Of a DNA stretch of 64,000 nt, positions 1-64,000 are shown piece by piece. Made by a program: the position numbers and the translations under genes. The stretch is taken from positions 186,001 through 250,000 of the IMG/VR virus record IMGVR_UViG_3300032046_000001; one strand, written 5' to 3'. Numbering within the stretch: position 1 is the first letter of the stretch; each line of letters starts with the position of its first letter. The notes beneath the pieces were generated by a model, which worked only from the letters and a program-made list of their open reading frames with translations, was not told the DNA's origin and did no database searches.

Positions 1-1
1 T

Positions 2-178
2 TTTAAGAAACTTATTCAAAAAGATGGTTGGGACACTGTATCAAAACGAATCATCACTTTAAAAGTTTTCAATAAAAATAAAAATCCAAACTTAAGTTCT
101 CGGATGGATTCATTGCAGGCAAAACTGGCAAAATGGGTTGAAGATAAAAGGAAAAGTGATCCTGGTTTTGGTAAATAA
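2..178 (+). CDS. 3' end of a hypothetical protein (truncated by window edge)
   Basis: Open frame from position 2 (FKKLIQKDGW...PGFGK) to TAA at 176-178. Confidence 0.5.
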   Translation, partial: FKKLIQKDGWDTVSKRIITLKVFNKNKNPNLSSRMDSLQAKLAKWVEDKRKSDPGFGK

Positions 179-240
179 TTTAACGTTGATATTTACGTCA
201 TTATATTAACTGATCCGAATTTTTATATGAGGAAAACAAT

Positions 241-789
241 ATGGCTGATTTATGGAATAAAATTAAGAATGTAGTGGGAATATCTGCACCAGTATTAGGA
301 AATGCGATTGTTCCAGGAATAGGTGGTGCGGCTGGATCTTTAATAGCAAAAGCATTGGGATGTGAACCAAAACCAGAAGCAATAGAGACAGCTATTTCAA
401 AAGATCCTCAAGCAGCATTAAAATTAAAAGAACTTGAAACAAAGCATTCTGAATTTCTTATCAGTGCTGCACATGAGAATGATAAGATGTATTTGACCGA
501 TGTTCAAAGTGCCAGACAACGAGAGATTGAAGTTACCAGATCAACTGGCAAAATAAATTGGCCAATGTACCTGATTGCTCTTGTAATATTTTTGGGATTT
601 TTTATAGTTTTAGGTTTGTTATTTAAAATTCCATTAATTATGGCAAATAAAGATATTATTGTATATACCGTTGGTGGATTACAAACAGCATTCATTACTG
701 TAGTTGCTTACTTCTTTGGATCTTCTAAAGGTTCTTCAGAAAAAAATGATATTTTATCAAAAACCGCAACCAAAGGGGATACAAAATAA
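241..789 (+). CDS. Putative holin (3TM-holin-like membrane protein)
   Basis: N-terminal APVLGNAIVPGIGGAAG, a coiled segment, then two hydrophobic helices ending YFFGSS and a basic tail; architecture typical of phage 3TM holin-like proteins. Confidence 0.6.
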   Translation: MADLWNKIKNVVGISAPVLGNAIVPGIGGAAGSLIAKALGCEPKPEAIETAISKDPQAALKLKELETKHSEFLISAAHENDKMYLTDVQSARQREIEVTRSTGKINWPMYLIALVIFLGFFIVLGLLFKIPLIMANKDIIVYTVGGLQTAFITVVAYFFGSSKGSSEKNDILSKTATKGDTK

Positions 790-1464
790 ATGGATGATAC
801 GCAAAAACAAAATTTTCAAATCGAGATATTTGAACAATACGGAGAACATTGTTTAAAAGACTGTCTTGGTTTAGTTGAAACTTCAGATCGAAAACCCAAG
901 GGTTATGTAGAAATATATGAAATGACTCCTGAAGGTGAAAAGAAATTAGTTGGTAAATCTAATCTTGTACTTTATACAGGACGAGAATTTGTAGCACAAT
1001 CTATTTTTGGTGTTGACAATCCCGCCGTAACATCATCATATAATGATCATATTTTTTGGTTTGGTGTTGGTGATGGTGGTGCTCCGATATTAGATCCATT
1101 GACACCAACTGCACCTACAAATACAGATACAGGTTTGGGAAATGATGTTGTAATAAGTTCTGATAGTACAAATGCTGATTATCGGATAACTCCAGTTGCT
1201 GGTTATTATAAGAAACCAATTTATTCAGTTGAATATCAACAAGATGTTTATAATAACAATTCATATTTAATAGCAAAAGTTACTATGATATTAGATGCTG
1301 GTGATTCAGATGGTTATAATATAAGTGAAGCTGGATTATTTGCCTCACCTTCATCCGCAGGTGGATCTTCTGGACCGTTTACATGTTACGCTAGGGTAAC
1401 TTTTCCATCTATTGTCAAAACTACAGCAAGAATTTTAACTATTATTTGGTATGTATTTTGTTGA
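790..1464 (+). CDS. Putative virion tail/baseplate-associated protein
   Basis: NLVLYTGRE...FGVGDG...ISEAGLF motifs resemble tail-fibre/baseplate attachment domains; lies upstream of sheath. Confidence 0.45.
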   Translation: MDDTQKQNFQIEIFEQYGEHCLKDCLGLVETSDRKPKGYVEIYEMTPEGEKKLVGKSNLVLYTGREFVAQSIFGVDNPAVTSSYNDHIFWFGVGDGGAPILDPLTPTAPTNTDTGLGNDVVISSDSTNADYRITPVAGYYKKPIYSVEYQQDVYNNNSYLIAKVTMILDAGDSDGYNISEAGLFASPSSAGGSSGPFTCYARVTFPSIVKTTARILTIIWYVFC

Positions 1465-1472
1465 AAAAAATT

Positions 1473-2252
1473 ATGAATAGTTTTTATATCTATATTTATT
1501 TAGATCCAAGAAAATCTGGACAATATTGTTATGGTGATTTTTGTTTTTTATTTGAACCAATCTATGTTGGAAAAGGAAAGAATGAAAGATGGAAAGATAT
1601 ATATCACAGAACAAAATATTTTAAAAATATACTAAATAAAATTAAAAATTCTGGGTTAGAACATATTGTTTTTAAATTATATGAAAATTTGAATGAAGGA
1701 CAATCTTTTGAAAAAGAAATTGAATTAATAGAAGAAATTGGAAGAAAAAATATAAAAACTGGATTTCTTGTTAATGAAACTATTGGTGGAGACGGATGTA
1801 GTGGATGTAAACGTAATAAAGAATCTATAAAACTAAGTTCTGAAAAACGAAGAAAAAATTTTCAAGAGATTAAAAATGAATTTGAAAATAGAGAATATAT
1901 TTTATTAACAACAGAAATAGAATATAAAAACGCACACCAAAAATTGAAATATATTTGTTCAAAAGGACATAATGGTTCTATTAGATGGAATGATTTTCAA
2001 CAAGGACAAGGTTGTTATATTTGTAAATATGAATCACATTCTAAAAATCAGAGAAAAAACTTTGATGAGATTAAAAAAGAATTTGAAAATAGAGGTTATA
2101 AATTATTAACGAAAGAAGAAGAATATAAAAATAATAAACAAAAATTAGATTATATTTGTCCAAAAGGCCATAATGGTTTAATAGATTGGAGTCATTTTCA
2201 TCGAGGACAAGGTTGTTCAAATAATATTTGTTTAATAAAAAATAAATTATAA
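1473..2252 (+). CDS. Free-standing GIY-YIG-like homing endonuclease with ICxKGH zinc-ribbon repeats
   Basis: YIYIYLDPRK...YVGKGK..R N-terminus; two KLxYICxKGH...W..F.xGQGC repeats; ATG at 1473 matches paralog starts. Confidence 0.75.
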   Translation: MNSFYIYIYLDPRKSGQYCYGDFCFLFEPIYVGKGKNERWKDIYHRTKYFKNILNKIKNSGLEHIVFKLYENLNEGQSFEKEIELIEEIGRKNIKTGFLVNETIGGDGCSGCKRNKESIKLSSEKRRKNFQEIKNEFENREYILLTTEIEYKNAHQKLKYICSKGHNGSIRWNDFQQGQGCYICKYESHSKNQRKNFDEIKKEFENRGYKLLTKEEEYKNNKQKLDYICPKGHNGLIDWSHFHRGQGCSNNICLIKNKL

Positions 2253-2358
2253 AATTATTTATATATAGAAATAAAATAAAGGATATATATTATTTTATAT
2301 AATTTTTTGATTACTAGATGTAAATTTTAACCCTTTAAAAATTTAAAGGAATATAAAT

Positions 2359-4317
2359 ATGTGTGCAGTTAATATTTCACCGGGCGTGTATACTAAAATT
2401 ATTGACCTGAGTACTTACGTCCAAGCAGTCCCAGGTACTATTGGTTTTATCTGTGCTCTGACCGAGAAAGGTAGAGACAATGAATTAATATTCGTTGGTT
2501 CTCGAAGTGAGTTAATTAGCGAATTTGGGGAACCCAACATTAATACTTATGGTGTTTCTTATGGTCAAGGGCTTTACGAAGCTTATAATTATCTTGGTGA
2601 GTCTGGATCTCTTTATTTTATGAGATGCCTCCCAGATGATGCAGCTTACTCTAATTTAAGACTTGATGCCACATTAGCTTCCACTGACAGTAGTGCGAGT
2701 ATTACTATTAGTTATGTTGATGATATTAATAACAATACAACTGATATTACTACAGCACTAACAGCATCGGGTGACACAAAACGACTCTGTATATTCTATC
2801 CTATTGGTCGTGGACAGTACTATAACGGCCTTGGTATCAGAATTACAGATCACTCTAATCCATTACTGTTCGGTGTATATGTTCTTGATATATATGAAAG
2901 ACAAAGTGATGGAACTGATGTTATCATAGAATCTTTTGATATTTCATTTGATCCTACAGCCAAAGACAATTCTGGTGCATCAATTTATATTGAAGATGTT
3001 TTAAAAACATATTCTTCAGTATTGAGGGCACAAGTTGGTTCTTCTGGTTATGATCTGATTGCAAAAGTATATGATAAAAATATTGGTACTATTAGTGTTG
3101 AATTAACTTCTGGTTCAGCTTCATTAACCGATGATAAACAAGATTTTTCAGATTGGGAAAATGTGACTGAAACTGGGTGGTCAACTTATATTGTTATCGC
3201 TAAAGACGGTAAAGGTAAAACCATCTATGGTTGGGCTGGCGCAGCTACTGGATCTGATGATGATGAAATTAAAGTTTTTAATTACAGAAACATCGATTCT
3301 ACAAATGTCACGGTTATACAAGCATGGTCTGGTGATACAGATACATTCGATGTTGATTCTGAAATTACTTATATTATTAAGAAATCAAATACATCAGTTT
3401 CAACAGCTTTCTTGTCATCTACACCGAAACCTTTGAAAAAGGGGTCAGATGGTGCTATACTTGATGGTACTGGAGATATTGTTACCGCTGAGGCAACTGA
3501 AGTTTTGGCTAATGGTTATGCTGGTACAATATACCCTGATATTTTAGATACTGATAATATTTATTTTACACTTATATTTGATGCTGGTTATCCAACCGAT
3601 GTCAAAGCACAAATTGTAACTTTAGCTCAAACTCGTGCTGACTGTATTGCTATCTGTGATAATGGTGATAATTCATCTTATACTACTTCAATATACGCCA
3701 GACAAAATAGTCATAAATACAATACTTATCTTGCTGCTTTGTATGAAGAATATAACAAGGTATATGATATATTCACTGGAAAAGATGTTTGGTTTTCACC
3801 AATATTTCATATGTCATATTTACTTCCTCGAAATGATGCAGTGTCAGAACTTTGGTATGCTGCTGCTGGTTTCAACAGAGCTTCTATTAGTACAATTAAA
3901 GAACTGAGATTCAATCCTAGATTGGGTCAACGTGATCAAATGTATCTTAATCAGATTAATCCTATTGTTAAATTTACAGCAGGTTATGTTGTTTGGGGTC
4001 AGTTGACTACACAATCCAAAGCTTCAGCTTTACAAGATTTGAATATTGCCAGATTGGTTCTTTATATTAAACGAGCATTGGAGCAATATTGTAGAAACTT
4101 TCTATTCGAGCAAAATGACCAAGTTACTTGGGGTCAAGTAAGTAATGATGTAACTTCTTTTCTTGAGTCAGTAAAAAAGAAACGTGGTCTTTATAGTTAT
4201 ACGGTAGATGTTGGGGCAAGTGATTATGAAAAGAAGACTAAAACATTTCATTGTAACGTCACTCTTGAACCAGTTAGAACTGTAGAGAAAGTCGAACTTA
4301 ATTTTTATATAAAATAA
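2359..4317 (+). CDS. Tail sheath protein (compact paralog)
   Basis: SPGVY N-terminus; C-terminal WYAAAGFNR, QINPI, VWGQLT, LNIARL, FEQND, EKVELNF sheath motifs. Confidence 0.92.
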   Translation: MCAVNISPGVYTKIIDLSTYVQAVPGTIGFICALTEKGRDNELIFVGSRSELISEFGEPNINTYGVSYGQGLYEAYNYLGESGSLYFMRCLPDDAAYSNLRLDATLASTDSSASITISYVDDINNNTTDITTALTASGDTKRLCIFYPIGRGQYYNGLGIRITDHSNPLLFGVYVLDIYERQSDGTDVIIESFDISFDPTAKDNSGASIYIEDVLKTYSSVLRAQVGSSGYDLIAKVYDKNIGTISVELTSGSASLTDDKQDFSDWENVTETGWSTYIVIAKDGKGKTIYGWAGAATGSDDDEIKVFNYRNIDSTNVTVIQAWSGDTDTFDVDSEITYIIKKSNTSVSTAFLSSTPKPLKKGSDGAILDGTGDIVTAEATEVLANGYAGTIYPDILDTDNIYFTLIFDAGYPTDVKAQIVTLAQTRADCIAICDNGDNSSYTTSIYARQNSHKYNTYLAALYEEYNKVYDIFTGKDVWFSPIFHMSYLLPRNDAVSELWYAAAGFNRASISTIKELRFNPRLGQRDQMYLNQINPIVKFTAGYVVWGQLTTQSKASALQDLNIARLVLYIKRALEQYCRNFLFEQNDQVTWGQVSNDVTSFLESVKKKRGLYSYTVDVGASDYEKKTKTFHCNVTLEPVRTVEKVELNFYIK

Positions 4318-4337
4318 ATTTATATTCTTCTTAACAA

Positions 4338-4378
4338 ATAGGAAGTAGAGATAGAAATATCCTACTTCCTATATTTTT
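4338..4378 (+). terminator. Hairpin after sheath 1 (terminator and/or leader of the next endonuclease gene)
   Basis: ATAGGAAGTAG (4338-4348) / CTACTTCCTAT (4362-4372) 11-bp stem followed by a T-rich tract. Confidence 0.6.
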
Positions 4379-4399
4379 TAAAATTTTAAGGAGAATATA

Positions 4400-6430
4400 A
4401 TGTATAAATGTGAAATTTGTGGAAGAGAATTTAAAAATATATCGGCATTGGTTTCTCATATATCAAATCCAAATAAAAGTTGTAAAATATCAATAAAAGA
4501 ATACTATGATAAATATTTAAGAAAGGAAAATGAAGGATATTGTAAAATTTGTGGAAAAGAAACTGGTTTTCATAGTATCGTTAAAGGATATAAATATAAT
4601 ATATGTGGAGAATGTAAAAATATTAATCCAGAATATATAAAAAAACAAGTAAATTCTAGATATAAAACAATTAAAAAATTCAAATCAACTAAATTAGAAA
4701 AAAATTATCACAACTTTAATATTCAATGTAAAATATGTCATAAAAAATTTAAAAATTATAGTGGATTATCAAAACATATATACCAAATTCATAAAATTTC
4801 TATAGAAGATTATTATTTAAAATATATAAATTCAAATAAAAATATTTGTACTGTTTGTGATAAAGAAACCAATTTCGATTGTTTAGAAAGAGGATATTAT
4901 AAATTTCATAGAAATTGTTCCTCTAAAGATTTAGTAATAAGAAAAAAAATAAATAAAAGTTTTAAAGAAAGTTTCAAAAATATTAATCAAGAAAAAAGAA
5001 TTGAAAAATACAAAGAAACTAGAAATAAAAATAATGAAATTAAAATATTAAGAAAAAAATTAATTTTTATTTTAAAAATATTATCTATTAATAAAAGTAA
5101 TAAAAAACAATGTCAAATTTGTGGTGAAATATTCAATACATACAATGGTATAATTTCACATATACGTAAACATAAAATTGATTTAAAAAAATATTATGAT
5201 AAATTTTTTAAATTAGAAAATGAAGGAGTATGTTCAGTATCTGATTTAAAAACTAATTTTTCAAGTTTAGAAAACGGATATTGTCAATATTGTAAAAATT
5301 ATCAACAAAAAGATCTGAAATTAATAAATAATAATAAAATTTTACAATCTGGTAGACTAAGAGAAAAAATATTAAAATACCAAAATAATTTTAATATTGA
5401 ATTTATAAATATAGATAAAATACATAAAAATAATGATATGACAAATATTAAATGTTTGGATTGTGGTCATATATATCAAAATAGATGGTATAATGTAATA
5501 TTGGGATATGGTAAATGTCCAATATGTCATCCAAGAAATCAAAAAATTTCATCATATGAAATAGAAATATATAATTTTATAAGAGAAATAGATAAAGATA
5601 TAAAAATTTTAACTAGTTATTTTGGATTGATTAAAAATAAAAATAATAAAAGTTTAGAACTTGATATTTATATTCCAGAAAAAAATATAGCGATTGAATT
5701 TGATGGTCTATATTGGCATTCCGAAGAACAGGGAAAAGATAAAAATTATCATCTATTAAAAACAGACGAATGTAATAAAAAAGGAATAAGATTAATTCAT
5801 ATATTTGAGGATGAATGGGTTTTGAAACGTAATATATGTGAAAATAAATTAAAACAAATATTAAATTTTAATAAAAATATTAATCGAATTCATGCTCGTA
5901 AATGTGAAATAAAAGAAATTGATTCAAAATTAAAAAATGAATTTCTTAATAAATATCACTTACAAGGTTCAGATTCATCTAATATAAAATTAGGTGCTTT
6001 TTATAATAATGAATTAATATCAGTTATGACTTTTTCACATGGAAATATTTCAAAAGGTTCTAAAAATATTGAAGGAGTGTATGAATTAAATCGTTTTTGT
6101 TCTAATTATAATTATCATATTCCAGGTATAGCAAGTAAATTATTATCATATTTTAAGAAGAATTATGAGTGGAAAGAACTTTATTCTTATGCTGATAAAC
6201 GATGGAGTTTAGGAAATTTGTACTATAAACTTGGTTTTGAACTTGTTAGTGAATCATTACCAGAATATTGGTATGTAAGTAATAATGGAATAAAAAGAAT
6301 TCATAGATTCAATCTTCGTAAACGTCCAAATGAACCTAAAGATATTACAGAAGCAGTATTACGTTCTAAAGAAGGTTATCATAGAATATATGATTGTGGA
6401 CATTTAAAATTTAAGATGATTAAAACATAG
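4400..6430 (+). CDS. Hef-like homing endonuclease with C2H2 zinc-finger repeats and PD-(D/E)XK/Vsr-like domain
   Basis: Repeated CxxC...H...H fingers; ELDIYIPEKNIAIEFDGLYWH, IHIFEDEW, FLNKYHLQG, ELNRFC; free-standing between two sheath genes. Confidence 0.7.
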   Translation: MYKCEICGREFKNISALVSHISNPNKSCKISIKEYYDKYLRKENEGYCKICGKETGFHSIVKGYKYNICGECKNINPEYIKKQVNSRYKTIKKFKSTKLEKNYHNFNIQCKICHKKFKNYSGLSKHIYQIHKISIEDYYLKYINSNKNICTVCDKETNFDCLERGYYKFHRNCSSKDLVIRKKINKSFKESFKNINQEKRIEKYKETRNKNNEIKILRKKLIFILKILSINKSNKKQCQICGEIFNTYNGIISHIRKHKIDLKKYYDKFFKLENEGVCSVSDLKTNFSSLENGYCQYCKNYQQKDLKLINNNKILQSGRLREKILKYQNNFNIEFINIDKIHKNNDMTNIKCLDCGHIYQNRWYNVILGYGKCPICHPRNQKISSYEIEIYNFIREIDKDIKILTSYFGLIKNKNNKSLELDIYIPEKNIAIEFDGLYWHSEEQGKDKNYHLLKTDECNKKGIRLIHIFEDEWVLKRNICENKLKQILNFNKNINRIHARKCEIKEIDSKLKNEFLNKYHLQGSDSSNIKLGAFYNNELISVMTFSHGNISKGSKNIEGVYELNRFCSNYNYHIPGIASKLLSYFKKNYEWKELYSYADKRWSLGNLYYKLGFELVSESLPEYWYVSNNGIKRIHRFNLRKRPNEPKDITEAVLRSKEGYHRIYDCGHLKFKMIKT

Positions 6431-6498
6431 AAAAAATCAATAATTTTACATAAAAATTTTAGATGCTGGATTAACAATTTAACTTAAAAGAGAATAAA

Positions 6499-9400
6499 AT
6501 GGCAAATATATCAGCGGGTGTATATACCAAAATTATTGATCTCTCCACTTTCGTACAAATAGTTCCGAGTACTATTGGTTTTATTTGTGCGTTGACTGAG
6601 AAAGGTGAGGACAATAAACTTAAATTTCTTGGTTCAAGAAGTGAACTGGTTGATGAATTTGGTTCACCAAATATTTCAACATATGGACAACAATATGGGC
6701 AAGGTCCGTATGTTGCTTACAATTATTTAGGCGAGTCTGGTTCTTTATATTTTATGAGATGTCTTCCAGATGATGCTACATACTCCAATTTACGAATATA
6801 TGCGAATTCTGATACAACTACCGCACTTTTTATTGATTATGTTCCAAGTTTGAATTCTACTGCTGATATAACAACCGCAATGCAAGTATTTGGAAATAAT
6901 ACACCACTTGTTATTTTTTATCCGATAGGTAGAGGTACTTATTATAATAATATAGGAATTGAAATTACAGAAGATGAAACACATGCTGATGAGGGTGTTT
7001 ATAATATAGACATATATGAAACTCAATCTGATGGATCATATACTTTAATTGAATCTTTTAAAATATCATTTGATAGTTCCGCAATTAGTACAAATCCAGG
7101 TGAATCAATTTATGTTGAACATGTTTTAGAAACATATTCTAAAGTTCTTAGAGCTAAAGTTGGTAAAGATGGTTTTGATTTAATCGATAAAATATATACA
7201 ACAGAAGTTCATACAATAACTCCAACTGGACAAGATGTTACTGATGTAGATGTTTCTTCATCTGGATCTACTAGTTATATAGATAGTACGAGCATAATAA
7301 ATATAGACTCAACGGAAATAATAATTATTGATTCTACTACTGTTGAACATGTTCAAGTATATGATGGTTCTTCGTGGGCAACTACACCATCTTTAAATCA
7401 AGCAAGAAGAGGTTTGGCTGGTTGTGGTAGTACCGTTGGTGCCTTAAGTGTGGGTGGTGGAACTACGGCTGTAGTGGCTACTACAGAGAAGTGGAATAGC
7501 CATACTTTTGCTGGATTGTGGTTTACAACTTCAGCTTTAAATACTGCGAGATATTATTTAGCCGGATGTGGTACTGTAACTGCGAGTTTAAGTTTTGGTG
7601 GTGGAACTGTTGCCGTTGTAAATACAACTGAAAAATGGAATGGTTCTTCGTGGGCAACTACTGGTAGTTTAACTCAAACTAAAAGTAATGTGTCTGGATG
7701 TGGAACTACAACTGATGCGTTATGTATGGGTGGTGGAACTACGGCTGTAGTAAATACTACAGAGAAGTGGAACGGTTCTACTTGGGCAACCACAAATGCA
7801 CTAAATGTGGCTAAATATCGTTTAGCATCATGCGGAACAACTTCTGATGCTCTTAGTTTTGGTGGAAATACTAATAGTGCTTCTGATTCGGCTAGTACAA
7901 GTATAACAGAAATATGGAATGGTTCAACTTGGTATACAGGATCTAATTTAAATCAAGCTAGATATTATTTAGCTGGATGTGGAACTACATCAGACGCCTT
8001 AGCTTTTGGTGGTTGTTCAACAGCATCGTCTGCGTATGTTAATACTACTGAAAAGTATAGTGGTGCTACACTTGGTTATATTTGGGCAAGTACTTCTAGT
8101 TTAAATATTGTAAAACATCTTGCTGCCGGTTCTGGTAATATGACAGATGCTCTATCTTTTGGTGGATATAGTGGTTCAACTACTAGTATAACTGAAAAAT
8201 GGAATAATGTGGTGTGGAGCACTGTTAATAATTTAAATCAGGCAAGATTTTCTCTTTGTGGATGTGGAACTACAAGTGATTCGTTATCTTTTGGAGGAAG
8301 CACCACAAATGTAGTATTAAAAAATACAGAACGATGGAATGGATCATCGTGGTCAACTACAGCAAACATTAATACTGCACGTCATCTTGCTGCTGGTTGT
8401 GGAATAATTTCTTCTGCTCTCGTACTTGGTGGGAATACTAACGCTGCTGATGGTTCAAGTCAAAATGCATTAACAGAAGTTTGGACTGGATATTCTTGGT
8501 ATACTGCAACCAATTTAAATGAATCTAAATATTATATCGCTGCGTGTGGTACAACTTCTGGTGCTTTATGTTTTGGTGGTTCAACAGCAGAAACAAGTGC
8601 GTATGTAAATACAACTGAAAAATGGTCAACATCAGTATTTGATTATATTTGGACTACAACATCTGTTTTAAATCAAGGTAGATATCAAACATCAGGTTGT
8701 GGTGATTCAAACAATGCATTGGTTTTTGGTGGATATACTGGTGCTGTCATAAACACTACAGAAATATGGTCAGTATCTTCTTGGGCAACTACTACAAATA
8801 TGACACTAGGAAGAAATCATTTATCTGGTTGTGGTAATACAACAGATGCATTAAATTTTGGTGGTGTTAGTTCAACAACACGAGCAACAACTGAAATTTG
8901 GAATGGTTCTTCGTGGGCAACAACATCAAATTTAAATACTGCGAGATTTTCATTGACTGGATGTGGGGTTACATCAGGTGCATTAAGCATTGGTGGAGAA
9001 ACAGGAACAGCACCAGTTAATAATGTTGAAATATGGAATGGTTCTTCATGGGTAACTACAACGGCAATAAGTGTTGCTAAATATGGATTGGCTGGATGTG
9101 GTACAACAACTGACGCTTTAAGTTTTTGCGGTTGGACAGCATCCGTAACAGTTGCAACAACAGAAATATGGAATGGTTCTTCGTGGGCAACTACTACTTC
9201 ATCAACACAACAGAGATATTACTTAGCGGGTTGCGGAACCACTTTAGATGCTTTAAATTTTGGTGGTAGTACTAGTTTTAGTCAAAGACGAACAACAACT
9301 GAAAAATGGAACGGTTCATTATGGGCAACTGTAAATGGTTTAAATGTAGCTAAAGATTACTTGGCTGGATGTGGTGCTACTAATGCAGCATTAAGTTTTG

Positions 9401-12400
9401 GTGGTTCTTCTGGTTCATCACCATATGATATTACAGAAAAATATTTACAATTGGACATTGGATCGTGGGTAACAACATCTGCGTTAAATACCGCTAGAAG
9501 AGGTTTGGCTGGATGTGGAACTACTTCTAATGCCTTAAGTTTTGGTGGATATAGTGGTGCATCAATAAATGTAACCGAAATATGGAATGGATTGCTTTGG
9601 ACAACCGGAAATCCTTTAAATATTCCAAGATATAATTTATCAGGGTGTGGTGCCACTAATGCAGCATTAAGTTTTGGTGGATTTATGGGTTCAACAGTAT
9701 CAACTACAGAAAAATACGCAGAATTCTCAGTCGGGTCGTGGGTAACTACAACAGCGTTAACTTCTACAAAACGTTCTTTGGCTGGATGTGGAACAACTTC
9801 TGACGCTTTATGTTTTGGTGGATATACTGGTTCTGCAACTGGTATTAACGTAACTGAATTATGGAATGGTTCGTTATGGGCTACTACAAATATTTTAAAT
9901 CAAACTAGATATGGTTTGGCTGGTTCTGGTGATTCTCTTAACGCATTATCTTTTGGTGGATATACTGGAGCAGTAATCAATACAACTGAAATATGGACAC
10001 AAACCTATTTTGATTATTGGACATTAACTTCATCATTGAATCAAGCCAGAGAATACTTAGCCTCAAGTGGAGATACATCAGGTGCTTTAGCGTTTGGTGG
10101 TGGAACTACTGCTGTTGTTAATTCAACTGAAAAGTGGAGTGGTTCTTCTTGGGTTACTACCTCGGCTTTAAATACTGCTATAAGAGGTTTGGCTGGATGT
10201 GGAACTGTAACTGATACATTGTCTATTGGTGGTGGGACTACTACGGTTGTTAATACTACTGAAAAATGGAATGGAAGTTCTTGGACAACAACATATGGAT
10301 TAAATCAATCTCGATTTGATTTGGCGGCATGTGGTACTACATCAGACGCCCTATGTTTTGGTGGTGGAACTACTGCTGTTGTAAATACTACTGAAAAATA
10401 TTCTCAAGTTGTATCTAATATATGGGCTACTACAAATAGTATGACCGTTGGAAGAAAGAAACTTGTCGGTATTGGTACTGTTTATGATGCTTTGTCTATG
10501 AGCGGTTCAACTGGAACAAATAAAACAGAAATATGGAATGGTTCTTCTTGGGCAACTACAACTAATTTAAACTATGGTAGATATTTTGCAGCCGGTTCTG
10601 GAATAACTTCTGATGCGCTTATTTTTTCAGGTAATACAACACCGTCAACAGAAAAATGGAATGGTAGTACATGGAGCACTACAAATGATATTAATAATAT
10701 ATTGCTCGCTCCTGCTGGTGTTGGAACTACGAGTGCCACAATATCTTTTGGTGGTGGAACGACAACGGATGGTAGTGGTATTCCTATTACTTTTTCAAAA
10801 CCCGGTCAAATATGGTATGGATCTGGTTGGTATACTGCATCATTATTAAATGTTGGAAGAGCATTACTTGCTATGAGCGGAACAACATCTGATGCTCTCG
10901 CTTTTGGTGGAAATACAGCAGGTGGATATACAGCACCTACCACTGCAACAGAAAAATTTAGTATTGCAACCCAAAATAATATATGGGCAACAACATCTAA
11001 TATGGTTGTAGCTAAACAAGAACCTGAAGAATGTGGTGATGTTAATAGTAGTTTAGTATTTGGTGGATATACTACTGATGTATCTAATAAAACCGAAATA
11101 TGGAATGGTTCATCATGGGCAACTACAACCAATATGGTTGCTACAATACGAAAACATGCAGGTTGTGGTACAACTTCTAATGCTCTTAGTTTCGGTGGTC
11201 AAACTACAAATAAAACAGAAATATGGAATGGTTCTTCTTGGGCAACTACCAGCAATCTAGATCAAAATCGTATTGGTCTTGCTGGATGTGGAACAACATC
11301 TGATACTCTTGGTTTCGGTGGTGGTACTACTGTGGATGGATATGGTACAGTAATCGGATGGATCACTTCTTCAGTAATCTGGAATGGATCAGTTTGGACT
11401 ACAACTGCTGGACTAAATCAACCAAGATCTATGTTAGCTGGTTGTGGTAATACAACAGATGCTCTTTCTTTTGGTGGAACAACGGCTGGAGGATATACTG
11501 GTGAAGTTACGACTACTGAATTATGGAATGGATCATCATGGACTACAACAACTGCTACCACATTTGCAAGATTTTCAAATTCGGGTTCTGGTAATACATC
11601 ATCAGCATTATGTTTTGGTGGTGGTCCGGTATATTCAACACCAACAACTATCGTTGATTATTGGAATGGATCGATATGGGCAACAACATCAGTATTAAAT
11701 ATTGCACGAAATGATGGTGCTGGTAGTGGAACGGGATCAAATGCTCTTAGTTCTGGTGGTTATACTGGCAGTAGTGTAAATACTACGGAAAAATATACAC
11801 AGTTTTCTATTGGAGCATGGGCAACAACAAGTGCTTTAAATTTATCCCGTTATGGTTTGGCTGGTTGTGGAACTACAAATGCATCTCTTGCCTATGGAGG
11901 TTCAACAGGTACTGGTGTTCCAAGATTAAGTACGGAAATATGGAATGGTTCATCATGGGCGACTACAATGGATCAAACTGTAGCACGACAATATCAAGCT
12001 GGTTGTGGAACAACTGCTGCTGCTTTAAGTTTTGGTGGTGAAACATATGCAAGTTCGTCTTATAATACAACAGAAATTTGGCTTCCAGTTTTATATGGCG
12101 CGTGGGCAACTACAAGTGCTTTAAATCAAGCCAAATCTAAATTATCAGGTTGTGGAACTACTACAGACGCTTTAAGTTTTGGTGGTGATTCTAATAGTGG
12201 TAATGTTGTATCTACAACTGAAATATGGAATGGTTCTTCATGGGCTACTACATCAGCTTTAAATGTCGCTAGACAATATTTAGCAGGTTGTGGGACAACA
12301 TCCGACGCTCTAAGTTTTGGTGGTGGAACTACTGCTCAAGTAAATACTACTGAAAAATGGTATGCTACATATCATACTAACACAATAGTTCATCATATAG

Positions 12401-13647
12401 AAACACCGGAAATTATTCATGTTGTTACACCACATGTTATTCATACGATTACACCAGTCATTACTGATGTATTTCAATTAATTGATAATAATCAAGATTT
12501 TACTCCTTGGTCAACAGATCCAGAAACTGGTACTGCTCAATATATTGCAATTGTTAAAGATTCTTTCAACAGAACAATATGGGGATGGTTAGGATCTACA
12601 TCAGAATACGGAACAGTAGTTAATATATGGAAAAATAATAATTTAGATACTTCAGATAGAGGTTGGAATGGTGATACTTCAACTTTTGATTATAATGATG
12701 AAAATATAACTTATCAAATTAAAAAATCTGATGTTTCAATTCCAGATTTATTTTCAGTTAAGACTCTTAGAAAAGGTTCTGATGGATCATTAGTTCTAAA
12801 AGGGACTTTTGATGAAGATATTGCTACTCAAATATTATCACAAGGTTATGCTGGATTGATTGACAGTAATGTTCTTGATATTGATGGTACTTATTTTAGT
12901 TTGGTATATGATGCTGGTTATCCAAAAGATGTTAAAGATCAAATTGTAGGTTTAGCACAAGCCAGAGGTGACTGTGTAGCTATCATTGATAATGGTGACA
13001 ATATTTCAGTTAATAGTTCTATTTTATCACGTAAAAATAATTATCAATATAATACTTATTATGCCTCTATATTTGAATCATATAATAGAATATTTGATAT
13101 TTTTACAGAACGACAAATTTGGTTTTCACCATGTTATCACTTAGGTTATATATTACCAAGAAATGATAAGATAGGAGAACTTTGGTTTGCTGCTTCGGGT
13201 AATAATAGAGGTAGTTGTAGAGATATTAAAGAACTTAGATTCAGTCCAAATCAATCACAACGTGATATGTTATATGGTTATCAAATAAATCCGATAATTA
13301 AACAAAATACTGATTATGTTTTATGGGGTCAATTAACATCACAAAGTAAAGCATCAGCTTTACAAGATCTAAATATAGTTAGATTACTTCTTTATATTAA
13401 ACGTGGTGTTCAACAATATGCAAATAATTTTATATTTGATGACAATTCTCAATTAGTTTGGAACACTGTAAGGAACGATGTTACCGACTTCTTAGAACAA
13501 ATTAAAAAGAGACGTGGGTTAATTAATTACACAATCAATGTTGGTGCTACACTGTTAGAAATAAAAAATAAAACTTTTCATGTTGATATTATATTAGAAC
13601 CTACAGGTACTACGGAAAAAATTGAACTGAATTTTTATATCAAATAA
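6499..13647 (+). CDS. Second tail sheath paralog with a large Kelch-like beta-propeller insertion
   Basis: N- and C-terminal parts align with sheath 2359-4317 (SAGVYTKIIDLSTFVQ...; LWFAASGNNRG, QINPI, LWGQLTSQSKASALQDLNI, EKIELNFYIK); aa 293-1954 are repeats. Confidence 0.9.
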   Translation: MANISAGVYTKIIDLSTFVQIVPSTIGFICALTEKGEDNKLKFLGSRSELVDEFGSPNISTYGQQYGQGPYVAYNYLGESGSLYFMRCLPDDATYSNLRIYANSDTTTALFIDYVPSLNSTADITTAMQVFGNNTPLVIFYPIGRGTYYNNIGIEITEDETHADEGVYNIDIYETQSDGSYTLIESFKISFDSSAISTNPGESIYVEHVLETYSKVLRAKVGKDGFDLIDKIYTTEVHTITPTGQDVTDVDVSSSGSTSYIDSTSIINIDSTEIIIIDSTTVEHVQVYDGSSWATTPSLNQARRGLAGCGSTVGALSVGGGTTAVVATTEKWNSHTFAGLWFTTSALNTARYYLAGCGTVTASLSFGGGTVAVVNTTEKWNGSSWATTGSLTQTKSNVSGCGTTTDALCMGGGTTAVVNTTEKWNGSTWATTNALNVAKYRLASCGTTSDALSFGGNTNSASDSASTSITEIWNGSTWYTGSNLNQARYYLAGCGTTSDALAFGGCSTASSAYVNTTEKYSGATLGYIWASTSSLNIVKHLAAGSGNMTDALSFGGYSGSTTSITEKWNNVVWSTVNNLNQARFSLCGCGTTSDSLSFGGSTTNVVLKNTERWNGSSWSTTANINTARHLAAGCGIISSALVLGGNTNAADGSSQNALTEVWTGYSWYTATNLNESKYYIAACGTTSGALCFGGSTAETSAYVNTTEKWSTSVFDYIWTTTSVLNQGRYQTSGCGDSNNALVFGGYTGAVINTTEIWSVSSWATTTNMTLGRNHLSGCGNTTDALNFGGVSSTTRATTEIWNGSSWATTSNLNTARFSLTGCGVTSGALSIGGETGTAPVNNVEIWNGSSWVTTTAISVAKYGLAGCGTTTDALSFCGWTASVTVATTEIWNGSSWATTTSSTQQRYYLAGCGTTLDALNFGGSTSFSQRRTTTEKWNGSLWATVNGLNVAKDYLAGCGATNAALSFGGSSGSSPYDITEKYLQLDIGSWVTTSALNTARRGLAGCGTTSNALSFGGYSGASINVTEIWNGLLWTTGNPLNIPRYNLSGCGATNAALSFGGFMGSTVSTTEKYAEFSVGSWVTTTALTSTKRSLAGCGTTSDALCFGGYTGSATGINVTELWNGSLWATTNILNQTRYGLAGSGDSLNALSFGGYTGAVINTTEIWTQTYFDYWTLTSSLNQAREYLASSGDTSGALAFGGGTTAVVNSTEKWSGSSWVTTSALNTAIRGLAGCGTVTDTLSIGGGTTTVVNTTEKWNGSSWTTTYGLNQSRFDLAACGTTSDALCFGGGTTAVVNTTEKYSQVVSNIWATTNSMTVGRKKLVGIGTVYDALSMSGSTGTNKTEIWNGSSWATTTNLNYGRYFAAGSGITSDALIFSGNTTPSTEKWNGSTWSTTNDINNILLAPAGVGTTSATISFGGGTTTDGSGIPITFSKPGQIWYGSGWYTASLLNVGRALLAMSGTTSDALAFGGNTAGGYTAPTTATEKFSIATQNNIWATTSNMVVAKQEPEECGDVNSSLVFGGYTTDVSNKTEIWNGSSWATTTNMVATIRKHAGCGTTSNALSFGGQTTNKTEIWNGSSWATTSNLDQNRIGLAGCGTTSDTLGFGGGTTVDGYGTVIGWITSSVIWNGSVWTTTAGLNQPRSMLAGCGNTTDALSFGGTTAGGYTGEVTTTELWNGSSWTTTTATTFARFSNSGSGNTSSALCFGGGPVYSTPTTIVDYWNGSIWATTSVLNIARNDGAGSGTGSNALSSGGYTGSSVNTTEKYTQFSIGAWATTSALNLSRYGLAGCGTTNASLAYGGSTGTGVPRLSTEIWNGSSWATTMDQTVARQYQAGCGTTAAALSFGGETYASSSYNTTEIWLPVLYGAWATTSALNQAKSKLSGCGTTTDALSFGGDSNSGNVVSTTEIWNGSSWATTSALNVARQYLAGCGTTSDALSFGGGTTAQVNTTEKWYATYHTNTIVHHIETPEIIHVVTPHVIHTITPVITDVFQLIDNNQDFTPWSTDPETGTAQYIAIVKDSFNRTIWGWLGSTSEYGTVVNIWKNNNLDTSDRGWNGDTSTFDYNDENITYQIKKSDVSIPDLFSVKTLRKGSDGSLVLKGTFDEDIATQILSQGYAGLIDSNVLDIDGTYFSLVYDAGYPKDVKDQIVGLAQARGDCVAIIDNGDNISVNSSILSRKNNYQYNTYYASIFESYNRIFDIFTERQIWFSPCYHLGYILPRNDKIGELWFAASGNNRGSCRDIKELRFSPNQSQRDMLYGYQINPIIKQNTDYVLWGQLTSQSKASALQDLNIVRLLLYIKRGVQQYANNFIFDDNSQLVWNTVRNDVTDFLEQIKKRRGLINYTINVGATLLEIKNKTFHVDIILEPTGTTEKIELNFYIK
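7375..12360 (+). repeat. 36 tandem ~46-aa Kelch-like coding repeats
   Basis: Manual count of units WxTTxxLNxARxxLAGCGTxxxALxFGG...TExWNGSS; the GG doublet and W spacing are Kelch-like. Confidence 0.85.
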
Positions 13648-13659
13648 GGAGATAATTAA

Positions 13660-13839
13660 GTGAGCGAATATGATGAATTTTTAGAAAAGGTTGAAAAAAC
13701 ATTCAACAAATTTATGAAGAAAGCGAGAGCGATCAAGGTAAACGATAAGAGTCCAGAGAATATGTCAATTAAAAGTGAGGCGATTCGATATAATATCGAA
13801 TTACGATCACTTTTACAAAAATTCAGAGGAAATAGTTGA
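13660..13839 (+). CDS. Small hypothetical protein (59 aa, GTG start)
   Basis: AGGAG SD before GTG at 13660; open to TGA at 13837-13839. Confidence 0.5.
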   Translation: MSEYDEFLEKVEKTFNKFMKKARAIKVNDKSPENMSIKSEAIRYNIELRSLLQKFRGNS

Positions 13840-13893
13840 AGATGTTCTAAATAATTTTCTGGTTCAGAAAAAAAAAATAAAATAATTAAAAGA

Positions 13894-13923
13894 AGGAGGA
13901 ACAGGATTATTCCTGTTCCTCCT
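13894..13923. terminator. Intrinsic terminator at the convergence of the + and - blocks
   Basis: Perfect 13-bp stem AGGAGGAACAGGA-ttat-TCCTGTTCCTCCT; long T-rich tract follows on the - strand. Confidence 0.8.
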
Positions 13924-14146
13924 CAATTCTGTAATATTTTTGATTTGAATATTTAAGTTCTACATCTTTAAATATTTCAAAATGATACTCTGGCCTTTTT
14001 TCATCAATTAATCTTCTTTTTAGTTCCTTATCAAATACCATAGTATAAGTATTATCTGAAAAAATATGAAATTCTACTGTTATATAATGTTTATCGATTA
14101 ATTTAGAAATACATGCATACTTAATTTTATTTTGTACTAAAATATC
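13907..14146 (-). other. 79-codon open frame without a clear start, in frame behind a TGA
   Basis: DILVQNKIKYACISKLIDKH...RIEEEQE* directly follows the TGA at 14149-14147. Confidence 0.4.
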
Positions 14147-14332
14147 TCAAACTTCTTTTATTGAATTGGCATATAATTTATTTTGAATCCATTTTAAATA
14201 CCAACCATTATATATCCATTCGCCTTCGTCACGATCATAATTGTCTTCTTTACAAGCTACTTCAATTTTATATTTTAATTTCTCTGTTTTAATTTCAATG
14301 TCTTCACCACAATGTGGACATTTAAATATCAT
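14147..14332 (-). CDS. Small hypothetical protein with CPHC motif
   Basis: MIFKCPHCG...; internal ATG at 14332 of the ORF-track call 14147-14404 is the more plausible start. Confidence 0.55.
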   Translation of the reverse strand: MIFKCPHCGEDIEIKTEKLKYKIEVACKEDNYDRDEGEWIYNGWYLKWIQNKLYANSIKEV

Positions 14333-14472
14333 TGTTTCTTTTCCAATCATCAAGATTAACCGTGGTCTTACCTTTAGTCTTTGGTAAATCACGATATTCT
14401 TCATTGTTTATAAGCCATTCATTATATCGTGAATCTTCTTTTGGATTCTTTATTTTTGGAATAAATTCATAT

Positions 14473-14814
14473 TTATCTAAGGGATTCATCAACTTTAATT
14501 GAGACTAAATTAGTTACTAATTCATCTCTCATACAATAATCGAATATACGTCCTGCTACAGTATTATGTTCATCACCAAAAACTTCATAATTACTTCCAG
14601 GTTTTAATTCGAAGTGATAATCTTCTTCGAGGGATTTGATAAGATCTTCTTTCGTGTATTCTTTATGATATTCATAATAATCCATAATACTAAATAATCC
14701 ATTATGCCATAAATTCTCGACAAACTCTCTTGCTGTTAATATCTTATTTGTTTTATTAACAATAATAAAACTTGTAGAACTACTATTGGTAACAAAATCA
14801 TTTTTAAGTTTCAT
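14473..14814 (-). CDS. VTNSSS-motif family protein #1
   Basis: MKLKNDFVTNSSSTSF. Confidence 0.8.
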   Translation of the reverse strand: MKLKNDFVTNSSSTSFIIVNKTNKILTAREFVENLWHNGLFSIMDYYEYHKEYTKEDLIKSLEEDYHFELKPGSNYEVFGDEHNTVAGRIFDYCMRDELVTNLVSIKVDESLR

Positions 14815-14831
14815 TTAATTCCCTCCATATA

Positions 14832-15074
14832 TCAATCATCCTCATCTTCAGGCGATTCTTCTATTTTTAAAACATGACCATATTTATCATAGAATATTAA
14901 ACCAAAACTTCCTTTATCGCCTTGACAATCTCCACACACTGAAAGTACGTATAAAGCACCTTTAGGATCTGATTTTACTCTTGTTACTATATTAGATTCT
15001 CGACAAATAGGACATTCAAAAGTAATTTCTCGTTCATTCTCCGAATATTTAACTGTTGGTAGAAGTTGACTCAT
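14832..15074 (-). CDS. Zinc-ribbon protein, YDKYG family
   Basis: CPIC...CGDC...FYDKYG. Confidence 0.7.
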   Translation of the reverse strand: MSQLLPTVKYSENEREITFECPICRESNIVTRVKSDPKGALYVLSVCGDCQGDKGSFGLIFYDKYGHVLKIEESPEDEDD

Positions 15075-15267
15075 TCACCACACATCCATATTTATCATAA
15101 TATATTGTATCTTCATCATCACCACTTCGACAATCATTACATGTAAATAATGCGTAAATACTACTTGGTGGATCACAAGATAAACGACGATTTTCAACTA
15201 TTTTACGACATCTTGGACATAAGAGCATAATATGTTTTTCAGTTGGAAATTTGATTGTATCCAACAT
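15049..15267 (-). CDS. Zinc-ribbon protein, YDKYG family
   Basis: CPRC...CNDC...YYDKYG. Confidence 0.7.
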   Translation of the reverse strand: MLDTIKFPTEKHIMLLCPRCRKIVENRRLSCDPPSSIYALFTCNDCRSGDDEDTIYYDKYGCVVNESTSTNS

Positions 15268-15644
15268 TAGTTTAATCGAACAACTTTTCTTGATCGTTTA
15301 ACTTCAATGTCTGGATCATCATCATATTCATCATCTTCATAATCATTATAATATCCGATTGAAAAATTTGGAGTATTAACTTTTTGTAAATCGTTGTCCA
15401 TATAATATAATGTCTGCATTAAAGGACAATCACAATCTTCACTTGATATCTCTAATCTATATACAGTATTAGGTTCCATTGTTTTGACTTTATTATTTAA
15501 ACCCTCTTTGAATGATTTTTTAAAACTGTCGGCAAGATATCTCCATAGTTCATCAACAAAATCATCAAAAGTTAATGTGTTTTTCATCATGATCATAAAA
15601 CATGTTGAACTACTATTTGTAACAAAACTTGTTTTGGCTTTCAT
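15267..15644 (-). CDS. VTNSSS-motif family protein #2
   Basis: MKAKTSFVTNSSSTCF. Confidence 0.8.
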   Translation of the reverse strand: MKAKTSFVTNSSSTCFMIMMKNTLTFDDFVDELWRYLADSFKKSFKEGLNNKVKTMEPNTVYRLEISSEDCDCPLMQTLYYMDNDLQKVNTPNFSIGYYNDYEDDEYDDDPDIEVKRSRKVVRLN

Positions 15645-15862
15645 TATTCTTCCTCATATTTTAATAAATATCCATATTTATCATAAAATTGATATAGATC
15701 TTTTATTTTATTTCTATTTTGATGGCATCTCGCACACATGAGTATTAAAAGAATACTTCCTGATGGGTCATCTGAACACTTAGTTTCAATTTTTGTTTTG
15801 TGGCATTTCGGACACTTCACTAAGATCTCATTTTCTTGTGGAATTGGTATTGTTTCTAACAT
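15644..15862 (-). CDS. Zinc-ribbon protein, YDKYG family
   Basis: CPKC...CARC...FYDKYG. Confidence 0.7.
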   Translation of the reverse strand: MLETIPIPQENEILVKCPKCHKTKIETKCSDDPSGSILLILMCARCHQNRNKIKDLYQFYDKYGYLLKYEEE

Positions 15863-15865
15863 TCC

Positions 15866-16291
15866 TTAATAAGATGTTATGTCTTGATGAACAAGATTCA
15901 TGTGTTCATCATAACACAAAACACTAACTTCGAAATTTCCATCACCATCATAATCTTCTTCGAAATATTCCAAGTCATTATAACAATCATAACATATAAA
16001 AACTATAAATTTAATTTTCTTTTTGTTGATAATGTCATTATCAAAATCTGTGATATCAATATTCCATCCATCTTTATTAAATAAACCTTTATCAAATATT
16101 TTTCCACATATTGGACATTTCAAAAATACTTCATTTTCACTCGGTTTCTTATTATTAACAGGAAGATTTTCTTCGATGCTTTTTTTTCTATTGTGATGTA
16201 AACTAACATGATTTGACTTATTCATTAATTTAAAATTATTAATATTATTATTTTCTTTATTTTCATCTTTATGATGAATACATTGAAACAT
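15866..16291 (-). CDS. Zinc-ribbon protein, YDKYG family (long form)
   Basis: CPIC...CYDC...VLCYDEHMN; GAAGGAG SD before ATG at 16291. Confidence 0.65.
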   Translation of the reverse strand: MFQCIHHKDENKENNNINNFKLMNKSNHVSLHHNRKKSIEENLPVNNKKPSENEVFLKCPICGKIFDKGLFNKDGWNIDITDFDNDIINKKKIKFIVFICYDCYNDLEYFEEDYDGDGNFEVSVLCYDEHMNLVHQDITSY

Positions 16292-16616
16292 AAATACACT
16301 CTCCTTCAGAAATAACATTCATGTATTTGTCATAACATAATACAGGACATGTATACGAACATGTATAATATTCAGCATCAATAATTCCTTCAGTAAATAA
16401 ATTTAAATTATTATCATTTTCATAACAATCCAGACATATATAAATAATATATTTGATTTCTTTACCAAATTTAGAATCTTGATGAAGTTTCATATCATTA
16501 AGTGATTTTACATCTATTTTTCCACATACTGGACATCTTACACATATATGATTATCATCTAATTGAGTTAAATCTGGAAAAGTGTCCAAAATTTTAATAT
16601 AATTATACGGACTCAT
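16269..16616 (-). CDS. Zinc-ribbon protein, YDKYG family (long form)
   Basis: CPVC...CLDC...VLCYDKYMN. Confidence 0.7.
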   Translation of the reverse strand: MSPYNYIKILDTFPDLTQLDDNHICVRCPVCGKIDVKSLNDMKLHQDSKFGKEIKYIIYICLDCYENDNNLNLFTEGIIDAEYYTCSYTCPVLCYDKYMNVISEGECIYVSMYSS

Positions 16617-16815
16617 ATTTTCTTAATGGACAATTATTCGGCCATTTCCAGATAACTGTATTTCTTGATTGACAATGATGAATGAAACCAACATCACTCT
16701 CTGGAAATATACAATAATATCCACCATCGGCACGATTAGGATCTAAATCTTCATTACATTCACAAAATGGACAATCTCCACAACAAGTAATTTCAAGTTC
16801 GATATTAAATTTCAT
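16603..16815 (-). CDS. Small Cys-rich putative metal-binding protein
   Basis: CCGDCPFCEC...C...C...CPL; ATGA overlap with the upstream gene at 16812-16815. Confidence 0.65.
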   Translation of the reverse strand: MKFNIELEITCCGDCPFCECNEDLDPNRADGGYYCIFPESDVGFIHHCQSRNTVIWKWPNNCPLRKYESV

Positions 16816-17243
16816 CCATTGTACCAACATGCGGAAAAGAAGTGAACTAATTGTTTAAAACCTAAATTATTCAAAGTAGTTTGAACTTGTTCAATTATCT
16901 CATTTATTGTTTTATCTTTTGGTGCGTCATTTGGATGCAACGCTATATAAATAAGGTCATTACAATCAGAATGTTGTCTAATACCTATTTTAGTTCCTTC
17001 AAAAATTTCATTGAGATAATCTTCCCAGTAATATTCTTGAGATACTTCTTTAAATTCTTCAAATGATAATTGACATGAGGAAGCGTCACCATCAGTTGCA
17101 GTAGACTCATCTTTCATTATTTTATCAAATAATAATTTTTGAACATATTCAGGCAAATCATCAAATTCACCACGAAATTCAATTCCCCATCCTACAAAGC
17201 TTACACTACTACTATTCGTTACAAAACCAAGTTTTATTTTCAT
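16812..17243 (-). CDS. VTNSSS-motif family protein #3
   Basis: MKIKLGFVTNSSSVSFVGWG; C-terminal P...DKTI.E...L..LGF. Confidence 0.8.
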   Translation of the reverse strand: MKIKLGFVTNSSSVSFVGWGIEFRGEFDDLPEYVQKLLFDKIMKDESTATDGDASSCQLSFEEFKEVSQEYYWEDYLNEIFEGTKIGIRQHSDCNDLIYIALHPNDAPKDKTINEIIEQVQTTLNNLGFKQLVHFFSACWYNG

Positions 17244-17659
17244 TCATCGTCCTCATCTTCTGAAGTATAATCCTCCATTTCAAAAATCATAAACCTTAAT
17301 CCTCTATCAATATCAAGTTGTTTTAATTTTTCTATAATTGAATTTTTAAATTCTCTCAATGTTTGGTCATCATTCATGTTTTCTAAATGTTCACCGATAT
17401 AACATTCATCAAATTCTATGGCATACCCAAGTCCAGACTCATGAAGTATATGTATAATTGCATTTCTAAATTGTGATGGGTGTTCACTGAGACCTTCAAG
17501 AAAATTTTCATATGATATATTCTTATCATAGTATGTCACATATTCATTATATATAAGTTTCTTTAATTTTTCAGGAAATTTATCAACCGTCTGATAAATA
17601 CACCACATACAATATGATGTGCTACTACTGTTAGTAACAAAATCTGATTTTATTTTCAT
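17240..17659 (-). CDS. VTNSSS-motif family protein #4
   Basis: MKIKSDFVTNSSSTSYCMW; MNDDQTLREFK. Confidence 0.8.
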   Translation of the reverse strand: MKIKSDFVTNSSSTSYCMWCIYQTVDKFPEKLKKLIYNEYVTYYDKNISYENFLEGLSEHPSQFRNAIIHILHESGLGYAIEFDECYIGEHLENMNDDQTLREFKNSIIEKLKQLDIDRGLRFMIFEMEDYTSEDEDDE

Positions 17660-18135
17660 CTTTCAATTATAGTGAATATTTCACTCATCCTTTCTTTATC
17701 AAATCCCAATTTTTCTAATTTAGCCTTGATAAATTCCTTATAAAATCTTGCCGTCATATCATCTGGAATTTCTAAGGATGATTTACCAATAATAAATTCG
17801 CTACCAAAAGAATTAATTTCACAAAATAAATTATATTTTTCTGCAATGATTTTAAAAAATTCGAAGTACCATCTATTAATTTCAACTTCTTCTCCGTTGT
17901 CAACTAAATTCTCAAATGTTTCTCTATTATAAGCTCCGAGAGCTTGTGTACAAAAATCATCTATAGATAATTTTGAAATTTTATGTTTTTCACAATGTTC
18001 TAAATAATAATTATATACCTCATCTAAAAACTTTTTAGGTATATCATCATCATTAGAAAATTCAAATAATTCAATTCCCCATCCTGCAAAAGAAACAGAA
18101 GAACTGTTTGTAACATAATCAGATTTAACTTTCAT
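17656..18135 (-). CDS. VTNSSS-motif family protein #5 (frame stays open upstream to 18324)
   Basis: MKVKSDYVTNSSSVSFAGWG at an internal ATG (18135) with GGAGAGGG SD. Confidence 0.75.
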   Translation of the reverse strand: MKVKSDYVTNSSSVSFAGWGIELFEFSNDDDIPKKFLDEVYNYYLEHCEKHKISKLSIDDFCTQALGAYNRETFENLVDNGEEVEINRWYFEFFKIIAEKYNLFCEINSFGSEFIIGKSSLEIPDDMTARFYKEFIKAKLEKLGFDKERMSEIFTIIER

Positions 18136-18320
18136 TTCCCTCTCCAAACATTCGACGTACTCATGTTGTGCTAATTCATATTCATCTTTAAGTTTTTTCA
18201 CAAATTCATTTTCTTTTACTTTTTTATCTAATAAACTTTCGGATAGATCAATCCATCTTGGTCGGTATCTTTTTCTATAATCATCGAGCAACTTTTTCAT
18301 TTTATCACTCATTCGTGCTT

Positions 18321-18665
18321 TCATTTATCCTCCAAAATTATTTTACGTTTTTCAAACCACTCATCCAATGTCAAAATTTCATAATGAACATGTTTTTTAT
18401 AAGTATTATAATCAAAGTGAAGAAAGTCCCATGTTCGAAACCTATTATCTGAAATAGTAAATTCTGTTGGAACCATTTCTTTAGACCATTCTCTTATACC
18501 CCATGTCCAAGATGGTGGCATTTCAATAATTTTATTGACAAATTCTTCCAGAATTGGATTCAACATCTCTTTTATTTTTTCTTTTGATTCTGATTCAATT
18601 TTATAAATATTATAGGTTATATATCCGTCAATACTATTCGAGCATTCTATAATAAATTTATTCAT
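18321..18665 (-). CDS. Hypothetical protein, 'TLxEWF' paralog family
   Basis: Similar to 19477-19782 and 22515-22868 (YxIxxxS..., YEILTLDEWF). Confidence 0.65.
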   Translation of the reverse strand: MNKFIIECSNSIDGYITYNIYKIESESKEKIKEMLNPILEEFVNKIIEMPPSWTWGIREWSKEMVPTEFTISDNRFRTWDFLHFDYNTYKKHVHYEILTLDEWFEKRKIILEDK

Positions 18666-18910
18666 TTGAGTCTTTTATCCACACTTTTTTTATATTTCAT
18701 CCAAGAACATTCTTTTAGGTGTTTACTATAAAGTCCTTTTATAATATTTTTACCACAACCAGGACATACACGACAACAGGGAATACGGTGTTTTACCGTA
18801 CTCCCTGATATATGACAACGACAAGTACATTCTTCTAATGATTTAACCATCTCTTTCAATTTTTGTTTAGTTTCTTTTTTAATTTCTTTAACTCCTTTTA
18901 TTTTTTTCAA
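18662..18910 (-). CDS. Small basic Cys-rich hypothetical protein
   Basis: CTCRCH...CCRVCPGC...H..EC. Confidence 0.6.
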   Translation of the reverse strand: MKKIKGVKEIKKETKQKLKEMVKSLEECTCRCHISGSTVKHRIPCCRVCPGCGKNIIKGLYSKHLKECSWMKYKKSVDKRLK

Positions 18911-19346
18911 TAAAAACTTTCCTTTTTTTACTGATTATTTCTTTAGTTTTTTCTAAATGATGTTTTCCGAAGAATGGATTATTTTTACCTTTATTGTGAT
19001 CAACATTATGATTATATTTTGTTTTCTTTTCTAAATTTTCATAATAATTATTTAATTTAATATCATCTTTGTGATGAATACATTCATTTAATTTTAATTT
19101 ATCATTATAAAAAGTTTCATATACTAAAATGTGAACTCTTTTAGTTTTTTGTTTTTTATTCTTGCATAAAATAACTTGAAAATAACCCTTACTATCTATT
19201 CCTTGTTTTAGTATTCTTTCTTTTTTATATTTTAATGATTTAACTCTACCCAAGTTGCTAACACGATAGTCATTAAAATCTTGAATAATTTTCCATATTT
19301 CATTTTCTAAATCATCTATATCTAAATTTTTAAAAATTTTAATCAT
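18888..19346 (-). CDS. NUMOD4/HNH homing endonuclease
   Basis: EIWKII...YRVSNLGRVKS (NUMOD4), RVHILV, IHHKDD...NLE (HNH); SD before ATG at 19346. Confidence 0.8.
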   Translation of the reverse strand: MIKIFKNLDIDDLENEIWKIIQDFNDYRVSNLGRVKSLKYKKERILKQGIDSKGYFQVILCKNKKQKTKRVHILVYETFYNDKLKLNECIHHKDDIKLNNYYENLEKKTKYNHNVDHNKGKNNPFFGKHHLEKTKEIISKKRKVFIEKNKRS

Positions 19347-19381
19347 TATAATCTCCAATTATTATTCTCAAGTTTAAATTT

Positions 19382-19440
19382 AAAGAGAGAAGGAAGTTTG
19401 AGATCACTTCTTTTCAAGTCGTGATTCTCTATCTCTCTTT
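19382..19440 (-). promoter_or_regulatory. Candidate structured 5' leader upstream of the HNH gene
   Basis: Outer stem AAAGAGAG/CTCTCTTT; homologous to 58632-58689. Confidence 0.5.
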
Positions 19441-19476
19441 TATTATCATATAATGAAAAATAAATTTATAATAAAA

Positions 19477-19782
19477 TCATTCTTCGTCTTCAAATTTAAA
19501 ATCGTCCGTTTTCTTTTTAAAATCATCAAACCAATCATTTAATTCATAAATTGTAATTTCTGGAGAAAAACAAGGTTTTTGATTCCCATCTTCACCATAA
19601 TAGGCGAAATCATAAAACCTATAATATATACTACCACGAAATTCAAAATAATATGGTGGTTCTTTTAATTCACAAAATTGATTTATTAATGATTCCAATT
19701 CAGTTTTTACTTCTTCAACTGAATTGGCTATAATAGGATAAACACCACCAGGGGTATCAATTATAATTTTCATATCAATCAT
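19477..19782 (-). CDS. Hypothetical protein, 'TLxEWF' paralog family
   Basis: YPIIANSVEEVK...ITIYELNDWF. Confidence 0.6.
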   Translation of the reverse strand: MIDMKIIIDTPGGVYPIIANSVEEVKTELESLINQFCELKEPPYYFEFRGSIYYRFYDFAYYGEDGNQKPCFSPEITIYELNDWFDDFKKKTDDFKFEDEE

Positions 19783-20164
19783 CCCTCCAACTATCTTCTA
19801 CAATTCCACATTCTGATGAATCAAAACCAAGTTGTTCAAAAACTTTATCAAGTCTTTTTTCAAATTGTTTCTTAGTTTCATCATCATTCATATCACTGTA
19901 TTCTATGCCAATATAATTGGTATCATCCCAAGGATTAGAATGTACCTCAAGATCAACACTCATTGTTTTACAAGCTATATCGGCTACCATGTAAAGATCC
20001 ACACCTCTCTTAAATTTTTCATAAGTACAATCTGGAGCAAGTTTATCTTTCATAGCATCATAAGTTTTTTGAATAACCGACTCTGGAATTTTAGACATAG
20101 ATAACCCATACATACAAAAACTTACACTACTGCTGTTTGTCACATAATCAATTTTTACTTTCAT
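19775..20164 (-). CDS. VTNSSS-motif family protein #6
   Basis: MKVKIDYVTNSSSVSFCMYG; MNDDETKKQF...LGF. Confidence 0.8.
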   Translation of the reverse strand: MKVKIDYVTNSSSVSFCMYGLSMSKIPESVIQKTYDAMKDKLAPDCTYEKFKRGVDLYMVADIACKTMSVDLEVHSNPWDDTNYIGIEYSDMNDDETKKQFEKRLDKVFEQLGFDSSECGIVEDSWRDD

Positions 20165-20174
20165 TATTTTCCTT

Positions 20175-20577
20175 TTAGTAATTTACATTCTTCTTTGGGG
20201 TGACATCAGAATAATAACTTTCCTCAATATATTCAACATCACCATAAATTCCCAATAACATTAATAAATTTTCAATTCTTTTTATTAAATCATCTTCTGT
20301 TTCACCAGTTTCTTTATCGTATGATGATAAACCAATAACTACTTCATGTTCATTCTGAAGATATTTTAACTCCAATTTTCTACATTCACCTTTAAGATCA
20401 TTAAGCTGAGCTTGAAGATCTAATTTATACTCTTCAAATGTCCCAGTATACCTGGAAAATTTAAATAAGTTTTTGATAATACTCTCGTTTAATCCGTCAC
20501 GAATAAACACATAGGTGCCCCCAAACACAAAATGAAGTGCTACTACTATTCGTTACAAAACCCAATTTAATTTTCAT
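20175..20577 (-). pseudogene. VTNSSS-motif family protein #7, split by a +1 frameshift in a G5 run
   Basis: ATG 20577 gives MKIKLGFVTNSSSTSFCVWG; removing one G at 20518-20522 continues WGTY... as in paralog #10; span is 403 nt = 3n+1. Confidence 0.75.
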
Positions 20578-21014
20578 TCGTACCACTCCTTATCAATATA
20601 TTCGATTTTATTACAAAATTCTTTAAAATCAACAGCATTGGTTTCTTTAAACATTAATTCAAAGATCTCTTTGATTATATTTATATCACTGGAACAATCT
20701 TCATATATATATTCTCCGGTTCTACAATTATATTGTCCTCTGGCATACAAACCGATAAAAATTTCTTCAGTTTCACAACAATAACGAGCAATTAATTTGT
20801 GATCTTCAATAAAATCATAAAAAATCTCATTTATAGTACTAAGTACGAATTCTTCAAAACATTCAATCTTTCTCATATTATGATATCTATCTGATTTTTT
20901 AAAATAATCATATATTGGATGCCATAGACTTTCGGGAACATATTTAATCTTGATACCATAACCAGTGAATGATGTACTACTACTATTAGTTACGAAATCA
21001 AATTTTATTTTCAT
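20574..21014 (-). CDS. VTNSSS-motif family protein #8
   Basis: MKIKFDFVTNSSSTSFTGYG; ATGA overlap at 21011-21014; close duplicate of #9. Confidence 0.8.
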   Translation of the reverse strand: MKIKFDFVTNSSSTSFTGYGIKIKYVPESLWHPIYDYFKKSDRYHNMRKIECFEEFVLSTINEIFYDFIEDHKLIARYCCETEEIFIGLYARGQYNCRTGEYIYEDCSSDINIIKEIFELMFKETNAVDFKEFCNKIEYIDKEWYE

Positions 21015-21457
21015 TGATACCATTCCTTATCAATAAATTCAATTTTTTCGATCATTTCATTAAAATCAACAATTGCGGTTTCTGAAAATAGTACTTTAAA
21101 AATTTCTTTTACTTTTTCTGGATTTCTGGTTGATTCATCATAAATATATTTTTTTATTTTGACATCATAATGTCCTCGTTCTTTTATACCAATAAAAAAT
21201 ACACTTTCTTCTTGACAGTATTTAATATTTAAATTAAAATCTTCAATAAAATCTTGAAATACTCCACCAATACGACCGTTCAAAACAAATTCTTCAAAAT
21301 TCATATCTTCCATATCATAATTATTTTCTTCATTATGCGCCTTGGCATAGTTGTATAGAAGATGCCATAATCTCTCAGGAATATTTTTTAATTTGATACC
21401 ATATCCCGTGAATGATGTACTACTACTGTTTGTAACATAATCAAATTTAATTTTCAT
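21011..21457 (-). CDS. VTNSSS-motif family protein #9
   Basis: MKIKFDYVTNSSSTSFTGYG. Confidence 0.8.
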   Translation of the reverse strand: MKIKFDYVTNSSSTSFTGYGIKLKNIPERLWHLLYNYAKAHNEENNYDMEDMNFEEFVLNGRIGGVFQDFIEDFNLNIKYCQEESVFFIGIKERGHYDVKIKKYIYDESTRNPEKVKEIFKVLFSETAIVDFNEMIEKIEFIDKEWYQ

Positions 21458-21816
21458 ATAATTTCCCCATATGACTCGAATTTCCTTTCTCTCAACAGAT
21501 CAAAATCAACAAATTCAAGTTTAATAACATCTAAAAAACAATCCCATGCATCTAACTCTGATATAAAATCTTTTTGTACCATTGTATCGTCGTTTCCTGA
21601 AACAACAACAATAAATATTGAACTTCCATCCATGTCGTGACTTCTATTAAAACTGACTTCTACATAATCATGAATAATTTCTCTAACAACTTCATTATTA
21701 CAATATTCAGTAAATATTTTGACTTTAAAGTTTGGACACCATTCATCATGGGTTCTTTTAAGAACAGTAATATGTTGTGGAACTGATCGTTTATAACAAC
21801 CATTTTCATCTTTCAT
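21454..21816 (-). CDS. Hypothetical protein (paralog of 22228-22530)
   Basis: AGGAG SD before ATG 21816; C-terminal SG.DD...DF.SE.DA.DCF..(V/I)I.L.F shared with the paralog. Confidence 0.6.
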   Translation of the reverse strand: MKDENGCYKRSVPQHITVLKRTHDEWCPNFKVKIFTEYCNNEVVREIIHDYVEVSFNRSHDMDGSSIFIVVVSGNDDTMVQKDFISELDAWDCFLDVIKLEFVDFDLLRERKFESYGEII

Positions 21817-21820
21817 ACTT

Positions 21821-22024
21821 TTAATCAAACTCCTTATATAAATCTGATTTCCAATGATTTGGAATTGTTGATTGGGAAATATTAATAATCCCGCCACAAA
21901 CTTTACATATGATGTAGTCACCACTGAATTCTACAACATGGATATCATCTTTATATACACCAAGAACACTCTTACAGAATGGACAACTTTTTCTAATAAA
22001 ATCGTTATTTATTATAACATCCAT
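21821..22024 (-). CDS. Small zinc-ribbon protein
   Basis: CPFC...CKVC. Confidence 0.6.
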   Translation of the reverse strand: MDVIINNDFIRKSCPFCKSVLGVYKDDIHVVEFSGDYIICKVCGGIINISQSTIPNHWKSDLYKEFD

Positions 22025-22033
22025 ATCTATCTC

Positions 22034-22240
22034 CTATACAGATTTATATCGAGGATTCCTTTTTAAATTAATATGTCTTATACCAATTCGTTTCTTATGT
22101 TTTTCTATGTTAGCAGTATATGCAAGTACCATCTTTCTAAAATTTTCGGGATCTGTTAAGTCAACGAGTGGCATTTTCTCATATTTTTCTCTCAAATCAT
22201 CCATTATTTTTTTCTTTTCTTCTTCTGTCATTTTATACAC
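22034..22240 (-). CDS. Hypothetical protein
   Basis: ORF in a tightly packed operon. Confidence 0.55.
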   Translation of the reverse strand: MYKMTEEEKKKIMDDLREKYEKMPLVDLTDPENFRKMVLAYTANIEKHKKRIGIRHINLKRNPRYKSV

Positions 22241-22530
22241 ACCTTCAAAAAATTCATTTTTTCGAGATCTTTAAAATTTATAAATTTTAATTGAATTATA
22301 TTCATAAAACAATCTTTCGCGTCGGATTCTGTATCAAAATCATGCAACATTTTAATACCGTTACAACCGCCACCAGAAATAAATATTCTGAATTTTGGTT
22401 GATATGCAAACTCTCCCGTCAATAATTCTATAAGTTGTATCATAACTAATCCAAAATAACTTGATCGCCAATCATCACTCGTTGATTTAAATACTTCTAT
22501 ATATAATTTTTCACTCAATCTTCTGACCAT
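22228..22530 (-). CDS. Hypothetical protein (paralog of 21454-21816)
   Basis: HDFDTESDAKDCFMNIIQLKF. Confidence 0.6.
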   Translation of the reverse strand: MVRRLSEKLYIEVFKSTSDDWRSSYFGLVMIQLIELLTGEFAYQPKFRIFISGGGCNGIKMLHDFDTESDAKDCFMNIIQLKFINFKDLEKMNFLKVCIK

Positions 22531-22868
22531 CTATCTCTATGCTGAATTACAGCACTGTTTTCATCATCTTCTTCAAATAATTTTATTTCATCTCTAATAT
22601 ACCATTCATTAATAGTTATTATCTTATATTCAAACCATACTTTGCTTTGATACCAATCACAGTATATAAAATTAGATGCGAAAAATTCTATTCCATTAAT
22701 TTGAAATTCCCATTCATGAATAAAATTTGTACTGTCGCCTTTTTCCCAATAACCTTCGTCTATTATCTGTTGAAGTACAGGGTCTAATATATTTCTAATC
22801 TGTTGTTCAGATTTAGCAGTAATCCTATATATGTGGTCATTTGGACAAAGTATAATATATTTATTCAT
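22515..22868 (-). CDS. Hypothetical protein, 'TLxEWF' paralog family
   Basis: IYRITAKSEQQIR...YKIITINEWY. Confidence 0.65.
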   Translation of the reverse strand: MNKYIILCPNDHIYRITAKSEQQIRNILDPVLQQIIDEGYWEKGDSTNFIHEWEFQINGIEFFASNFIYCDWYQSKVWFEYKIITINEWYIRDEIKLFEEDDENSAVIQHRDRWSED

Positions 22869-23251
22869 CTATCCTCCCAAGAAGTTAATATAAATTCTGG
22901 TTCTTTGTTAATACCGATGATTTTTAATTTTTCTTTAATTTCATTTTTGAATTCATCCAGAGTTTGATCACCTCTCATTTTCTCAGGACTTCTTCCAAAT
23001 ATAATATACGATGTGCTAAACATATCACCTTTTTCTATAAAATCAAAATTATTATTACGACAAAATTCTCTAATATCATCATATTGACTATTTTTATTTT
23101 TAAAATATAATTCTATATTACCAATTCCACCCACATATTTATATAATTTTTCTGCGATATCTTTAGTGATATCGCAGAAATCAAGATATGTTCCCCATAC
23201 ACAAAAAGAGACTGAACTACTATTCGTAACAAACGATGTTTTTATTTTCAT
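22865..23251 (-). CDS. VTNSSS-motif family protein #10
   Basis: MKIKTSFVTNSSSVSFCVWGTY; GRSPEKMRGDQTLDEFK. Confidence 0.8.
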   Translation of the reverse strand: MKIKTSFVTNSSSVSFCVWGTYLDFCDITKDIAEKLYKYVGGIGNIELYFKNKNSQYDDIREFCRNNNFDFIEKGDMFSTSYIIFGRSPEKMRGDQTLDEFKNEIKEKLKIIGINKEPEFILTSWEDR

Positions 23252-23413
23252 TCTACACTATCCCACAACTTTTTAATCTGATCCTGTTCTTCTAAAGTAG
23301 ATTTCTTTTTAAATTGAAACCAACCAAATGTTTTTTCAAATAATTCCCATGTTGGTTCAAATCCAGCTTTTCTAATTTCATTTTTTAATTTTTTATTACC
23401 GTTTTGGTTTCAT
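23248..23413 (-). pseudogene. Small gene with an apparent +1 frameshift in its first five codons
   Basis: ATG directly follows the upstream TAA; the +1 frame is open to a TGA overlapping the next ATG; span 166 nt = 3n+1. Confidence 0.5.
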
Positions 23414-23752
23414 TTAATATCCAGGATCGAGATCAACATAATAATCAATCTCTGTATTATCAAATCCAATTTGTTTTAATTTATTTTTTATTTTTTCTTT
23501 AAATTCACGAAGAGTTTGATCTTCTTCCATATCACATGGATGTAAACCTATAAATATATTATCAATTTCATCTTTATGATATATCAACCCAAATGATTTA
23601 CATAATTCTTCAAGTTCATCATAAAATAATACTGAATATTTTTTATAGTCATCAATAGTTTTAAATATTTGATATTCACTATTAAATAATATTTCTAAAG
23701 TTTTACTTGGAAGATCTCTTTTGGATGTTTCAATTCCCCAAATTGTCAACAT
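23414..23752 (-). CDS. VTNSSS-family homolog lacking the N-terminal motif
   Basis: Starts MLTIWG; keeps IGLHP.DMEEDQTLREFK...L..IGF. Confidence 0.7.
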   Translation of the reverse strand: MLTIWGIETSKRDLPSKTLEILFNSEYQIFKTIDDYKKYSVLFYDELEELCKSFGLIYHKDEIDNIFIGLHPCDMEEDQTLREFKEKIKNKLKQIGFDNTEIDYYVDLDPGY

Positions 23753-24162
23753 TGAATTATTCCATTACAAAATTCGATTTGATCTGCCCAAAATACACAA
23801 TCCTTTTTTGGTATAAGTCCTGTTTTATTAATTTCATCAACAATTCGTATCTTAAAATCTTTTAAAGTTTCATTATCTTTCATCTTATCTGGACTCATAC
23901 CAACTATCTTTTCACCATCGTCTGTGTATATAATTTCGAGAACATCTTCCAATTTTTCCATTATATAATTAAAACAATCATAATCTTCCATGAAATATTC
24001 ACGAGTGATTGGTTTTGATCGTGTTGAATTGTAACCTCTATCATATTCTTCCCACGCCTTCTGTTTCATTTCTTCAGTAATATTATCTCTTGTTATAACA
24101 ACACCCCAAAGACAATAAGCGCAACTACTACTATTTGTTACGAAACCCAATTTTACTTTCAT
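23746..24162 (-). CDS. VTNSSS-motif family protein #11
   Basis: MKVKLGFVTNSSSCAYCLWG; VGMSPDKMKDNETLKDFK. Confidence 0.8.
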   Translation of the reverse strand: MKVKLGFVTNSSSCAYCLWGVVITRDNITEEMKQKAWEEYDRGYNSTRSKPITREYFMEDYDCFNYIMEKLEDVLEIIYTDDGEKIVGMSPDKMKDNETLKDFKIRIVDEINKTGLIPKKDCVFWADQIEFCNGIIQC

Positions 24163-24657
24163 GTATTTATTTCCTCACATATTGAATCCAAACGTATAGA
24201 ATCTTTATCAAAACCAGCTTCAATAAACGCTGTCTTAATTGATTCTTTATAATCTTTTAAAGTTTCATCTTCCTTCATACTGAATGGGGATTTTCCAATA
24301 AGTACTAACTCACATTCATGAGAAAAAATAACATCAAGTCCATGATCGCATAAATAACGAATTATATATTCTGTGAAATTATAATCAAATTCTCTTACTT
24401 TTCTACGAAAAAAATCATAAGTTACTTTTTTTGATTCTATTGGATGACCTGTACTATAATAATTATATGTCTCACGATAAAAAACCACCATCTTTATTAT
24501 TATCCAAGTAATATTGATAAGATCTTCTTAGTACTTCTTCTGGTAAATAATCTGGTGTAATTCCATTATCATCACAATCTTTAGCATGAAACTCCATTCC
24601 CCACACACAAAATGAAGTGCTACTACTGTTTGTAACAAAACCTAATTTTATTTTCAT
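24159..24657 (-). pseudogene. VTNSSS-motif family protein #12, split by a +1 frameshift in a T6 run
   Basis: 5' part MKIKLGFVTNSSSTSFCVWG; 3' part carries IGKSPFSMKEDETLKDYK; deleting one T at 24479-24484 joins them; span 499 nt = 3n+1. Confidence 0.75.
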
Positions 24658-24863
24658 ATCTCGAAATAATACTCCTCATTTATTTTAATATCTGGACCAC
24701 TATCGTGGCAACCTTCAAATACGAAATTACCCTTATTTGTCTTAATTACTAATCGATATGAACAATACTGTCCGATATAATCTCCTTCTTGAACATCATC
24801 ATCATCATAAATATTTATTTCTTCGATTATTGCGCCATTGAGATTTTTGGGTATTAATTTCAT
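24654..24863 (-). CDS. Hypothetical protein
   Basis: GGAG SD; ATGA overlap with the downstream gene. Confidence 0.6.
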   Translation of the reverse strand: MKLIPKNLNGAIIEEINIYDDDDVQEGDYIGQYCSYRLVIKTNKGNFVFEGCHDSGPDIKINEEYYFEI

Positions 24864-24887
24864 TTTATTTACTCTCCAAAAAAAATT

Positions 24888-24916
24888 AAGACCTCACCCA
24901 ATTTGAGTGAGGTCTT
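24888..24916 (-). terminator. Intrinsic terminator
   Basis: AAGACCTCAC / GTGAGGTCTT 10-bp stem; T tract follows on the - strand. Confidence 0.7.
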
Positions 24917-24921
24917 TTATA

Positions 24922-25302
24922 CTAACTAATCCAAACTTCATTGATAAGATATGGTTCTTGAGTAAATCCGAGTTCTTTTAACTCATTTTGGATTCTATTT
25001 TTTAATTCTCCAAGTGTCATATCATTTTTCAAATAGTCTGGACCTAATCCCAAACAATAGGTAAAACCTCTTTGTATACAACGTAAATTTAAATTTGAAA
25101 AACTTTCAAATTCACTTTGATAAAATTTATTATCTATATATTCACGATATCCGTTACAGATATTTGTAGAATTTATTCGGTTGTGTCTCTCATACATCTT
25201 AACAAGAACTTCATATGGTAATGATCGAACATCTACATAAATACCCCACATACAAACGCTATTTATAGTTATGGGTTGTTTAAAATGATACGTGTTATCC
25301 AC
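24922..25302 (-). CDS. VTNSSS-family homolog with a degenerate N-terminal motif
   Basis: ITINSVCMWG; LGLGPDYLKNDMTLGELK...LKELGF. Confidence 0.7.
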   Translation of the reverse strand: MDNTYHFKQPITINSVCMWGIYVDVRSLPYEVLVKMYERHNRINSTNICNGYREYIDNKFYQSEFESFSNLNLRCIQRGFTYCLGLGPDYLKNDMTLGELKNRIQNELKELGFTQEPYLINEVWIS

Positions 25303-26311
25303 AATTCTCCTCTATCGTTTCAGATATATCTTCCAATTGAAACGGACAACTTGTATTATGATTTCTCAAAAACTCACGACATCCAATAAATGATTCAGAT
25401 TCATTCCAAATCTTTTGAATTGGATTATCATCTGTTATTTGGACTCCGTGAGACGAATAGCAGGCGAATGAACAAGGAACAACCTTACCATCAGGAGTAA
25501 TATACATACTCGCTCTACTGGCCTCACAGGTATCTAAACAGACATCTTCTATACCTGTCAGTTCAGTTATCCTTTTAATCCGATTTACCAAACAAGAATC
25601 AACACCCATCTTGAATTGAGTTTTACCAGCTCTCAATTTATCGATAAATATTTTTATTTGATCATCACTTGGAATAAGATCATAACGATTCTTTGATCTT
25701 CCTTGCGGTTTGAATAACAAAAATACAACAGCATTCAATTTGGAAATATCAAACTGACCATTCCAAATATCTTCACCATCTAATAACCGACACGCTCTTT
25801 CAAATCTCTCAGTTGAAAGAATGAAATGAATATTGGTCTTGATACCAGAGTCAATAAATCTGTTAATCGCGCTATAGGTGAATGGGCGATCATAATCCGA
25901 TACAGCACATGCTCCACATATTTTGGAGAGTTCAATTTGTCCATCAGTCAGACTATTACCCGATGTTGTATAATTTGGAACAACACCATTTGTTCTGGCA
26001 TATGAAATAATTTCTCCAAAATTTGGATGAAGATTGGGATCACCACGTCCACCAAGAGCGATTTGAGTGACGTGATTTTTAGCCTGATCGATAATTTTCT
26101 TAAATGTCTCTAATTCCATATGAGGTTGTTCATCATCTCCCTGATAACAAACAGGACATCGATTTAAACAATGTCCCATAATACCGATATCGAGGAGACT
26201 TGGAAAATCCAAACTGAATGGATCAGGATTTCCATTAACACCTTGTAAAATTTCAAATCCCGTTTCACTATTAAACATGATAACATATGTACTACCCTTA
26301 ATAATTTTCAT
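25295..26311 (-). CDS. Radical SAM protein with SPASM/Twitch-like C-terminus
   Basis: CxxxCxxC (CLNRCPVC), QIALGGRGDPNLHP, NYTTSG, CEASRASMYITPDGKVVPCSF. Confidence 0.92.
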   Translation of the reverse strand: MKIIKGSTYVIMFNSETGFEILQGVNGNPDPFSLDFPSLLDIGIMGHCLNRCPVCYQGDDEQPHMELETFKKIIDQAKNHVTQIALGGRGDPNLHPNFGEIISYARTNGVVPNYTTSGNSLTDGQIELSKICGACAVSDYDRPFTYSAINRFIDSGIKTNIHFILSTERFERACRLLDGEDIWNGQFDISKLNAVVFLLFKPQGRSKNRYDLIPSDDQIKIFIDKLRAGKTQFKMGVDSCLVNRIKRITELTGIEDVCLDTCEASRASMYITPDGKVVPCSFACYSSHGVQITDDNPIQKIWNESESFIGCREFLRNHNTSCPFQLEDISETIEENCG

Positions 26312-26837
26312 TGAATCGTTTTCTCCTCATATAATAAAGTTCTTCGAGATCCTTCTGCGGAATTCGTCTTACAAGTTTAATTTTTTTAGAAACAAGAACA
26401 AGATTTTTATATCCGTCTTTTCCAATTTCATATCCCTCGACTATTATCTCATCAATCTGGACTTTAAATGCCCAATACTTAGTTTCATCATCAAAATCAG
26501 TATTTATTAATTCAACTGGATAATTGTCTACTAATGAGTATAGATGTTTATATGAGTGAAAACCACTAAAATAAGTATCATTGGTTTTCACTTCATGTTC
26601 ATTCCATATGGTTATTTGACATTGAGGAAAATTAGTTCCATCATCATCGAGTTCTGAATTCATCCATTTATTGAGGGTATAACAATAAAAATAATCACCT
26701 CTGCGAAAGAGTCCAACGGCAGATCCAGAATACATACTATAGAATCCATACATATCTTCCTGAATTATTTTATAACCAAATGTGGCTTTCTTAGTAACTG
26801 GTTCATTATAAATATTTCGAATAATATGGAGACACAT
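26298..26837 (-). CDS. Hypothetical protein, 'YK...SGFHSY' paralog family
   Basis: MCLHII start; GYKII...YFSGFHSY...SKKIKLVRRI. Confidence 0.65.
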   Translation of the reverse strand: MCLHIIRNIYNEPVTKKATFGYKIIQEDMYGFYSMYSGSAVGLFRRGDYFYCYTLNKWMNSELDDDGTNFPQCQITIWNEHEVKTNDTYFSGFHSYKHLYSLVDNYPVELINTDFDDETKYWAFKVQIDEIIVEGYEIGKDGYKNLVLVSKKIKLVRRIPQKDLEELYYMRRKRFNENY

Positions 26838-26839
26838 AA

Positions 26840-27169
26840 CTAAAACATCGAATTCAAAAAGTTTATTAGAAAGTCTTGTCGATAACAATTAAATTTCAAA
26901 TTTACAATATCTGACAATGTTGATCTAAAAAGTTTGTTATAATCAATTTTTGATTCGTGATGAGATCTTGGATGATGATGATGATATTTTGCTTTATAAA
27001 CATCACTATATTGAACATTCACAGTATATGCGTTATTTACTGTATTATTGTTAGTTGCTTGAGTTGTAGTCGTGATATTATTATTAATTACAGGATCTAT
27101 TGGAGTATTATCTTCTGGTGGATTATTTTTCTCATTTTTAACATAACCAGGAACATGACTGATTTTCAT
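26840..27169 (-). CDS. Hypothetical low-complexity protein
   Basis: GGAGG SD; N/T-rich with an HHHH run. Confidence 0.5.
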   Translation of the reverse strand: MKISHVPGYVKNEKNNPPEDNTPIDPVINNNITTTTQATNNNTVNNAYTVNVQYSDVYKAKYHHHHPRSHHESKIDYNKLFRSTLSDIVNLKFNCYRQDFLINFLNSMF

Positions 27170-27177
27170 ATTTCCTC

Positions 27178-27660
27178 CTACATAAATTTTTTCAATTCTT
27201 CAGGTAATATTTTACGTATTAATTTAATTTTCTGGGAAACCGTAACTGTATGTAAAGTTCCATAATTCGGAAGTAATGCTGAACATTCTAATCTCTCACA
27301 TCCACGAGCAAGAATCTGTCCAGCCTCTACTTCATAAACTACGAAAAGTCCATGATTGTGAAGAATTTCATTTATGAGAAAATTTCGATGTATTTGATAT
27401 AAACTACTGAGAGTTAAATATGAATGAAAACCAGATTGATACTCTTTATCATCAGATGATCTAATCATGACTTTATTAAATTTATTACCTTTTACATCAA
27501 CCGTACAATCTAGTTCTTCTCCAATATTAAAATAGTATTCTCCAATCTGAATTGATGCATAATTAATTATATTTTCGTTATGAAATTGAAATATTTTATA
27601 TCGTTTCTGAGTTAAATCCAAGTGTGGACTATATGATTTTTCAAGTATTGTTAGACACAT
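27178..27660 (-). CDS. Hypothetical protein, 'YK...SGFHSY' paralog family
   Basis: MCLTIL start; RYKIFQ...YQSGFHSY...SQKIKLIRKI. Confidence 0.65.
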   Translation of the reverse strand: MCLTILEKSYSPHLDLTQKRYKIFQFHNENIINYASIQIGEYYFNIGEELDCTVDVKGNKFNKVMIRSSDDKEYQSGFHSYLTLSSLYQIHRNFLINEILHNHGLFVVYEVEAGQILARGCERLECSALLPNYGTLHTVTVSQKIKLIRKILPEELKKFM

Positions 27661-28641
27661 TTAATCTTCCTCATGATCTTCTAATATCTCATCAATTTCT
27701 TTATCTGATAATTTTTTATAAAGCTGTAATCTTGATGTTCGGATTTCACCGTCAGTCTCATATGGAACGACAATTCCAGGAAACCATTCCCGTCGAATAT
27801 AACATTCCCATATATCTTTTACTCCCCGACCATGTTTTGGATCTGTATTAGTTTTTATATAATTCGCTAACCACTTTTCAGATCCTACATATATGCCACA
27901 TCCATGATAATCGGTTCTATCTGGATTAACAATATCTGTTATGATCGAATCTTCTTTTATTATCCACTTTGGATTTGGTTTATGATAATCACCAAAGATC
28001 TTATATACAATAAGTCCAGACGCATCTTCACAAAAATTAGCATCTATATATTCAATAGGATCTAAAAATCCCGACGATCCTGAAAAATTAGTTCCAATTA
28101 AACTCACACGACGTAATCCAGATCTTATAAATCTCAGATTAGTCATTATGGCATTTTTTAATGTAGAATTTTCAAAAACGTTAAAAAGTATTTCAGACTC
28201 ATCCCAATCAGAATCATCTAAATCAACTTTATCAAATGAAACTGTATTTGGTTTTGATTTTTTAAAAATACATCCTCCCATTTTATTATTTCCGAATTTA
28301 CAGAGTAATAATTTACACGAATCAAATCTTGAATATTCCATATTACAGAAATTGAAACGAGTGTATTTCAAATCTGACTGACTAAAATTAGTATCATTTA
28401 TGTCACATCCAATGAATTCAACTTTGTCTAATTCGGTATGGGTGAATAAACATTTGTTGAGATTGCAGTTCTCAAATATCAACCCGCTAAGTTTCTTTCC
28501 AGCAAAATTAAATTGATCAAGATGAATGTTTTGAAAGCCATAAATAGTGTGACCACTTGAATTCCAGGATTCTGGATTATTCAAATAGTACTCTATTAAT
28601 CCGTGGGTTAACTTATTTCTTGAATACATAACATCGCTCAT
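27661..28641 (-). CDS. Pentapeptide-repeat protein with a C-terminal phage domain
   Basis: 5-residue periodic F/L repeats (FENCNLNKCLFTHTEL, FENSTLKNAIM); C-terminal YKIFG...GCGIYV...KIR-like segment. Confidence 0.8.
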   Translation of the reverse strand: MSDVMYSRNKLTHGLIEYYLNNPESWNSSGHTIYGFQNIHLDQFNFAGKKLSGLIFENCNLNKCLFTHTELDKVEFIGCDINDTNFSQSDLKYTRFNFCNMEYSRFDSCKLLLCKFGNNKMGGCIFKKSKPNTVSFDKVDLDDSDWDESEILFNVFENSTLKNAIMTNLRFIRSGLRRVSLIGTNFSGSSGFLDPIEYIDANFCEDASGLIVYKIFGDYHKPNPKWIIKEDSIITDIVNPDRTDYHGCGIYVGSEKWLANYIKTNTDPKHGRGVKDIWECYIRREWFPGIVVPYETDGEIRTSRLQLYKKLSDKEIDEILEDHEED

Positions 28642-28648
28642 AATTCAC

Positions 28649-28671
28649 CTCTCATATATTAATATATATAC
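28649..28671 (-). promoter_or_regulatory. Candidate phage promoter motif TATATATATTAATnnATGA(G/T)AG
   Basis: Same motif at 34624-34646 and 35784-35808, each upstream of - strand genes. Confidence 0.5.
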
Positions 28672-28889
28672 TCGAAACCACAATTCTTACAAATATATTT
28701 TATATTGAAACTCCAAAATTTTTTTGATTTTTTTAAATTTTTACTATCACAACTTGGACAATATCCGTTTCTTAAGAAACGTCTGATTTTACAATCTTGT
28801 ACACATTCTTCCAATTCTTTTTTATATAGAAAGTCATCGCGTTCTTTGTTCATTTTTAATAATATTTTTCTATATATAGATTTCCACAT
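28659..28889 (-). CDS. Small zinc-ribbon protein
   Basis: CPSC...CKNC. Confidence 0.55.
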   Translation of the reverse strand: MWKSIYRKILLKMNKERDDFLYKKELEECVQDCKIRRFLRNGYCPSCDSKNLKKSKKFWSFNIKYICKNCGFEYIY

Positions 28890-29074
28890 TTTTCACATTC
28901 ATGTGTGATATCATGATTTAAAAAATTTCTCTTTTTAATAATTCTCATTTTACCGCCACATTTTTGACAGACATTATAGCTTAGACAAAGTTGTCTAAAT
29001 TTTCTTTCTCTTTCTTCCTGTCTACGGCGTTCTTTAAGTTGTTTATATAATTCTTCATTTATCATATCAATCAA
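28856..29074 (-). CDS. Small zinc-ribbon protein (INEELYK family)
   Basis: MINEELYK...LCL...CQKC...CEKC. Confidence 0.65.
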   Translation of the reverse strand: MIDMINEELYKQLKERRRQEERERKFRQLCLSYNVCQKCGGKMRIIKKRNFLNHDITHECEKCGNLYIEKYY

Positions 29075-29252
29075 CCTTTATGTAATCACATTCTTCACAT
29101 CTAAAATTACCACTGACTTCAAGTGGGATTAATGGACTACCACAAACAGGACAAACTTTATTTTTTAGACATAATTTTATATATTTTTTTTCTTTCTTTT
29201 CAGTTTTCTCTTTCTCAATTAAATTTTTGTAGAGTTCTTCATTGATTACCAT
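29067..29252 (-). CDS. Small zinc-ribbon protein (INEELYK family)
   Basis: MVINEELYK...LCL...CPVC...CEEC. Confidence 0.65.
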   Translation of the reverse strand: MVINEELYKNLIEKEKTEKKEKKYIKLCLKNKVCPVCGSPLIPLEVSGNFRCEECDYIKVD

Positions 29253-29260
29253 ATATTTAT

Positions 29261-29674
29261 TTAAATCTCCTTTATTATTTTTAATCCACGAGATATTAAT
29301 ATTCTTGTTTGAATGATATCATTCTCAAATTTATAATTTTTTAAAATTTCATACATACGATATTTTATGTGGCATTTACAAAGAACATAGTTTGGTAGGT
29401 TATATAGTTTTTCAAATATAATTTTTGAGTCTTCTAATGATAAAAATGAACAAAAACCAGTATGGTATTCTATATTATTATCTTTTATAATAATGTCATC
29501 CCATCTATTTTTATCATAACTCCAATAACAACTAATCCATTCATTTATTGGTGGGAATTGAAAAAATTTATTATTATATTCATTAATATTATAGTAACAA
29601 TCGTCTATTTTTTGAAATATTTTATAACTAATAATTTCTTTTTTATTAGGCAATAAAAATTTTTTTATTATCAT
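29261..29674 (-). CDS. Hypothetical protein, 'YK...GFHS' paralog family
   Basis: SYKIFQ...YHTGFCSF...SRGLKIIKEI. Confidence 0.6.
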   Translation of the reverse strand: MIIKKFLLPNKKEIISYKIFQKIDDCYYNINEYNNKFFQFPPINEWISCYWSYDKNRWDDIIIKDNNIEYHTGFCSFLSLEDSKIIFEKLYNLPNYVLCKCHIKYRMYEILKNYKFENDIIQTRILISRGLKIIKEI

Positions 29675-29792
29675 AAATTACTCACAGAATAGTTTGGAAA
29701 GTCATAACAGACTTTCCAAACTTCACCATCTGAGTCATTAACATCTAAATTTTTATAAATTCCCATCTAAAATCTCCAGTTTATAATATTAA

Positions 29793-29990
29793 TTATTTAT
29801 TTGTTGAATTGTGAAAGTGTTCCCAATTCAATTTAAAACTGTTTTTACTAATAAGTTTGACTGTTTCTTCATCAAAAAATAGATCTTTTTTACACATATC
29901 ACAAAAGATAGTATCGGGTGGATCATTCAATGGATGTCGAACTTCTATAATATAACCGCAATTCTTACACCGATATTCATAAATTGGCAT
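29793..29990 (-). CDS. FmdB-family zinc-ribbon protein
   Basis: MPIYEYRCKNCG...CDMC...KLIS. Confidence 0.75.
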   Translation of the reverse strand: MPIYEYRCKNCGYIIEVRHPLNDPPDTIFCDMCKKDLFFDEETVKLISKNSFKLNWEHFHNSTNK

Positions 29991-30000
29991 TTTATTAACC

Positions 30001-30309
30001 TCAGTTAGTACAGATTTTTGATAATTTCTTATACATTACTTCTATCTCTGATATATCAACTTTTAATATAATCGGGGTATTAAGTACTGATATTGTCCTT
30101 TCTAAAATAAATGATTTTCCGTACTGTTGAATTTCACTTATATGAAACGAATCTCCAAAGATATCAATAAAATCGTCATGTTTCATATCAAAAATTAATT
30201 TTTGTCTATCAATATCAAAAATAATATTAATAGGTTTTAGATCTTGTTCACCAATAAATCTGATATGGTTTACTAATCCATCCATTAAAGATTCAAATTC
30301 TTTTGTCAT
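30001..30309 (-). CDS. Hypothetical protein
   Basis: GGAG SD; intact ORF. Confidence 0.6.
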   Translation of the reverse strand: MTKEFESLMDGLVNHIRFIGEQDLKPINIIFDIDRQKLIFDMKHDDFIDIFGDSFHISEIQQYGKSFILERTISVLNTPIILKVDISEIEVMYKKLSKICTN

Positions 30310-30394
30310 TATTATTCTCCAATTTTATATAACTCCAAGTTTTTCCAATTTTAATATGATAGATTGTCATTTCTAAATTTTCATAAATTTTCAT
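30293..30394 (-). pseudogene. Collapsed remnant of a NUMOD4/HNH homing endonuclease
   Basis: MKIYENL (24 nt identical to the start of 59914-60495) fused to TIYHIKIGKTWSYIKL, an endonuclease C-terminal HTH end. Confidence 0.65.
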
Positions 30395-30409
30395 TAAAAA
30401 TCTCCAAAA

Positions 30410-30658
30410 TTAATCTATTAAATTTAATTCAATTAACTCACTATATGTCAATTCGAATAAATCAGAAGACCAATAATCATCATTAATTAAATGTCGTAAA
30501 TTAACAAAATAATTCCACAATTTAAGATCTATCATTTCTTGTTTGGTGAGTCTGATTACTTTTTTCTTCGCTTCTTCATCACGAATTTCGTTAATTAAAA
30601 GACAATACTCAAAATAATCATTGTCATTATAAAATCTCATATAAATGCTTGACAACAT
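30410..30658 (-). CDS. Hypothetical protein
   Basis: ORF in operon. Confidence 0.5.
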   Translation of the reverse strand: MLSSIYMRFYNDNDYFEYCLLINEIRDEEAKKKVIRLTKQEMIDLKLWNYFVNLRHLINDDYWSSDLFELTYSELIELNLID

Positions 30659-30963
30659 TGTCCTTTATAACAATATAATAAATCCTTATCATTCAAATCT
30701 TTAAGTAACTTTATAAATGTCTCTAACCCTCCATTTAATAAAAATTCTGTTCGTTCTTCATATTTCATTTCACTAATTTTATCAGTAAAATTAACAAGTA
30801 TTTTATTAGATTCAATTTCTCTATCCATTGCCTCAGTGAATAGTGTATCATAACCACAATAATATGCCCTTGCTACTTTCTCAGTAATCAATTCTCTCAT
30901 TTTATCTTCTGATTCTTGGATTGTATCTCTAATAATATTTTCAACCTGTTCAGATGTTTTCAT
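30637..30963 (-). CDS. Hypothetical protein
   Basis: ORF in operon. Confidence 0.6.
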   Translation of the reverse strand: MKTSEQVENIIRDTIQESEDKMRELITEKVARAYYCGYDTLFTEAMDREIESNKILVNFTDKISEMKYEERTEFLLNGGLETFIKLLKDLNDKDLLYCYKGQCCQAFI

Positions 30964-30967
30964 TTTT

Positions 30968-31198
30968 TCAAATCTTCTCTATTAATTGACCTTCAATTTC
31001 AATTATTGGCCAATTGTGCTCATCCCAATCAGAATACTCATTAACTCTCATGATTATTTTATCATATTTTTTTTCATTTTCTTTTTTAATTTCTTCTAAT
31101 TTATTGATAACTTCTTGAATTGTACAACCATCTATATCATTAATTAAATCTACACTTTGAATATTACACGTTCCAGTGATAATCATTTTACCATCCAT
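30968..31198 (-). CDS. ETDEEY-array member 7 (C-terminally truncated)
   Basis: MDGK start; TIQE..KLEEIKKENEKKY shared with 31188-31550. Confidence 0.7.
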   Translation of the reverse strand: MDGKMIITGTCNIQSVDLINDIDGCTIQEVINKLEEIKKENEKKYDKIIMRVNEYSDWDEHNWPIIEIEGQLIEKI

Positions 31199-31550
31199 AT
31201 TGTTCTTTTAACCTCTTAAAAATCATTCTATCGATAACTTCTTTACCTCTACGTTTCTGGGAATCTTTTATTTTATCAAGTTCATCGTTTAATTTTTTTA
31301 ATTCACTCATTCTTTTTTCAAATTCTTCATCAGTTTCTTCTTTGACACCTTTAACTGAAATAAGTTCATGTGTCATTTCACGTTCTCTTTCATACCAAGA
31401 ATCTATATCTATAAATATTTCAGTATATTTATTTTCATTTTCTTTTTTAATTTTTTCAAAAATATCTATAAATTCTTGAATAGATAAACCGGATAATTTA
31501 TAACCTCTAATCTCTTCTATATAATTTATAGATCTTTGTTTAGACTCCAT
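31188..31550 (-). CDS. ETDEEY-array member 6
   Basis: KGVKEETDEEFEKR...FKRLKEQYGW*. Confidence 0.75.
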   Translation of the reverse strand: MESKQRSINYIEEIRGYKLSGLSIQEFIDIFEKIKKENENKYTEIFIDIDSWYEREREMTHELISVKGVKEETDEEFEKRMSELKKLNDELDKIKDSQKRRGKEVIDRMIFKRLKEQYGW

Positions 31551-31914
31551 ATTTATTTTTCAACCTTTCAAATTCTTGACGTTCCCATTCTTCGAATTCT
31601 TTCACCTGTTTTTGTCGTTCTTCTTCTTGTTTTATTTTTAATTCTTTTATTTTTCTTTCATTAATAAGTCGTTTTTCATACTCATCATCTGTTTCTAATC
31701 TATCACCATTAAAATAAATACCGGCTTCGGGATCACCATGATCATAATCACCATCGTTGGCATAACTATAAAAATCAACTGATATATTAGAATAGTCAGG
31801 ATTTTTTTCTTCTACATCATCAAATATCTTTCTAAGATCGGATATAAATATTGGTTCACCATATTTTAATTCAACTACTAAAAATTCTTTGTTTATAATT
31901 TTCTTACCATCCAT
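31540..31914 (-). CDS. ETDEEY-array member 5
   Basis: GDRLETDDEYEKR...FERLKNKYGV*. Confidence 0.75.
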   Translation of the reverse strand: MDGKKIINKEFLVVELKYGEPIFISDLRKIFDDVEEKNPDYSNISVDFYSYANDGDYDHGDPEAGIYFNGDRLETDDEYEKRLINERKIKELKIKQEEERQKQVKEFEEWERQEFERLKNKYGV

Positions 31915-32239
31915 ATTGTTTTCTCAACTTTTCAAAATTTTTTCGATCTTCATCTTTTTTGTGGGATTTCTCTAATTCTTTCATATTTTCCCAATGTTTT
32001 TCATACGCAATTCGTCGTTCATATTCTTCATCATTTTCTTCTCGTATACCTTGAAAATGAAATTCTATTTCACCATAATATGAATAGATTCTCATAGTTA
32101 TATCTTTATATTCTTTTTTATATAAATTTTTAATTTCATTTAATTTATCAGTTATTTTATCAACAGATAATTCATCAATATCATAATCATATAATATTAT
32201 ATCATCTAAATTTATTTGTATGTCTTTTTTACCAGCCAT
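31904..32239 (-). CDS. ETDEEY-array member 4
   Basis: GIREENDEEYERR...FEKLRKQYGW*. Confidence 0.75.
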   Translation of the reverse strand: MAGKKDIQINLDDIILYDYDIDELSVDKITDKLNEIKNLYKKEYKDITMRIYSYYGEIEFHFQGIREENDEEYERRIAYEKHWENMKELEKSHKKDEDRKNFEKLRKQYGW

Positions 32240-32615
32240 ATTTTTCTTTTAATCTCTCAAATGTTTGTTTATCAAAATCTTTTTGATGATCTTGTCTAAT
32301 TTTTTCTCGTTCAGCTTCTTCTTTATCAAGTTCTATTTTTCTCAACCGTTGTTTTTCTTCATATATTAATCGTTTTTGATATTCTTCATCAGTTTCTAAT
32401 CGTTCACCATAAAAAGTTGCTCTTGCTACAGGATTAAATCCCTGTTCTCGATTACCTCCCCATTCATCAAATTCAACGGTTAAATTTTCAAATTTTCCAA
32501 GATATTCTATCCTAATTCTATTAAACATTGTTTCAACTTCTGTGAGTGTTAATGGTTTACCATAAATTAATGGAATCTCAACGAGTTCACAATTTATATA
32601 TTTTTTACCATCCAT
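32229..32615 (-). CDS. ETDEEY-array member 3
   Basis: GERLETDEEYQKR...FERLKEKYGW*. Confidence 0.75.
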   Translation of the reverse strand: MDGKKYINCELVEIPLIYGKPLTLTEVETMFNRIRIEYLGKFENLTVEFDEWGGNREQGFNPVARATFYGERLETDEEYQKRLIYEEKQRLRKIELDKEEAEREKIRQDHQKDFDKQTFERLKEKYGW

Positions 32616-33036
32616 ACTGTTTTTTCATCCTCTCAAATTCAGCTCGATCCTTTTCAACTTTCTTTGACAATGTTTCACTTTCATCTTTCTTCTTTTTTTC
32701 TTCTTGTTTTCTTTTAAGATCATCTAATTTCTTTTGATAATCTTCTTCCCATTTAATTCTTGAATTATATTCTTCATCCGTTTCATCACGTCTACCTCTA
32801 AAAGTTATTTCACTATGTGGTTCATCTTCGTCATTTTGATCATAATCATAATATGAGCTTACTTGAATAAAAATATCATCATATTTTCCTTTATACATTC
32901 TTAATATACCACACAAATATCCCATATGATCTCTTATGGTTGTGTTGTGAAGATCCTCACTATATATAATCCCCTCTAAATCATCAAATTTTTTTATTCG
33001 ATTTCTATTCACTTCGAATTCTTTTTTCGTATCCAT
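32605..33036 (-). CDS. ETDEEY-array member 2
   Basis: MDTKK start at 33036; GRRDETDEEYNSR...FERMKKQYGW*. Confidence 0.7.
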   Translation of the reverse strand: MDTKKEFEVNRNRIKKFDDLEGIIYSEDLHNTTIRDHMGYLCGILRMYKGKYDDIFIQVSSYYDYDQNDEDEPHSEITFRGRRDETDEEYNSRIKWEEDYQKKLDDLKRKQEEKKKKDESETLSKKVEKDRAEFERMKKQYGW

Positions 33037-33316
33037 ATTCCCTATACTTCCTTTCAAGTCTCAATCTTTCAGCTTTTTCTTCATTATTCTCTAATCTCAT
33101 AAAACCTATTCTCGGATATAAACTACCGTCACTATATTGACCATATCCAAGTTCTATTCTAATTTCATTATCTGGATATCCAGCTTGAATTTCATCTAAT
33201 TTATCTTTTAATTCTTGAATGGTAAAATTGTAAACATCATCACCAACAATTTCATCTTCTAACAAAACACCAACACTCAATAAATCATCTATATCTTCAA
33301 TCAAGACTTTCTCCAT
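33005..33316 (-). CDS. ETDEEY-array member 1
   Basis: FMRLENNEEKAER...YREYGY. Confidence 0.65.
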   Translation of the reverse strand: MEKVLIEDIDDLLSVGVLLEDEIVGDDVYNFTIQELKDKLDEIQAGYPDNEIRIELGYGQYSDGSLYPRIGFMRLENNEEKAERLRLERKYREYGYEKRIRSE

Positions 33317-34085
33317 TCATTGTTAGTTCATTATAATATCTATCAAGATCAGCATACTTCTCTTTTACTTCTAAAAATTTCCCACATGTACGTTTACCTT
33401 CATTACACTTACCACTATGTAGACATTTAGGACCAGCATTCTCAAAGATTGTAGGAGCTGCATCTTTCACAAGATATAACATCTTATCAACAATATCGTG
33501 TATTTCTTTTGAAGCTAAATTACAACACCTCAGACTAAAAATATGAAGTAACTCTCTGGCATTACACGTATGAATTATTTGAGTAGTACATGCTTCTGGT
33601 AAAACATATCTCCTATCATCATTTGGTATATCACCAGTCATCATATTATACAATCTCTGAGCAATTGCCATGAATCTTAGGTATCTTTTATGGTATTTTG
33701 AATTTTTTATTGTTTCTGGAATATAATAATCAAAGTGATCATGATTTACATATCGTTGGGATCTAACTGAAAATGAACAAATTCTATGTCTCGTAACCTG
33801 TGCCAACATTGATCGTGAAACACCTGAATATCCAAAGGTAAAACATGGATGTTCAAATGGTGATAGATGTCCAACTGTAAGTAACATCTTGACAAATTTT
33901 GACGTGTCAACTTCAACTGATTTTACAAATTCTTCGTATGTCATACTTTCTTTGTCATATTCACTCAAACTATAAAACTTTAATATCAAATCTTTTAGAT
34001 CTAAGGGTGAATAACAGTTCTTTGCCGCAGTAGCAACTAATCTGTCAGGATTGGGTGTGTGTGCTATTAAATAAACTTCAGACAT
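33297..34085 (-). CDS. thyX: FAD-dependent thymidylate synthase
   Basis: GHLSPFEH, QVTRHRICSFSVRSQRYV (RHRx7SxR), NAREL..F..LRCC..A..EI. Confidence 0.95.
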   Translation of the reverse strand: MSEVYLIAHTPNPDRLVATAAKNCYSPLDLKDLILKFYSLSEYDKESMTYEEFVKSVEVDTSKFVKMLLTVGHLSPFEHPCFTFGYSGVSRSMLAQVTRHRICSFSVRSQRYVNHDHFDYYIPETIKNSKYHKRYLRFMAIAQRLYNMMTGDIPNDDRRYVLPEACTTQIIHTCNARELLHIFSLRCCNLASKEIHDIVDKMLYLVKDAAPTIFENAGPKCLHSGKCNEGKRTCGKFLEVKEKYADLDRYYNELTMNGESLD

Positions 34086-34119
34086 TAAATACTCCTTAAA
34101 AAAAAATTAAAATGGGATT

Positions 34120-34145
34120 AAAGGGGGATTTTACAATCCCCCTTT
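34120..34145 (-). terminator. Intrinsic terminator
   Basis: AAAGGGGGATT-ttac-AATCCCCCTTT 11-bp stem. Confidence 0.65.
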
Positions 34146-34159
34146 ATCATCAAGATTGC

Positions 34160-34570
34160 TTAAGCAACCTTTTCTTCCGGTTTTTCTTCAGGTATTTCAG
34201 ATACTTCTACATTTCGTTGAATCGCGGTCAATAGTTGTAAATTAATTTCATTCAGGATTTGTTGTGAAATATTCATAGCATCAAAGAAGTCGGTTGCCTC
34301 AATATTAATAGAAACCATCCGATAGAGTTTGCTATTCAACATGACCAACTCACCCGATTGAAGTTGTCGTTCAAAAACAACTTCGGTGGTTAATTTTGGA
34401 TTGATCGTCAAGGTTTCTTTGTTGATAATAGGAATGAAAACAACGAGTTTGAAAATGAATTTTTTCTCGATGTCATTTAAATCAATTTTCCACCAATAGT
34501 CACCGAAAAAAGTTCCCTCGATCGTAAAATCAAAGATGTGTTTGAAAACATTAACCATACAACTACTCAT
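34160..34570 (-). CDS. Hypothetical protein
   Basis: GGAG SD; intact ORF. Confidence 0.6.
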   Translation of the reverse strand: MSSCMVNVFKHIFDFTIEGTFFGDYWWKIDLNDIEKKFIFKLVVFIPIINKETLTINPKLTTEVVFERQLQSGELVMLNSKLYRMVSINIEATDFFDAMNISQQILNEINLQLLTAIQRNVEVSEIPEEKPEEKVA

Positions 34571-34623
34571 AGTTTAAACTCCTTTTTTAACATGATTTTA
34601 AAAATAAAATTGATAGTTTATTA

Positions 34624-34646
34624 CTATCATACATTAATATATATAG
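34624..34646 (-). promoter_or_regulatory. Candidate phage promoter motif (CTATATATATTAATGTATGATAG)
   Basis: Intergenic; matches 28649 and 35784. Confidence 0.5.
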
Positions 34647-34662
34647 TTGCAGTTAATTATAA

Positions 34663-34881
34663 TTAAATCTCCTCTTCATTGTTCTTGTTCTTCTTCTTCT
34701 TAATTTTCTCAAATTTTTCTGATTTAAAAATTAATATTTTTCCTTTAACCATAACTTCTACTTTGTCTTCTTGTAAATCATCATCAAAATAAAAATCTTC
34801 AACCTGTTTATTACTTTGTTTCTTCACTTGGTAAATATCTCTCCCAATTAATATCTTCTGGATGATACTTTCTTTTGACAT
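34663..34881 (-). CDS. Hypothetical protein
   Basis: ORF in operon. Confidence 0.5.
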   Translation of the reverse strand: MSKESIIQKILIGRDIYQVKKQSNKQVEDFYFDDDLQEDKVEVMVKGKILIFKSEKFEKIKKKKNKNNEEEI

Positions 34882-35272
34882 TGTACCGTAAAAATCGTGC
34901 GGTCCATGCCGTTAAATATTTAAGTTCAATCGTATTAGCCTTCTTTTCATTACAGATATGACACATAGTCTGTAAGTTAAATAATCTACGTGGTCCACCC
35001 ATACTTTTTGGAATGATATGGTCCACAGTCATTAATACACCATGACCATCTTTAATGGCAAATAAATTAAGGTGTGGTGTTTCATTGGGATGATGACGCT
35101 GTAATTTAAATATACTACCGATTAAACCACATTCAACACAAACTAATGATCGTTTGAATGCTTTTAATCTTTCGGATATAACAGCAACATCCCAATCAAG
35201 TAAATGGGCTTTTTCACTCACTCCAATCAAAGGAAGTATCTCTTCAAGCGGATATATAGCAATTGTTTCCAT
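34811..35272 (-). CDS. HNH endonuclease-domain protein
   Basis: CVECG...MTVDHIIPKSMGG...NLQTMCHICNEKK; GGAG SD before ATG 35272. Confidence 0.8.
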   Translation of the reverse strand: METIAIYPLEEILPLIGVSEKAHLLDWDVAVISERLKAFKRSLVCVECGLIGSIFKLQRHHPNETPHLNLFAIKDGHGVLMTVDHIIPKSMGGPRRLFNLQTMCHICNEKKANTIELKYLTAWTARFLRYNVKRKYHPEDINWERYLPSEETK

Positions 35273-35733
35273 AGTAATTCTCTCCAATTAATTGTCCAAG
35301 TTTTCTCATGCCTTTACGTCCGAAAAACTGCATTCCCGCACCGCTATAAAATAATTTTTTAGCCAGATCATCATTCAAGTCTGCTAAGTCAATTTTATTA
35401 CCTCTTCTTACATTACAAGGAAAACACATGGTTCGTAAATTATTCATATCGTTCTTCCCACCTTTACTCTTAGGAATGATATGATCCACGGTCATCATAA
35501 CTTCAATGTCGGTAAGAGAAAATAAATTTAAAATTCGTCTTCCCTTTTCATTTTCCTGTAAATAAAATACTGTTCCTATACGACCACACTCGGCACACAC
35601 AAGTGATTTCTTAAAAACCAGTAATTTTTTTACTACCAACTCCTATACCTTTATATTCATTTAGATCGACAACGATATTTTTTTCAATGAGTGGTATAAT
35701 CTGTGATATGCTAAATGTGGCTATAGTTTTCAT
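35244..35733 (-). pseudogene. HNH paralog split by a +1 frameshift in an A7 run
   Basis: 5' part MKTIATFSISQIIPLI aligns with METIAIYPLEEILPLI of the neighbour; A7 at 35625-35631 needs A6; span 490 nt = 3n+1. Confidence 0.75.
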
Positions 35734-35783
35734 TATCTTCTCCATATTTTAAAAATTATTAATTCATAAAACCTCCGAAAAAT

Positions 35784-35808
35784 CTATCATCTATTAATAT
35801 ATATATAG
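35784..35808 (-). promoter_or_regulatory. Candidate phage promoter motif at the head of the - strand block
   Basis: CTATATATATATTAATAGATGATAG on the - strand, at the strand switch. Confidence 0.5.
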
Positions 35809-35829
35809 ATGAGCAAGCTTATTAAAACT

Positions 35830-35846
35830 GGGAACAAAATATTAAA
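35830..35846 (+). promoter_or_regulatory. Candidate late promoter GGGAACAAAATATTAAA
   Basis: Identical 17-mer at 38130-38146; variants at 36374-36390 and 58690-58702 (- strand). Confidence 0.5.
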
Positions 35847-35874
35847 CTATATATTTGTTATTGGGGTTAATGAA

Positions 35875-36393
35875 ATGAATATTGTCAAAAAATATTTAGA
35901 TAAAATTCAAAATGAAGTGTCGAGTGCATCTGGTATATCATGCCGTATGGATTATTTCCCACCAACTAAAACTGATGTAAAAAAAAATTTAATAAGTTTC
36001 AATGAACAAAGTCAATCTAAAAAAGATCGTATCATGATTGATTTTGATAAAACCATTCATAGCTATGACAAAGGTTGGCAGAATGGTGAAATATATGGTG
36101 ATATTCTCGAAGATGCAAAAGAATCAATAGAAACTCTACGAAAACTTTTTGATGTTGAGATATATATCTTTACAACAAGATTATCAGATGATAATAAAGA
36201 TAAAGATATACAGATTCAAAAAATAAATGAGTGGTTGGACAATTACGGTATACAAGTTGATGGTATAACATCTGATAAATTGGGCGCATTGATGTATATT
36301 GATGATAAAGGATTCAGATTATATAATTGGAAAGAAAATCTTCCACAAATAATCGAAATAATTAAAAGTGAGCGGGAACAAAATATAAAATGA
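35875..36393 (+). CDS. HAD-superfamily hydrolase (nucleotidase/phosphatase-like)
   Basis: IMIDFDKTIH (DxDxT), IFTTR, K...YIDDKG. Confidence 0.75.
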   Translation: MNIVKKYLDKIQNEVSSASGISCRMDYFPPTKTDVKKNLISFNEQSQSKKDRIMIDFDKTIHSYDKGWQNGEIYGDILEDAKESIETLRKLFDVEIYIFTTRLSDDNKDKDIQIQKINEWLDNYGIQVDGITSDKLGALMYIDDKGFRLYNWKENLPQIIEIIKSEREQNIK

Positions 36394-36431
36394 TTTAATA
36401 AATTAATAAATATTGAAAGGAGGTTCATTGA

Positions 36432-37346
36432 TTGAAGTGTAAAATATGTGAAAAAGAACTTAAAGATTCATTAAAATCTTTGGCACAACATATATTAAAT
36501 AATCATAAAGAAATTGGAATAAAAAATTATTATGATGAATATTTTAAAAAAGAAAAAGAGAATGTTTGTTTAGAATGTGGAAAAGAAACTAAATTTGAAG
36601 GTTTGAAAAAAGGTTATAGACAGTTTTGTTCAACCAAATGTTCAAATTCAAATAAAAATAAATTAGAAAAAACAAGAGAAATAAATTTAAATAAGTATGG
36701 TGGTACGGGATTTCAAGTCAAAGAACTTTCTGATAAATCGAGAAAAACAACCAAAGATAAATATGGAGTAGAATTTGGAAGTCAGTCTAAAGAAGTTCAA
36801 AAGAAACAAATAGAAACCTTTAGAAAAACTTTAGGTGTCGATTGGCCATCCCAAAATAGAGTGGTAAGAGAAAAACAAGTTAAAACATTACAACATAAAT
36901 ATAATACTGATAATCCAATGAAGGTTGAAAAAATTAAAAATAAACAACATGAAAGTATGTTGAAGAAGTATGGCGTAGAAACTTATTCTCAGACACAAGA
37001 GTGGAGAAATAAGATGTTAAATGGTTTTGCTTCTCATGTATATTCTTTTGTTAAAAATCCCTCAAAACCACAGGTTAAAACTTTTGAACTTGTAAAAAGT
37101 ATATTCGGAGAGGCTGTTTTAAATTTTCCTATATATGAAATAAATAGAATTATTGACGTTGCAATACCATCCTTAAAGATTGCGATTGAATATGATGGTT
37201 CTTACTGGCATAAAGATGAAAATTTAGATATAATTCGTCAAAGAGAAGTGGAAAATTTAGGATGGAAATTTATACGGTACAGAGATCGTATTCCGAGTTT
37301 AGAAGAACTTAAATACGACATTGATAAAATAACAAACATTAGCTAA
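36432..37346 (+). CDS. Putative homing endonuclease (zinc finger, KYG repeats, PD-(D/E)XK/Vsr-like domain)
   Basis: CKIC..H..H, repeated KYGVE..SQ, IDVAIPSLKIAIEYDGSYWH; TTG start with GGAGG SD. Confidence 0.7.
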   Translation: MKCKICEKELKDSLKSLAQHILNNHKEIGIKNYYDEYFKKEKENVCLECGKETKFEGLKKGYRQFCSTKCSNSNKNKLEKTREINLNKYGGTGFQVKELSDKSRKTTKDKYGVEFGSQSKEVQKKQIETFRKTLGVDWPSQNRVVREKQVKTLQHKYNTDNPMKVEKIKNKQHESMLKKYGVETYSQTQEWRNKMLNGFASHVYSFVKNPSKPQVKTFELVKSIFGEAVLNFPIYEINRIIDVAIPSLKIAIEYDGSYWHKDENLDIIRQREVENLGWKFIRYRDRIPSLEELKYDIDKITNIS

Positions 37347-37360
37347 AGGATTGAAAAATA

Positions 37361-38080
37361 ATGAAATACAGCTTCGCAGAATTAGGCCAGAACATCTCTA
37401 CCAGAAAATTTGGCGGTACTACAGTGGGTGTTGCGGACCCTTATATCTCTGGTTATTTTTTTGTATGGTTTGATAAATTACCAAATAATCTTATATCATA
37501 TGTATCATTGGGTAATGCAGGTATTGGAAGTAATTCCGAAATTAAGAATATTCTTGCAGCCTCATGTACAGGTGTTACACCTCCTGGTGGAACATTGAAT
37601 AAAATTGAGTTTGCTGGTTTAGGTGGAGTAAAATGGGCGGTGCCTGGAAATATTGATTATGGTAATAGTTTAACAGTGAAGTTCTTAGAATTTAATAAAA
37701 CACCAATTCTTGACATTATGCATGGTTGGATAAAGATGATTAGGGATTACAGAACAGGAGTTACTGGTCTTAATGATGGCGACGATGGTTCTGGTTATTC
37801 AAAAAATACTTATGCAGGTATAATGTACTACTGGACTACGGCACCTGACGGTAATAGTATTGAATACTATGCTGCATATGATGGTTTATTCCCAACTAAA
37901 GATCCTCAAGATTTATATTCCGGTGATGTTGAAAACGTGGCACGTCTTGATGTTGAAATCGAATTCAATGTAGATTATATCTGGCATGAACCGTGGGTTT
38001 ATGACAAATGTAAAGCTCTTTCTGATGGTATCTTTGCTTCTTCTAAAGCAGTTGTTGAAAATTATGGATTATCAATTTAA
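37361..38080 (+). CDS. Tail tube protein (T4 gp19-like)
   Basis: Size and motifs (VT.PG.TL..IEF.G.GG.K...PG.I.Y...LTV.F.E, W...I.DY.TG, G.FPT, IEF.VD); morphogenesis context. Confidence 0.7.
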   Translation: MKYSFAELGQNISTRKFGGTTVGVADPYISGYFFVWFDKLPNNLISYVSLGNAGIGSNSEIKNILAASCTGVTPPGGTLNKIEFAGLGGVKWAVPGNIDYGNSLTVKFLEFNKTPILDIMHGWIKMIRDYRTGVTGLNDGDDGSGYSKNTYAGIMYYWTTAPDGNSIEYYAAYDGLFPTKDPQDLYSGDVENVARLDVEIEFNVDYIWHEPWVYDKCKALSDGIFASSKAVVENYGLSI

Positions 38081-38129
38081 TTTTTTTTATTTATAATTTA
38101 TTATAAAAAACAAATTTTAAATTATTAAT

Positions 38130-38146
38130 GGGAACAAAATATTAAA
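38130..38146 (+). promoter_or_regulatory. Candidate late promoter GGGAACAAAATATTAAA
   Basis: Identical to 35830-35846. Confidence 0.5.
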
Positions 38147-38159
38147 GAAGGAACAAGAA

Positions 38160-38735
38160 ATGACATCGAAAGATCTTAAACTACTTGCTGGTTACTTAGT
38201 GATGGAGTCTGATTATTCAGACTCCGCTAAGAAACAATTACTAAATTTTATTAAAGAAGCGACTGATTATCAAATTAAAACATTTATTCTTGATGACACA
38301 ATTGAAAAATTGGATGAAGACGCATTTGATATAATTGATAAACGATTTAATGTCATTGAAGAATGTCTTATTCAAGATGATAATGTTGAATTACTCAATG
38401 AAGATATAGAAACGGTTGCTAAAGCTGCTATTGCTACTCTTATCGGTGGTCCTGCTGGATTAGCTGCATATGGCGCATATAAATTATATCAACGATATAT
38501 GACAAAGGCTGGTAGAGAATGTAGAAATGCCATAAATCGTAGAGCTTGTAGAAAGCAGTATAAAATCAATGCTATTAAAATTCTAATTAAGGATCTACAT
38601 AACAGTATGACTAAATGTGGTCAATCAAAGAATCCAGAAAAATGTAAATCAACACTGGAGAAAAGAATAAAACAATTAGAATCTAGATTGGCTGGAACCG
38701 CTCAGTCATCACAACAAAGAGCGAGAAAAGACTAA
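38160..38735 (+). CDS. Putative virion protein, four-Cys C-terminal family
   Basis: MTSKDLKLLAG...YSDSAKKQLLNFI; Gly/Ala hydrophobic segment; C..C..C..C tail. Confidence 0.55.
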   Translation: MTSKDLKLLAGYLVMESDYSDSAKKQLLNFIKEATDYQIKTFILDDTIEKLDEDAFDIIDKRFNVIEECLIQDDNVELLNEDIETVAKAAIATLIGGPAGLAAYGAYKLYQRYMTKAGRECRNAINRRACRKQYKINAIKILIKDLHNSMTKCGQSKNPEKCKSTLEKRIKQLESRLAGTAQSSQQRARKD

Positions 38736-38773
38736 TTTTTTTAAATAAATTATTTTTTTAAAGGAGTGTCATT

Positions 38774-40024
38774 ATGACATCAAAAGATGTAAAATTATTG
38801 GCTGGTAATATTGTACTTGAGTCTGAATATTCAGATTCTGCTAAGAAACAACTTTTAAATTTTATTGCCAATGAAGCAACTGAACATCAAATCAAGACTT
38901 TGATTCTTGACGGAAATATTGAAAATATTGCTGAAGATGCCAAGACCATTGTTGATAAAAGATTTGATCTTGTATCTGAAAGTGCTGTTTCTGAAGTTGT
39001 AGAAGATACCGTTGCTTTCTTATCAATTGGTCGTGATACAATATGTGAATTTATTGAGTCTCAGGGACACAATGGCAATCAGTTGAAAGAAATGAAAAAT
39101 TTTATAATGAATGAAGCTAGTGATTATCAGATTTTGTCAGTTCTTACTGATGATATTTTACCTGATGAAACTTCTAATCCAGTTGCTGAAGCTATGTTGT
39201 TTGAAGGTTTAAATATGGCAACTGGAACTAATTTTGTAGCTCTTTCAGAATATGGTATTTCTTCTATTCTTAATGAACAAGGTGGACACACGCCTATGAA
39301 TCCAAGATTGATCGGTATTTATAAGAAAATCGATTCAACAATGGATGAACTTAAGAGATGGACTGGTAAGAGTGTCAAAGGTCCAAAAGCTGCTGAACAT
39401 GTTAAAGACCTTAAAGATGAATTAAATTATCTTAAAGGAGAAGCGGGTAAAATTCGTGGTGCTGTAGCTCATGCTGCTGGTGCTGTTACTCCTGGTGCTA
39501 TGGCTGCTAAAGTTAGTGGTATTAAAAAACCTGAAAGAATTAGTGCTGGTGGTATGGCCAAGGCTGGTTATGAAAAAGGCAAAGAACTTGCTGGTAAAGC
39601 TGTATCTAAAGGAAAAGAAATAGCTGGTGTTGCGGCGGTCAAAGGTAAGGAAATTGCTGGTGCAGCAAAAGAAAAAATTTCTGGTTCTTTAAAAGGTCTT
39701 CCAAGTGCTGCTACTATCGGCGGAAAAATTTCTGCTGCTGCTACATCTCCTGCTGGAATGGCCGTTGGTGGTTTGGCTGCTGCTGCTCTGCTTGGTTATG
39801 GTGCTTATAAGATTTATAAAAACTATTTTAGTGCTGCTGCTAAAAAGTGTGCTGGTTCTCCCGATAAAGCCGCTTGTATGAAAGCTGCCAGATCTGGTGC
39901 TGTAAAAGCTCAAATTGCCGATCTTAGTAAAGGTGCTTCTGCTTGTTCGAAAGCTAAAGATCCTGCTAAGTGTAAAGCTGCTGTACAAAATAAAATCGCC
40001 AAGTTGAGATCAAAAATGGCGTAA
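38774..40024 (+). CDS. Putative virion protein, four-Cys family, with Ala/Gly/Lys repeats
   Basis: Duplicated N-domain, KGKE(L/I)AG repeats, GMAVGGLAAAALLGYGAY, four-Cys tail. Confidence 0.55.
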   Translation: MTSKDVKLLAGNIVLESEYSDSAKKQLLNFIANEATEHQIKTLILDGNIENIAEDAKTIVDKRFDLVSESAVSEVVEDTVAFLSIGRDTICEFIESQGHNGNQLKEMKNFIMNEASDYQILSVLTDDILPDETSNPVAEAMLFEGLNMATGTNFVALSEYGISSILNEQGGHTPMNPRLIGIYKKIDSTMDELKRWTGKSVKGPKAAEHVKDLKDELNYLKGEAGKIRGAVAHAAGAVTPGAMAAKVSGIKKPERISAGGMAKAGYEKGKELAGKAVSKGKEIAGVAAVKGKEIAGAAKEKISGSLKGLPSAATIGGKISAAATSPAGMAVGGLAAAALLGYGAYKIYKNYFSAAAKKCAGSPDKAACMKAARSGAVKAQIADLSKGASACSKAKDPAKCKAAVQNKIAKLRSKMA

Positions 40025-40032
40025 TTTAATTA

Positions 40033-40072
40033 TAATAGGTGGAATATAAAAATATTCCACCTATTATTTTTT
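40033..40072 (+). terminator. Intrinsic terminator
   Basis: TAATAGGTGGAATAT-aaaa-ATATTCCACCTATTA 15-bp stem followed by T6. Confidence 0.8.
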
Positions 40073-40140
40073 AAGGAAATTTATAAATTAGAGTTAAAAA
40101 TGTGAAAAAGTTTTGAATCAAAAAATAAATAAAAGGAGAA

Positions 40141-40920
40141 ATGATGTTTAAAGGATTTTCAATACAGTATCCATCATATGAAGTAATCACACCTCAAACA
40201 AAACAATCATTTTGTGTACAAACTCTCAACGTAATGAAGGAAGAACGTCTCAAGGGTTCTCTCGTAACACCTGTACAAGTTACTGATCACCTCAATACAA
40301 TTATTTGGGAATCAATTGTCAAGAAACCAGAAAATATTAAAACATTCGATGATTTCTTAAAACAAACCACGGTAAAAGATCGTGATGCCATTTTATATGG
40401 ATTATATCACATAACATATGAGGAAGTTCGCAATTATAATGTGAACTGTATTTCTTGTGGTAAAGATTTTCAAATCACAGTAGCTGCAAGTTCAACATTC
40501 GATTTTAATGGTTATCCAGATGATAATATTTTATCCGCTAAGATTAAAGTACCTCTTCCAAAATCACCATCTGTGTACGCGATTTTAAGACAACCTACTT
40601 TGTTTGATGAAATTAATTCTTTAAAAAATATATCGGCAAAAATTGATTTAATTACCATAACTCTTCCAATTGAACAGTTTGTTCAAGAAAAAGATGGAAT
40701 GGAACCTATTATATATAAAGAACGTGGTGATGTTCTTGATGCGTATCTTTCACTTCCTCCTCTTGATAAAAGAGCAATTTATAATCAATATTATGAAAAT
40801 TTTGGAAAATATTGTATTACCTTGAAATGTAAAACCTATTGTCCAAAATGTGGGAATGAAGAGGTGATAGACATCGATCTTGTCGATCAGTTTTTTAGGA
40901 TGGTATACACAATCAGATAA
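40141..40920 (+). CDS. Baseplate hub assembly protein (T4 gp26-like)
   Basis: YEVITP, KEEERL, DRDAILYGL, CISC and CPKC zinc motifs, terminal DQFF. Confidence 0.65.
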   Translation: MMFKGFSIQYPSYEVITPQTKQSFCVQTLNVMKEERLKGSLVTPVQVTDHLNTIIWESIVKKPENIKTFDDFLKQTTVKDRDAILYGLYHITYEEVRNYNVNCISCGKDFQITVAASSTFDFNGYPDDNILSAKIKVPLPKSPSVYAILRQPTLFDEINSLKNISAKIDLITITLPIEQFVQEKDGMEPIIYKERGDVLDAYLSLPPLDKRAIYNQYYENFGKYCITLKCKTYCPKCGNEEVIDIDLVDQFFRMVYTIR

Positions 40921-40921
40921 C

Positions 40922-41107
40922 ATGGAAAAATATAAAAAAAATTTACAACAAAATATTTTTCTTTGTATGGATATGATGAATATCGGATATTTAGATGTTA
41001 TGTTAATGCCAGTTAAAAGATTTTATGATTTGATTAAGTGGAAAATTGAAATAGAAGAAGAAAAAATAAAACAAATGGAAAAAATAAACACTGGTTCTAA
41101 AAGGTAA
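40922..41107 (+). CDS. Small baseplate/tail assembly chaperone-like protein
   Basis: Directly follows the gp26-like gene; DVMLMPVKRF..LIKW motif. Confidence 0.5.
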   Translation: MEKYKKNLQQNIFLCMDMMNIGYLDVMLMPVKRFYDLIKWKIEIEEEKIKQMEKINTGSKR

Positions 41108-41144
41108 CTAAACAACGATCTCATGTTAATTAAAGGAGAATAAA

Positions 41145-41573
41145 ATGAACCTTCTTGATCGCTTCAATCAACAGATTGTTGGTTCACAAAAAAAATTATT
41201 TGATTATATATCAATAATATCACCGTCTGGAGATTTTTCTAAGATTCAAGATATTGAAGTGATATTATCTTCTTGGAATAATATTTTATTAACCCCAACT
41301 GGAACATTTCCTTTTGATAAAGATTTTGGATCAAATCTAATGAATTTTATTTTCGAACCAGCAGATACTGGTACTGCTGAAATGATTAAAAGTGAAATTA
41401 GATCGAAGTTGAATAAGTATGATGATAGAGCTTCAATAACCAATATTCAAATAAATTTTTTAAACAATCAAAAAGGTTTTAACGTTGATATAGAAGTCAG
41501 TTATAATGGTGAAAAAGCTCTATTATCTGCTACAATTAGTGAATCATTATATTTTCAATTTCTCCGACAATAG
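41145..41573 (+). CDS. Baseplate wedge protein (T4 gp25/GPW-like)
   Basis: NNILLTPTGTFPFDKDFGSNL..FIFEP...I...L..YD.R. Confidence 0.85.
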   Translation: MNLLDRFNQQIVGSQKKLFDYISIISPSGDFSKIQDIEVILSSWNNILLTPTGTFPFDKDFGSNLMNFIFEPADTGTAEMIKSEIRSKLNKYDDRASITNIQINFLNNQKGFNVDIEVSYNGEKALLSATISESLYFQFLRQ

Positions 41574-41581
41574 GTGATAGT

Positions 41582-41890
41582 ATGGCTGAAGACGTAACAA
41601 AAAAATTAATAACACAATTATATAAAAAGATGGAAGCGGATGCATCTAACTCATGTAAAGCCAGAAGTAAAGATGAGATAGAACACAAAATTTGTTTTTA
41701 TCAAAAAATGTCAAATAATGCCAGAAATTTAATTTCCAAATTGAATGGACAAATGGGCGCATGTATTGGTTCAAAGAATCCTCTTTCTTGTAGAAAAAGA
41801 TTACAATCAATAATTGATTATTTAAGAACTAAAGAAGATAAATTCGATACAAACATCCAACAATTAAAAAATTTACAGTCTGAGGTATAA
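41582..41890 (+). CDS. Four-Cys domain-only family member
   Basis: C...C...CIGSKNPLSC pattern matches the C-termini of 38160, 38774 and 41896. Confidence 0.5.
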   Translation: MAEDVTKKLITQLYKKMEADASNSCKARSKDEIEHKICFYQKMSNNARNLISKLNGQMGACIGSKNPLSCRKRLQSIIDYLRTKEDKFDTNIQQLKNLQSEV

Positions 41891-41895
41891 GGTTA

Positions 41896-42375
41896 ATGAC
41901 AAAAAAAGAACTTAAAATATTTGTTGGAAAAATAGTATTATTATCTGAATATTCAGATTGTGCTAAAATAAATCTTTTAAAACTTATAATAGAATCTGAT
42001 ATTAATCAAATCAAAAATATAGCACTTGAAACTATTGATCATATTGATGAGAGTAATTTTATTGGTGTTGGAAGTAATATACTTTCTATGGCACAACAAA
42101 ATCCTGTTACTACATACTACTTAGTAACATCAATGATTGATATTGCTCATAAATTATATAAAAATATTTTTAGTCAATCTGCACAAGCATGTGTTGATGC
42201 GACTAATAAAGAAGAATGTATTAAAAAATATAAAATAAAAGCTCTTCAAGCCCAATTAAAAAAATTGACTGATGATATCCATTTATGTAAAAATGTCAAA
42301 GATCCAAATAAATGTTTTTATACAATCCAGAAAAAAATAAATAAATTAAAGTTCAAATTAAGGAAACTTAAATAA
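41896..42375 (+). CDS. Putative virion protein, four-Cys family
   Basis: MTKKELKIFVG...EYSDCAKINLL; CKNVKDPNKC. Confidence 0.55.
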   Translation: MTKKELKIFVGKIVLLSEYSDCAKINLLKLIIESDINQIKNIALETIDHIDESNFIGVGSNILSMAQQNPVTTYYLVTSMIDIAHKLYKNIFSQSAQACVDATNKEECIKKYKIKALQAQLKKLTDDIHLCKNVKDPNKCFYTIQKKINKLKFKLRKLK

Positions 42376-42377
42376 TT

Positions 42378-43031
42378 ATGTCAAACTTCCAATACTATAA
42401 TAGAATTTATGATTATGTACGTGATTATCAAAGACTTGTATATGATAAATATTCAAAACATGGTGTGGCGTTTCCTGTAACTTACTATAATATAAATAAA
42501 AATAAAACAGTATGGGAAGATGAAAAAATATTTGGTGGAGCATATGAAAGAACTGGAGATTTATCTGGTATAAAATGGGATAAATATTTATTGCTACCAG
42601 TTTATTTTAATGAAGATGTAACAACAATTTTTGACGGTTCAGAAATTGGTTATATTAAGGAAGGTATAGGAACAATAACGATTCCTAGTTCATATGGTAT
42701 TTTACCATATCCTGGAGATATAATAAAATTTGAACAAAGTTTTTTACAACCGACGAATGACGTTTTTCCAATATATATAGTCACTGGTGTTGAAACAGCC
42801 ACAAATTGTGAACTAACCTTTTGGAAATTAACCATTAATGTTTATCGATCAAGAACAATTAGTGATGTAGAAGAACAATTATCCGATAGTTATGTCTTTT
42901 TTGATTATACCAAAAAAATATATACGGTTCCCCAATCAACTTTCTTAACCAGGATGTTGATAAAAAATGAAGAAATTAAAAGTAGACTAAATAATATTTT
43001 TGACCAAAACAGCGGGTTCTACTTGTTATAG
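42378..43031 (+). CDS. Conserved-looking morphogenesis protein (possibly neck/tail completion)
   Basis: Context only; PYPGDII motif. Confidence 0.35.
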   Translation: MSNFQYYNRIYDYVRDYQRLVYDKYSKHGVAFPVTYYNINKNKTVWEDEKIFGGAYERTGDLSGIKWDKYLLLPVYFNEDVTTIFDGSEIGYIKEGIGTITIPSSYGILPYPGDIIKFEQSFLQPTNDVFPIYIVTGVETATNCELTFWKLTINVYRSRTISDVEEQLSDSYVFFDYTKKIYTVPQSTFLTRMLIKNEEIKSRLNNIFDQNSGFYLL

Positions 43032-43040
43032 GATTTAATA

Positions 43041-43865
43041 ATGAATAATTTTTATATTTATGTTTATTTAGATTCCAGAAAGCCTGGAAAACATTGTTAT
43101 GATAATATCTGTTTTTTATATGAACCAATTTATATTGGAAAAGGAAAAAATGATAGATGGAAAGTTATTAATGGAAGAACTCCAATTTTTATTAATAAAT
43201 TTAATAAAATTAAAAAATATGGGTTAAAACCAATTGTTATAAAGTTATATGAAAATTTAAATGAAAATTTATCTCTTGAACTAGAAAAAAAATTAATTAT
43301 TGAAATTGATAAAATAAATCCTGGAATTCTTATTAATATGACCAGTGGTGGTGAAGGAACGAGCGGGTATATACACACAGATGAAACAAAAAAAAGATTA
43401 TCAGAGATAAGGAAAAATAAACAAATATCATTAGGTCAAAATAATCCAATGTTTGATATTCATCGTTTTGGGAATAATGCACCACATTTTGGAAAAAAAC
43501 ATTCAGAAGAATCAAAAATTAAAATAAGTGAAAATAGAAAAGGAAAAAATACTGGAAAAGATAATCATAATTTTGGAAAACATCTTCCTAAAGAAACAAG
43601 AAATAAAATTAGTGAAAAACATAAAGGAAAATATATTTCACAAGAAACAAAAGTAAAACTATGTGAAAAACGTAAAAATAAAAAAGGAAATAATAGTCCA
43701 AACCATAAACTAACAGAACAACAAGTTATCCAAATAAAAATATTATTAAAAGAAGGAAATTTAACTCAACAAGAAATTGCCGATATGTTTGGAGTTAGTT
43801 CTATAACAATTTCAAAAATAAAAACAGGAAAAATTTGGTCGCATATTAAATTGGGAGAAAATTAA
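43041..43865 (+). CDS. GIY-YIG-like homing endonuclease with NUMOD3 repeats and HTH
   Basis: YIYVYLDSRK...YIGKGK; FGKKHSEESK repeats; LTQQEIADMFGV. Confidence 0.8.
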   Translation: MNNFYIYVYLDSRKPGKHCYDNICFLYEPIYIGKGKNDRWKVINGRTPIFINKFNKIKKYGLKPIVIKLYENLNENLSLELEKKLIIEIDKINPGILINMTSGGEGTSGYIHTDETKKRLSEIRKNKQISLGQNNPMFDIHRFGNNAPHFGKKHSEESKIKISENRKGKNTGKDNHNFGKHLPKETRNKISEKHKGKYISQETKVKLCEKRKNKKGNNSPNHKLTEQQVIQIKILLKEGNLTQQEIADMFGVSSITISKIKTGKIWSHIKLGEN

Positions 43866-46366
43866 TGGCAAATACACAAACATCATTATCATCTCAAATA
43901 TATTCAAGTAGAGATCAAATTCGTAATCAGATAATTGATTATGCTAGAACATATCTGGAACTTGAAAATATAAGTCTCGTAAAGGGTAGTTTTCTTAGTT
44001 TTCTTGTTGAAACTCTAAGTACTCTCACAAGTAATTTAATTTTTTATGAAAGTTCGGTTTATAAAGAATTTTTCCTCACTAAAGCTCAAATTCCCGAAAG
44101 CGTTTTCAATTTATCGGCTTTTTTGGGATACAATACTGTTGAAGCATCATACGCTACAGCCAATGTGATGATGACTATTCCACTTGATTTTAATAATAGT
44201 CCAATTACAATTAATATACCAGAAGGTTTTCAATTTCATGCGAAAACTGTTCCATTTACAACCTATTATAATACTGATATTGTCATTACCAACAACAATC
44301 AAGTTTCAATAACTGTGACCGAAGATAATAAAATAGTAAATATTCCATATATTATTGACACAACAGCTAACAATAATTTCATGTTTGTATTACCAGTTAG
44401 ACAATACGAAACTGTAACACAACAATTTCAAATAGATGAGGATCTTCAAACTTTTCAGTTTTCATATGTTGATGTGCCATTAACAGGAAAAGTATCAACA
44501 ATGACTGTTAGTGTGACAGATCCAGATGGGATAGCATCAACTTTATATACTGAGTATAATAGTCTATATTTGATGTCTGCTGATGACTATGGTTATGTTT
44601 CTCGTAGAACTGATTTTGGTAGAAGAATATATTTTGGTAATGGTTTAATCGGTGTTCAACCAACTCCTGGATCTACAGTTACAGTGGCTGTTCAACAAAC
44701 TTTAGGTTTAAATGGTAATGTTATTGGTGGTTCGATTGCCACTGGGGATAATTTATATACCTTAGATGGTACAATCAATAAAAATATAAGTTATACTATA
44801 ATAAATCCAGTTGCCGCAACTGGTGGTGAAGATGAAGAATCAGTAGAAGAAATTAGAAAAAATTCTATTGATAATTTAACATCATTACATAGACTTGTAT
44901 CTCAAAATGATTATGTCAATGCTAATATTGTAATGCCAGATTCGCCTATTACAGCCAATTCTCTCCCAGTTTTAAAACGTTCAGATCTTAGAGTTAATGA
45001 AATTCAATTATATACAAATTTAATATTTGGAACTAGTTCTGAAGAAACTGATAATTTAGTTCCAACTAGAAACGCTTATCATTCTTATCCTTCAGGAACC
45101 ACATATGTTCCACGTTTAAGTACTGTTAGTGTTGATGATACAGATTATTATACTATGTTTGATATGAGAATTGATTCAATATATAATAGTGCGGCATATT
45201 ATACCTATATTATGAATGAGATTTCTCAAACACCTACTTTGGTAAGAAGTTTTCTATTATCAACACCATATATTTTGACAGCAAATAATCTTGTCGTTTC
45301 AAAAACTGGTTCGTCGGCTGTTTTTGAATTAAGTTATAATTCAACCGAAGTTGATTATGATATGGCTGAATGTACTATGCAGATATTATCTACTGGATCA
45401 ACTTATACAATGACGAATGATTATTTAAATAAAAAATTTACTTATACATTCACAAATTATACTGATGTTCCAGAAGATGAACAAACATTCTATTTTACTT
45501 TGATAAATCCCTCAAGTCAGAGTATCTCTATATATTCAAATGTTTTCACATATAGAAAACCATTAGATTCGTTCATGTTAAGTAATCTTTCAACAGATGG
45601 TACAAGTATTGTAGTTTATGACATTCCGGTCATTCAACAATCTTATTATGATTCCATAAATCAAGATACATTTGAATTACAGGTTTTACAATCTATATTA
45701 ACCAATATGAATTTTATTAATTATAGGATGTTGACAGACTTTGTTAATCTTAAATTTGGTAATACAATTGGAAAATCAAGAGCAATGTTATTAAATAGTA
45801 CTACTAAATTACCAGTTATTGATATATCATCATTACCAATTAATCCAAGTTTAGGTGACAGATATATTGTGGCCGAGTGTGATACAGTGAACGAAACTTA
45901 TAAAAATCAGATTGCACAATGTATCACAGATACTACTAATGTAACTTGGGTTTATACAATACCAGTTTCAAATGATATAATATATGTTATGAATAAAGAT
46001 AAAAAATATTTATATACAGGTAAAGACTGGTTTAGTCCTGTTTGTGATATTCCTCTTGTAGTATCGTTGGAAGTATTTAAAGATGATCTTTATTCGGGTT
46101 CAGAAATAGATTTAACTAATTCAATACGATCTGGTTTGATAACTGAATTTGGTTCTAGATTTGGTTTAAACTGTCAAATTTACAGATCTGAAATTATTAA
46201 ATATGTGCAAGGAATAGACGGGGTTGCTTATTGTACATTAATTGAACCCAAATCAGATATATTTTTTAATTTTGACTTAGAAGATTTAACTCAAGATGAA
46301 TTACTTAAATATGGACCAGAATTCATATATTTCGATCAGAATTCAATTTCTATAATGATTTTATAA
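43865..46366 (+). CDS. Baseplate wedge subunit (T4 gp6 / baseplate J-like)
   Basis: EFFLTKAQ..SV..L...LGY; ATGGEDEESVEEIRKNS...RLVSQNDY. Confidence 0.85.
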   Translation: MANTQTSLSSQIYSSRDQIRNQIIDYARTYLELENISLVKGSFLSFLVETLSTLTSNLIFYESSVYKEFFLTKAQIPESVFNLSAFLGYNTVEASYATANVMMTIPLDFNNSPITINIPEGFQFHAKTVPFTTYYNTDIVITNNNQVSITVTEDNKIVNIPYIIDTTANNNFMFVLPVRQYETVTQQFQIDEDLQTFQFSYVDVPLTGKVSTMTVSVTDPDGIASTLYTEYNSLYLMSADDYGYVSRRTDFGRRIYFGNGLIGVQPTPGSTVTVAVQQTLGLNGNVIGGSIATGDNLYTLDGTINKNISYTIINPVAATGGEDEESVEEIRKNSIDNLTSLHRLVSQNDYVNANIVMPDSPITANSLPVLKRSDLRVNEIQLYTNLIFGTSSEETDNLVPTRNAYHSYPSGTTYVPRLSTVSVDDTDYYTMFDMRIDSIYNSAAYYTYIMNEISQTPTLVRSFLLSTPYILTANNLVVSKTGSSAVFELSYNSTEVDYDMAECTMQILSTGSTYTMTNDYLNKKFTYTFTNYTDVPEDEQTFYFTLINPSSQSISIYSNVFTYRKPLDSFMLSNLSTDGTSIVVYDIPVIQQSYYDSINQDTFELQVLQSILTNMNFINYRMLTDFVNLKFGNTIGKSRAMLLNSTTKLPVIDISSLPINPSLGDRYIVAECDTVNETYKNQIAQCITDTTNVTWVYTIPVSNDIIYVMNKDKKYLYTGKDWFSPVCDIPLVVSLEVFKDDLYSGSEIDLTNSIRSGLITEFGSRFGLNCQIYRSEIIKYVQGIDGVAYCTLIEPKSDIFFNFDLEDLTQDELLKYGPEFIYFDQNSISIMIL

Positions 46367-46396
46367 TAACTATGTTAACAAAAATAATAAAGGAGA

Positions 46397-47383
46397 TTGA
46401 ATTTGAATAATTATTATATTTATATTTATTTAGATCCTCGTAAATCAGGAAAATATTTATATGGAGAGTATGAATTTGAATACAAACCATTTTATATTGG
46501 TAAAGGTAAAAATAGAAGATATTTGGATAAATGTGGAAGAAATCCAATTTTTAAAAATAAAATAAATAAAATCAAAAAATCTGAATTAGAACCGATAATT
46601 ATAAAATTATATGAAAATTTGAATGAAAAAGAATCATTTGAAAAAGAAATTGAATTAATAGAAAAATTTGGAAGAATCGAATTAGGAACTGGTCCATTGG
46701 TTAATATGACGATTGGTGGTGACGGTAAAAGTGGAAATATTGTTTCTGAAGAAACAAAAAAGAAAATAAGAAAAGATTTTTCTGATATTAAAAAAGAATT
46801 CGAAAGAAGAAATTATATTTTATTATCAGAAGAAAAAGACTATAAAAATGCATTTACAAAATTAAAATATATTTGTAATGAAGGACATGAATGTTTTATT
46901 AGTTGGAGTAATTTTCAACGAGGATGTGGTTGTTCTGTTTGTGATAATGAAAAACAAAAAAAAATTTTTTATGATATAAAACAGGAATTTGAAAGAAGAA
47001 AATATAAATTATTAACGGAAGAAAAAGATTATAAAGATAACGATACAAAATTAAAATATATTTGTCCGAAAGGACACGAAGGTTATATTAGTTGGAATAG
47101 TTTTCAACAAGGACGAGGTTGTCCAATTGAAGGTAAAAAATCTGGTTCTAAAAAACTAAGAAAAAATTTTCAAGAAATTAAAAAAGAATTTGAAAGAAGA
47201 AATTATATTTTATTAACAGAAGAAAAAGATTATGAAAATATTTATACAAAATTAAATTATATTTGTCCAAAAGGACATGAAGGTTCTATTTGTTGGAATA
47301 ATTTTCAACAAGGAAGATGTTGCCCTATTTGTGGAAAAAAACATTTAAAACATATTAATATTAAATTAGGAGAAACAACATGA
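46397..47383 (+). CDS. GIY-YIG-like homing endonuclease with three ICxKGH repeats
   Basis: YIYIYLDPRK...YIGKGK; KLKYICPKGHEG.I.W..FQQG repeats. Confidence 0.8.
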   Translation: MNLNNYYIYIYLDPRKSGKYLYGEYEFEYKPFYIGKGKNRRYLDKCGRNPIFKNKINKIKKSELEPIIIKLYENLNEKESFEKEIELIEKFGRIELGTGPLVNMTIGGDGKSGNIVSEETKKKIRKDFSDIKKEFERRNYILLSEEKDYKNAFTKLKYICNEGHECFISWSNFQRGCGCSVCDNEKQKKIFYDIKQEFERRKYKLLTEEKDYKDNDTKLKYICPKGHEGYISWNSFQQGRGCPIEGKKSGSKKLRKNFQEIKKEFERRNYILLTEEKDYENIYTKLNYICPKGHEGSICWNNFQQGRCCPICGKKHLKHINIKLGETT

Positions 47384-48507
47384 AATTATTATTGGATAAA
47401 TCAAAAGTTAATGGTGTTGTTCTCAAAAAATTTTTATTAAAAATTGTATCAGAAGAATTATTAAATTTAAGTGAACCATGTTATTATCCAGCTATCAAGA
47501 AATATTATTATAATTTATTAAATTTCACTGGACAAACAGAAAGCAGTTCAAAAGAACTTACAAAGAATTTTTATGAGCAAGTTAAATTAGAGAAATCAAC
47601 TTATTTAATGAGAATTCACGATGACCCAATTACCAATCTTATTGTTTTTATAATGAATTATTTTTTAATAGAAGAAGATATTATGGGTTATTCAACAGCT
47701 ACTGTATATTTTGTAATTCGTACATATGCCAATCTTCTACATCGCCAAATAAGATTTTGTGATCCCAACGCATTTCGCTATGCAATGGAACACTTAGCGA
47801 AAACTCATTTATTTATTAGAGAACGAACATTACCCAATTCATTATATTTTATGGCTAAAGAAATAATGAAAAAATATTCTGAGGGTATTGCTGATGGTAA
47901 TCCAGTTGAAATTGCAAAAATGATTACTGAAACAAGAACAAGAATTCAACAAAGTCTTAGAAGTTTTGCAGAGATATACTATAAATCAAAAGAGTCTAAT
48001 GCGGTTATTAAAAATCCATATGAATCAGAAAATGATACTGAGGATAAAAAGTATCAAGAACAATCTCAAGATCGATTTGACAGGGTTGTTGATGTTATTT
48101 CAAAAAAAATAACAGTATATAAATTTGTAGATAAAAAGGCAATTATTGATGCTAAAACTATAACTAAAATAAATATTTCATTAGCAACTTTATTGTCTAA
48201 TACTTTGACTGATGTTCGATATCTTGATAATGTCAAATTAATTTTAAAATTATTTATAAAAGATATGACAAGTGTTAAAACTATTTGTGGTAAAGAATAT
48301 ATAAATTATTTAAGAAATCTCATGTCAATTAAAAGAACAACATCAGTTATTTATTTTAAACAACAGATTGCCGAGATCGTTGAAAAAATAATTGATGATA
48401 TTAATTACAGAGAAAAATATGACAATCTATCTAATCAGTCAAAATTTATGATAAATCTTTATATTGCCCTATATTTAACAATGATCTTAAAAAATACTCT
48501 ATGTTAA
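47380..48507 (+). CDS. Hypothetical protein (helical)
   Basis: Long intact ORF; no motif recognised. Confidence 0.6.
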   Translation: MKLLLDKSKVNGVVLKKFLLKIVSEELLNLSEPCYYPAIKKYYYNLLNFTGQTESSSKELTKNFYEQVKLEKSTYLMRIHDDPITNLIVFIMNYFLIEEDIMGYSTATVYFVIRTYANLLHRQIRFCDPNAFRYAMEHLAKTHLFIRERTLPNSLYFMAKEIMKKYSEGIADGNPVEIAKMITETRTRIQQSLRSFAEIYYKSKESNAVIKNPYESENDTEDKKYQEQSQDRFDRVVDVISKKITVYKFVDKKAIIDAKTITKINISLATLLSNTLTDVRYLDNVKLILKLFIKDMTSVKTICGKEYINYLRNLMSIKRTTSVIYFKQQIAEIVEKIIDDINYREKYDNLSNQSKFMINLYIALYLTMILKNTLC

Positions 48508-48533
48508 ACTTATGTTACCAGTTTTTCTTTTTT

Positions 48534-49724
48534 TTAAAATGCTGGATTTTCAGCTACTAATTGATAATAATCACGAACATCTTGTTGTGATACTCTAGCA
48601 TCTGGTTCACCAGATACATTACCAACTTCTTGTGTACGTCGTACTGAATTTGCAGTAACTCGTCTAAGACGTATTAATTCTGGTTCTGCATATGTTCCAA
48701 GTGTATTTATCGGAACTGGTGGTTCTCTACCAGTTTCGAGTTCTTTAATATATTCCTTTAATGATGGCCTACCACTTATTTCATTACCACCCTCATCAGC
48801 AACGAGAGTATCAAATAAACATCCAAATTCTATTCTTACATCACACATTCCCATATTTTGTTTATATGAAATAACTTGTTGATCTCCACCTTTTACTACA
48901 GTAATATTTCCAATATATGATTCTGGTAAATTTAATAGTCCAGGAACTCGAATTTTATGAAAAAATGGCCAACTATAAAATACACCATCTGAACTTTTCG
49001 GTAAAGCCAATAATAATAATGCACATAATGGTCCTGTAATATATTTCTTTGTAACCTCTAAATTTCCAGGATTTGGATTAAATAATCTTATTGTTATTGT
49101 GTATGATGGTGCAAAACCACTATTTTTCCAAATCTGCGGTAAATCAATTCTTCCACCAAGAGTTTTGTTTGCTAATGATACCGTGTTTTGTATAACAGAT
49201 CCTACTGGTCCCATTTTAGAAGTGACATCATTAAAACCTTTTGCTACAGTTTCTGCCATACCACCAATACCACCAACTACAGCTCCCATTACGTCTGAAC
49301 CAGCGGTGGATATAGGACGAATCGCTTTTCCAAATCTTCCCATTTCACCTAAAATTTTTTTTCCTGCCTGAGACCATGTTTTTGCCCCTAACATCTGTCC
49401 AAGTTGTGCTGCTTCTTCAGAAACAACTTGTAATCCACTTCCTAAAAAACTCTCAGCATAAAAGTTAGAAAAATTATCAGTTGGGAAGTTGTCTGATAAA
49501 AAAGCAACTTTCAGTGAATTTCCAGTTATACTATAACCATAATTATTTAAAATTTTTTTATAGGTTTCGATATCTGGATCTATTGTAAATAAGTTTTGAG
49601 ATAAATCACCTGGTTTAGATGGTATAATCTCCATGACTGGAAATGTACTTTTTATAATAACATCAGTCTCAGGTGTTGATGGAGGCAAACCGATTATTTC
49701 TGGTAGTGCTGTTAATTGTGGCAT
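48534..49724 (-). CDS. Putative baseplate/tail-tube initiator protein
   Basis: Follows the tape-measure-like gene; tube-like motifs (YTITIRLFNP, CDVRIEF); weak. Confidence 0.35.
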   Translation of the reverse strand: MPQLTALPEIIGLPPSTPETDVIIKSTFPVMEIIPSKPGDLSQNLFTIDPDIETYKKILNNYGYSITGNSLKVAFLSDNFPTDNFSNFYAESFLGSGLQVVSEEAAQLGQMLGAKTWSQAGKKILGEMGRFGKAIRPISTAGSDVMGAVVGGIGGMAETVAKGFNDVTSKMGPVGSVIQNTVSLANKTLGGRIDLPQIWKNSGFAPSYTITIRLFNPNPGNLEVTKKYITGPLCALLLLALPKSSDGVFYSWPFFHKIRVPGLLNLPESYIGNITVVKGGDQQVISYKQNMGMCDVRIEFGCLFDTLVADEGGNEISGRPSLKEYIKELETGREPPVPINTLGTYAEPELIRLRRVTANSVRRTQEVGNVSGEPDARVSQQDVRDYYQLVAENPAF

Positions 49725-52700
49725 TAATATAAATCTCCTTTTAATATTGATTCAATAATGGGATCAGTAGTAGTAGAAATTGGTGAATTACCACCAGACA
49801 CAGTTGATGTACTATTATTGAGATTATTTTTAATAACATTTATTATTTCATTTCTATTACCTATATTAGAACCATGTACAATCCTATTAAAATTTTCTTT
49901 CGCTTTCAATAAATCTTCACGATATTGTTCATCGTTTTTGTGTTTATTTTTTAACACTGCATCTATTGTATTTTTAATGCCATTATTTTTAATTATTTCT
50001 TTTTTAATTTCCATTCCAATAATTTTTGAATTTTCAATTACAGGAGTAATTTGTTCTTTCATTTCTGATGTATTTTCTTTAAAACTACCCCAAAAATTTT
50101 CACCAATTTCAGATAACTGAGAAGAAAATGGTTGATTTTCCCTTTTAATACTTTTTAAATAATCCTGAGTTGATTTATCTTGTTCAGCAGATTGCATCAT
50201 ATCAGCATATGAATACGCTCCAGCTTGTTTTTCCAAAACATCGCTGTATCTCATTGTTGGATCATGTAACATTGTCAATTCTCTATTAACCCTATCATTC
50301 ATTACATGTTCAGCTTCTTCTTTATATACTGATGCTTTAATTCCCAATAAATTTATTAAGTCACTAGGTGGAATATTTCTCGCACCAAACATATATTTCA
50401 ATCTATCTTCAAAAGAAAGTTTTCCAGTTTTATCTAAAACTTGATATGCTGTACTGATTTTACCTTGATATTCATATAATTGATTATTCGCCACCATCGA
50501 ACTAAATTTTTCAGAAATATTATCCTTTCCAAATCTAGTTAACATACTATACGCTTCAGGCGTCAAATTTTTCTTTATAGTTTCAGCAAATGCCTTGTTT
50601 TGTACATCACGAGCTTCTTCGGCTTTTAAACCATGAATACGTGCTTCTTTAATTTGTGCCCCCAAACCAATTTTTTCAAAAGCACCAACTTCTAATTTTG
50701 TTAATAAAGGAGCTTCAACTTCAAAATATTCATCTTTAAGTACCCATTTTTTATGTTTATTTTGAATTATTTGTCCTGTTTGTTGTAAATATAAAAATCT
50801 ATCTGCAACACCGACTGGATTATTAGGATCTAATAATTTAAATGCCTCACCACTCATATGTTTTTTCTTATTTTTTAAATATATTGATCCAGTCTCCTCA
50901 GCAACGTTTCTGTGTGCTTCTCTTGTTTGCTCTACTTGATTTCTTAACCAGGTTTCTCTATCATATCCAAATAGTTTAAGTGGTTTTGATGCCATTAATT
51001 GTGCAGATGTAATAAGTTTTTCAGTTGCTGTTATTTTTTGACCAGGAACACCAAATTTGGCCTCAAATTCTTTACCAAAAACATTACTATACATTTCACC
51101 CAATAATCCCCAACTTTCAGACATTTTCATCCTTTCGACAAGTGATGCTTTTTCGTATGCCTCAAGTCTTTTTTCCCTACGTTTTTTATCTTCTTCTTCA
51201 AATTCAAATGCCTTCTTTTTACCACCGCCTCCGAGTGTTGCTTTTATTGAGTCAATTATTTTTGGAAAATATTCATTTAATTTTTCACCAATTTTATTAC
51301 CCACATACAAAGCTATACCTGTACCTAATGCTGCTTTTACTGGATCTGGTATAAGACCCCATGCAGTGGTGAGTAATCCTACTAATGAACCACCAAGCCA
51401 CTTTATCGCATCCCAAATATAACTACCAGCTCTTTTAACATAATTTTTAAATTTGATTCCTAAATCGAATATACTGTCTTTAATATGTTTTAAAAATTTC
51501 AAAGCTTTTTGGGCATATGGCGATTCTGAAATATTTTTACGTACAGATGATAGATCTTTCTTGACAGATTTTAAAATAGTTGTATTTTTTCTATTATCTT
51601 CTTGTTGTATATAACTGCCTTTTAATAATTTTTTCTGAAATTCTTTTTCACGATTCATATATATTTCATAAACGTCTTTATTTACAGACTGTTTTACAAG
51701 AATTTCAATTTGATATAACATTTTCATTTGAATATCAATTAATGTGGCAAATCGATCAGTAATATTCAATAAACTTATTTCTTGTGATGGAAGATGAGCA
51801 CCAGTTTTCCCACCTTTACCAAACATCTTCTTAACACCACGATATTCCCAAGCAGCAATCTTACCAATACCTTTTGCTCCTCGACCAAGAAGTCTCATAA
51901 ACGCACCAGCAATCGTATATTCAGGATACGTTTTATGAAGAGCTGTTTTATATTTTTTTCCTGTAAATGCCGATGCCATATCTTGTGTGGCTGTTAGTTG
52001 TTGTGTTAATAGTTGGATTATTGTATCATATTTATCCATTGAAAAAACAAAAGTAGTATTAAGAATATCTCTCGTTGCGTTAAAAGCGTTTGGATCTTTA
52101 GAAAGAAACTTTTTATAACCACCTCTTCTGGTAAATGGAAAATTAATTAATCCTCTTGCTCTCCCAATAAACCAACTACTCATTGAATATACAAATCTAA
52201 GTGCTGGATGTTTCAGTAAAAAATCTTGAAACATACTGGAAATCCACTCACGAAATCCCTTAGTATATCCAGCTAAAGCAATACGAATTTCAACTAAACT
52301 CTCAAGAATCTCTCTATTATATACTCTATTACTTGTATCTAATTTCTGAACACTCTTTGATACTCTATCAGTTTGTTGAATATTAAATTTTTTGAACATC
52401 GTATTGAATTTATCTTCATATTTTTCATCAATACGATCTAATAGTTTATCAATTGGCATTACAACTTCAGCAGCATGTAATCTTGTTAAACCACCTTTGG
52501 AAACATAGCCACCTTTTGCCATTTTTGGAATTTTTTCATCAAACGATTCTTTCTTTTTTAAACCAACTACTCTTTTCAATCCACCCCAAGTACCTGTTAT
52601 TATTCCTCGAAGTTTATCAACAACACTTCTAATAGCAGTGATAAAACCATCTTTTATTTTTTTCATAGTATTTTGAAACGCTTCAGTTTCAAAAAATTTA

Positions 52701-53032
52701 CTTACGAAGTATCCAAATACTGGACTGGCTTGGGTTATTGATAATGCCATCAAATTTTTTTTATTGACACTAATATCTTGTCCGATTTGTTTACTATATT
52801 GATCGAGTGTTTCTTTTGTATAGCGAACAGCATTACTTGCAACCTTTTCTATACTACTAGTCGCAGCTTCAACAGCACCAGCGAGTTTTCCCAGAACTTT
52901 ATTGGTTGTTGAGACAATTTGTTGTTGTCCTTCAACCTTATTTTCTAGTTTATTCAGAGTTGCGCTCATAGAATTTATTCTTTTCGCTTGATTCCGAACT
53001 TCACTATCGGCAACAAATTTTTTGTCTGCCAT
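49724..53032 (-). CDS. Tape-measure-like protein
   Basis: 1102 aa, helical/coiled with Gly-rich amphipathic segments; AKGGYV..GG..RLHAAEVVMP motif. Confidence 0.55.
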   Translation of the reverse strand: MADKKFVADSEVRNQAKRINSMSATLNKLENKVEGQQQIVSTTNKVLGKLAGAVEAATSSIEKVASNAVRYTKETLDQYSKQIGQDISVNKKNLMALSITQASPVFGYFVSKFFETEAFQNTMKKIKDGFITAIRSVVDKLRGIITGTWGGLKRVVGLKKKESFDEKIPKMAKGGYVSKGGLTRLHAAEVVMPIDKLLDRIDEKYEDKFNTMFKKFNIQQTDRVSKSVQKLDTSNRVYNREILESLVEIRIALAGYTKGFREWISSMFQDFLLKHPALRFVYSMSSWFIGRARGLINFPFTRRGGYKKFLSKDPNAFNATRDILNTTFVFSMDKYDTIIQLLTQQLTATQDMASAFTGKKYKTALHKTYPEYTIAGAFMRLLGRGAKGIGKIAAWEYRGVKKMFGKGGKTGAHLPSQEISLLNITDRFATLIDIQMKMLYQIEILVKQSVNKDVYEIYMNREKEFQKKLLKGSYIQQEDNRKNTTILKSVKKDLSSVRKNISESPYAQKALKFLKHIKDSIFDLGIKFKNYVKRAGSYIWDAIKWLGGSLVGLLTTAWGLIPDPVKAALGTGIALYVGNKIGEKLNEYFPKIIDSIKATLGGGGKKKAFEFEEEDKKRREKRLEAYEKASLVERMKMSESWGLLGEMYSNVFGKEFEAKFGVPGQKITATEKLITSAQLMASKPLKLFGYDRETWLRNQVEQTREAHRNVAEETGSIYLKNKKKHMSGEAFKLLDPNNPVGVADRFLYLQQTGQIIQNKHKKWVLKDEYFEVEAPLLTKLEVGAFEKIGLGAQIKEARIHGLKAEEARDVQNKAFAETIKKNLTPEAYSMLTRFGKDNISEKFSSMVANNQLYEYQGKISTAYQVLDKTGKLSFEDRLKYMFGARNIPPSDLINLLGIKASVYKEEAEHVMNDRVNRELTMLHDPTMRYSDVLEKQAGAYSYADMMQSAEQDKSTQDYLKSIKRENQPFSSQLSEIGENFWGSFKENTSEMKEQITPVIENSKIIGMEIKKEIIKNNGIKNTIDAVLKNKHKNDEQYREDLLKAKENFNRIVHGSNIGNRNEIINVIKNNLNNSTSTVSGGNSPISTTTDPIIESILKGDLY

Positions 53033-53044
53033 TATTCAAACTCC

Positions 53045-53968
53045 TTATGAAAGTAATTTAAAAACTTTATAAACATCAGCCATATCAGTTCCTGGAATTT
53101 CAGAATAAACTGAAATTACTTCTGATGGAAAAAGTAATTCCTGAACCGCTACATTTTTTACATCTATACCTCCAAAAACATTTTTATATGATCTATCAAT
53201 TGATGATAAAATATGACTAAAAGTACTAATATTTTTTATAAATATACTAACACTCTTAGTAAATAATTTAATTAAGACAATATATTGATTCGCTAATGTG
53301 TCGAATGCTTTGGAATCTAAAGTAGAATATGATTTTAATGACATTAATTTTTTATGATACTTGGTTAATATCTTGTTATCAATATTTTTTTCTTTTTCTA
53401 CTTTTTCAAATAAAAATTTTATTATTGATTCTATTTCAAGATCAAATACACCTTTTAATTTAAACGTATCTTGAAAATAAAAATAATAAAAATCAAATAA
53501 TTTTTTTCTGAATATACTTATAAATTTATCTGGATGATTTGCCGCAAACATATGCATAGTTTCATGAACTAATATTTCACTTAATAGATTGTTATCAACA
53601 AATCCATATTTATTTATTGAATTACTAATCAGTATATAAATTTTATTACTGTCAATTTCATAGAAACCAAATACTTGTCGAAATTCTTCTCTAAAATATT
53701 GTTCTTCTGAACGAATTCTGTCCGTTGGATGTAATCTATATAATATTGTTGATACGATTCCTTTTGTTAAAAAACACGGTACAACAATATTATTATTAAC
53801 AAGTTTTGTTAAACTTTCAATTATTGGTTTCATCTTATTAGTTTTATACATCGATTTAAGAAATGAGTTTCTGATATGATTTGATGTATATAACTTTAAA
53901 TTTCCAAATATTGGTATAGAGTGTAATCCAACGGGAGGAGCAAATAACTCACTGATATTATTATTCAA
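53045..53968 (-). CDS. Putative zincin-like metallopeptidase
   Basis: ILVHETMHMF (HExxH). Confidence 0.5.
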   Translation of the reverse strand: MNNNISELFAPPVGLHSIPIFGNLKLYTSNHIRNSFLKSMYKTNKMKPIIESLTKLVNNNIVVPCFLTKGIVSTILYRLHPTDRIRSEEQYFREEFRQVFGFYEIDSNKIYILISNSINKYGFVDNNLLSEILVHETMHMFAANHPDKFISIFRKKLFDFYYFYFQDTFKLKGVFDLEIESIIKFLFEKVEKEKNIDNKILTKYHKKLMSLKSYSTLDSKAFDTLANQYIVLIKLFTKSVSIFIKNISTFSHILSSIDRSYKNVFGGIDVKNVAVQELLFPSEVISVYSEIPGTDMADVYKVFKLLS

Positions 53969-53979
53969 TATATCACCTC

Positions 53980-55653
53980 CTAATCTTTGTTAATTATATC
54001 AAATACATCTATCACAGAATAATTACCGTATTTAGTGACTTTTGAATTTGTTATTTGATCTTTTATCTTTTTAATAATAGAAAAATTATCAACTTCTCTT
54101 ATACCACTATTATCGAATGGATTATTATCATCATTATTTAATCTAAGAATATTATCAAAATCCATCAATTCTTCATATCTAGTGTCAGCTTCAATGATCA
54201 ATGGAGGATCATATTTACGAACAAAATAACAAAATGCCGCAGCCATAACTAAATCATCATGGCATCCCTCGTCTGCTTCAACTTTCCCACTTGGTTTTGT
54301 TATTAAACCTATTAATTCTAGAGCTAAATTTTTTGATTTTATAGTTGTTGGAAATTGACTAACATATGAATATAATGCATCAATAACCAATGGTCTGTTC
54401 TGTCTATCTAAAAAAATACCTGGAATAATATTTGTTATTTCTCCTGCTTTATTTCTTTTTTTCTCTTTATATAACATGGTGTGATATGTACTTCTATTAA
54501 GAGTCTCCATTACTTGATTTCCAACACCATTATTCTCTATCACTAACGTTCCTGGATATGTTGCACAAGCAAGTTCTACTATTTTACACAAATCGATAAC
54601 TTCACATTTAGAGTGATATTCCCAAACTTGTGTCATTGAAATATAATCAAAAATTACTATAGTCGATTTATCTTCACCATTCAAAGTTGCAGTATCAACA
54701 CCAATTATATAATGCCTATTGGGTACTGGTTTTTCATAAATTCTTATTTCACCATTGAATATTTTATGAATTTCAATTGGATCAACAGGATTATCCTGTA
54801 GAACAATATTTGTTTTTTCATCAAAGAATGAACCCGATGTCGGTAAAAATTTTAACTCTAATTCTTGCTGGATTTTTCTAAGATCATTATCAAAGAGTCT
54901 GCATTGCGTTTGATACCATTCTTCATTTAGTTCCTTAATCATCTTCCAATGGATTATGAAAGGTTTGAAGATATCATTACCTGCAACGGCATTTTGATAT
55001 CTGCTATAAAAAAACTTTCCAGTACCAACTGTTTTATTTGGTGTACTCAAAATTATTGTTCCATATGGTACATCATTTTCTTTGGCAGATTTTTGATTAG
55101 TTGCTAAAGCTGGCACCATTCCTGTCCAAGCATCATCTAATTTTTGAACAAATGCCGCTTCATCAATAACTAAAAAAGTAATACTTTCACCACGAAAACA
55201 ATTCATAGGATTTTTGGGGTCAATTGGAGAGTTATATACTTTGCTACCATTTTTTAATATAAAAGATCGTTCATTTCTCTTTTCAAATTTTGGTCGCATC
55301 CATGAAGGTAATTTATCAATAAATCCAGCTATAAATCTTGAAAATTTTGTTGCTGCTGGTCCATCTTTGGAAATTATTCCAACAACAGCATTATCATGAA
55401 AAACTACTAACCATGAAATATATGCTTGAATTATTGTACTAATACCAATTTGTCGAGATTTTACAACTATAACATAATGTTCTTCATTTATAGTTTTAAT
55501 TAATTCTAATTGTTTATCATATGGTTTTATTTTTACATCACCACCAGGAAGTTCCAAAAGAATGTCGTTGGAAATATAATGATTAAAATTATTTTTACAT
55601 TTCAAATATTCACTGACATTATCCTCCATTATTTTTATTTTTTCATTTTTCAT
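53980..55653 (-). CDS. terL: Terminase large subunit (T4 gp17-like)
   Basis: KSRQIGIST, FLVIDEAAF (Walker B), ILSTPN, IIGVDTA, HDDLVMA. Confidence 0.92.
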   Translation of the reverse strand: MKNEKIKIMEDNVSEYLKCKNNFNHYISNDILLELPGGDVKIKPYDKQLELIKTINEEHYVIVVKSRQIGISTIIQAYISWLVVFHDNAVVGIISKDGPAATKFSRFIAGFIDKLPSWMRPKFEKRNERSFILKNGSKVYNSPIDPKNPMNCFRGESITFLVIDEAAFVQKLDDAWTGMVPALATNQKSAKENDVPYGTIILSTPNKTVGTGKFFYSRYQNAVAGNDIFKPFIIHWKMIKELNEEWYQTQCRLFDNDLRKIQQELELKFLPTSGSFFDEKTNIVLQDNPVDPIEIHKIFNGEIRIYEKPVPNRHYIIGVDTATLNGEDKSTIVIFDYISMTQVWEYHSKCEVIDLCKIVELACATYPGTLVIENNGVGNQVMETLNRSTYHTMLYKEKKRNKAGEITNIIPGIFLDRQNRPLVIDALYSYVSQFPTTIKSKNLALELIGLITKPSGKVEADEGCHDDLVMAAAFCYFVRKYDPPLIIEADTRYEELMDFDNILRLNNDDNNPFDNSGIREVDNFSIIKKIKDQITNSKVTKYGNYSVIDVFDIINKD

Positions 55654-56446
55654 TTTTTGTTTCCCTACAATTTAATTTTTTTAATTTTATATTTGATATT
55701 GTTGATATACAAACATTATGTTTTTTAGCCATCTGCCTATAATTTAATTCTTTTTTTTCTATCTCAATTTGAATATCTATAATTTTTTGATCCGTTAATT
55801 TAAAATTTGGATTGTCTTTACAGAAAAGACCTTTACCAAAATTAGGATTATTTTCACCAATATATTTTCCTTTTTTGGACTCACTCATTTTATTTTTTGA
55901 TTTTTCTGAAAAAAATTTTCCCTTTTTAGATTCACTCATCTTCTTTTTTGATTCTTCTGAATGATGTTTACCAAAATTTGATGATTTTTCTCCTTTTTGT
56001 TTTTCACTTATTATTTTTTTTATTTCTTTACTATGTTGTTTTTTAAAAAATGGATTATTTTCACCTTTTACTTTTTCACTTATTTTTTTTCTTGTTTGGT
56101 ATGAAGTAATTTTACCACTGCTTCCTTCACCGCCATTGGTCATATTTAAAAGTGAACCAGTTCCTAAATCAATTCTTCCTATTTCTTGGATCAATTTTAT
56201 TTCAAGTTCAAAAGATTCTTCTTCATTTAAATTTTCATATAATTTAAAAACTACTGATTGTAATTTAGATTGTTTGATTTTATTTATTTTATTTTTAAAA
56301 AATAAATTTCTTCCATGTTCAATTGAATATCTTCTATCTTTACCTTTTCCAATATAAAATGGTTCGAATAAGAAACAAATATCTTCATAACAATACTTTC
56401 CAGATTTTCTTGGATCAAGATAAATATAAATATAAAAATTATTCAT
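55643..56446 (-). CDS. GIY-YIG-like homing endonuclease with NUMOD3 repeats
   Basis: YIYIYLDPRK...YIGKGK; GKHHSEESKKKMSESKKG. Confidence 0.8.
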   Translation of the reverse strand: MNNFYIYIYLDPRKSGKYCYEDICFLFEPFYIGKGKDRRYSIEHGRNLFFKNKINKIKQSKLQSVVFKLYENLNEEESFELEIKLIQEIGRIDLGTGSLLNMTNGGEGSSGKITSYQTRKKISEKVKGENNPFFKKQHSKEIKKIISEKQKGEKSSNFGKHHSEESKKKMSESKKGKFFSEKSKNKMSESKKGKYIGENNPNFGKGLFCKDNPNFKLTDQKIIDIQIEIEKKELNYRQMAKKHNVCISTISNIKLKKLNCRETKNEK

Positions 56447-56473
56447 CTTTTAAAATTTCCTTTATCAAATTAT

Positions 56474-57718
56474 TCATACAGTATATCTATTCGATCTAAT
56501 CAGATAAAGAACGGCTACTAAGTTCCAATCTCTTGTTCTATGAAAATTTAATAATACTGATTTCATAATATATTTTCCAACAAGATTAATATATTCTGAT
56601 GTTTCAGTATTAAATTTCACACACTCACCAACAGAATCAATCAATGTTAAAAAATTAATATCTCGTTCCAAACGAAAATTAATATTTGCCATATTTGCTA
56701 TGATTTTAGACATAGTTGAGATTACAAATGTATTATCTTTATTATATCCAGTATGTTGAACATAATATCTTGTTCGATCATCAATATTTGGATCTAATTT
56801 AATCTGTTTATTTTTATCAATTAACCCATACTTGGTTGCTATATTTTCTAAATCTTCTTCTATTTTATAATATAAAGTGTCAACTGGTTTTGATATATAT
56901 TTAATATTTTTTGAAAATATAGAAAATTTTGTATTGTCAGAATTATCGATGTTGATTGCATCATAAGTATAGAATGTTTTTCCGTCACTTGTTTTCTTTA
57001 TTTTTTCTAAATTATTAGAATCACTAGCTAATTGATAAAAAGTACATTTTGGAGTTTCATTCATTTTCTGCGTCAAATTATTAACATGTACTTCATTATT
57101 ATAACGACAATGACTATGTGTGATTCCTTTAAAAATACCGAATGTTTCATCAAGAGAATTAATAGCATTAGTCAATGTAGTTGGTGGAATAATTACTTGA
57201 TCAATCACAGTATTATTTAGATTTGCTGAATCTAAAACTAATTTAGAATTTGTTTTTGTTGATTTTACAAGATCTTGTAAAATATTACTGATTGTTTTTC
57301 CAATGAAAATTTTATTAACAAGCGAAGACATTGTTTTAAAAGGTTTTCTTGTTACACATGTTAATGGGAATGATACGCGCTCAGTTTGTTTATCTGTATA
57401 TATCTGGGGGCTGATTGGTATAGAATATTCAGATTTTAAAAACATCAATTCTAAATCTATTCGTTGTCCGGCCATCCCTTCTCCTTCACCAACATTAATA
57501 ATTGAAAGTTTTATTGGATCTTCGCCATTTATGTTTGTGATAATATCTCTTGCATCAACAAATATTGTCATTTTTACTATAGTGTATATAGAATTGATTG
57601 TTTCAATGACTTGACAATCAACAAGATCGTTAGAATAATCAGTATTCTTAATATGTAGTTGGATATCATATTTTCTACTTGGGACAAATTGTCTTTTATC
57701 TATTTGATTTGGCAACAC
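56474..57718 (-). CDS. Putative baseplate hub protein (gp27-like)
   Basis: Size and context; weak motif similarity. Confidence 0.4.
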   Translation of the reverse strand: MLPNQIDKRQFVPSRKYDIQLHIKNTDYSNDLVDCQVIETINSIYTIVKMTIFVDARDIITNINGEDPIKLSIINVGEGEGMAGQRIDLELMFLKSEYSIPISPQIYTDKQTERVSFPLTCVTRKPFKTMSSLVNKIFIGKTISNILQDLVKSTKTNSKLVLDSANLNNTVIDQVIIPPTTLTNAINSLDETFGIFKGITHSHCRYNNEVHVNNLTQKMNETPKCTFYQLASDSNNLEKIKKTSDGKTFYTYDAINIDNSDNTKFSIFSKNIKYISKPVDTLYYKIEEDLENIATKYGLIDKNKQIKLDPNIDDRTRYYVQHTGYNKDNTFVISTMSKIIANMANINFRLERDINFLTLIDSVGECVKFNTETSEYINLVGKYIMKSVLLNFHRTRDWNLVAVLYLIRSNRYTV

Positions 57719-57725
57719 CGTTCTC

Positions 57726-58595
57726 CTATATTTTGATATGATTCCACGTTATACCAGTTTTTATATTTGAGATTGTTTTTCGATTAACTCCAAATATATC
57801 AGCAATTTCTCTTTGTAATAATTTTCCTTCTTTTAATAATAATTTTATCTGAATAACATCTTGTGATATTAATATTGAATTATAATTTTTTTCACCTTTT
57901 TGATTTAATTCTCCATTTTTATATTTTTCTTTTATTGTTTCACTAATTTTTTTTCTTGCATCTTCATCTACACAAATAGAACAACTACATCCTTGTTGAA
58001 AATGATTCCAGTTAATAGAACCTTTATGTCCTTTTGGACATGTATATTCTAATATTGTTTCATTATTTTTATAATCTTTTTCTTCTGATAGTAAAATATA
58101 TTTTCTTTTTTCAAATTCATTTTTTATATAAGAGAAATTTTTTCTATTTTTCTCACCTATTTTATTTTTAGTTTCTTTTAATAAATGTTTTCCAAAATTC
58201 GGATGATTTTCACCTCTATTTATTTCGCTTAATTTTTGTTTTGTTTCTTCTGTATGTTTATAACCACTTATTCCTTCACCACCATCTGTAATATTAACTA
58301 GAATTCCTGGATTTTTTATATTAATTTCATTTATCAATTCAACTTCTTTTTCAAATGATTTTTCTTCATTTAAATTCTCATATAATTTAAAAAAAATTAG
58401 TTCCAATCCAGATGATTTTATTTTATTAATTTTTCTTATAAAATAATCACTTCTTCTGTTTTCACCAATTTCTTTCCATCTTTCATTACTTCCCTTACCG
58501 ACATACATTGGTTTATATAAAAAACTAAAATTTTCATAACAATACTGTCCCGATGTTCTCGGATCTAAGTAAATATAAATATAAAATTCATTCAT
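57726..58595 (-). CDS. GIY-YIG-like homing endonuclease (NUMOD3 + TCPKGH + HTH)
   Basis: YIYIYLDPR...YVGKG; HTEETKQKLSE; YTCPKGH; QREIADIFGV. Confidence 0.8.
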   Translation of the reverse strand: MNEFYIYIYLDPRTSGQYCYENFSFLYKPMYVGKGSNERWKEIGENRRSDYFIRKINKIKSSGLELIFFKLYENLNEEKSFEKEVELINEINIKNPGILVNITDGGEGISGYKHTEETKQKLSEINRGENHPNFGKHLLKETKNKIGEKNRKNFSYIKNEFEKRKYILLSEEKDYKNNETILEYTCPKGHKGSINWNHFQQGCSCSICVDEDARKKISETIKEKYKNGELNQKGEKNYNSILISQDVIQIKLLLKEGKLLQREIADIFGVNRKTISNIKTGITWNHIKI

Positions 58596-58631
58596 TTCAA
58601 ACTCCTTGTTTGTTTATTCCCTTGAATTTTT

Positions 58632-58689
58632 AAAGAGAGCAGGATAATCAAGGTTTTATCTTTTCGATTCGCGTAATCTATCTCTCTTA
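58632..58689 (-). promoter_or_regulatory. Candidate structured 5' leader upstream of the endonuclease gene
   Basis: Outer stem AAGAGAG/CTCTCTT; homologous to 19382-19440. Confidence 0.5.
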
Positions 58690-58702
58690 TTAATTTGTTC
58701 CC
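58690..58702 (-). promoter_or_regulatory. Candidate late promoter GGGAACAAATTAA
   Basis: Head of the - strand morphogenesis block; same core as 35830 and 38130. Confidence 0.45.
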
Positions 58703-58741
58703 ATATAAAAGACAAAAAAAAAATAAAGTGATAAAATAGAA

Positions 58742-58777
58742 TAACTACCATAACATCTTCGGGTGTTATGGTAGTTA
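58742..58777 (-). terminator. Intrinsic terminator
   Basis: TAACTACCATAACA / TGTTATGGTAGTTA 14-bp stem; T tract follows on the - strand. Confidence 0.75.
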
Positions 58778-58806
58778 AATATCAATAGAATTAATATAAT
58801 ATCATT

Positions 58807-58992
58807 TCATTTTGAAAATAGAAGTAATCCATAAATAATAGTGTTAATTACAACGACAACAAGTCCTAATGATTCTTCTTTACTTATTCCTTTTCTGAGT
58901 CCACCAATGGCACAAAGTACCATAAAGATTGTTAATATAATGAACCATCCGTAATAAAGCGTGTTCATCGAGATCGTCATAGTCATAATCAT
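58807..58992 (-). CDS. Small membrane protein
   Basis: GGAG SD; two hydrophobic helices. Confidence 0.55.
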   Translation of the reverse strand: MIMTMTISMNTLYYGWFIILTIFMVLCAIGGLRKGISKEESLGLVVVVINTIIYGLLLFSK

Positions 58993-59770
58993 TCTCCTTT
59001 TTTAATCTTTTATTCACCAATTCAAGTGATTTTTCTAATAATATTTTTTCGGCTTGATGACACCCAAATTGTGTACCAGACATTCCAGGAAAATAAAATT
59101 TATTCATTCCAAACATTGCCCATTCGAATATTCTGAATTTGATGAATTCTTCTTTAAATCGACCATCTAAGAAAGTTTCAAAATATATTTTTTTCATTGA
59201 TCTATGAAAATCTAATTTAAAACTTGACGATTCAATATGACCCAATTCATAATCTTGAAAATGTTCATATGAACGTTTAATACCATCTTGATATATCTGA
59301 TATTCTTTTTCTAGTTGTTCTCGATAGTTACAAATTCTACCACAATCATCTATACAAAAATTTGTCATCATTTCATAAATTTCTCGAAGAACAAACATAC
59401 CAGAACCTATAGTTTTTAAATCAAGTCCATCTTCTCTACTACAAACAAATGGTTTATCATAACAACTATCATAATGAGATATTTCAGTTATATTTTCTAA
59501 TTTATATCCAGTTTTGTTTTCGAGAAAATTTACGTGTTCAAGACAAGATGGATCTTTACGATCAATATCAATAGTTCCATAATCACCATAATCACCGTAT
59601 ATTGGTAAAGTGATTGGTGAATAGATACACCAAGGATATATCAAAATATTATTTGAATCACCAATTATATGATTTGGATACTTGGTTTTTTCTAATGGAA
59701 AATATACAACTTCGTCACCACAATGAATACTTAATCCTGATATAGAGCAGGTAACATTGAATGAACCCAT
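58880..59770 (-). CDS. Hypothetical phage protein
   Basis: MGSFNVTCSISGLSI start; 3' end overlaps the next gene by 113 nt. Confidence 0.6.
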   Translation of the reverse strand: MGSFNVTCSISGLSIHCGDEVVYFPLEKTKYPNHIIGDSNNILIYPWCIYSPITLPIYGDYGDYGTIDIDRKDPSCLEHVNFLENKTGYKLENITEISHYDSCYDKPFVCSREDGLDLKTIGSGMFVLREIYEMMTNFCIDDCGRICNYREQLEKEYQIYQDGIKRSYEHFQDYELGHIESSSFKLDFHRSMKKIYFETFLDGRFKEEFIKFRIFEWAMFGMNKFYFPGMSGTQFGCHQAEKILLEKSLELVNKRLKKENDYDYDDLDEHALLRMVHYINNLYGTLCHWWTQKRNK

Positions 59771-59913
59771 TATTCTTCTTCCTCTCTAATTTTCTTTTTT
59801 CTATTATAAATTTTTTTATTTGGTACTATTTTAGTTGTTGGATCTCTAGTCCATATTCTTCTAATCTTTTTAATAATCTCAAGTTCTGATATTTTATTTT
59901 TCATATTTTATAT

Positions 59914-60495
59914 TTAAACCTTGATATGATTCCAATATTTTTCAGTTCTTATGTTCGATATCATATTTGATGAAATATTATATATTTTGGAGATCTCTAT
60001 ATTTTTAAAATTTAATTTAAATAACATTTTTATTTGAATAATTTTTAAATTTGTTAATTTATGATTTCCCGATTTTTCACCAGATCTTTTAATACCAAAC
60101 ATTGGATTATTTTTTCCAATATAATTTCCTTTTGGATTATGATTATATGAATGTATTGGATGAAATTTCGATTCTAAGTTATCAACAAAATTATTTTTTT
60201 TATTCTCATCGACATGATGAATATCATAATCTTTTTTTAATTTTTCTTTAAAAGTTTCATAAATCAATCTATGAATATAAATTGTTTTTCGTTTATTATT
60301 ATTATTAAATAATCCTATTTTTAAATATCCATCTTTATTTTTATTTTGTTTTAATATTTTACAACAAATACCTCGACACTTTTTAAAACTTTTTATTCTA
60401 CCGAAATTACTTACTAAATAATCAGGAAAATTTTTTATAACTTTCCAGAACTCTCCTTCTAAATTATTAATATCTAAATTTTCATAAATTTTCAT
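59914..60495 (-). CDS. NUMOD4/HNH homing endonuclease with HTH
   Basis: EFWKVI...YLVSNFGRIKS; IHRLI; IHHVDENKKNN...NLE. Confidence 0.85.
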   Translation of the reverse strand: MKIYENLDINNLEGEFWKVIKNFPDYLVSNFGRIKSFKKCRGICCKILKQNKNKDGYLKIGLFNNNNKRKTIYIHRLIYETFKEKLKKDYDIHHVDENKKNNFVDNLESKFHPIHSYNHNPKGNYIGKNNPMFGIKRSGEKSGNHKLTNLKIIQIKMLFKLNFKNIEISKIYNISSNMISNIRTEKYWNHIKV

Positions 60496-60517
60496 TTTAA
60501 ATCTCCAAAAAAATAAA

Positions 60518-60600
60518 CGGAGAGGGTGGGATTCAAACCCACGGACCTTTCAGCCACTGATTTTCAAGATCAGTATCATAAATCACTCGATCACCTCTCC
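60518..60600 (-). tRNA. tRNA-Ser(UGA)
   Basis: GGAGAGG/CCTCTCC acceptor; CTGAT-ct TGA aa-ATCAG; long variable arm; no encoded CCA. Confidence 0.85.
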
Positions 60601-60607
60601 TTAAATC

Positions 60608-60811
60608 TTAATAAGTCACAAAACCATCTGGATCAACACCCAGATCATCAACTTCGATTTCAGTTTCTTCATAATCTCGATCATCCTGAATTTCAGGATG
60701 TAGTTTATAATATTTTTCCAAACCTTCTTCAGTAAATACACCAACAATGTTGGTTCCAGGAGCAATGTATGGATCATCAGGTATAGTTTTCGTTAAAAGA
60801 ATCAATTTCAT
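60608..60811 (-). CDS. Hypothetical protein
   Basis: AAAGGTGA SD; intact ORF. Confidence 0.55.
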   Translation of the reverse strand: MKLILLTKTIPDDPYIAPGTNIVGVFTEEGLEKYYKLHPEIQDDRDYEETEIEVDDLGVDPDGFVTY

Positions 60812-61007
60812 TCACCTTTCTAATATTTAATTTTAACGATTTTATCTTTGATTTATTCCGATCTTAATCGATTTAAATATACTAATTAAATTTCTAATTG
60901 ATTGAATAGTCAAAATAATCATAAGTATGCCAATTATCATCAATAATATTCCAATTATATAATCAAACATTAATTGTGCCCTTTCGAAATAAAAAAATAA
61001 AAACATT

Positions 61008-61084
61008 CGAGACGGATCGGAACAATCGCTATTTAACCACCACCCATTATGGGAATAGTGCGATTTTATTTCCGATCCGTCTCG
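61008..61084. repeat. Long GC-rich inverted repeat/hairpin
   Basis: CGAGACGGATCGGAA (61008-61022) / TTCCGATCCGTCTCG (61070-61084), perfect 15 bp plus inner pairing. Confidence 0.8.
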
Positions 61085-61108
61085 TCATCATTCGAATTCA
61101 CAATCTTC

Positions 61109-61125
61109 GAGATCCCCAAATCTCA
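61109..61125. repeat. Left inverted repeat flanking the secreted-protein gene
   Basis: GAGATCCCCAAATCTCA; reverse complement matches 62032-62047 with one indel. Confidence 0.7.
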
Positions 61126-61141
61126 ATTCAGTGAAGGAACC

Positions 61142-61990
61142 TTAGTGGTTCAGAAGATATTCATACGCAGTGGCGAGTTCATCACCCAGGATATCAACCG
61201 GAGGCACACCAGGATACCTTCTCAATGTATATTCAATATCCTGGAAGAAAATCTTCCGGTAGTCATCGGGATCAATCGTTCCGAAGAAGCGCAGCGAATC
61301 AATTATCGGATGTACATATGGTATCACCGGATTTATTTCCATACCAATTATCAAAAATGGGAGAACCGATCGCCGGGCAAATTTGTATTGTGGGATAATT
61401 GCGCCCAACTGACCTTTTGTACAGTATATGTACATATCGAGAAGTTTTTCCTGGCCTCGATATTGAAGAGGTGTCTGGCCGAGAGTACATGTGTATTGGG
61501 TATAGTTGTTATAGTAGGACCAGAAATGGGACAATTCGTGGTCGATCATGCCGATGAGTATATCATCATCACAACCACAGAATGATGTCAGGAAATCGGT
61601 ATTCATTACCCAATAGATATTGTATGGACCATCATATAAGATGTGTGGAATAGTCCATGATGGTTCGCCTTCAGCAAATGTAACGGTACTTGGCCATGCG
61701 GGAGACATAACATATACATTGTCTTCACTGGATGTTAATCCATACTCGGCCAGCCGATATGCGGCATTATTGGTGGTCATATCATTTGTTACCAGGATGA
61801 CCTTGATCTTATGTTGCCATGTTGGGAATTCGATACTCCAATACTTAACAAGAGCATGTTTCCATGCTTTTTCAGCCGATTCGACAGTCAGAGGAAAGTA
61901 CTGGCTATCAGCGAAACTGGTATTAACTATACCGAAAATCAAAGCCAATGTTAAAAATACCATTGCGAACTTCACAGTAAAAATTTTCAT
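61142..61990 (-). CDS. Secreted zincin-like (HExxH) protein
   Basis: Signal peptide MKIFTVKFAMVFLTLALIFGIVNTSFA; IDHELSHF; elevated GC. Confidence 0.6.
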   Translation of the reverse strand: MKIFTVKFAMVFLTLALIFGIVNTSFADSQYFPLTVESAEKAWKHALVKYWSIEFPTWQHKIKVILVTNDMTTNNAAYRLAEYGLTSSEDNVYVMSPAWPSTVTFAEGEPSWTIPHILYDGPYNIYWVMNTDFLTSFCGCDDDILIGMIDHELSHFWSYYNNYTQYTCTLGQTPLQYRGQEKLLDMYIYCTKGQLGAIIPQYKFARRSVLPFLIIGMEINPVIPYVHPIIDSLRFFGTIDPDDYRKIFFQDIEYTLRRYPGVPPVDILGDELATAYEYLLNH

Positions 61991-62031
61991 GCTTTTTCTC
62001 CCTTTTCAATATAGGTGTTAAATAATATAAG

Positions 62032-62048
62032 TGAGATTGGGGATCTCA
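62032..62048. repeat. Right inverted repeat
   Basis: TGAGATTGGGGATCTCA. Confidence 0.7.
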
Positions 62049-62055
62049 GATAAAT

Positions 62056-62136
62056 TGGGAGGTCATATCGGATTCGAACCGATGCCTTCGAATTCGCGCG
62101 TAACCCGAAACTCTGGCCACTGAGTTTAATGACCTC
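62056..62136 (-). ncRNA. Aberrant tRNA-like RNA (His-type G-1:C73 acceptor, extended anticodon arm)
   Basis: G-AGGTCAT/ATGACCT-C-CCA; canonical T arm ATCGG-TTCGAAT-CCGAT; 7-bp anticodon stem with loop ACGCGCG. Confidence 0.6.
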
Positions 62137-62152
62137 ATAAAAATTCAAATAG

Positions 62153-62226
62153 GGTGAGGTACGAGATTCGAACTCGTATATCTGGATTCACAGTCCAGCA
62201 CCTGTCTCCGTTCGGTTAACCCCACC
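62153..62226 (-). tRNA. tRNA-His(GUG)
   Basis: CTGGA-ct GTG aa-TCCAG; encoded G-1 opposite C73. Confidence 0.85.
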
Positions 62227-62233
62227 ATAAAAA

Positions 62234-62306
62234 TGAGCTGTACTGGATTCGAACCAGTGACGACTTCATTAAAAGTGAAGTGCTCTACCAACTGAGCTAA
62301 CAGCCC
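62234..62306 (-). tRNA. tRNA-Lys(UUU)
   Basis: GGGCTGT/ACAGCTC; CTTCA-ct TTT aa-TGAAG. Confidence 0.92.
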
Positions 62307-62317
62307 GTAATTTCAAG

Positions 62318-62389
62318 CGACACTATGGAGAATCGAACTCCAGTTAGATGATCGACAGTCATCTGTCCTAACCACTGGACGATAGTGCC
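62318..62389 (-). tRNA. tRNA-Asp(GUC)
   Basis: GGCACTA/TAGTGTC; GATGA-ct GTC ga-TCATC. Confidence 0.9.
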
Positions 62390-62399
62390 ATTTTATAAT

Positions 62400-62456
62400 C
62401 GAACTGAAGGAATCGAACCTCCATTCACCAGAAGCAAGAATGGAATTGAACCATTA
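62400..62456 (-). pseudogene. Two tRNA T-arm remnants
   Basis: GGAGG-TTCGATT-CCTTC and AATGG-TTCAATT-CCATT without recognisable D or anticodon arms. Confidence 0.45.
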
Positions 62457-62485
62457 ATGATATGCCTATCACCATTACTCGATAA

Positions 62486-62559
62486 CAGGTCAGAGAGGAT
62501 TTGAACCCCCGATCTTCGGATTTGGAGTCCGATGTTCTACCAAATTGAACTACTGACCT
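62486..62559 (-). tRNA. tRNA-Trp(CCA)
   Basis: AGGTCAG/CTGACCT; TCGGA-ct CCA aa-TCCGA. Confidence 0.92.
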
Positions 62560-62662
62560 ATTTGAGATTTCAGAAATGATATCCAATCAATATTCCATAA
62601 TTATAACCACCAATATCGACTTTTTCACTAAAAATTAAAATAACATTTGGATCGGTATCAGA

Positions 62663-62855
62663 TTAAAATAATGGAACTATATGAAAATTAATAGGAATAC
62701 CACATCCGGTACACCCTTCAATACATGAACTTTTTTCAGGCATCAGATCGAAAAATTCCAATGCCTTTCTCACTTTATGGCACTTCTCAGGGGGTTGGTA
62801 CGTCAAATGTAATATATTCATTTAGTACAGTTCCTTCAACATGTAATACATCCAT
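62663..62855 (-). pseudogene. Paralog of 63706-63945 with a +1 frameshift in a C5 run
   Basis: GGAGG SD; MDVLHVEGT...FDVPTP|EKC...SSCIEGCTGCG; C5 at 62790-62794 gives ACC CCC TGA; span 193 nt = 3n+1. Confidence 0.7.
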
Positions 62856-63071
62856 TTTGATTCCTCCTAATTAGAAATCGATTTGTAAACTTATTGTATC
62901 TTTTTCAATTCCGTCATCATCTGTTTCTTCGAACACAATTTCTTCAATTTCAGTTTGACTTGCAAAACCATCATCATAAACCAAAACTTCTACATCACCA
63001 TGTTTTTTAATAATTTTTTCAATCCTATCAATTAATTCTGATGCTAACATAAATACCCCTTTTTAAAAAAT

Positions 63072-63201
63072 TGGTCGCACCGTGGAGATTTGAACTCCAA
63101 TCCGAATAGCCGATCAAGCTATCCAATCCTTTGATTAAACTCTGCCCATATACAACTATGGCGGACTTTATTTAATCAGATCCCTATTAGACGACGGTGC
63201 T
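63072..63201 (-). ncRNA. 130-nt tRNA-like RNA with a hairpin insertion in the D loop
   Basis: AGCACCG/CGGTGCG-A-CCA; T arm TGGAG-TTCAAAT-CTCCA; D stem GTCT/GGAT interrupted by ~50 nt; 7-bp anticodon stem with loop TTGATCG. Confidence 0.6.
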
Positions 63202-63208
63202 AAATAAG

Positions 63209-63282
63209 TTGACGTGAAAGGACTTGAACCTTTGACCTAACGCTTATAAGGCGTTTGCTCTAACCAACTGAGCTACACGTCA
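63209..63282 (-). tRNA. tRNA-Ile(UAU)
   Basis: TGACGTG/CACGTCA-A; AACGC-ct TAT aa-GCGTT. Confidence 0.88.
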
Positions 63283-63299
63283 AACTATGATACTAAAAA

Positions 63300-63761
63300 T
63301 TAACCACCGAATGTTTGTCTGAATATTTCCCTAAATTCATTATATGGAATCATATTTTTTCCTTGTGATCCCTGGACACAAGTCATACCACAAAATTTTG
63401 AAATTTTGAGATTTTCAGTTGAATCTACTTGAAGCGGATTCTTTTCAAACACTGTTTGAGCTAAAGTTATACAAAAATCAGTATCTCTACCAATTCCTGC
63501 ATTATATGCAGCTTGATATATGGCGTATAAATTACCACACGCCTTTTCAAACTGTTCATTTTTTTGCTGTGTCTGTTCCAATTGGTTCTGACCTTGACTT
63601 GGAACTGGTGGAGCAACCGGATAATTTCTGGTACAACCAAAGAGTAATACCATCAACACAATTGAAAAAAGTTTTGCGTATCCCCTTTTCTTTGAATAAT
63701 TTAAATTAAAATGGCTGGAGAAGATCGATATCAATATTGAATCCGCATCCAGTGCATCCAT
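63300..63761 (-). CDS. Putative lipoprotein (true start probably downstream of 63706)
   Basis: Hydrophobic stretch ending in lipobox-like LLFGC, then a Pro/Gln linker. Confidence 0.5.
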   Translation of the reverse strand: MDALDADSILISIFSSHFNLNYSKKRGYAKLFSIVLMVLLFGCTRNYPVAPPVPSQGQNQLEQTQQKNEQFEKACGNLYAIYQAAYNAGIGRDTDFCITLAQTVFEKNPLQVDSTENLKISKFCGMTCVQGSQGKNMIPYNEFREIFRQTFGG

Positions 63762-63945
63762 CCGTGCAGGAGCTATTCACAGGAATGATGCTAAAGAATC
63801 CCAACGAGTCTCGTACTCGTGTACATATCGCAGGTGTAGGAACATTGAAGGTAATATGTTCGCCTGTGTCCATAGTACCTTCAACATGCAACGTTTCTTC
63901 AAATATGGAAAGATGTTTTACCTTATCTCTTTGAGATGAATTCAT
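63706..63945 (-). CDS. Small Cys-rich hypothetical protein
   Basis: GGAGG SD before ATG 63945; C...SSCTDGCTGCG. Confidence 0.6.
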   Translation of the reverse strand: MNSSQRDKVKHLSIFEETLHVEGTMDTGEHITFNVPTPAICTRVRDSLGFFSIIPVNSSCTDGCTGCGFNIDIDLLQPF

Positions 63946-63981
63946 TATAATTTCCTCCATTTAAAGTGTGATAAAAAATAG

Positions 63982-64000
63982 TGGCACTATGGAGGATCGA
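63982..64000 (-). tRNA. 3' end of a tRNA truncated by the window edge
   Basis: ...TCGATC-CTCCA-TAGTGCC-A: T loop, T stem and acceptor 3' strand. Confidence 0.5.

What the first reader, a model, noticed from the sequence alone, without database searches (positions are those of the whole stretch)
30968..33316. Seven-gene paralog chain whose conserved C-terminus and next N-terminus are the same 11 nucleotides
Seen: consecutive genes overlap by exactly 11 nt (31188-98, 31540-50, 31904-14, 32229-39, 32605-15). tATG GAT GGT AA reads Y-G-W-stop in one frame and M-D-G-K in the next, with variants YGV*/MESK and YGW*/MAGK. At 33036 the stop has become GAA (YGYE/MDTK). Members share G.RxE(T/N)DEEYxxR and a charged coil ending F(E/K)(R/K)(L/M)xxxYG(W/V). 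Inference: the junction is both a translational-coupling device and the likely duplication breakpoint; the products may hetero-oligomerise.
Basis: partly seen in the sequence, partly recalled or inferred. Interest (0 to 1): 0.6.

Follow-up and report, generated by a model that had tools for sequence, protein, structure and literature searches.

The report
Overlapping paralog chain in jumbo phage
A 312-kb phage carries seven tandem copies of a very widespread but unstudied small phage gene, and each copy's start codon lies inside the last codons of the copy before it; this is a tidy lineage-specific curiosity, not a new kind of system.

Summary
On the minus strand, just downstream of thyX, seven co-directional genes (g1-g7, 30968-33316) form a chain. 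Five junctions overlap by exactly 11 nt, reading Y-G-W/V-stop in one frame and M-x-G/S-K in the next. The g1-g2 junction has lost its stop and overlaps by 32 nt.

g2-g6 are clear paralogs. g1 is a divergent short-helix member and g7 has the N-terminal domain only.

The family is large: 5,047 representative clusters. It has no Pfam, NCBIfam or PDB match and falls in PHROGs 25568/25224 of unknown function. It is normally single-copy in phages. Its C-terminal motif, (E/L)YERLKKK(Y/F)G, is family-wide and older than the overlap. A syntenic relative ends in KYGW-stop but starts the next copy 12 nt downstream behind a normal ribosome-binding site.

So the overlap exploits the ATG inside Tyr-Gly (TAT GGN); it does not cause the motif's conservation. 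The overlap is kept in at least five related contigs despite amino-acid changes in both frames.

Translational coupling is plausible (no well-placed Shine-Dalgarno, no RNA structure) but untested at -11 nt. The "duplication breakpoint" idea has no support. Hetero-oligomerisation has weak support only. Biochemical function remains unknown.

The parts
33297..34085 (-). thyX (flavin-dependent thymidylate synthase). It is the first gene of the tightly packed run and overlaps the g1 ATG by 20 nt.
   Evidence: Pfam PF02511 Thy1 at E 1.1e-56. The same thyX-then-chain order is found in L008, L011, L018 and L058.
33005..33316 (-). g1: a divergent member with a short helix. It ends ...REYGYEKRIRSE because the junction stop has been lost. 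An alternative TTG start lies 12 nt downstream of the ATG, behind a GGAG.
   Evidence: Family profile E 1.3e-4. It forms an orthogroup with L008_4309 and L011_847 (support 99/97). The L058 orthologue has the full ETDEEYEKR...KEYGW motifs.
32605..33036 (-). g2: a full member of 143 aa with the longest charged helix. It ends KQYGW*.
   Evidence: E 3.2e-50. Orthologues are P0005, P0006 and P0009.
32229..32615 (-). g3: a full member of 128 aa. This is the copy that was modelled.
   Evidence: E 8.4e-52. The AF2 model has pLDDT 92, with strand 6-16, helix 24-38, strand 44-52, strand 63-73 and helix 76-126.
31904..32239 (-). g4: a full member of 111 aa, starting MAGKK.
   Evidence: E 1.3e-37. Orthologues are P0014 and P0015.
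31540..31914 (-). g5: a full member of 124 aa, ending KYGV*. It is the closest paralog of g3 (40% identity).
   Evidence: g3-g5, 76 bits; E 1.1e-43. The tree gives 92/85 support.
31188..31550 (-). g6: a full member of 120 aa, starting MESKQ and ending EQYGW*.
   Evidence: E 4.1e-38. Orthologues are P0010-P0013.
30968..31198 (-). g7: a 76-aa copy with the N-terminal domain only. It stops where the R.ETDEEY motif would begin.
   Evidence: Family profile positions 1-69, E 9.6e-10. It is conserved as 69-75 aa proteins in L008, L011 and L059. It groups with g6 in the tree.
32605..32615 (-). Junction g2/g3: ATGGATGGTAA (YGW* / MDGK).
32229..32239 (-). Junction g3/g4: ATGGCTGGTAA (YGW* / MAGK).
31904..31914 (-). 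Junction g4/g5: ATGGATGGTAA (YGW* / MDGK).
31540..31550 (-). Junction g5/g6: ATGGAGTCTAA (YGV* / MESK).
31188..31198 (-). Junction g6/g7: ATGGATGGTAA (YGW* / MDGK).
33005..33036 (-). Junction g1/g2: a 32-nt overlap. The ancestral stop position now reads GAA.
   Evidence: This junction is the most variable in relatives: 20 nt in L011, 8 nt in the ERR12035932 contig and non-overlapping in L058.

Best explanation
**What it is.** The window lies in a 312,420-bp jumbo myovirus with terminal repeats and a distant T4-like terminase. The chain is an old, lineage-specific tandem expansion of a very widespread, uncharacterised family of small phage proteins. It has seven copies here and eight paralog classes across relatives.

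**The protein.** Each full member has four parts:
- a small beta-alpha-beta-beta domain of about 70 aa;
- a nearly invariant acidic motif, R.ETDEEY..R, at the start of one long helix;
- a variable-length, highly charged stretch of helix;
- a C-terminal amphipathic motif, (E/F)ERLK..YG.

**The overlap.** In this lineage the motif ends Tyr-Gly-Trp-stop. Because TAT GGN contains ATG, the next copy starts at that ATG. The previous copy stops 8 nt further on, which gives an 11-nt dual-coded junction. This arrangement arose once and was copied with the unit as the array grew.

**How it most likely works (inferred).**
- thyX and g1-g7 are one transcript.
- A ribosome finishing copy n at UAA or UGA re-engages the AUG 8 nt upstream. 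Alternatively, or in addition, ribosomes load directly on the unstructured A-rich mRNA.
- Either way the paralogs would be made together in similar amounts.
- They then act as related adaptor-like proteins that may associate through their helices.

**Shown.** The genes, the paralogy, the dual coding, the age and spread of the family, retention of the overlap in relatives, and the absence of a well-placed SD or RNA structure.

**Inferred.** Co-transcription, reinitiation, oligomerisation, and any cellular role.
For: **Anatomy and paralogy.**

**Size of the family.**
- A profile search of 1.84 billion representatives gave 5,047 hits at E<=1e-3 and 269 at E<=1e-10. Hits are typically 105-125 aa with the same motifs.
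- In 38 diverse IMG/VR loci, 37 have a profile hit. Of these, 34 carry one copy, 2 carry a second non-adjacent copy, and only L051 has an adjacent pair, joined by a different 14-nt overlap.

**The motif is older than the overlap.**
- In L018 the 125-aa copy ends KYGW* (TATGGTTGGTAA), but the next copy starts 12 nt downstream after AAGGAG.
- In L011 and L058 there are KEYGW* ends with Tyr = TAC and no gene starting there.

**The overlap is retained under change.** Junctions in L008, L011, L058, L059 and the ERR12035932 contig are mostly 11 nt although the residues vary: HGW* (CATGG keeps the ATG), YEW*(TGA)/MSGE, YGK*/MENK, YGI*/MESK, and YE*/MNDK at 8 nt.

**Covariation across frames.**
- Residue 2 of the downstream protein (D/A/V) varies exactly with the silent third base of the upstream Gly codon.
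- Residue 4 of the downstream protein is K with a TAA stop and E with a TGA stop.

**The duplications are old.** Each of g1-g7 forms its own orthogroup with copies from relatives, with support 94-100 and stem lengths 0.55-1.07.

**Translation context.**
- The genome uses SD cores at spacers that peak at 6-8 nt; 237 of 422 genes have a core against 10% of random sites.
- No chain junction has a core at 4-11 nt. Two have GAGG at 13 nt.
- Junction RNAs fold no better than shuffles, with z from -0.6 to +0.7.
- There are no promoter or terminator signals above shuffled expectation.

**Literature.** Termination-reinitiation couples overlapping pairs, and such pairs are enriched for subunits of heteromeric complexes (PMC10666635; PMC6728339).

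**Structure.** AF2 models have pLDDT 92 and 91. The g3+g4 complex scored 0.60 against a best control of 0.01, rated weak support; the runs agreed in at least 83% of contacts and partner pLDDT was at least 83.
Against:
- PMC10666635 treats -8 to +10 nt as the range predictive of reinitiation. It reports lower efficiency at -8 and says longer overlaps are rare, so -11 lies outside what has been tested.
- This AT-rich genome has many other -8, -11 and -14 overlaps (10, 14 and 14 by crude calling). Such overlaps may simply be what compaction yields here.
- Biochemical function is unknown. There is no Pfam, NCBIfam or PDB sequence match.
- There is no fold match above background: best Z 4.8 and Foldseek E 0.1.
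- No conserved neighbours were found across diverse loci.
- The complex prediction is weak and cannot tell homo- from hetero-association.
Confidence: 0.6

Rival explanations
1. The overlap is a neutral by-product with no coupling role. The C-terminal Tyr-Gly happens to contain ATG. Deletion bias in a compact AT-rich genome moved the start there. Each copy is initiated independently on A-rich, unstructured mRNA.
For: - There are 14 other 11-nt overlaps, plus many -8 and -14 overlaps, with unrelated sequences in the same genome.
- The junction RNA is unstructured, which favours de novo initiation.
- Reinitiation efficiency already falls at -8 nt (PMC10666635).
- The g1/g2 junction drifts freely among relatives: 32, 20 and 8 nt, or non-overlapping.
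Against: - Across about 27 junctions in six related contigs, about 22 keep exactly 11 nt and the ATG. This holds despite substitutions in both frames, including Tyr->His (CAT), which preserves the ATG.
- None of the five junctions has an SD at the usual spacing, although about half of the genome's genes do.
Confidence: 0.25
2. One reading: the 11-mer is the recombination or duplication breakpoint (microhomology between gene start and gene end), and the products form an obligate hetero-oligomer.
For: - The 11-mer flanks every unit, so unequal exchange between junctions would add or remove whole genes.
- Copy number does differ among relatives: an eighth class is present in L011, L058 and the ERR12035932 contig, and g4 is replaced by a homing endonuclease in L008.
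- The g3+g4 complex prediction has weak support.
Against: - Paralogs are only 25-40% identical and each has its own orthogroup. The breakpoints of the original duplications cannot be recovered.
- Any unit-length duplication reproduces the junction, whatever its breakpoints.
- The array ends in a copy truncated at the domain boundary (g7).
- L011 carries a partial copy fused in frame to the next one. Rearrangements therefore do occur inside units.
- Most phages carry a single copy, so the family cannot require a hetero-partner.
Confidence: 0.1
3. The junction is a programmed +1 frameshift site that yields fused, multi-domain read-through proteins.
For: - The downstream frame is +1 relative to the upstream frame, and the shift would occur at a stop codon.
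- A natural in-frame fusion of a partial copy with a g3-like copy exists in L011 (195 aa). Fused products are therefore tolerated.
Against: - By inspection there is no slippery or re-pairing context. tRNA-Trp on UGG cannot re-pair on GGU.
- The codon before the stop varies (TGG, GTC, ATC, AAA).
- There is no stimulatory SD or RNA structure.
- Every copy keeps its own ATG.
Confidence: 0.03

Closest known systems
Translationally coupled overlapping gene pairs (termination-reinitiation; ATGA / TAATG / -8 nt overlaps; Huber et al. 2019, PMC6728339, and 2023, PMC10666635)
   Same: - The genes are co-directional and packed into an operon-like run.
- Each start codon lies inside the end of the upstream ORF.
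- There is no SD at the usual spacing.
- The class is enriched for proteins that assemble together.
   Different: - The overlap is 11 nt. It has the same phase as the -8 class, but is longer than the -8 to +10 range that was tested or treated as predictive.
- The same dual-coded junction is repeated along a chain of paralogs and not between two different genes.
- Coupling has not been measured here.
PHROG families phrog_25568 and phrog_25224 (unknown function)
   Same: - Of 91 family representatives, 53 hit phrog_25568 and 32 hit phrog_25224.
- g5, g2 and g3 hit phrog_25224 at E 4e-7 to 2e-4, and g4 hits phrog_25568 at 2.7e-4.
   Different: - The PHROGs carry no annotation.
- The window's copies match only weakly.
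- Nothing in the PHROG entries concerns tandem arrays or overlaps.
Uncharacterised proteins of other large phages (Klebsiella phage RaK2 H6X4W6, Sinorhizobium phage phiM12 S5MV24, Escherichia phage PBECO4 L7TL52, Acinetobacter phage ME3 A0A172Q0M2)
   Same: They have the same predicted architecture of a small alpha/beta domain plus a long helix. Foldseek against BFVD gave E 4.6e-4 to 3.5e-2 and TM 0.35-0.55.
   Different: All are unannotated. Copy number and junctions in those genomes were not examined.
Tandem paralog expansions in large phage and virus genomes (gene 'accordions')
   Same: - This is a local array of diverged copies of one small gene, with copy number varying between relatives.
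- The same genome has a second, 14-member tandem family at 14473-25302.
   Different: - The copies here are old (25-40% identity) and individually conserved. This is not a recent amplification.
- No selective agent is known. The comparison rests on general knowledge, not on a test made here.
Dodecin-like beta-alpha-beta-beta small domains
   Same: The order of secondary-structure elements in the N-terminal domain is the same.
   Different: The scores are at background: Foldseek E about 0.1 and TM 0.33-0.37, and best VIA Z 4.8. This is not evidence of kinship or of shared function.

Membership tests
The ETDEEY / ERLKKKYG small phage protein family (defined here; overlaps PHROGs 25568/25224) | A significant match to the family profile over the full length | tested here: met
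   - g2-g6 match the paralog profile at E 1e-37 to 8e-52. That profile was built from g2-g6 themselves, so these scores are partly circular.
- Independent support comes from pairwise BLASTP (29-76 bits), from weak PHROG matches and from distant homologues found with the profile.
- g7 matches the N-terminal domain only (E 9.6e-10).
- g1 matches weakly (E 1.3e-4).
The ETDEEY / ERLKKKYG small phage protein family | The R.E(T/N)DEE(Y/F)..R motif at the strand-to-helix boundary, and the C-terminal (F/Y)(E/K)(R/K)(L/M)K..(Y/F)G motif | tested here: met
   - Both motifs are present in g2-g6.
- They are degenerate in g1 (RLENNEEKAERL ... REYGY).
- They are absent from g7, which ends before them.
Translational coupling by termination-reinitiation | Same strand, with the start codon within a few nt of the upstream stop (-8 to +10 nt in PMC10666635) | tested here: inconclusive
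   The genes are on the same strand. The overlap is 11 nt, just outside the range treated as predictive.
Translational coupling by termination-reinitiation | Downstream translation depends on upstream translation | not testable with these tools
   This needs reporter constructs or ribosome profiling. Only indirect support is available: no SD at 4-11 nt and no structure.
Heteromeric complex of the paralogs | Physical association of different copies | tested here: inconclusive
   Complex prediction on g3+g4 scored 0.60 against a best control of 0.01, and the verdict was 'weak support'. By the tool's calibration, 58 of 80 solved complexes and 2 of 110 mismatched pairs reach the mark. At 0.60 or below, only 7 of those 80 do, along with both mismatches.
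Programmed +1 frameshift site | A slippery or re-pairing P-site codon plus a stimulatory element at a stop | tested here: not met
   The codon before the stop varies (TGG, GTC; ATC and AAA in relatives). There is no well-placed SD and no structure. Inspection only.
Dodecin-like fold | Structural similarity above background | tested here: not met
   Foldseek E 0.095 and TM 0.33-0.37. No chain reached Z >= 5 among 48,161 representatives.

The most novel reading that the evidence does not exclude
The family is a near-universal phage 'adaptor'.
- It comprises thousands of clusters, has two almost invariant short motifs and has no annotation.
- Its C-terminal EYERLKKK(F/Y)G helix end would dock on one conserved partner in the host or the phage. 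That partner may be linked to nucleotide metabolism, given the neighbours seen: thyX, thyA, ribonucleotide reductase and dUTPase.
- Its variable N-domain would recruit different clients.
- This jumbo phage would then use a translationally chained array to make a stoichiometric set of eight such adaptors that co-assemble.
Probability: 0.12. Interest if true: 0.65.

Novelty: new variant of a known kind. Interest (0 to 1): 0.38.

Why it matters
- **An unstudied family.** The work flags a very large phage protein family that no one has characterised. It has two sharply conserved motifs, a confident predicted architecture and no Pfam model, which makes it a reasonable target for structural and interaction studies.
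- **A natural test of dual coding.** The chain supplies a series of dual-coded junctions whose substitutions can be read in both frames. It also offers a clean silent mutation, TAT->TAC, that removes the downstream start without changing the upstream protein.
- **Reinitiation beyond -8 nt.** The chain could be used to measure whether reinitiation still works at an 11-nt overlap, which lies outside the published range.
- **Limits.** It does not reveal a new mechanism, and no function is established.

Tried and rejected
**Similarity searches of the region**
- DNA similarity to 50,697 phage records: no match.
- tblastn of g3 and of a typical family member (P0069) against phage records: no match.

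**Protein family and fold searches**
- Pfam, NCBIfam and PDB sequence searches gave only chance-level coiled-coil hits.
- Fold searches of the full model and of the N-domain alone against PDB (Foldseek and VIA wide), BFVD and the ESM Atlas found only unannotated phage proteins or background matches.
- ESM Atlas feature searches scored 0.89 and 0.80, with no named family.

**Locus searches**
- The search for related loci failed with the broad alignment A4, which had no sufficiently conserved stretch.
- With A3 it found 588 pattern hits, none confirmed by tblastn. It worked with A5.

**Genomic context**
- Neighbour clustering in 38 loci found no recurrent neighbour.
- Pfam on 20 neighbours gave one thyA, a GIY-YIG endonuclease, an RNA ligase and a DUF; the rest were unknown.
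- thyX lies within 4 kb in only 2 further loci. I rate the nucleotide-metabolism link as weak and possibly just synteny.

**Signals at the junctions**
- No RNA structure at the junctions.
- No promoter or terminator signal above shuffled expectation.

**Complex prediction**
- g3+g4 received weak support only. It is reported here as inconclusive.

**Not run**
No expression or population data were obtained.

**Other checks**
- No alternative genetic code was needed or used.

**Considered and dropped**
- The idea that the repeated junction is a DNA- or RNA-level element. Third-codon positions in the conserved FERLK..YGW codons vary freely among copies, so conservation does not exceed the protein-level constraint plus the ATG.
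Full report
**1. What is there**

The window is bases 186001-250000 of a 312,420-bp virus record with direct terminal repeats. The genome is 28.6% G+C. It encodes a tail sheath, a baseplate wedge protein and a large terminase. The terminase is only about 28% identical to those of Flavobacterium and cyanobacterial T4-like myoviruses. This is therefore an uncultivated jumbo myovirus distantly related to T4.

The finding lies in a long minus-strand block of small genes. Directly downstream of thyX (33297-34085, Pfam Thy1, E 1e-56) are seven co-directional ORFs, g1-g7 (30968-33316).

Their sequences are:
- ATGGATGGTAA, three times;
- ATGGCTGGTAA, once;
- ATGGAGTCTAA, once.

They read Y-G-W/V-stop in the upstream frame and M-D/A/E-G/S-K in the downstream frame.

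At g1/g2 the equivalent position reads YGYE, and g1 runs on for a 32-nt overlap. thyX itself overlaps the g1 ATG by 20 nt. The next gene starts 4 nt after the g7 stop.

**2. Are they paralogs?**

- g2-g6 match one another at 29-76 bits in BLASTP.
- They share G.R.E(T/N)DEE(Y/F)..R and F(E/K)(R/K)(L/M)K..YG(W/V).
- A profile of g2-g6 finds exactly seven places in the genome, all in this chain. They are the five founders, g7 (E 9.6e-10, N-terminal 69 positions only) and g1 (E 1.3e-4).
- g1's orthologue in a relative (L058) carries clean ETDEEYEKR and KEYGW-stop motifs with a very short helix. g1 is therefore a genuine but degenerate member.
- g7 is a domain-only copy. It is conserved as such in three relatives.

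**3. The family is huge, unannotated and normally single-copy**

A profile that included distant hits (A3) was searched against 1.84 billion representative proteins. It found 5,047 proteins at E<=1e-3 and 269 at E<=1e-10.

The listed hits are 100-130 aa. They start M..KK, carry G.R.ETDEEY.KR, and end (E/L)YERLKKK(Y/F)(G/E) within 0-6 residues of the C-terminus.

Nothing annotates the family:
- No Pfam, NCBIfam or PDB sequence match exists.
- The only library hits are PHROGs 25568 and 25224, both of unknown function.

I examined 38 diverse IMG/VR loci with G+C from 0.29 to 0.61. Of these, 37 have a profile hit:
- 34 carry one copy within +/-4 kb;
- two carry a second copy that is not adjacent;
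- one (L051) has an adjacent pair, joined by a different 14-nt overlap.

**4. Predicted structure**

AF2 models of g3 (pLDDT 92) and of its N-terminal 84 residues (pLDDT 91) agree:
- strand 6-16, helix 24-38, strand 44-52 and strand 63-73;
- then a single helix from residue 76 to the C-terminus.

The invariant acidic motif sits at the start of that helix. The helix has a proximal and a distal hydrophobic cluster, separated by a charged stretch of variable length. About 60-67% of the helix is E/K/R/D/Q.

Fold searches give nothing above background. Foldseek against PDB gave E >= 0.1, and the best VIA Z was 4.8. The only better matches are unannotated proteins of other large phages such as RaK2, phiM12, PBECO4 and ME3, and unnamed viral clusters.

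**5. The overlap in relatives**

Close and middling relatives keep the chain behind thyX. They are L008-L014, L058, L059 and the ERR12035932 contig. They carry up to eight paralog classes; the window lacks the class that sits between g2 and g3.

In a maximum-likelihood tree, each of g1-g7 groups with its counterparts from relatives, with support 94-100 on long stems. The duplications therefore predate these phages and are old.

About 22 of about 27 junctions are exactly 11 nt, although the residues change. Variants include:
- HGW-stop, where CATGG keeps the ATG;
- YEW-TGA / MSGE;
- YGK-stop / MENK;
- YGI-stop / MESK;
- YE-TGA / MNDK, at 8 nt.

The two frames co-vary as dual coding predicts:
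- Downstream residue 2 (D/A/V) tracks the silent third base of the upstream Gly codon.
- Downstream residue 4 is K with TAA and E with TGA.

The chain is also dynamic:
- In L008, a NUMOD4/HNH homing endonuclease sits where g4 should be. The upstream end has become KYNWS-stop, so the ATG is gone. The endonuclease ORF itself runs 11 nt into the next copy.
- In L011, a partial copy is fused in frame to the g3-like copy through the junction (...FERIKNN-MDGKK...).

**6. Which came first, the motif or the overlap?**

The C-terminal motif is a protein feature of thousands of homologues that have no overlap (section 3).

L018 is a more distant phage with the same thyX synteny. Its first copy ends KYGW-stop with TATGGTTGGTAA, yet the next copy starts 12 nt downstream behind AAGGAG.

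In L011 and L058 there are KEYGW-stop ends in which Tyr is TAC and no gene starts there.

So YGW-stop predates the overlap. The overlap uses an ATG that Tyr-Gly provides for free. The conservation of the C-terminus is not explained by its second reading.

Once one overlapping junction exists, any duplication of one unit length copies it. The terminal copy g7 is cut at the domain boundary, not at a junction.

**7. Translation**

- The genome uses Shine-Dalgarno cores. Of 422 ORFs, 237 have one within 25 nt, against 10% of random sites. Spacers peak at 6-8 nt.
- None of the five junctions has a core at 4-11 nt. Two have GAGG at 13 nt, supplied by the E-R codons of FERL.
- The junction RNAs fold no better than shuffled controls.
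- The promoter-like count in the region is at shuffled expectation, and there is no terminator inside the chain.
- In g3-g7 the junction ATG is the first start after the preceding in-frame stop. It is needed to encode the conserved first strand.

These facts fit co-transcription with thyX and initiation by ribosomes that have just terminated 8 nt downstream.

Two points argue for caution:
- The experimental literature treats -8 to +10 nt as the coupling range, and efficiency is already lower at -8 (PMC10666635).
- This genome has 14 other 11-nt overlaps, and many of 8 and 14 nt, with unrelated sequences.

I rate coupling as likely, but not shown.

**8. Association of the products**

Complex prediction on g3+g4 gave a median score of 0.60 against a best control of 0.01. 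The runs agreed in at least 83% of contacts, and partner pLDDT was at least 83. The tool calls this 'weak support'. Scores at or below 0.60 were reached by only 7 of 80 solved complexes, and by both mismatched pairs that passed.

The test cannot separate homo- from hetero-association. Because most phages have one copy, a hetero-partner cannot be obligatory for the family.

**9. Function**

Function is unknown. The context is the early, nucleotide-metabolism part of phage genomes:
- thyX here and in relatives;
- thyA next to the pair in L051;
- ribonucleotide reductase, dCMP deaminase and dUTPase around the single copy in L015.

Most neighbours are unannotated, and no neighbour recurs.

My working model is inference only. 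These would be small adaptor-like proteins whose conserved helix ends bind a common partner while the N-domains have diversified.

**10. Verdict**

The chain is a real and neatly organised feature. It is a lineage-specific, ancient tandem expansion of a widespread unannotated phage family. Its junction is a dual-coded overlap inherited by descent, and it probably serves translational coupling.

It is a variant of known things, namely overlapping coupled genes and tandem paralog arrays, and not a new kind of system. The larger open question it exposes is what this very common family does.

Noticed in passing
window 14473-25302 (minus strand): A second and larger tandem paralog family lies just downstream of the region. 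It has 14 members of about 110-220 aa, linked by BLASTP at E<=1e-5, and four tested members have no Pfam match. Several junctions are 4-nt ATGA-type overlaps.
   Followed up: partly
genome-wide; in the window e.g. 1446-2252, 43041-43865, 46397-47383, 55643-56446, 57726-58595, 59914-60495, 15866-16616, 18888-19358: A 37-member family of homing-endonuclease-like genes (GIY-YIG/NUMOD3 and NUMOD4/HNH_3) is scattered over the 312-kb genome. This is an unusually heavy endonuclease load. Further HNH genes lie at 34811-35639 and 4400-6430.
   Followed up: partly
L008:4985-5587: In a relative, a NUMOD4/HNH homing endonuclease occupies the g4 position inside the chain. The upstream junction has lost its ATG (KYNWS-stop). 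The endonuclease ORF ends 11 nt inside the next copy.
   Followed up: yes
L011:1622-2209: A 195-aa ORF is an in-frame fusion of a partial copy of the eighth paralog class with a g3-like copy, joined through the junction. The upstream g2-like gene ends EYGW-stop with a TAC Tyr codon and is followed by a 75-nt gap.
   Followed up: yes
window 2359-4317 and 6499-13647 (plus strand): The tail-sheath gene (652 aa) and a 2,382-aa ORF downstream match each other in BLASTP. A 676-aa homing or HNH endonuclease gene (4400-6430) lies between them.
   Followed up: no
window 60518-63282 (minus strand): A cluster of seven tRNA genes: Ser-tga, His-gtg, Lys-ttt, Asp-gtc, Leu-caa, Trp-cca and Ile-tat.
   Followed up: no
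whole genome G000: By crude ORF calling, same-strand overlaps of 8, 11 and 14 nt are common (10, 19 and 14 pairs, including the chain). Only 4-nt (56) and 1-nt (21) overlaps are more frequent. Start calls were not curated.
   Followed up: partly
L051:2599-4165: In an unrelated 241-kb phage contig, an adjacent pair of family members follows a thyA-type thymidylate synthase (Pfam PF00303, E 1.5e-119). This mirrors the thyX-then-chain order here, with a non-homologous enzyme.
   Followed up: partly
window 29793-29990 and 30637-30963: Downstream of the chain lie a conserved 108-aa gene that ends in a Cys-rich tail (...GQCCQ...) and a Zn_ribbon_8 protein. Both are syntenic in L008 and L011, and L018 also has a Zn_ribbon_8 gene downstream.
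   Followed up: no
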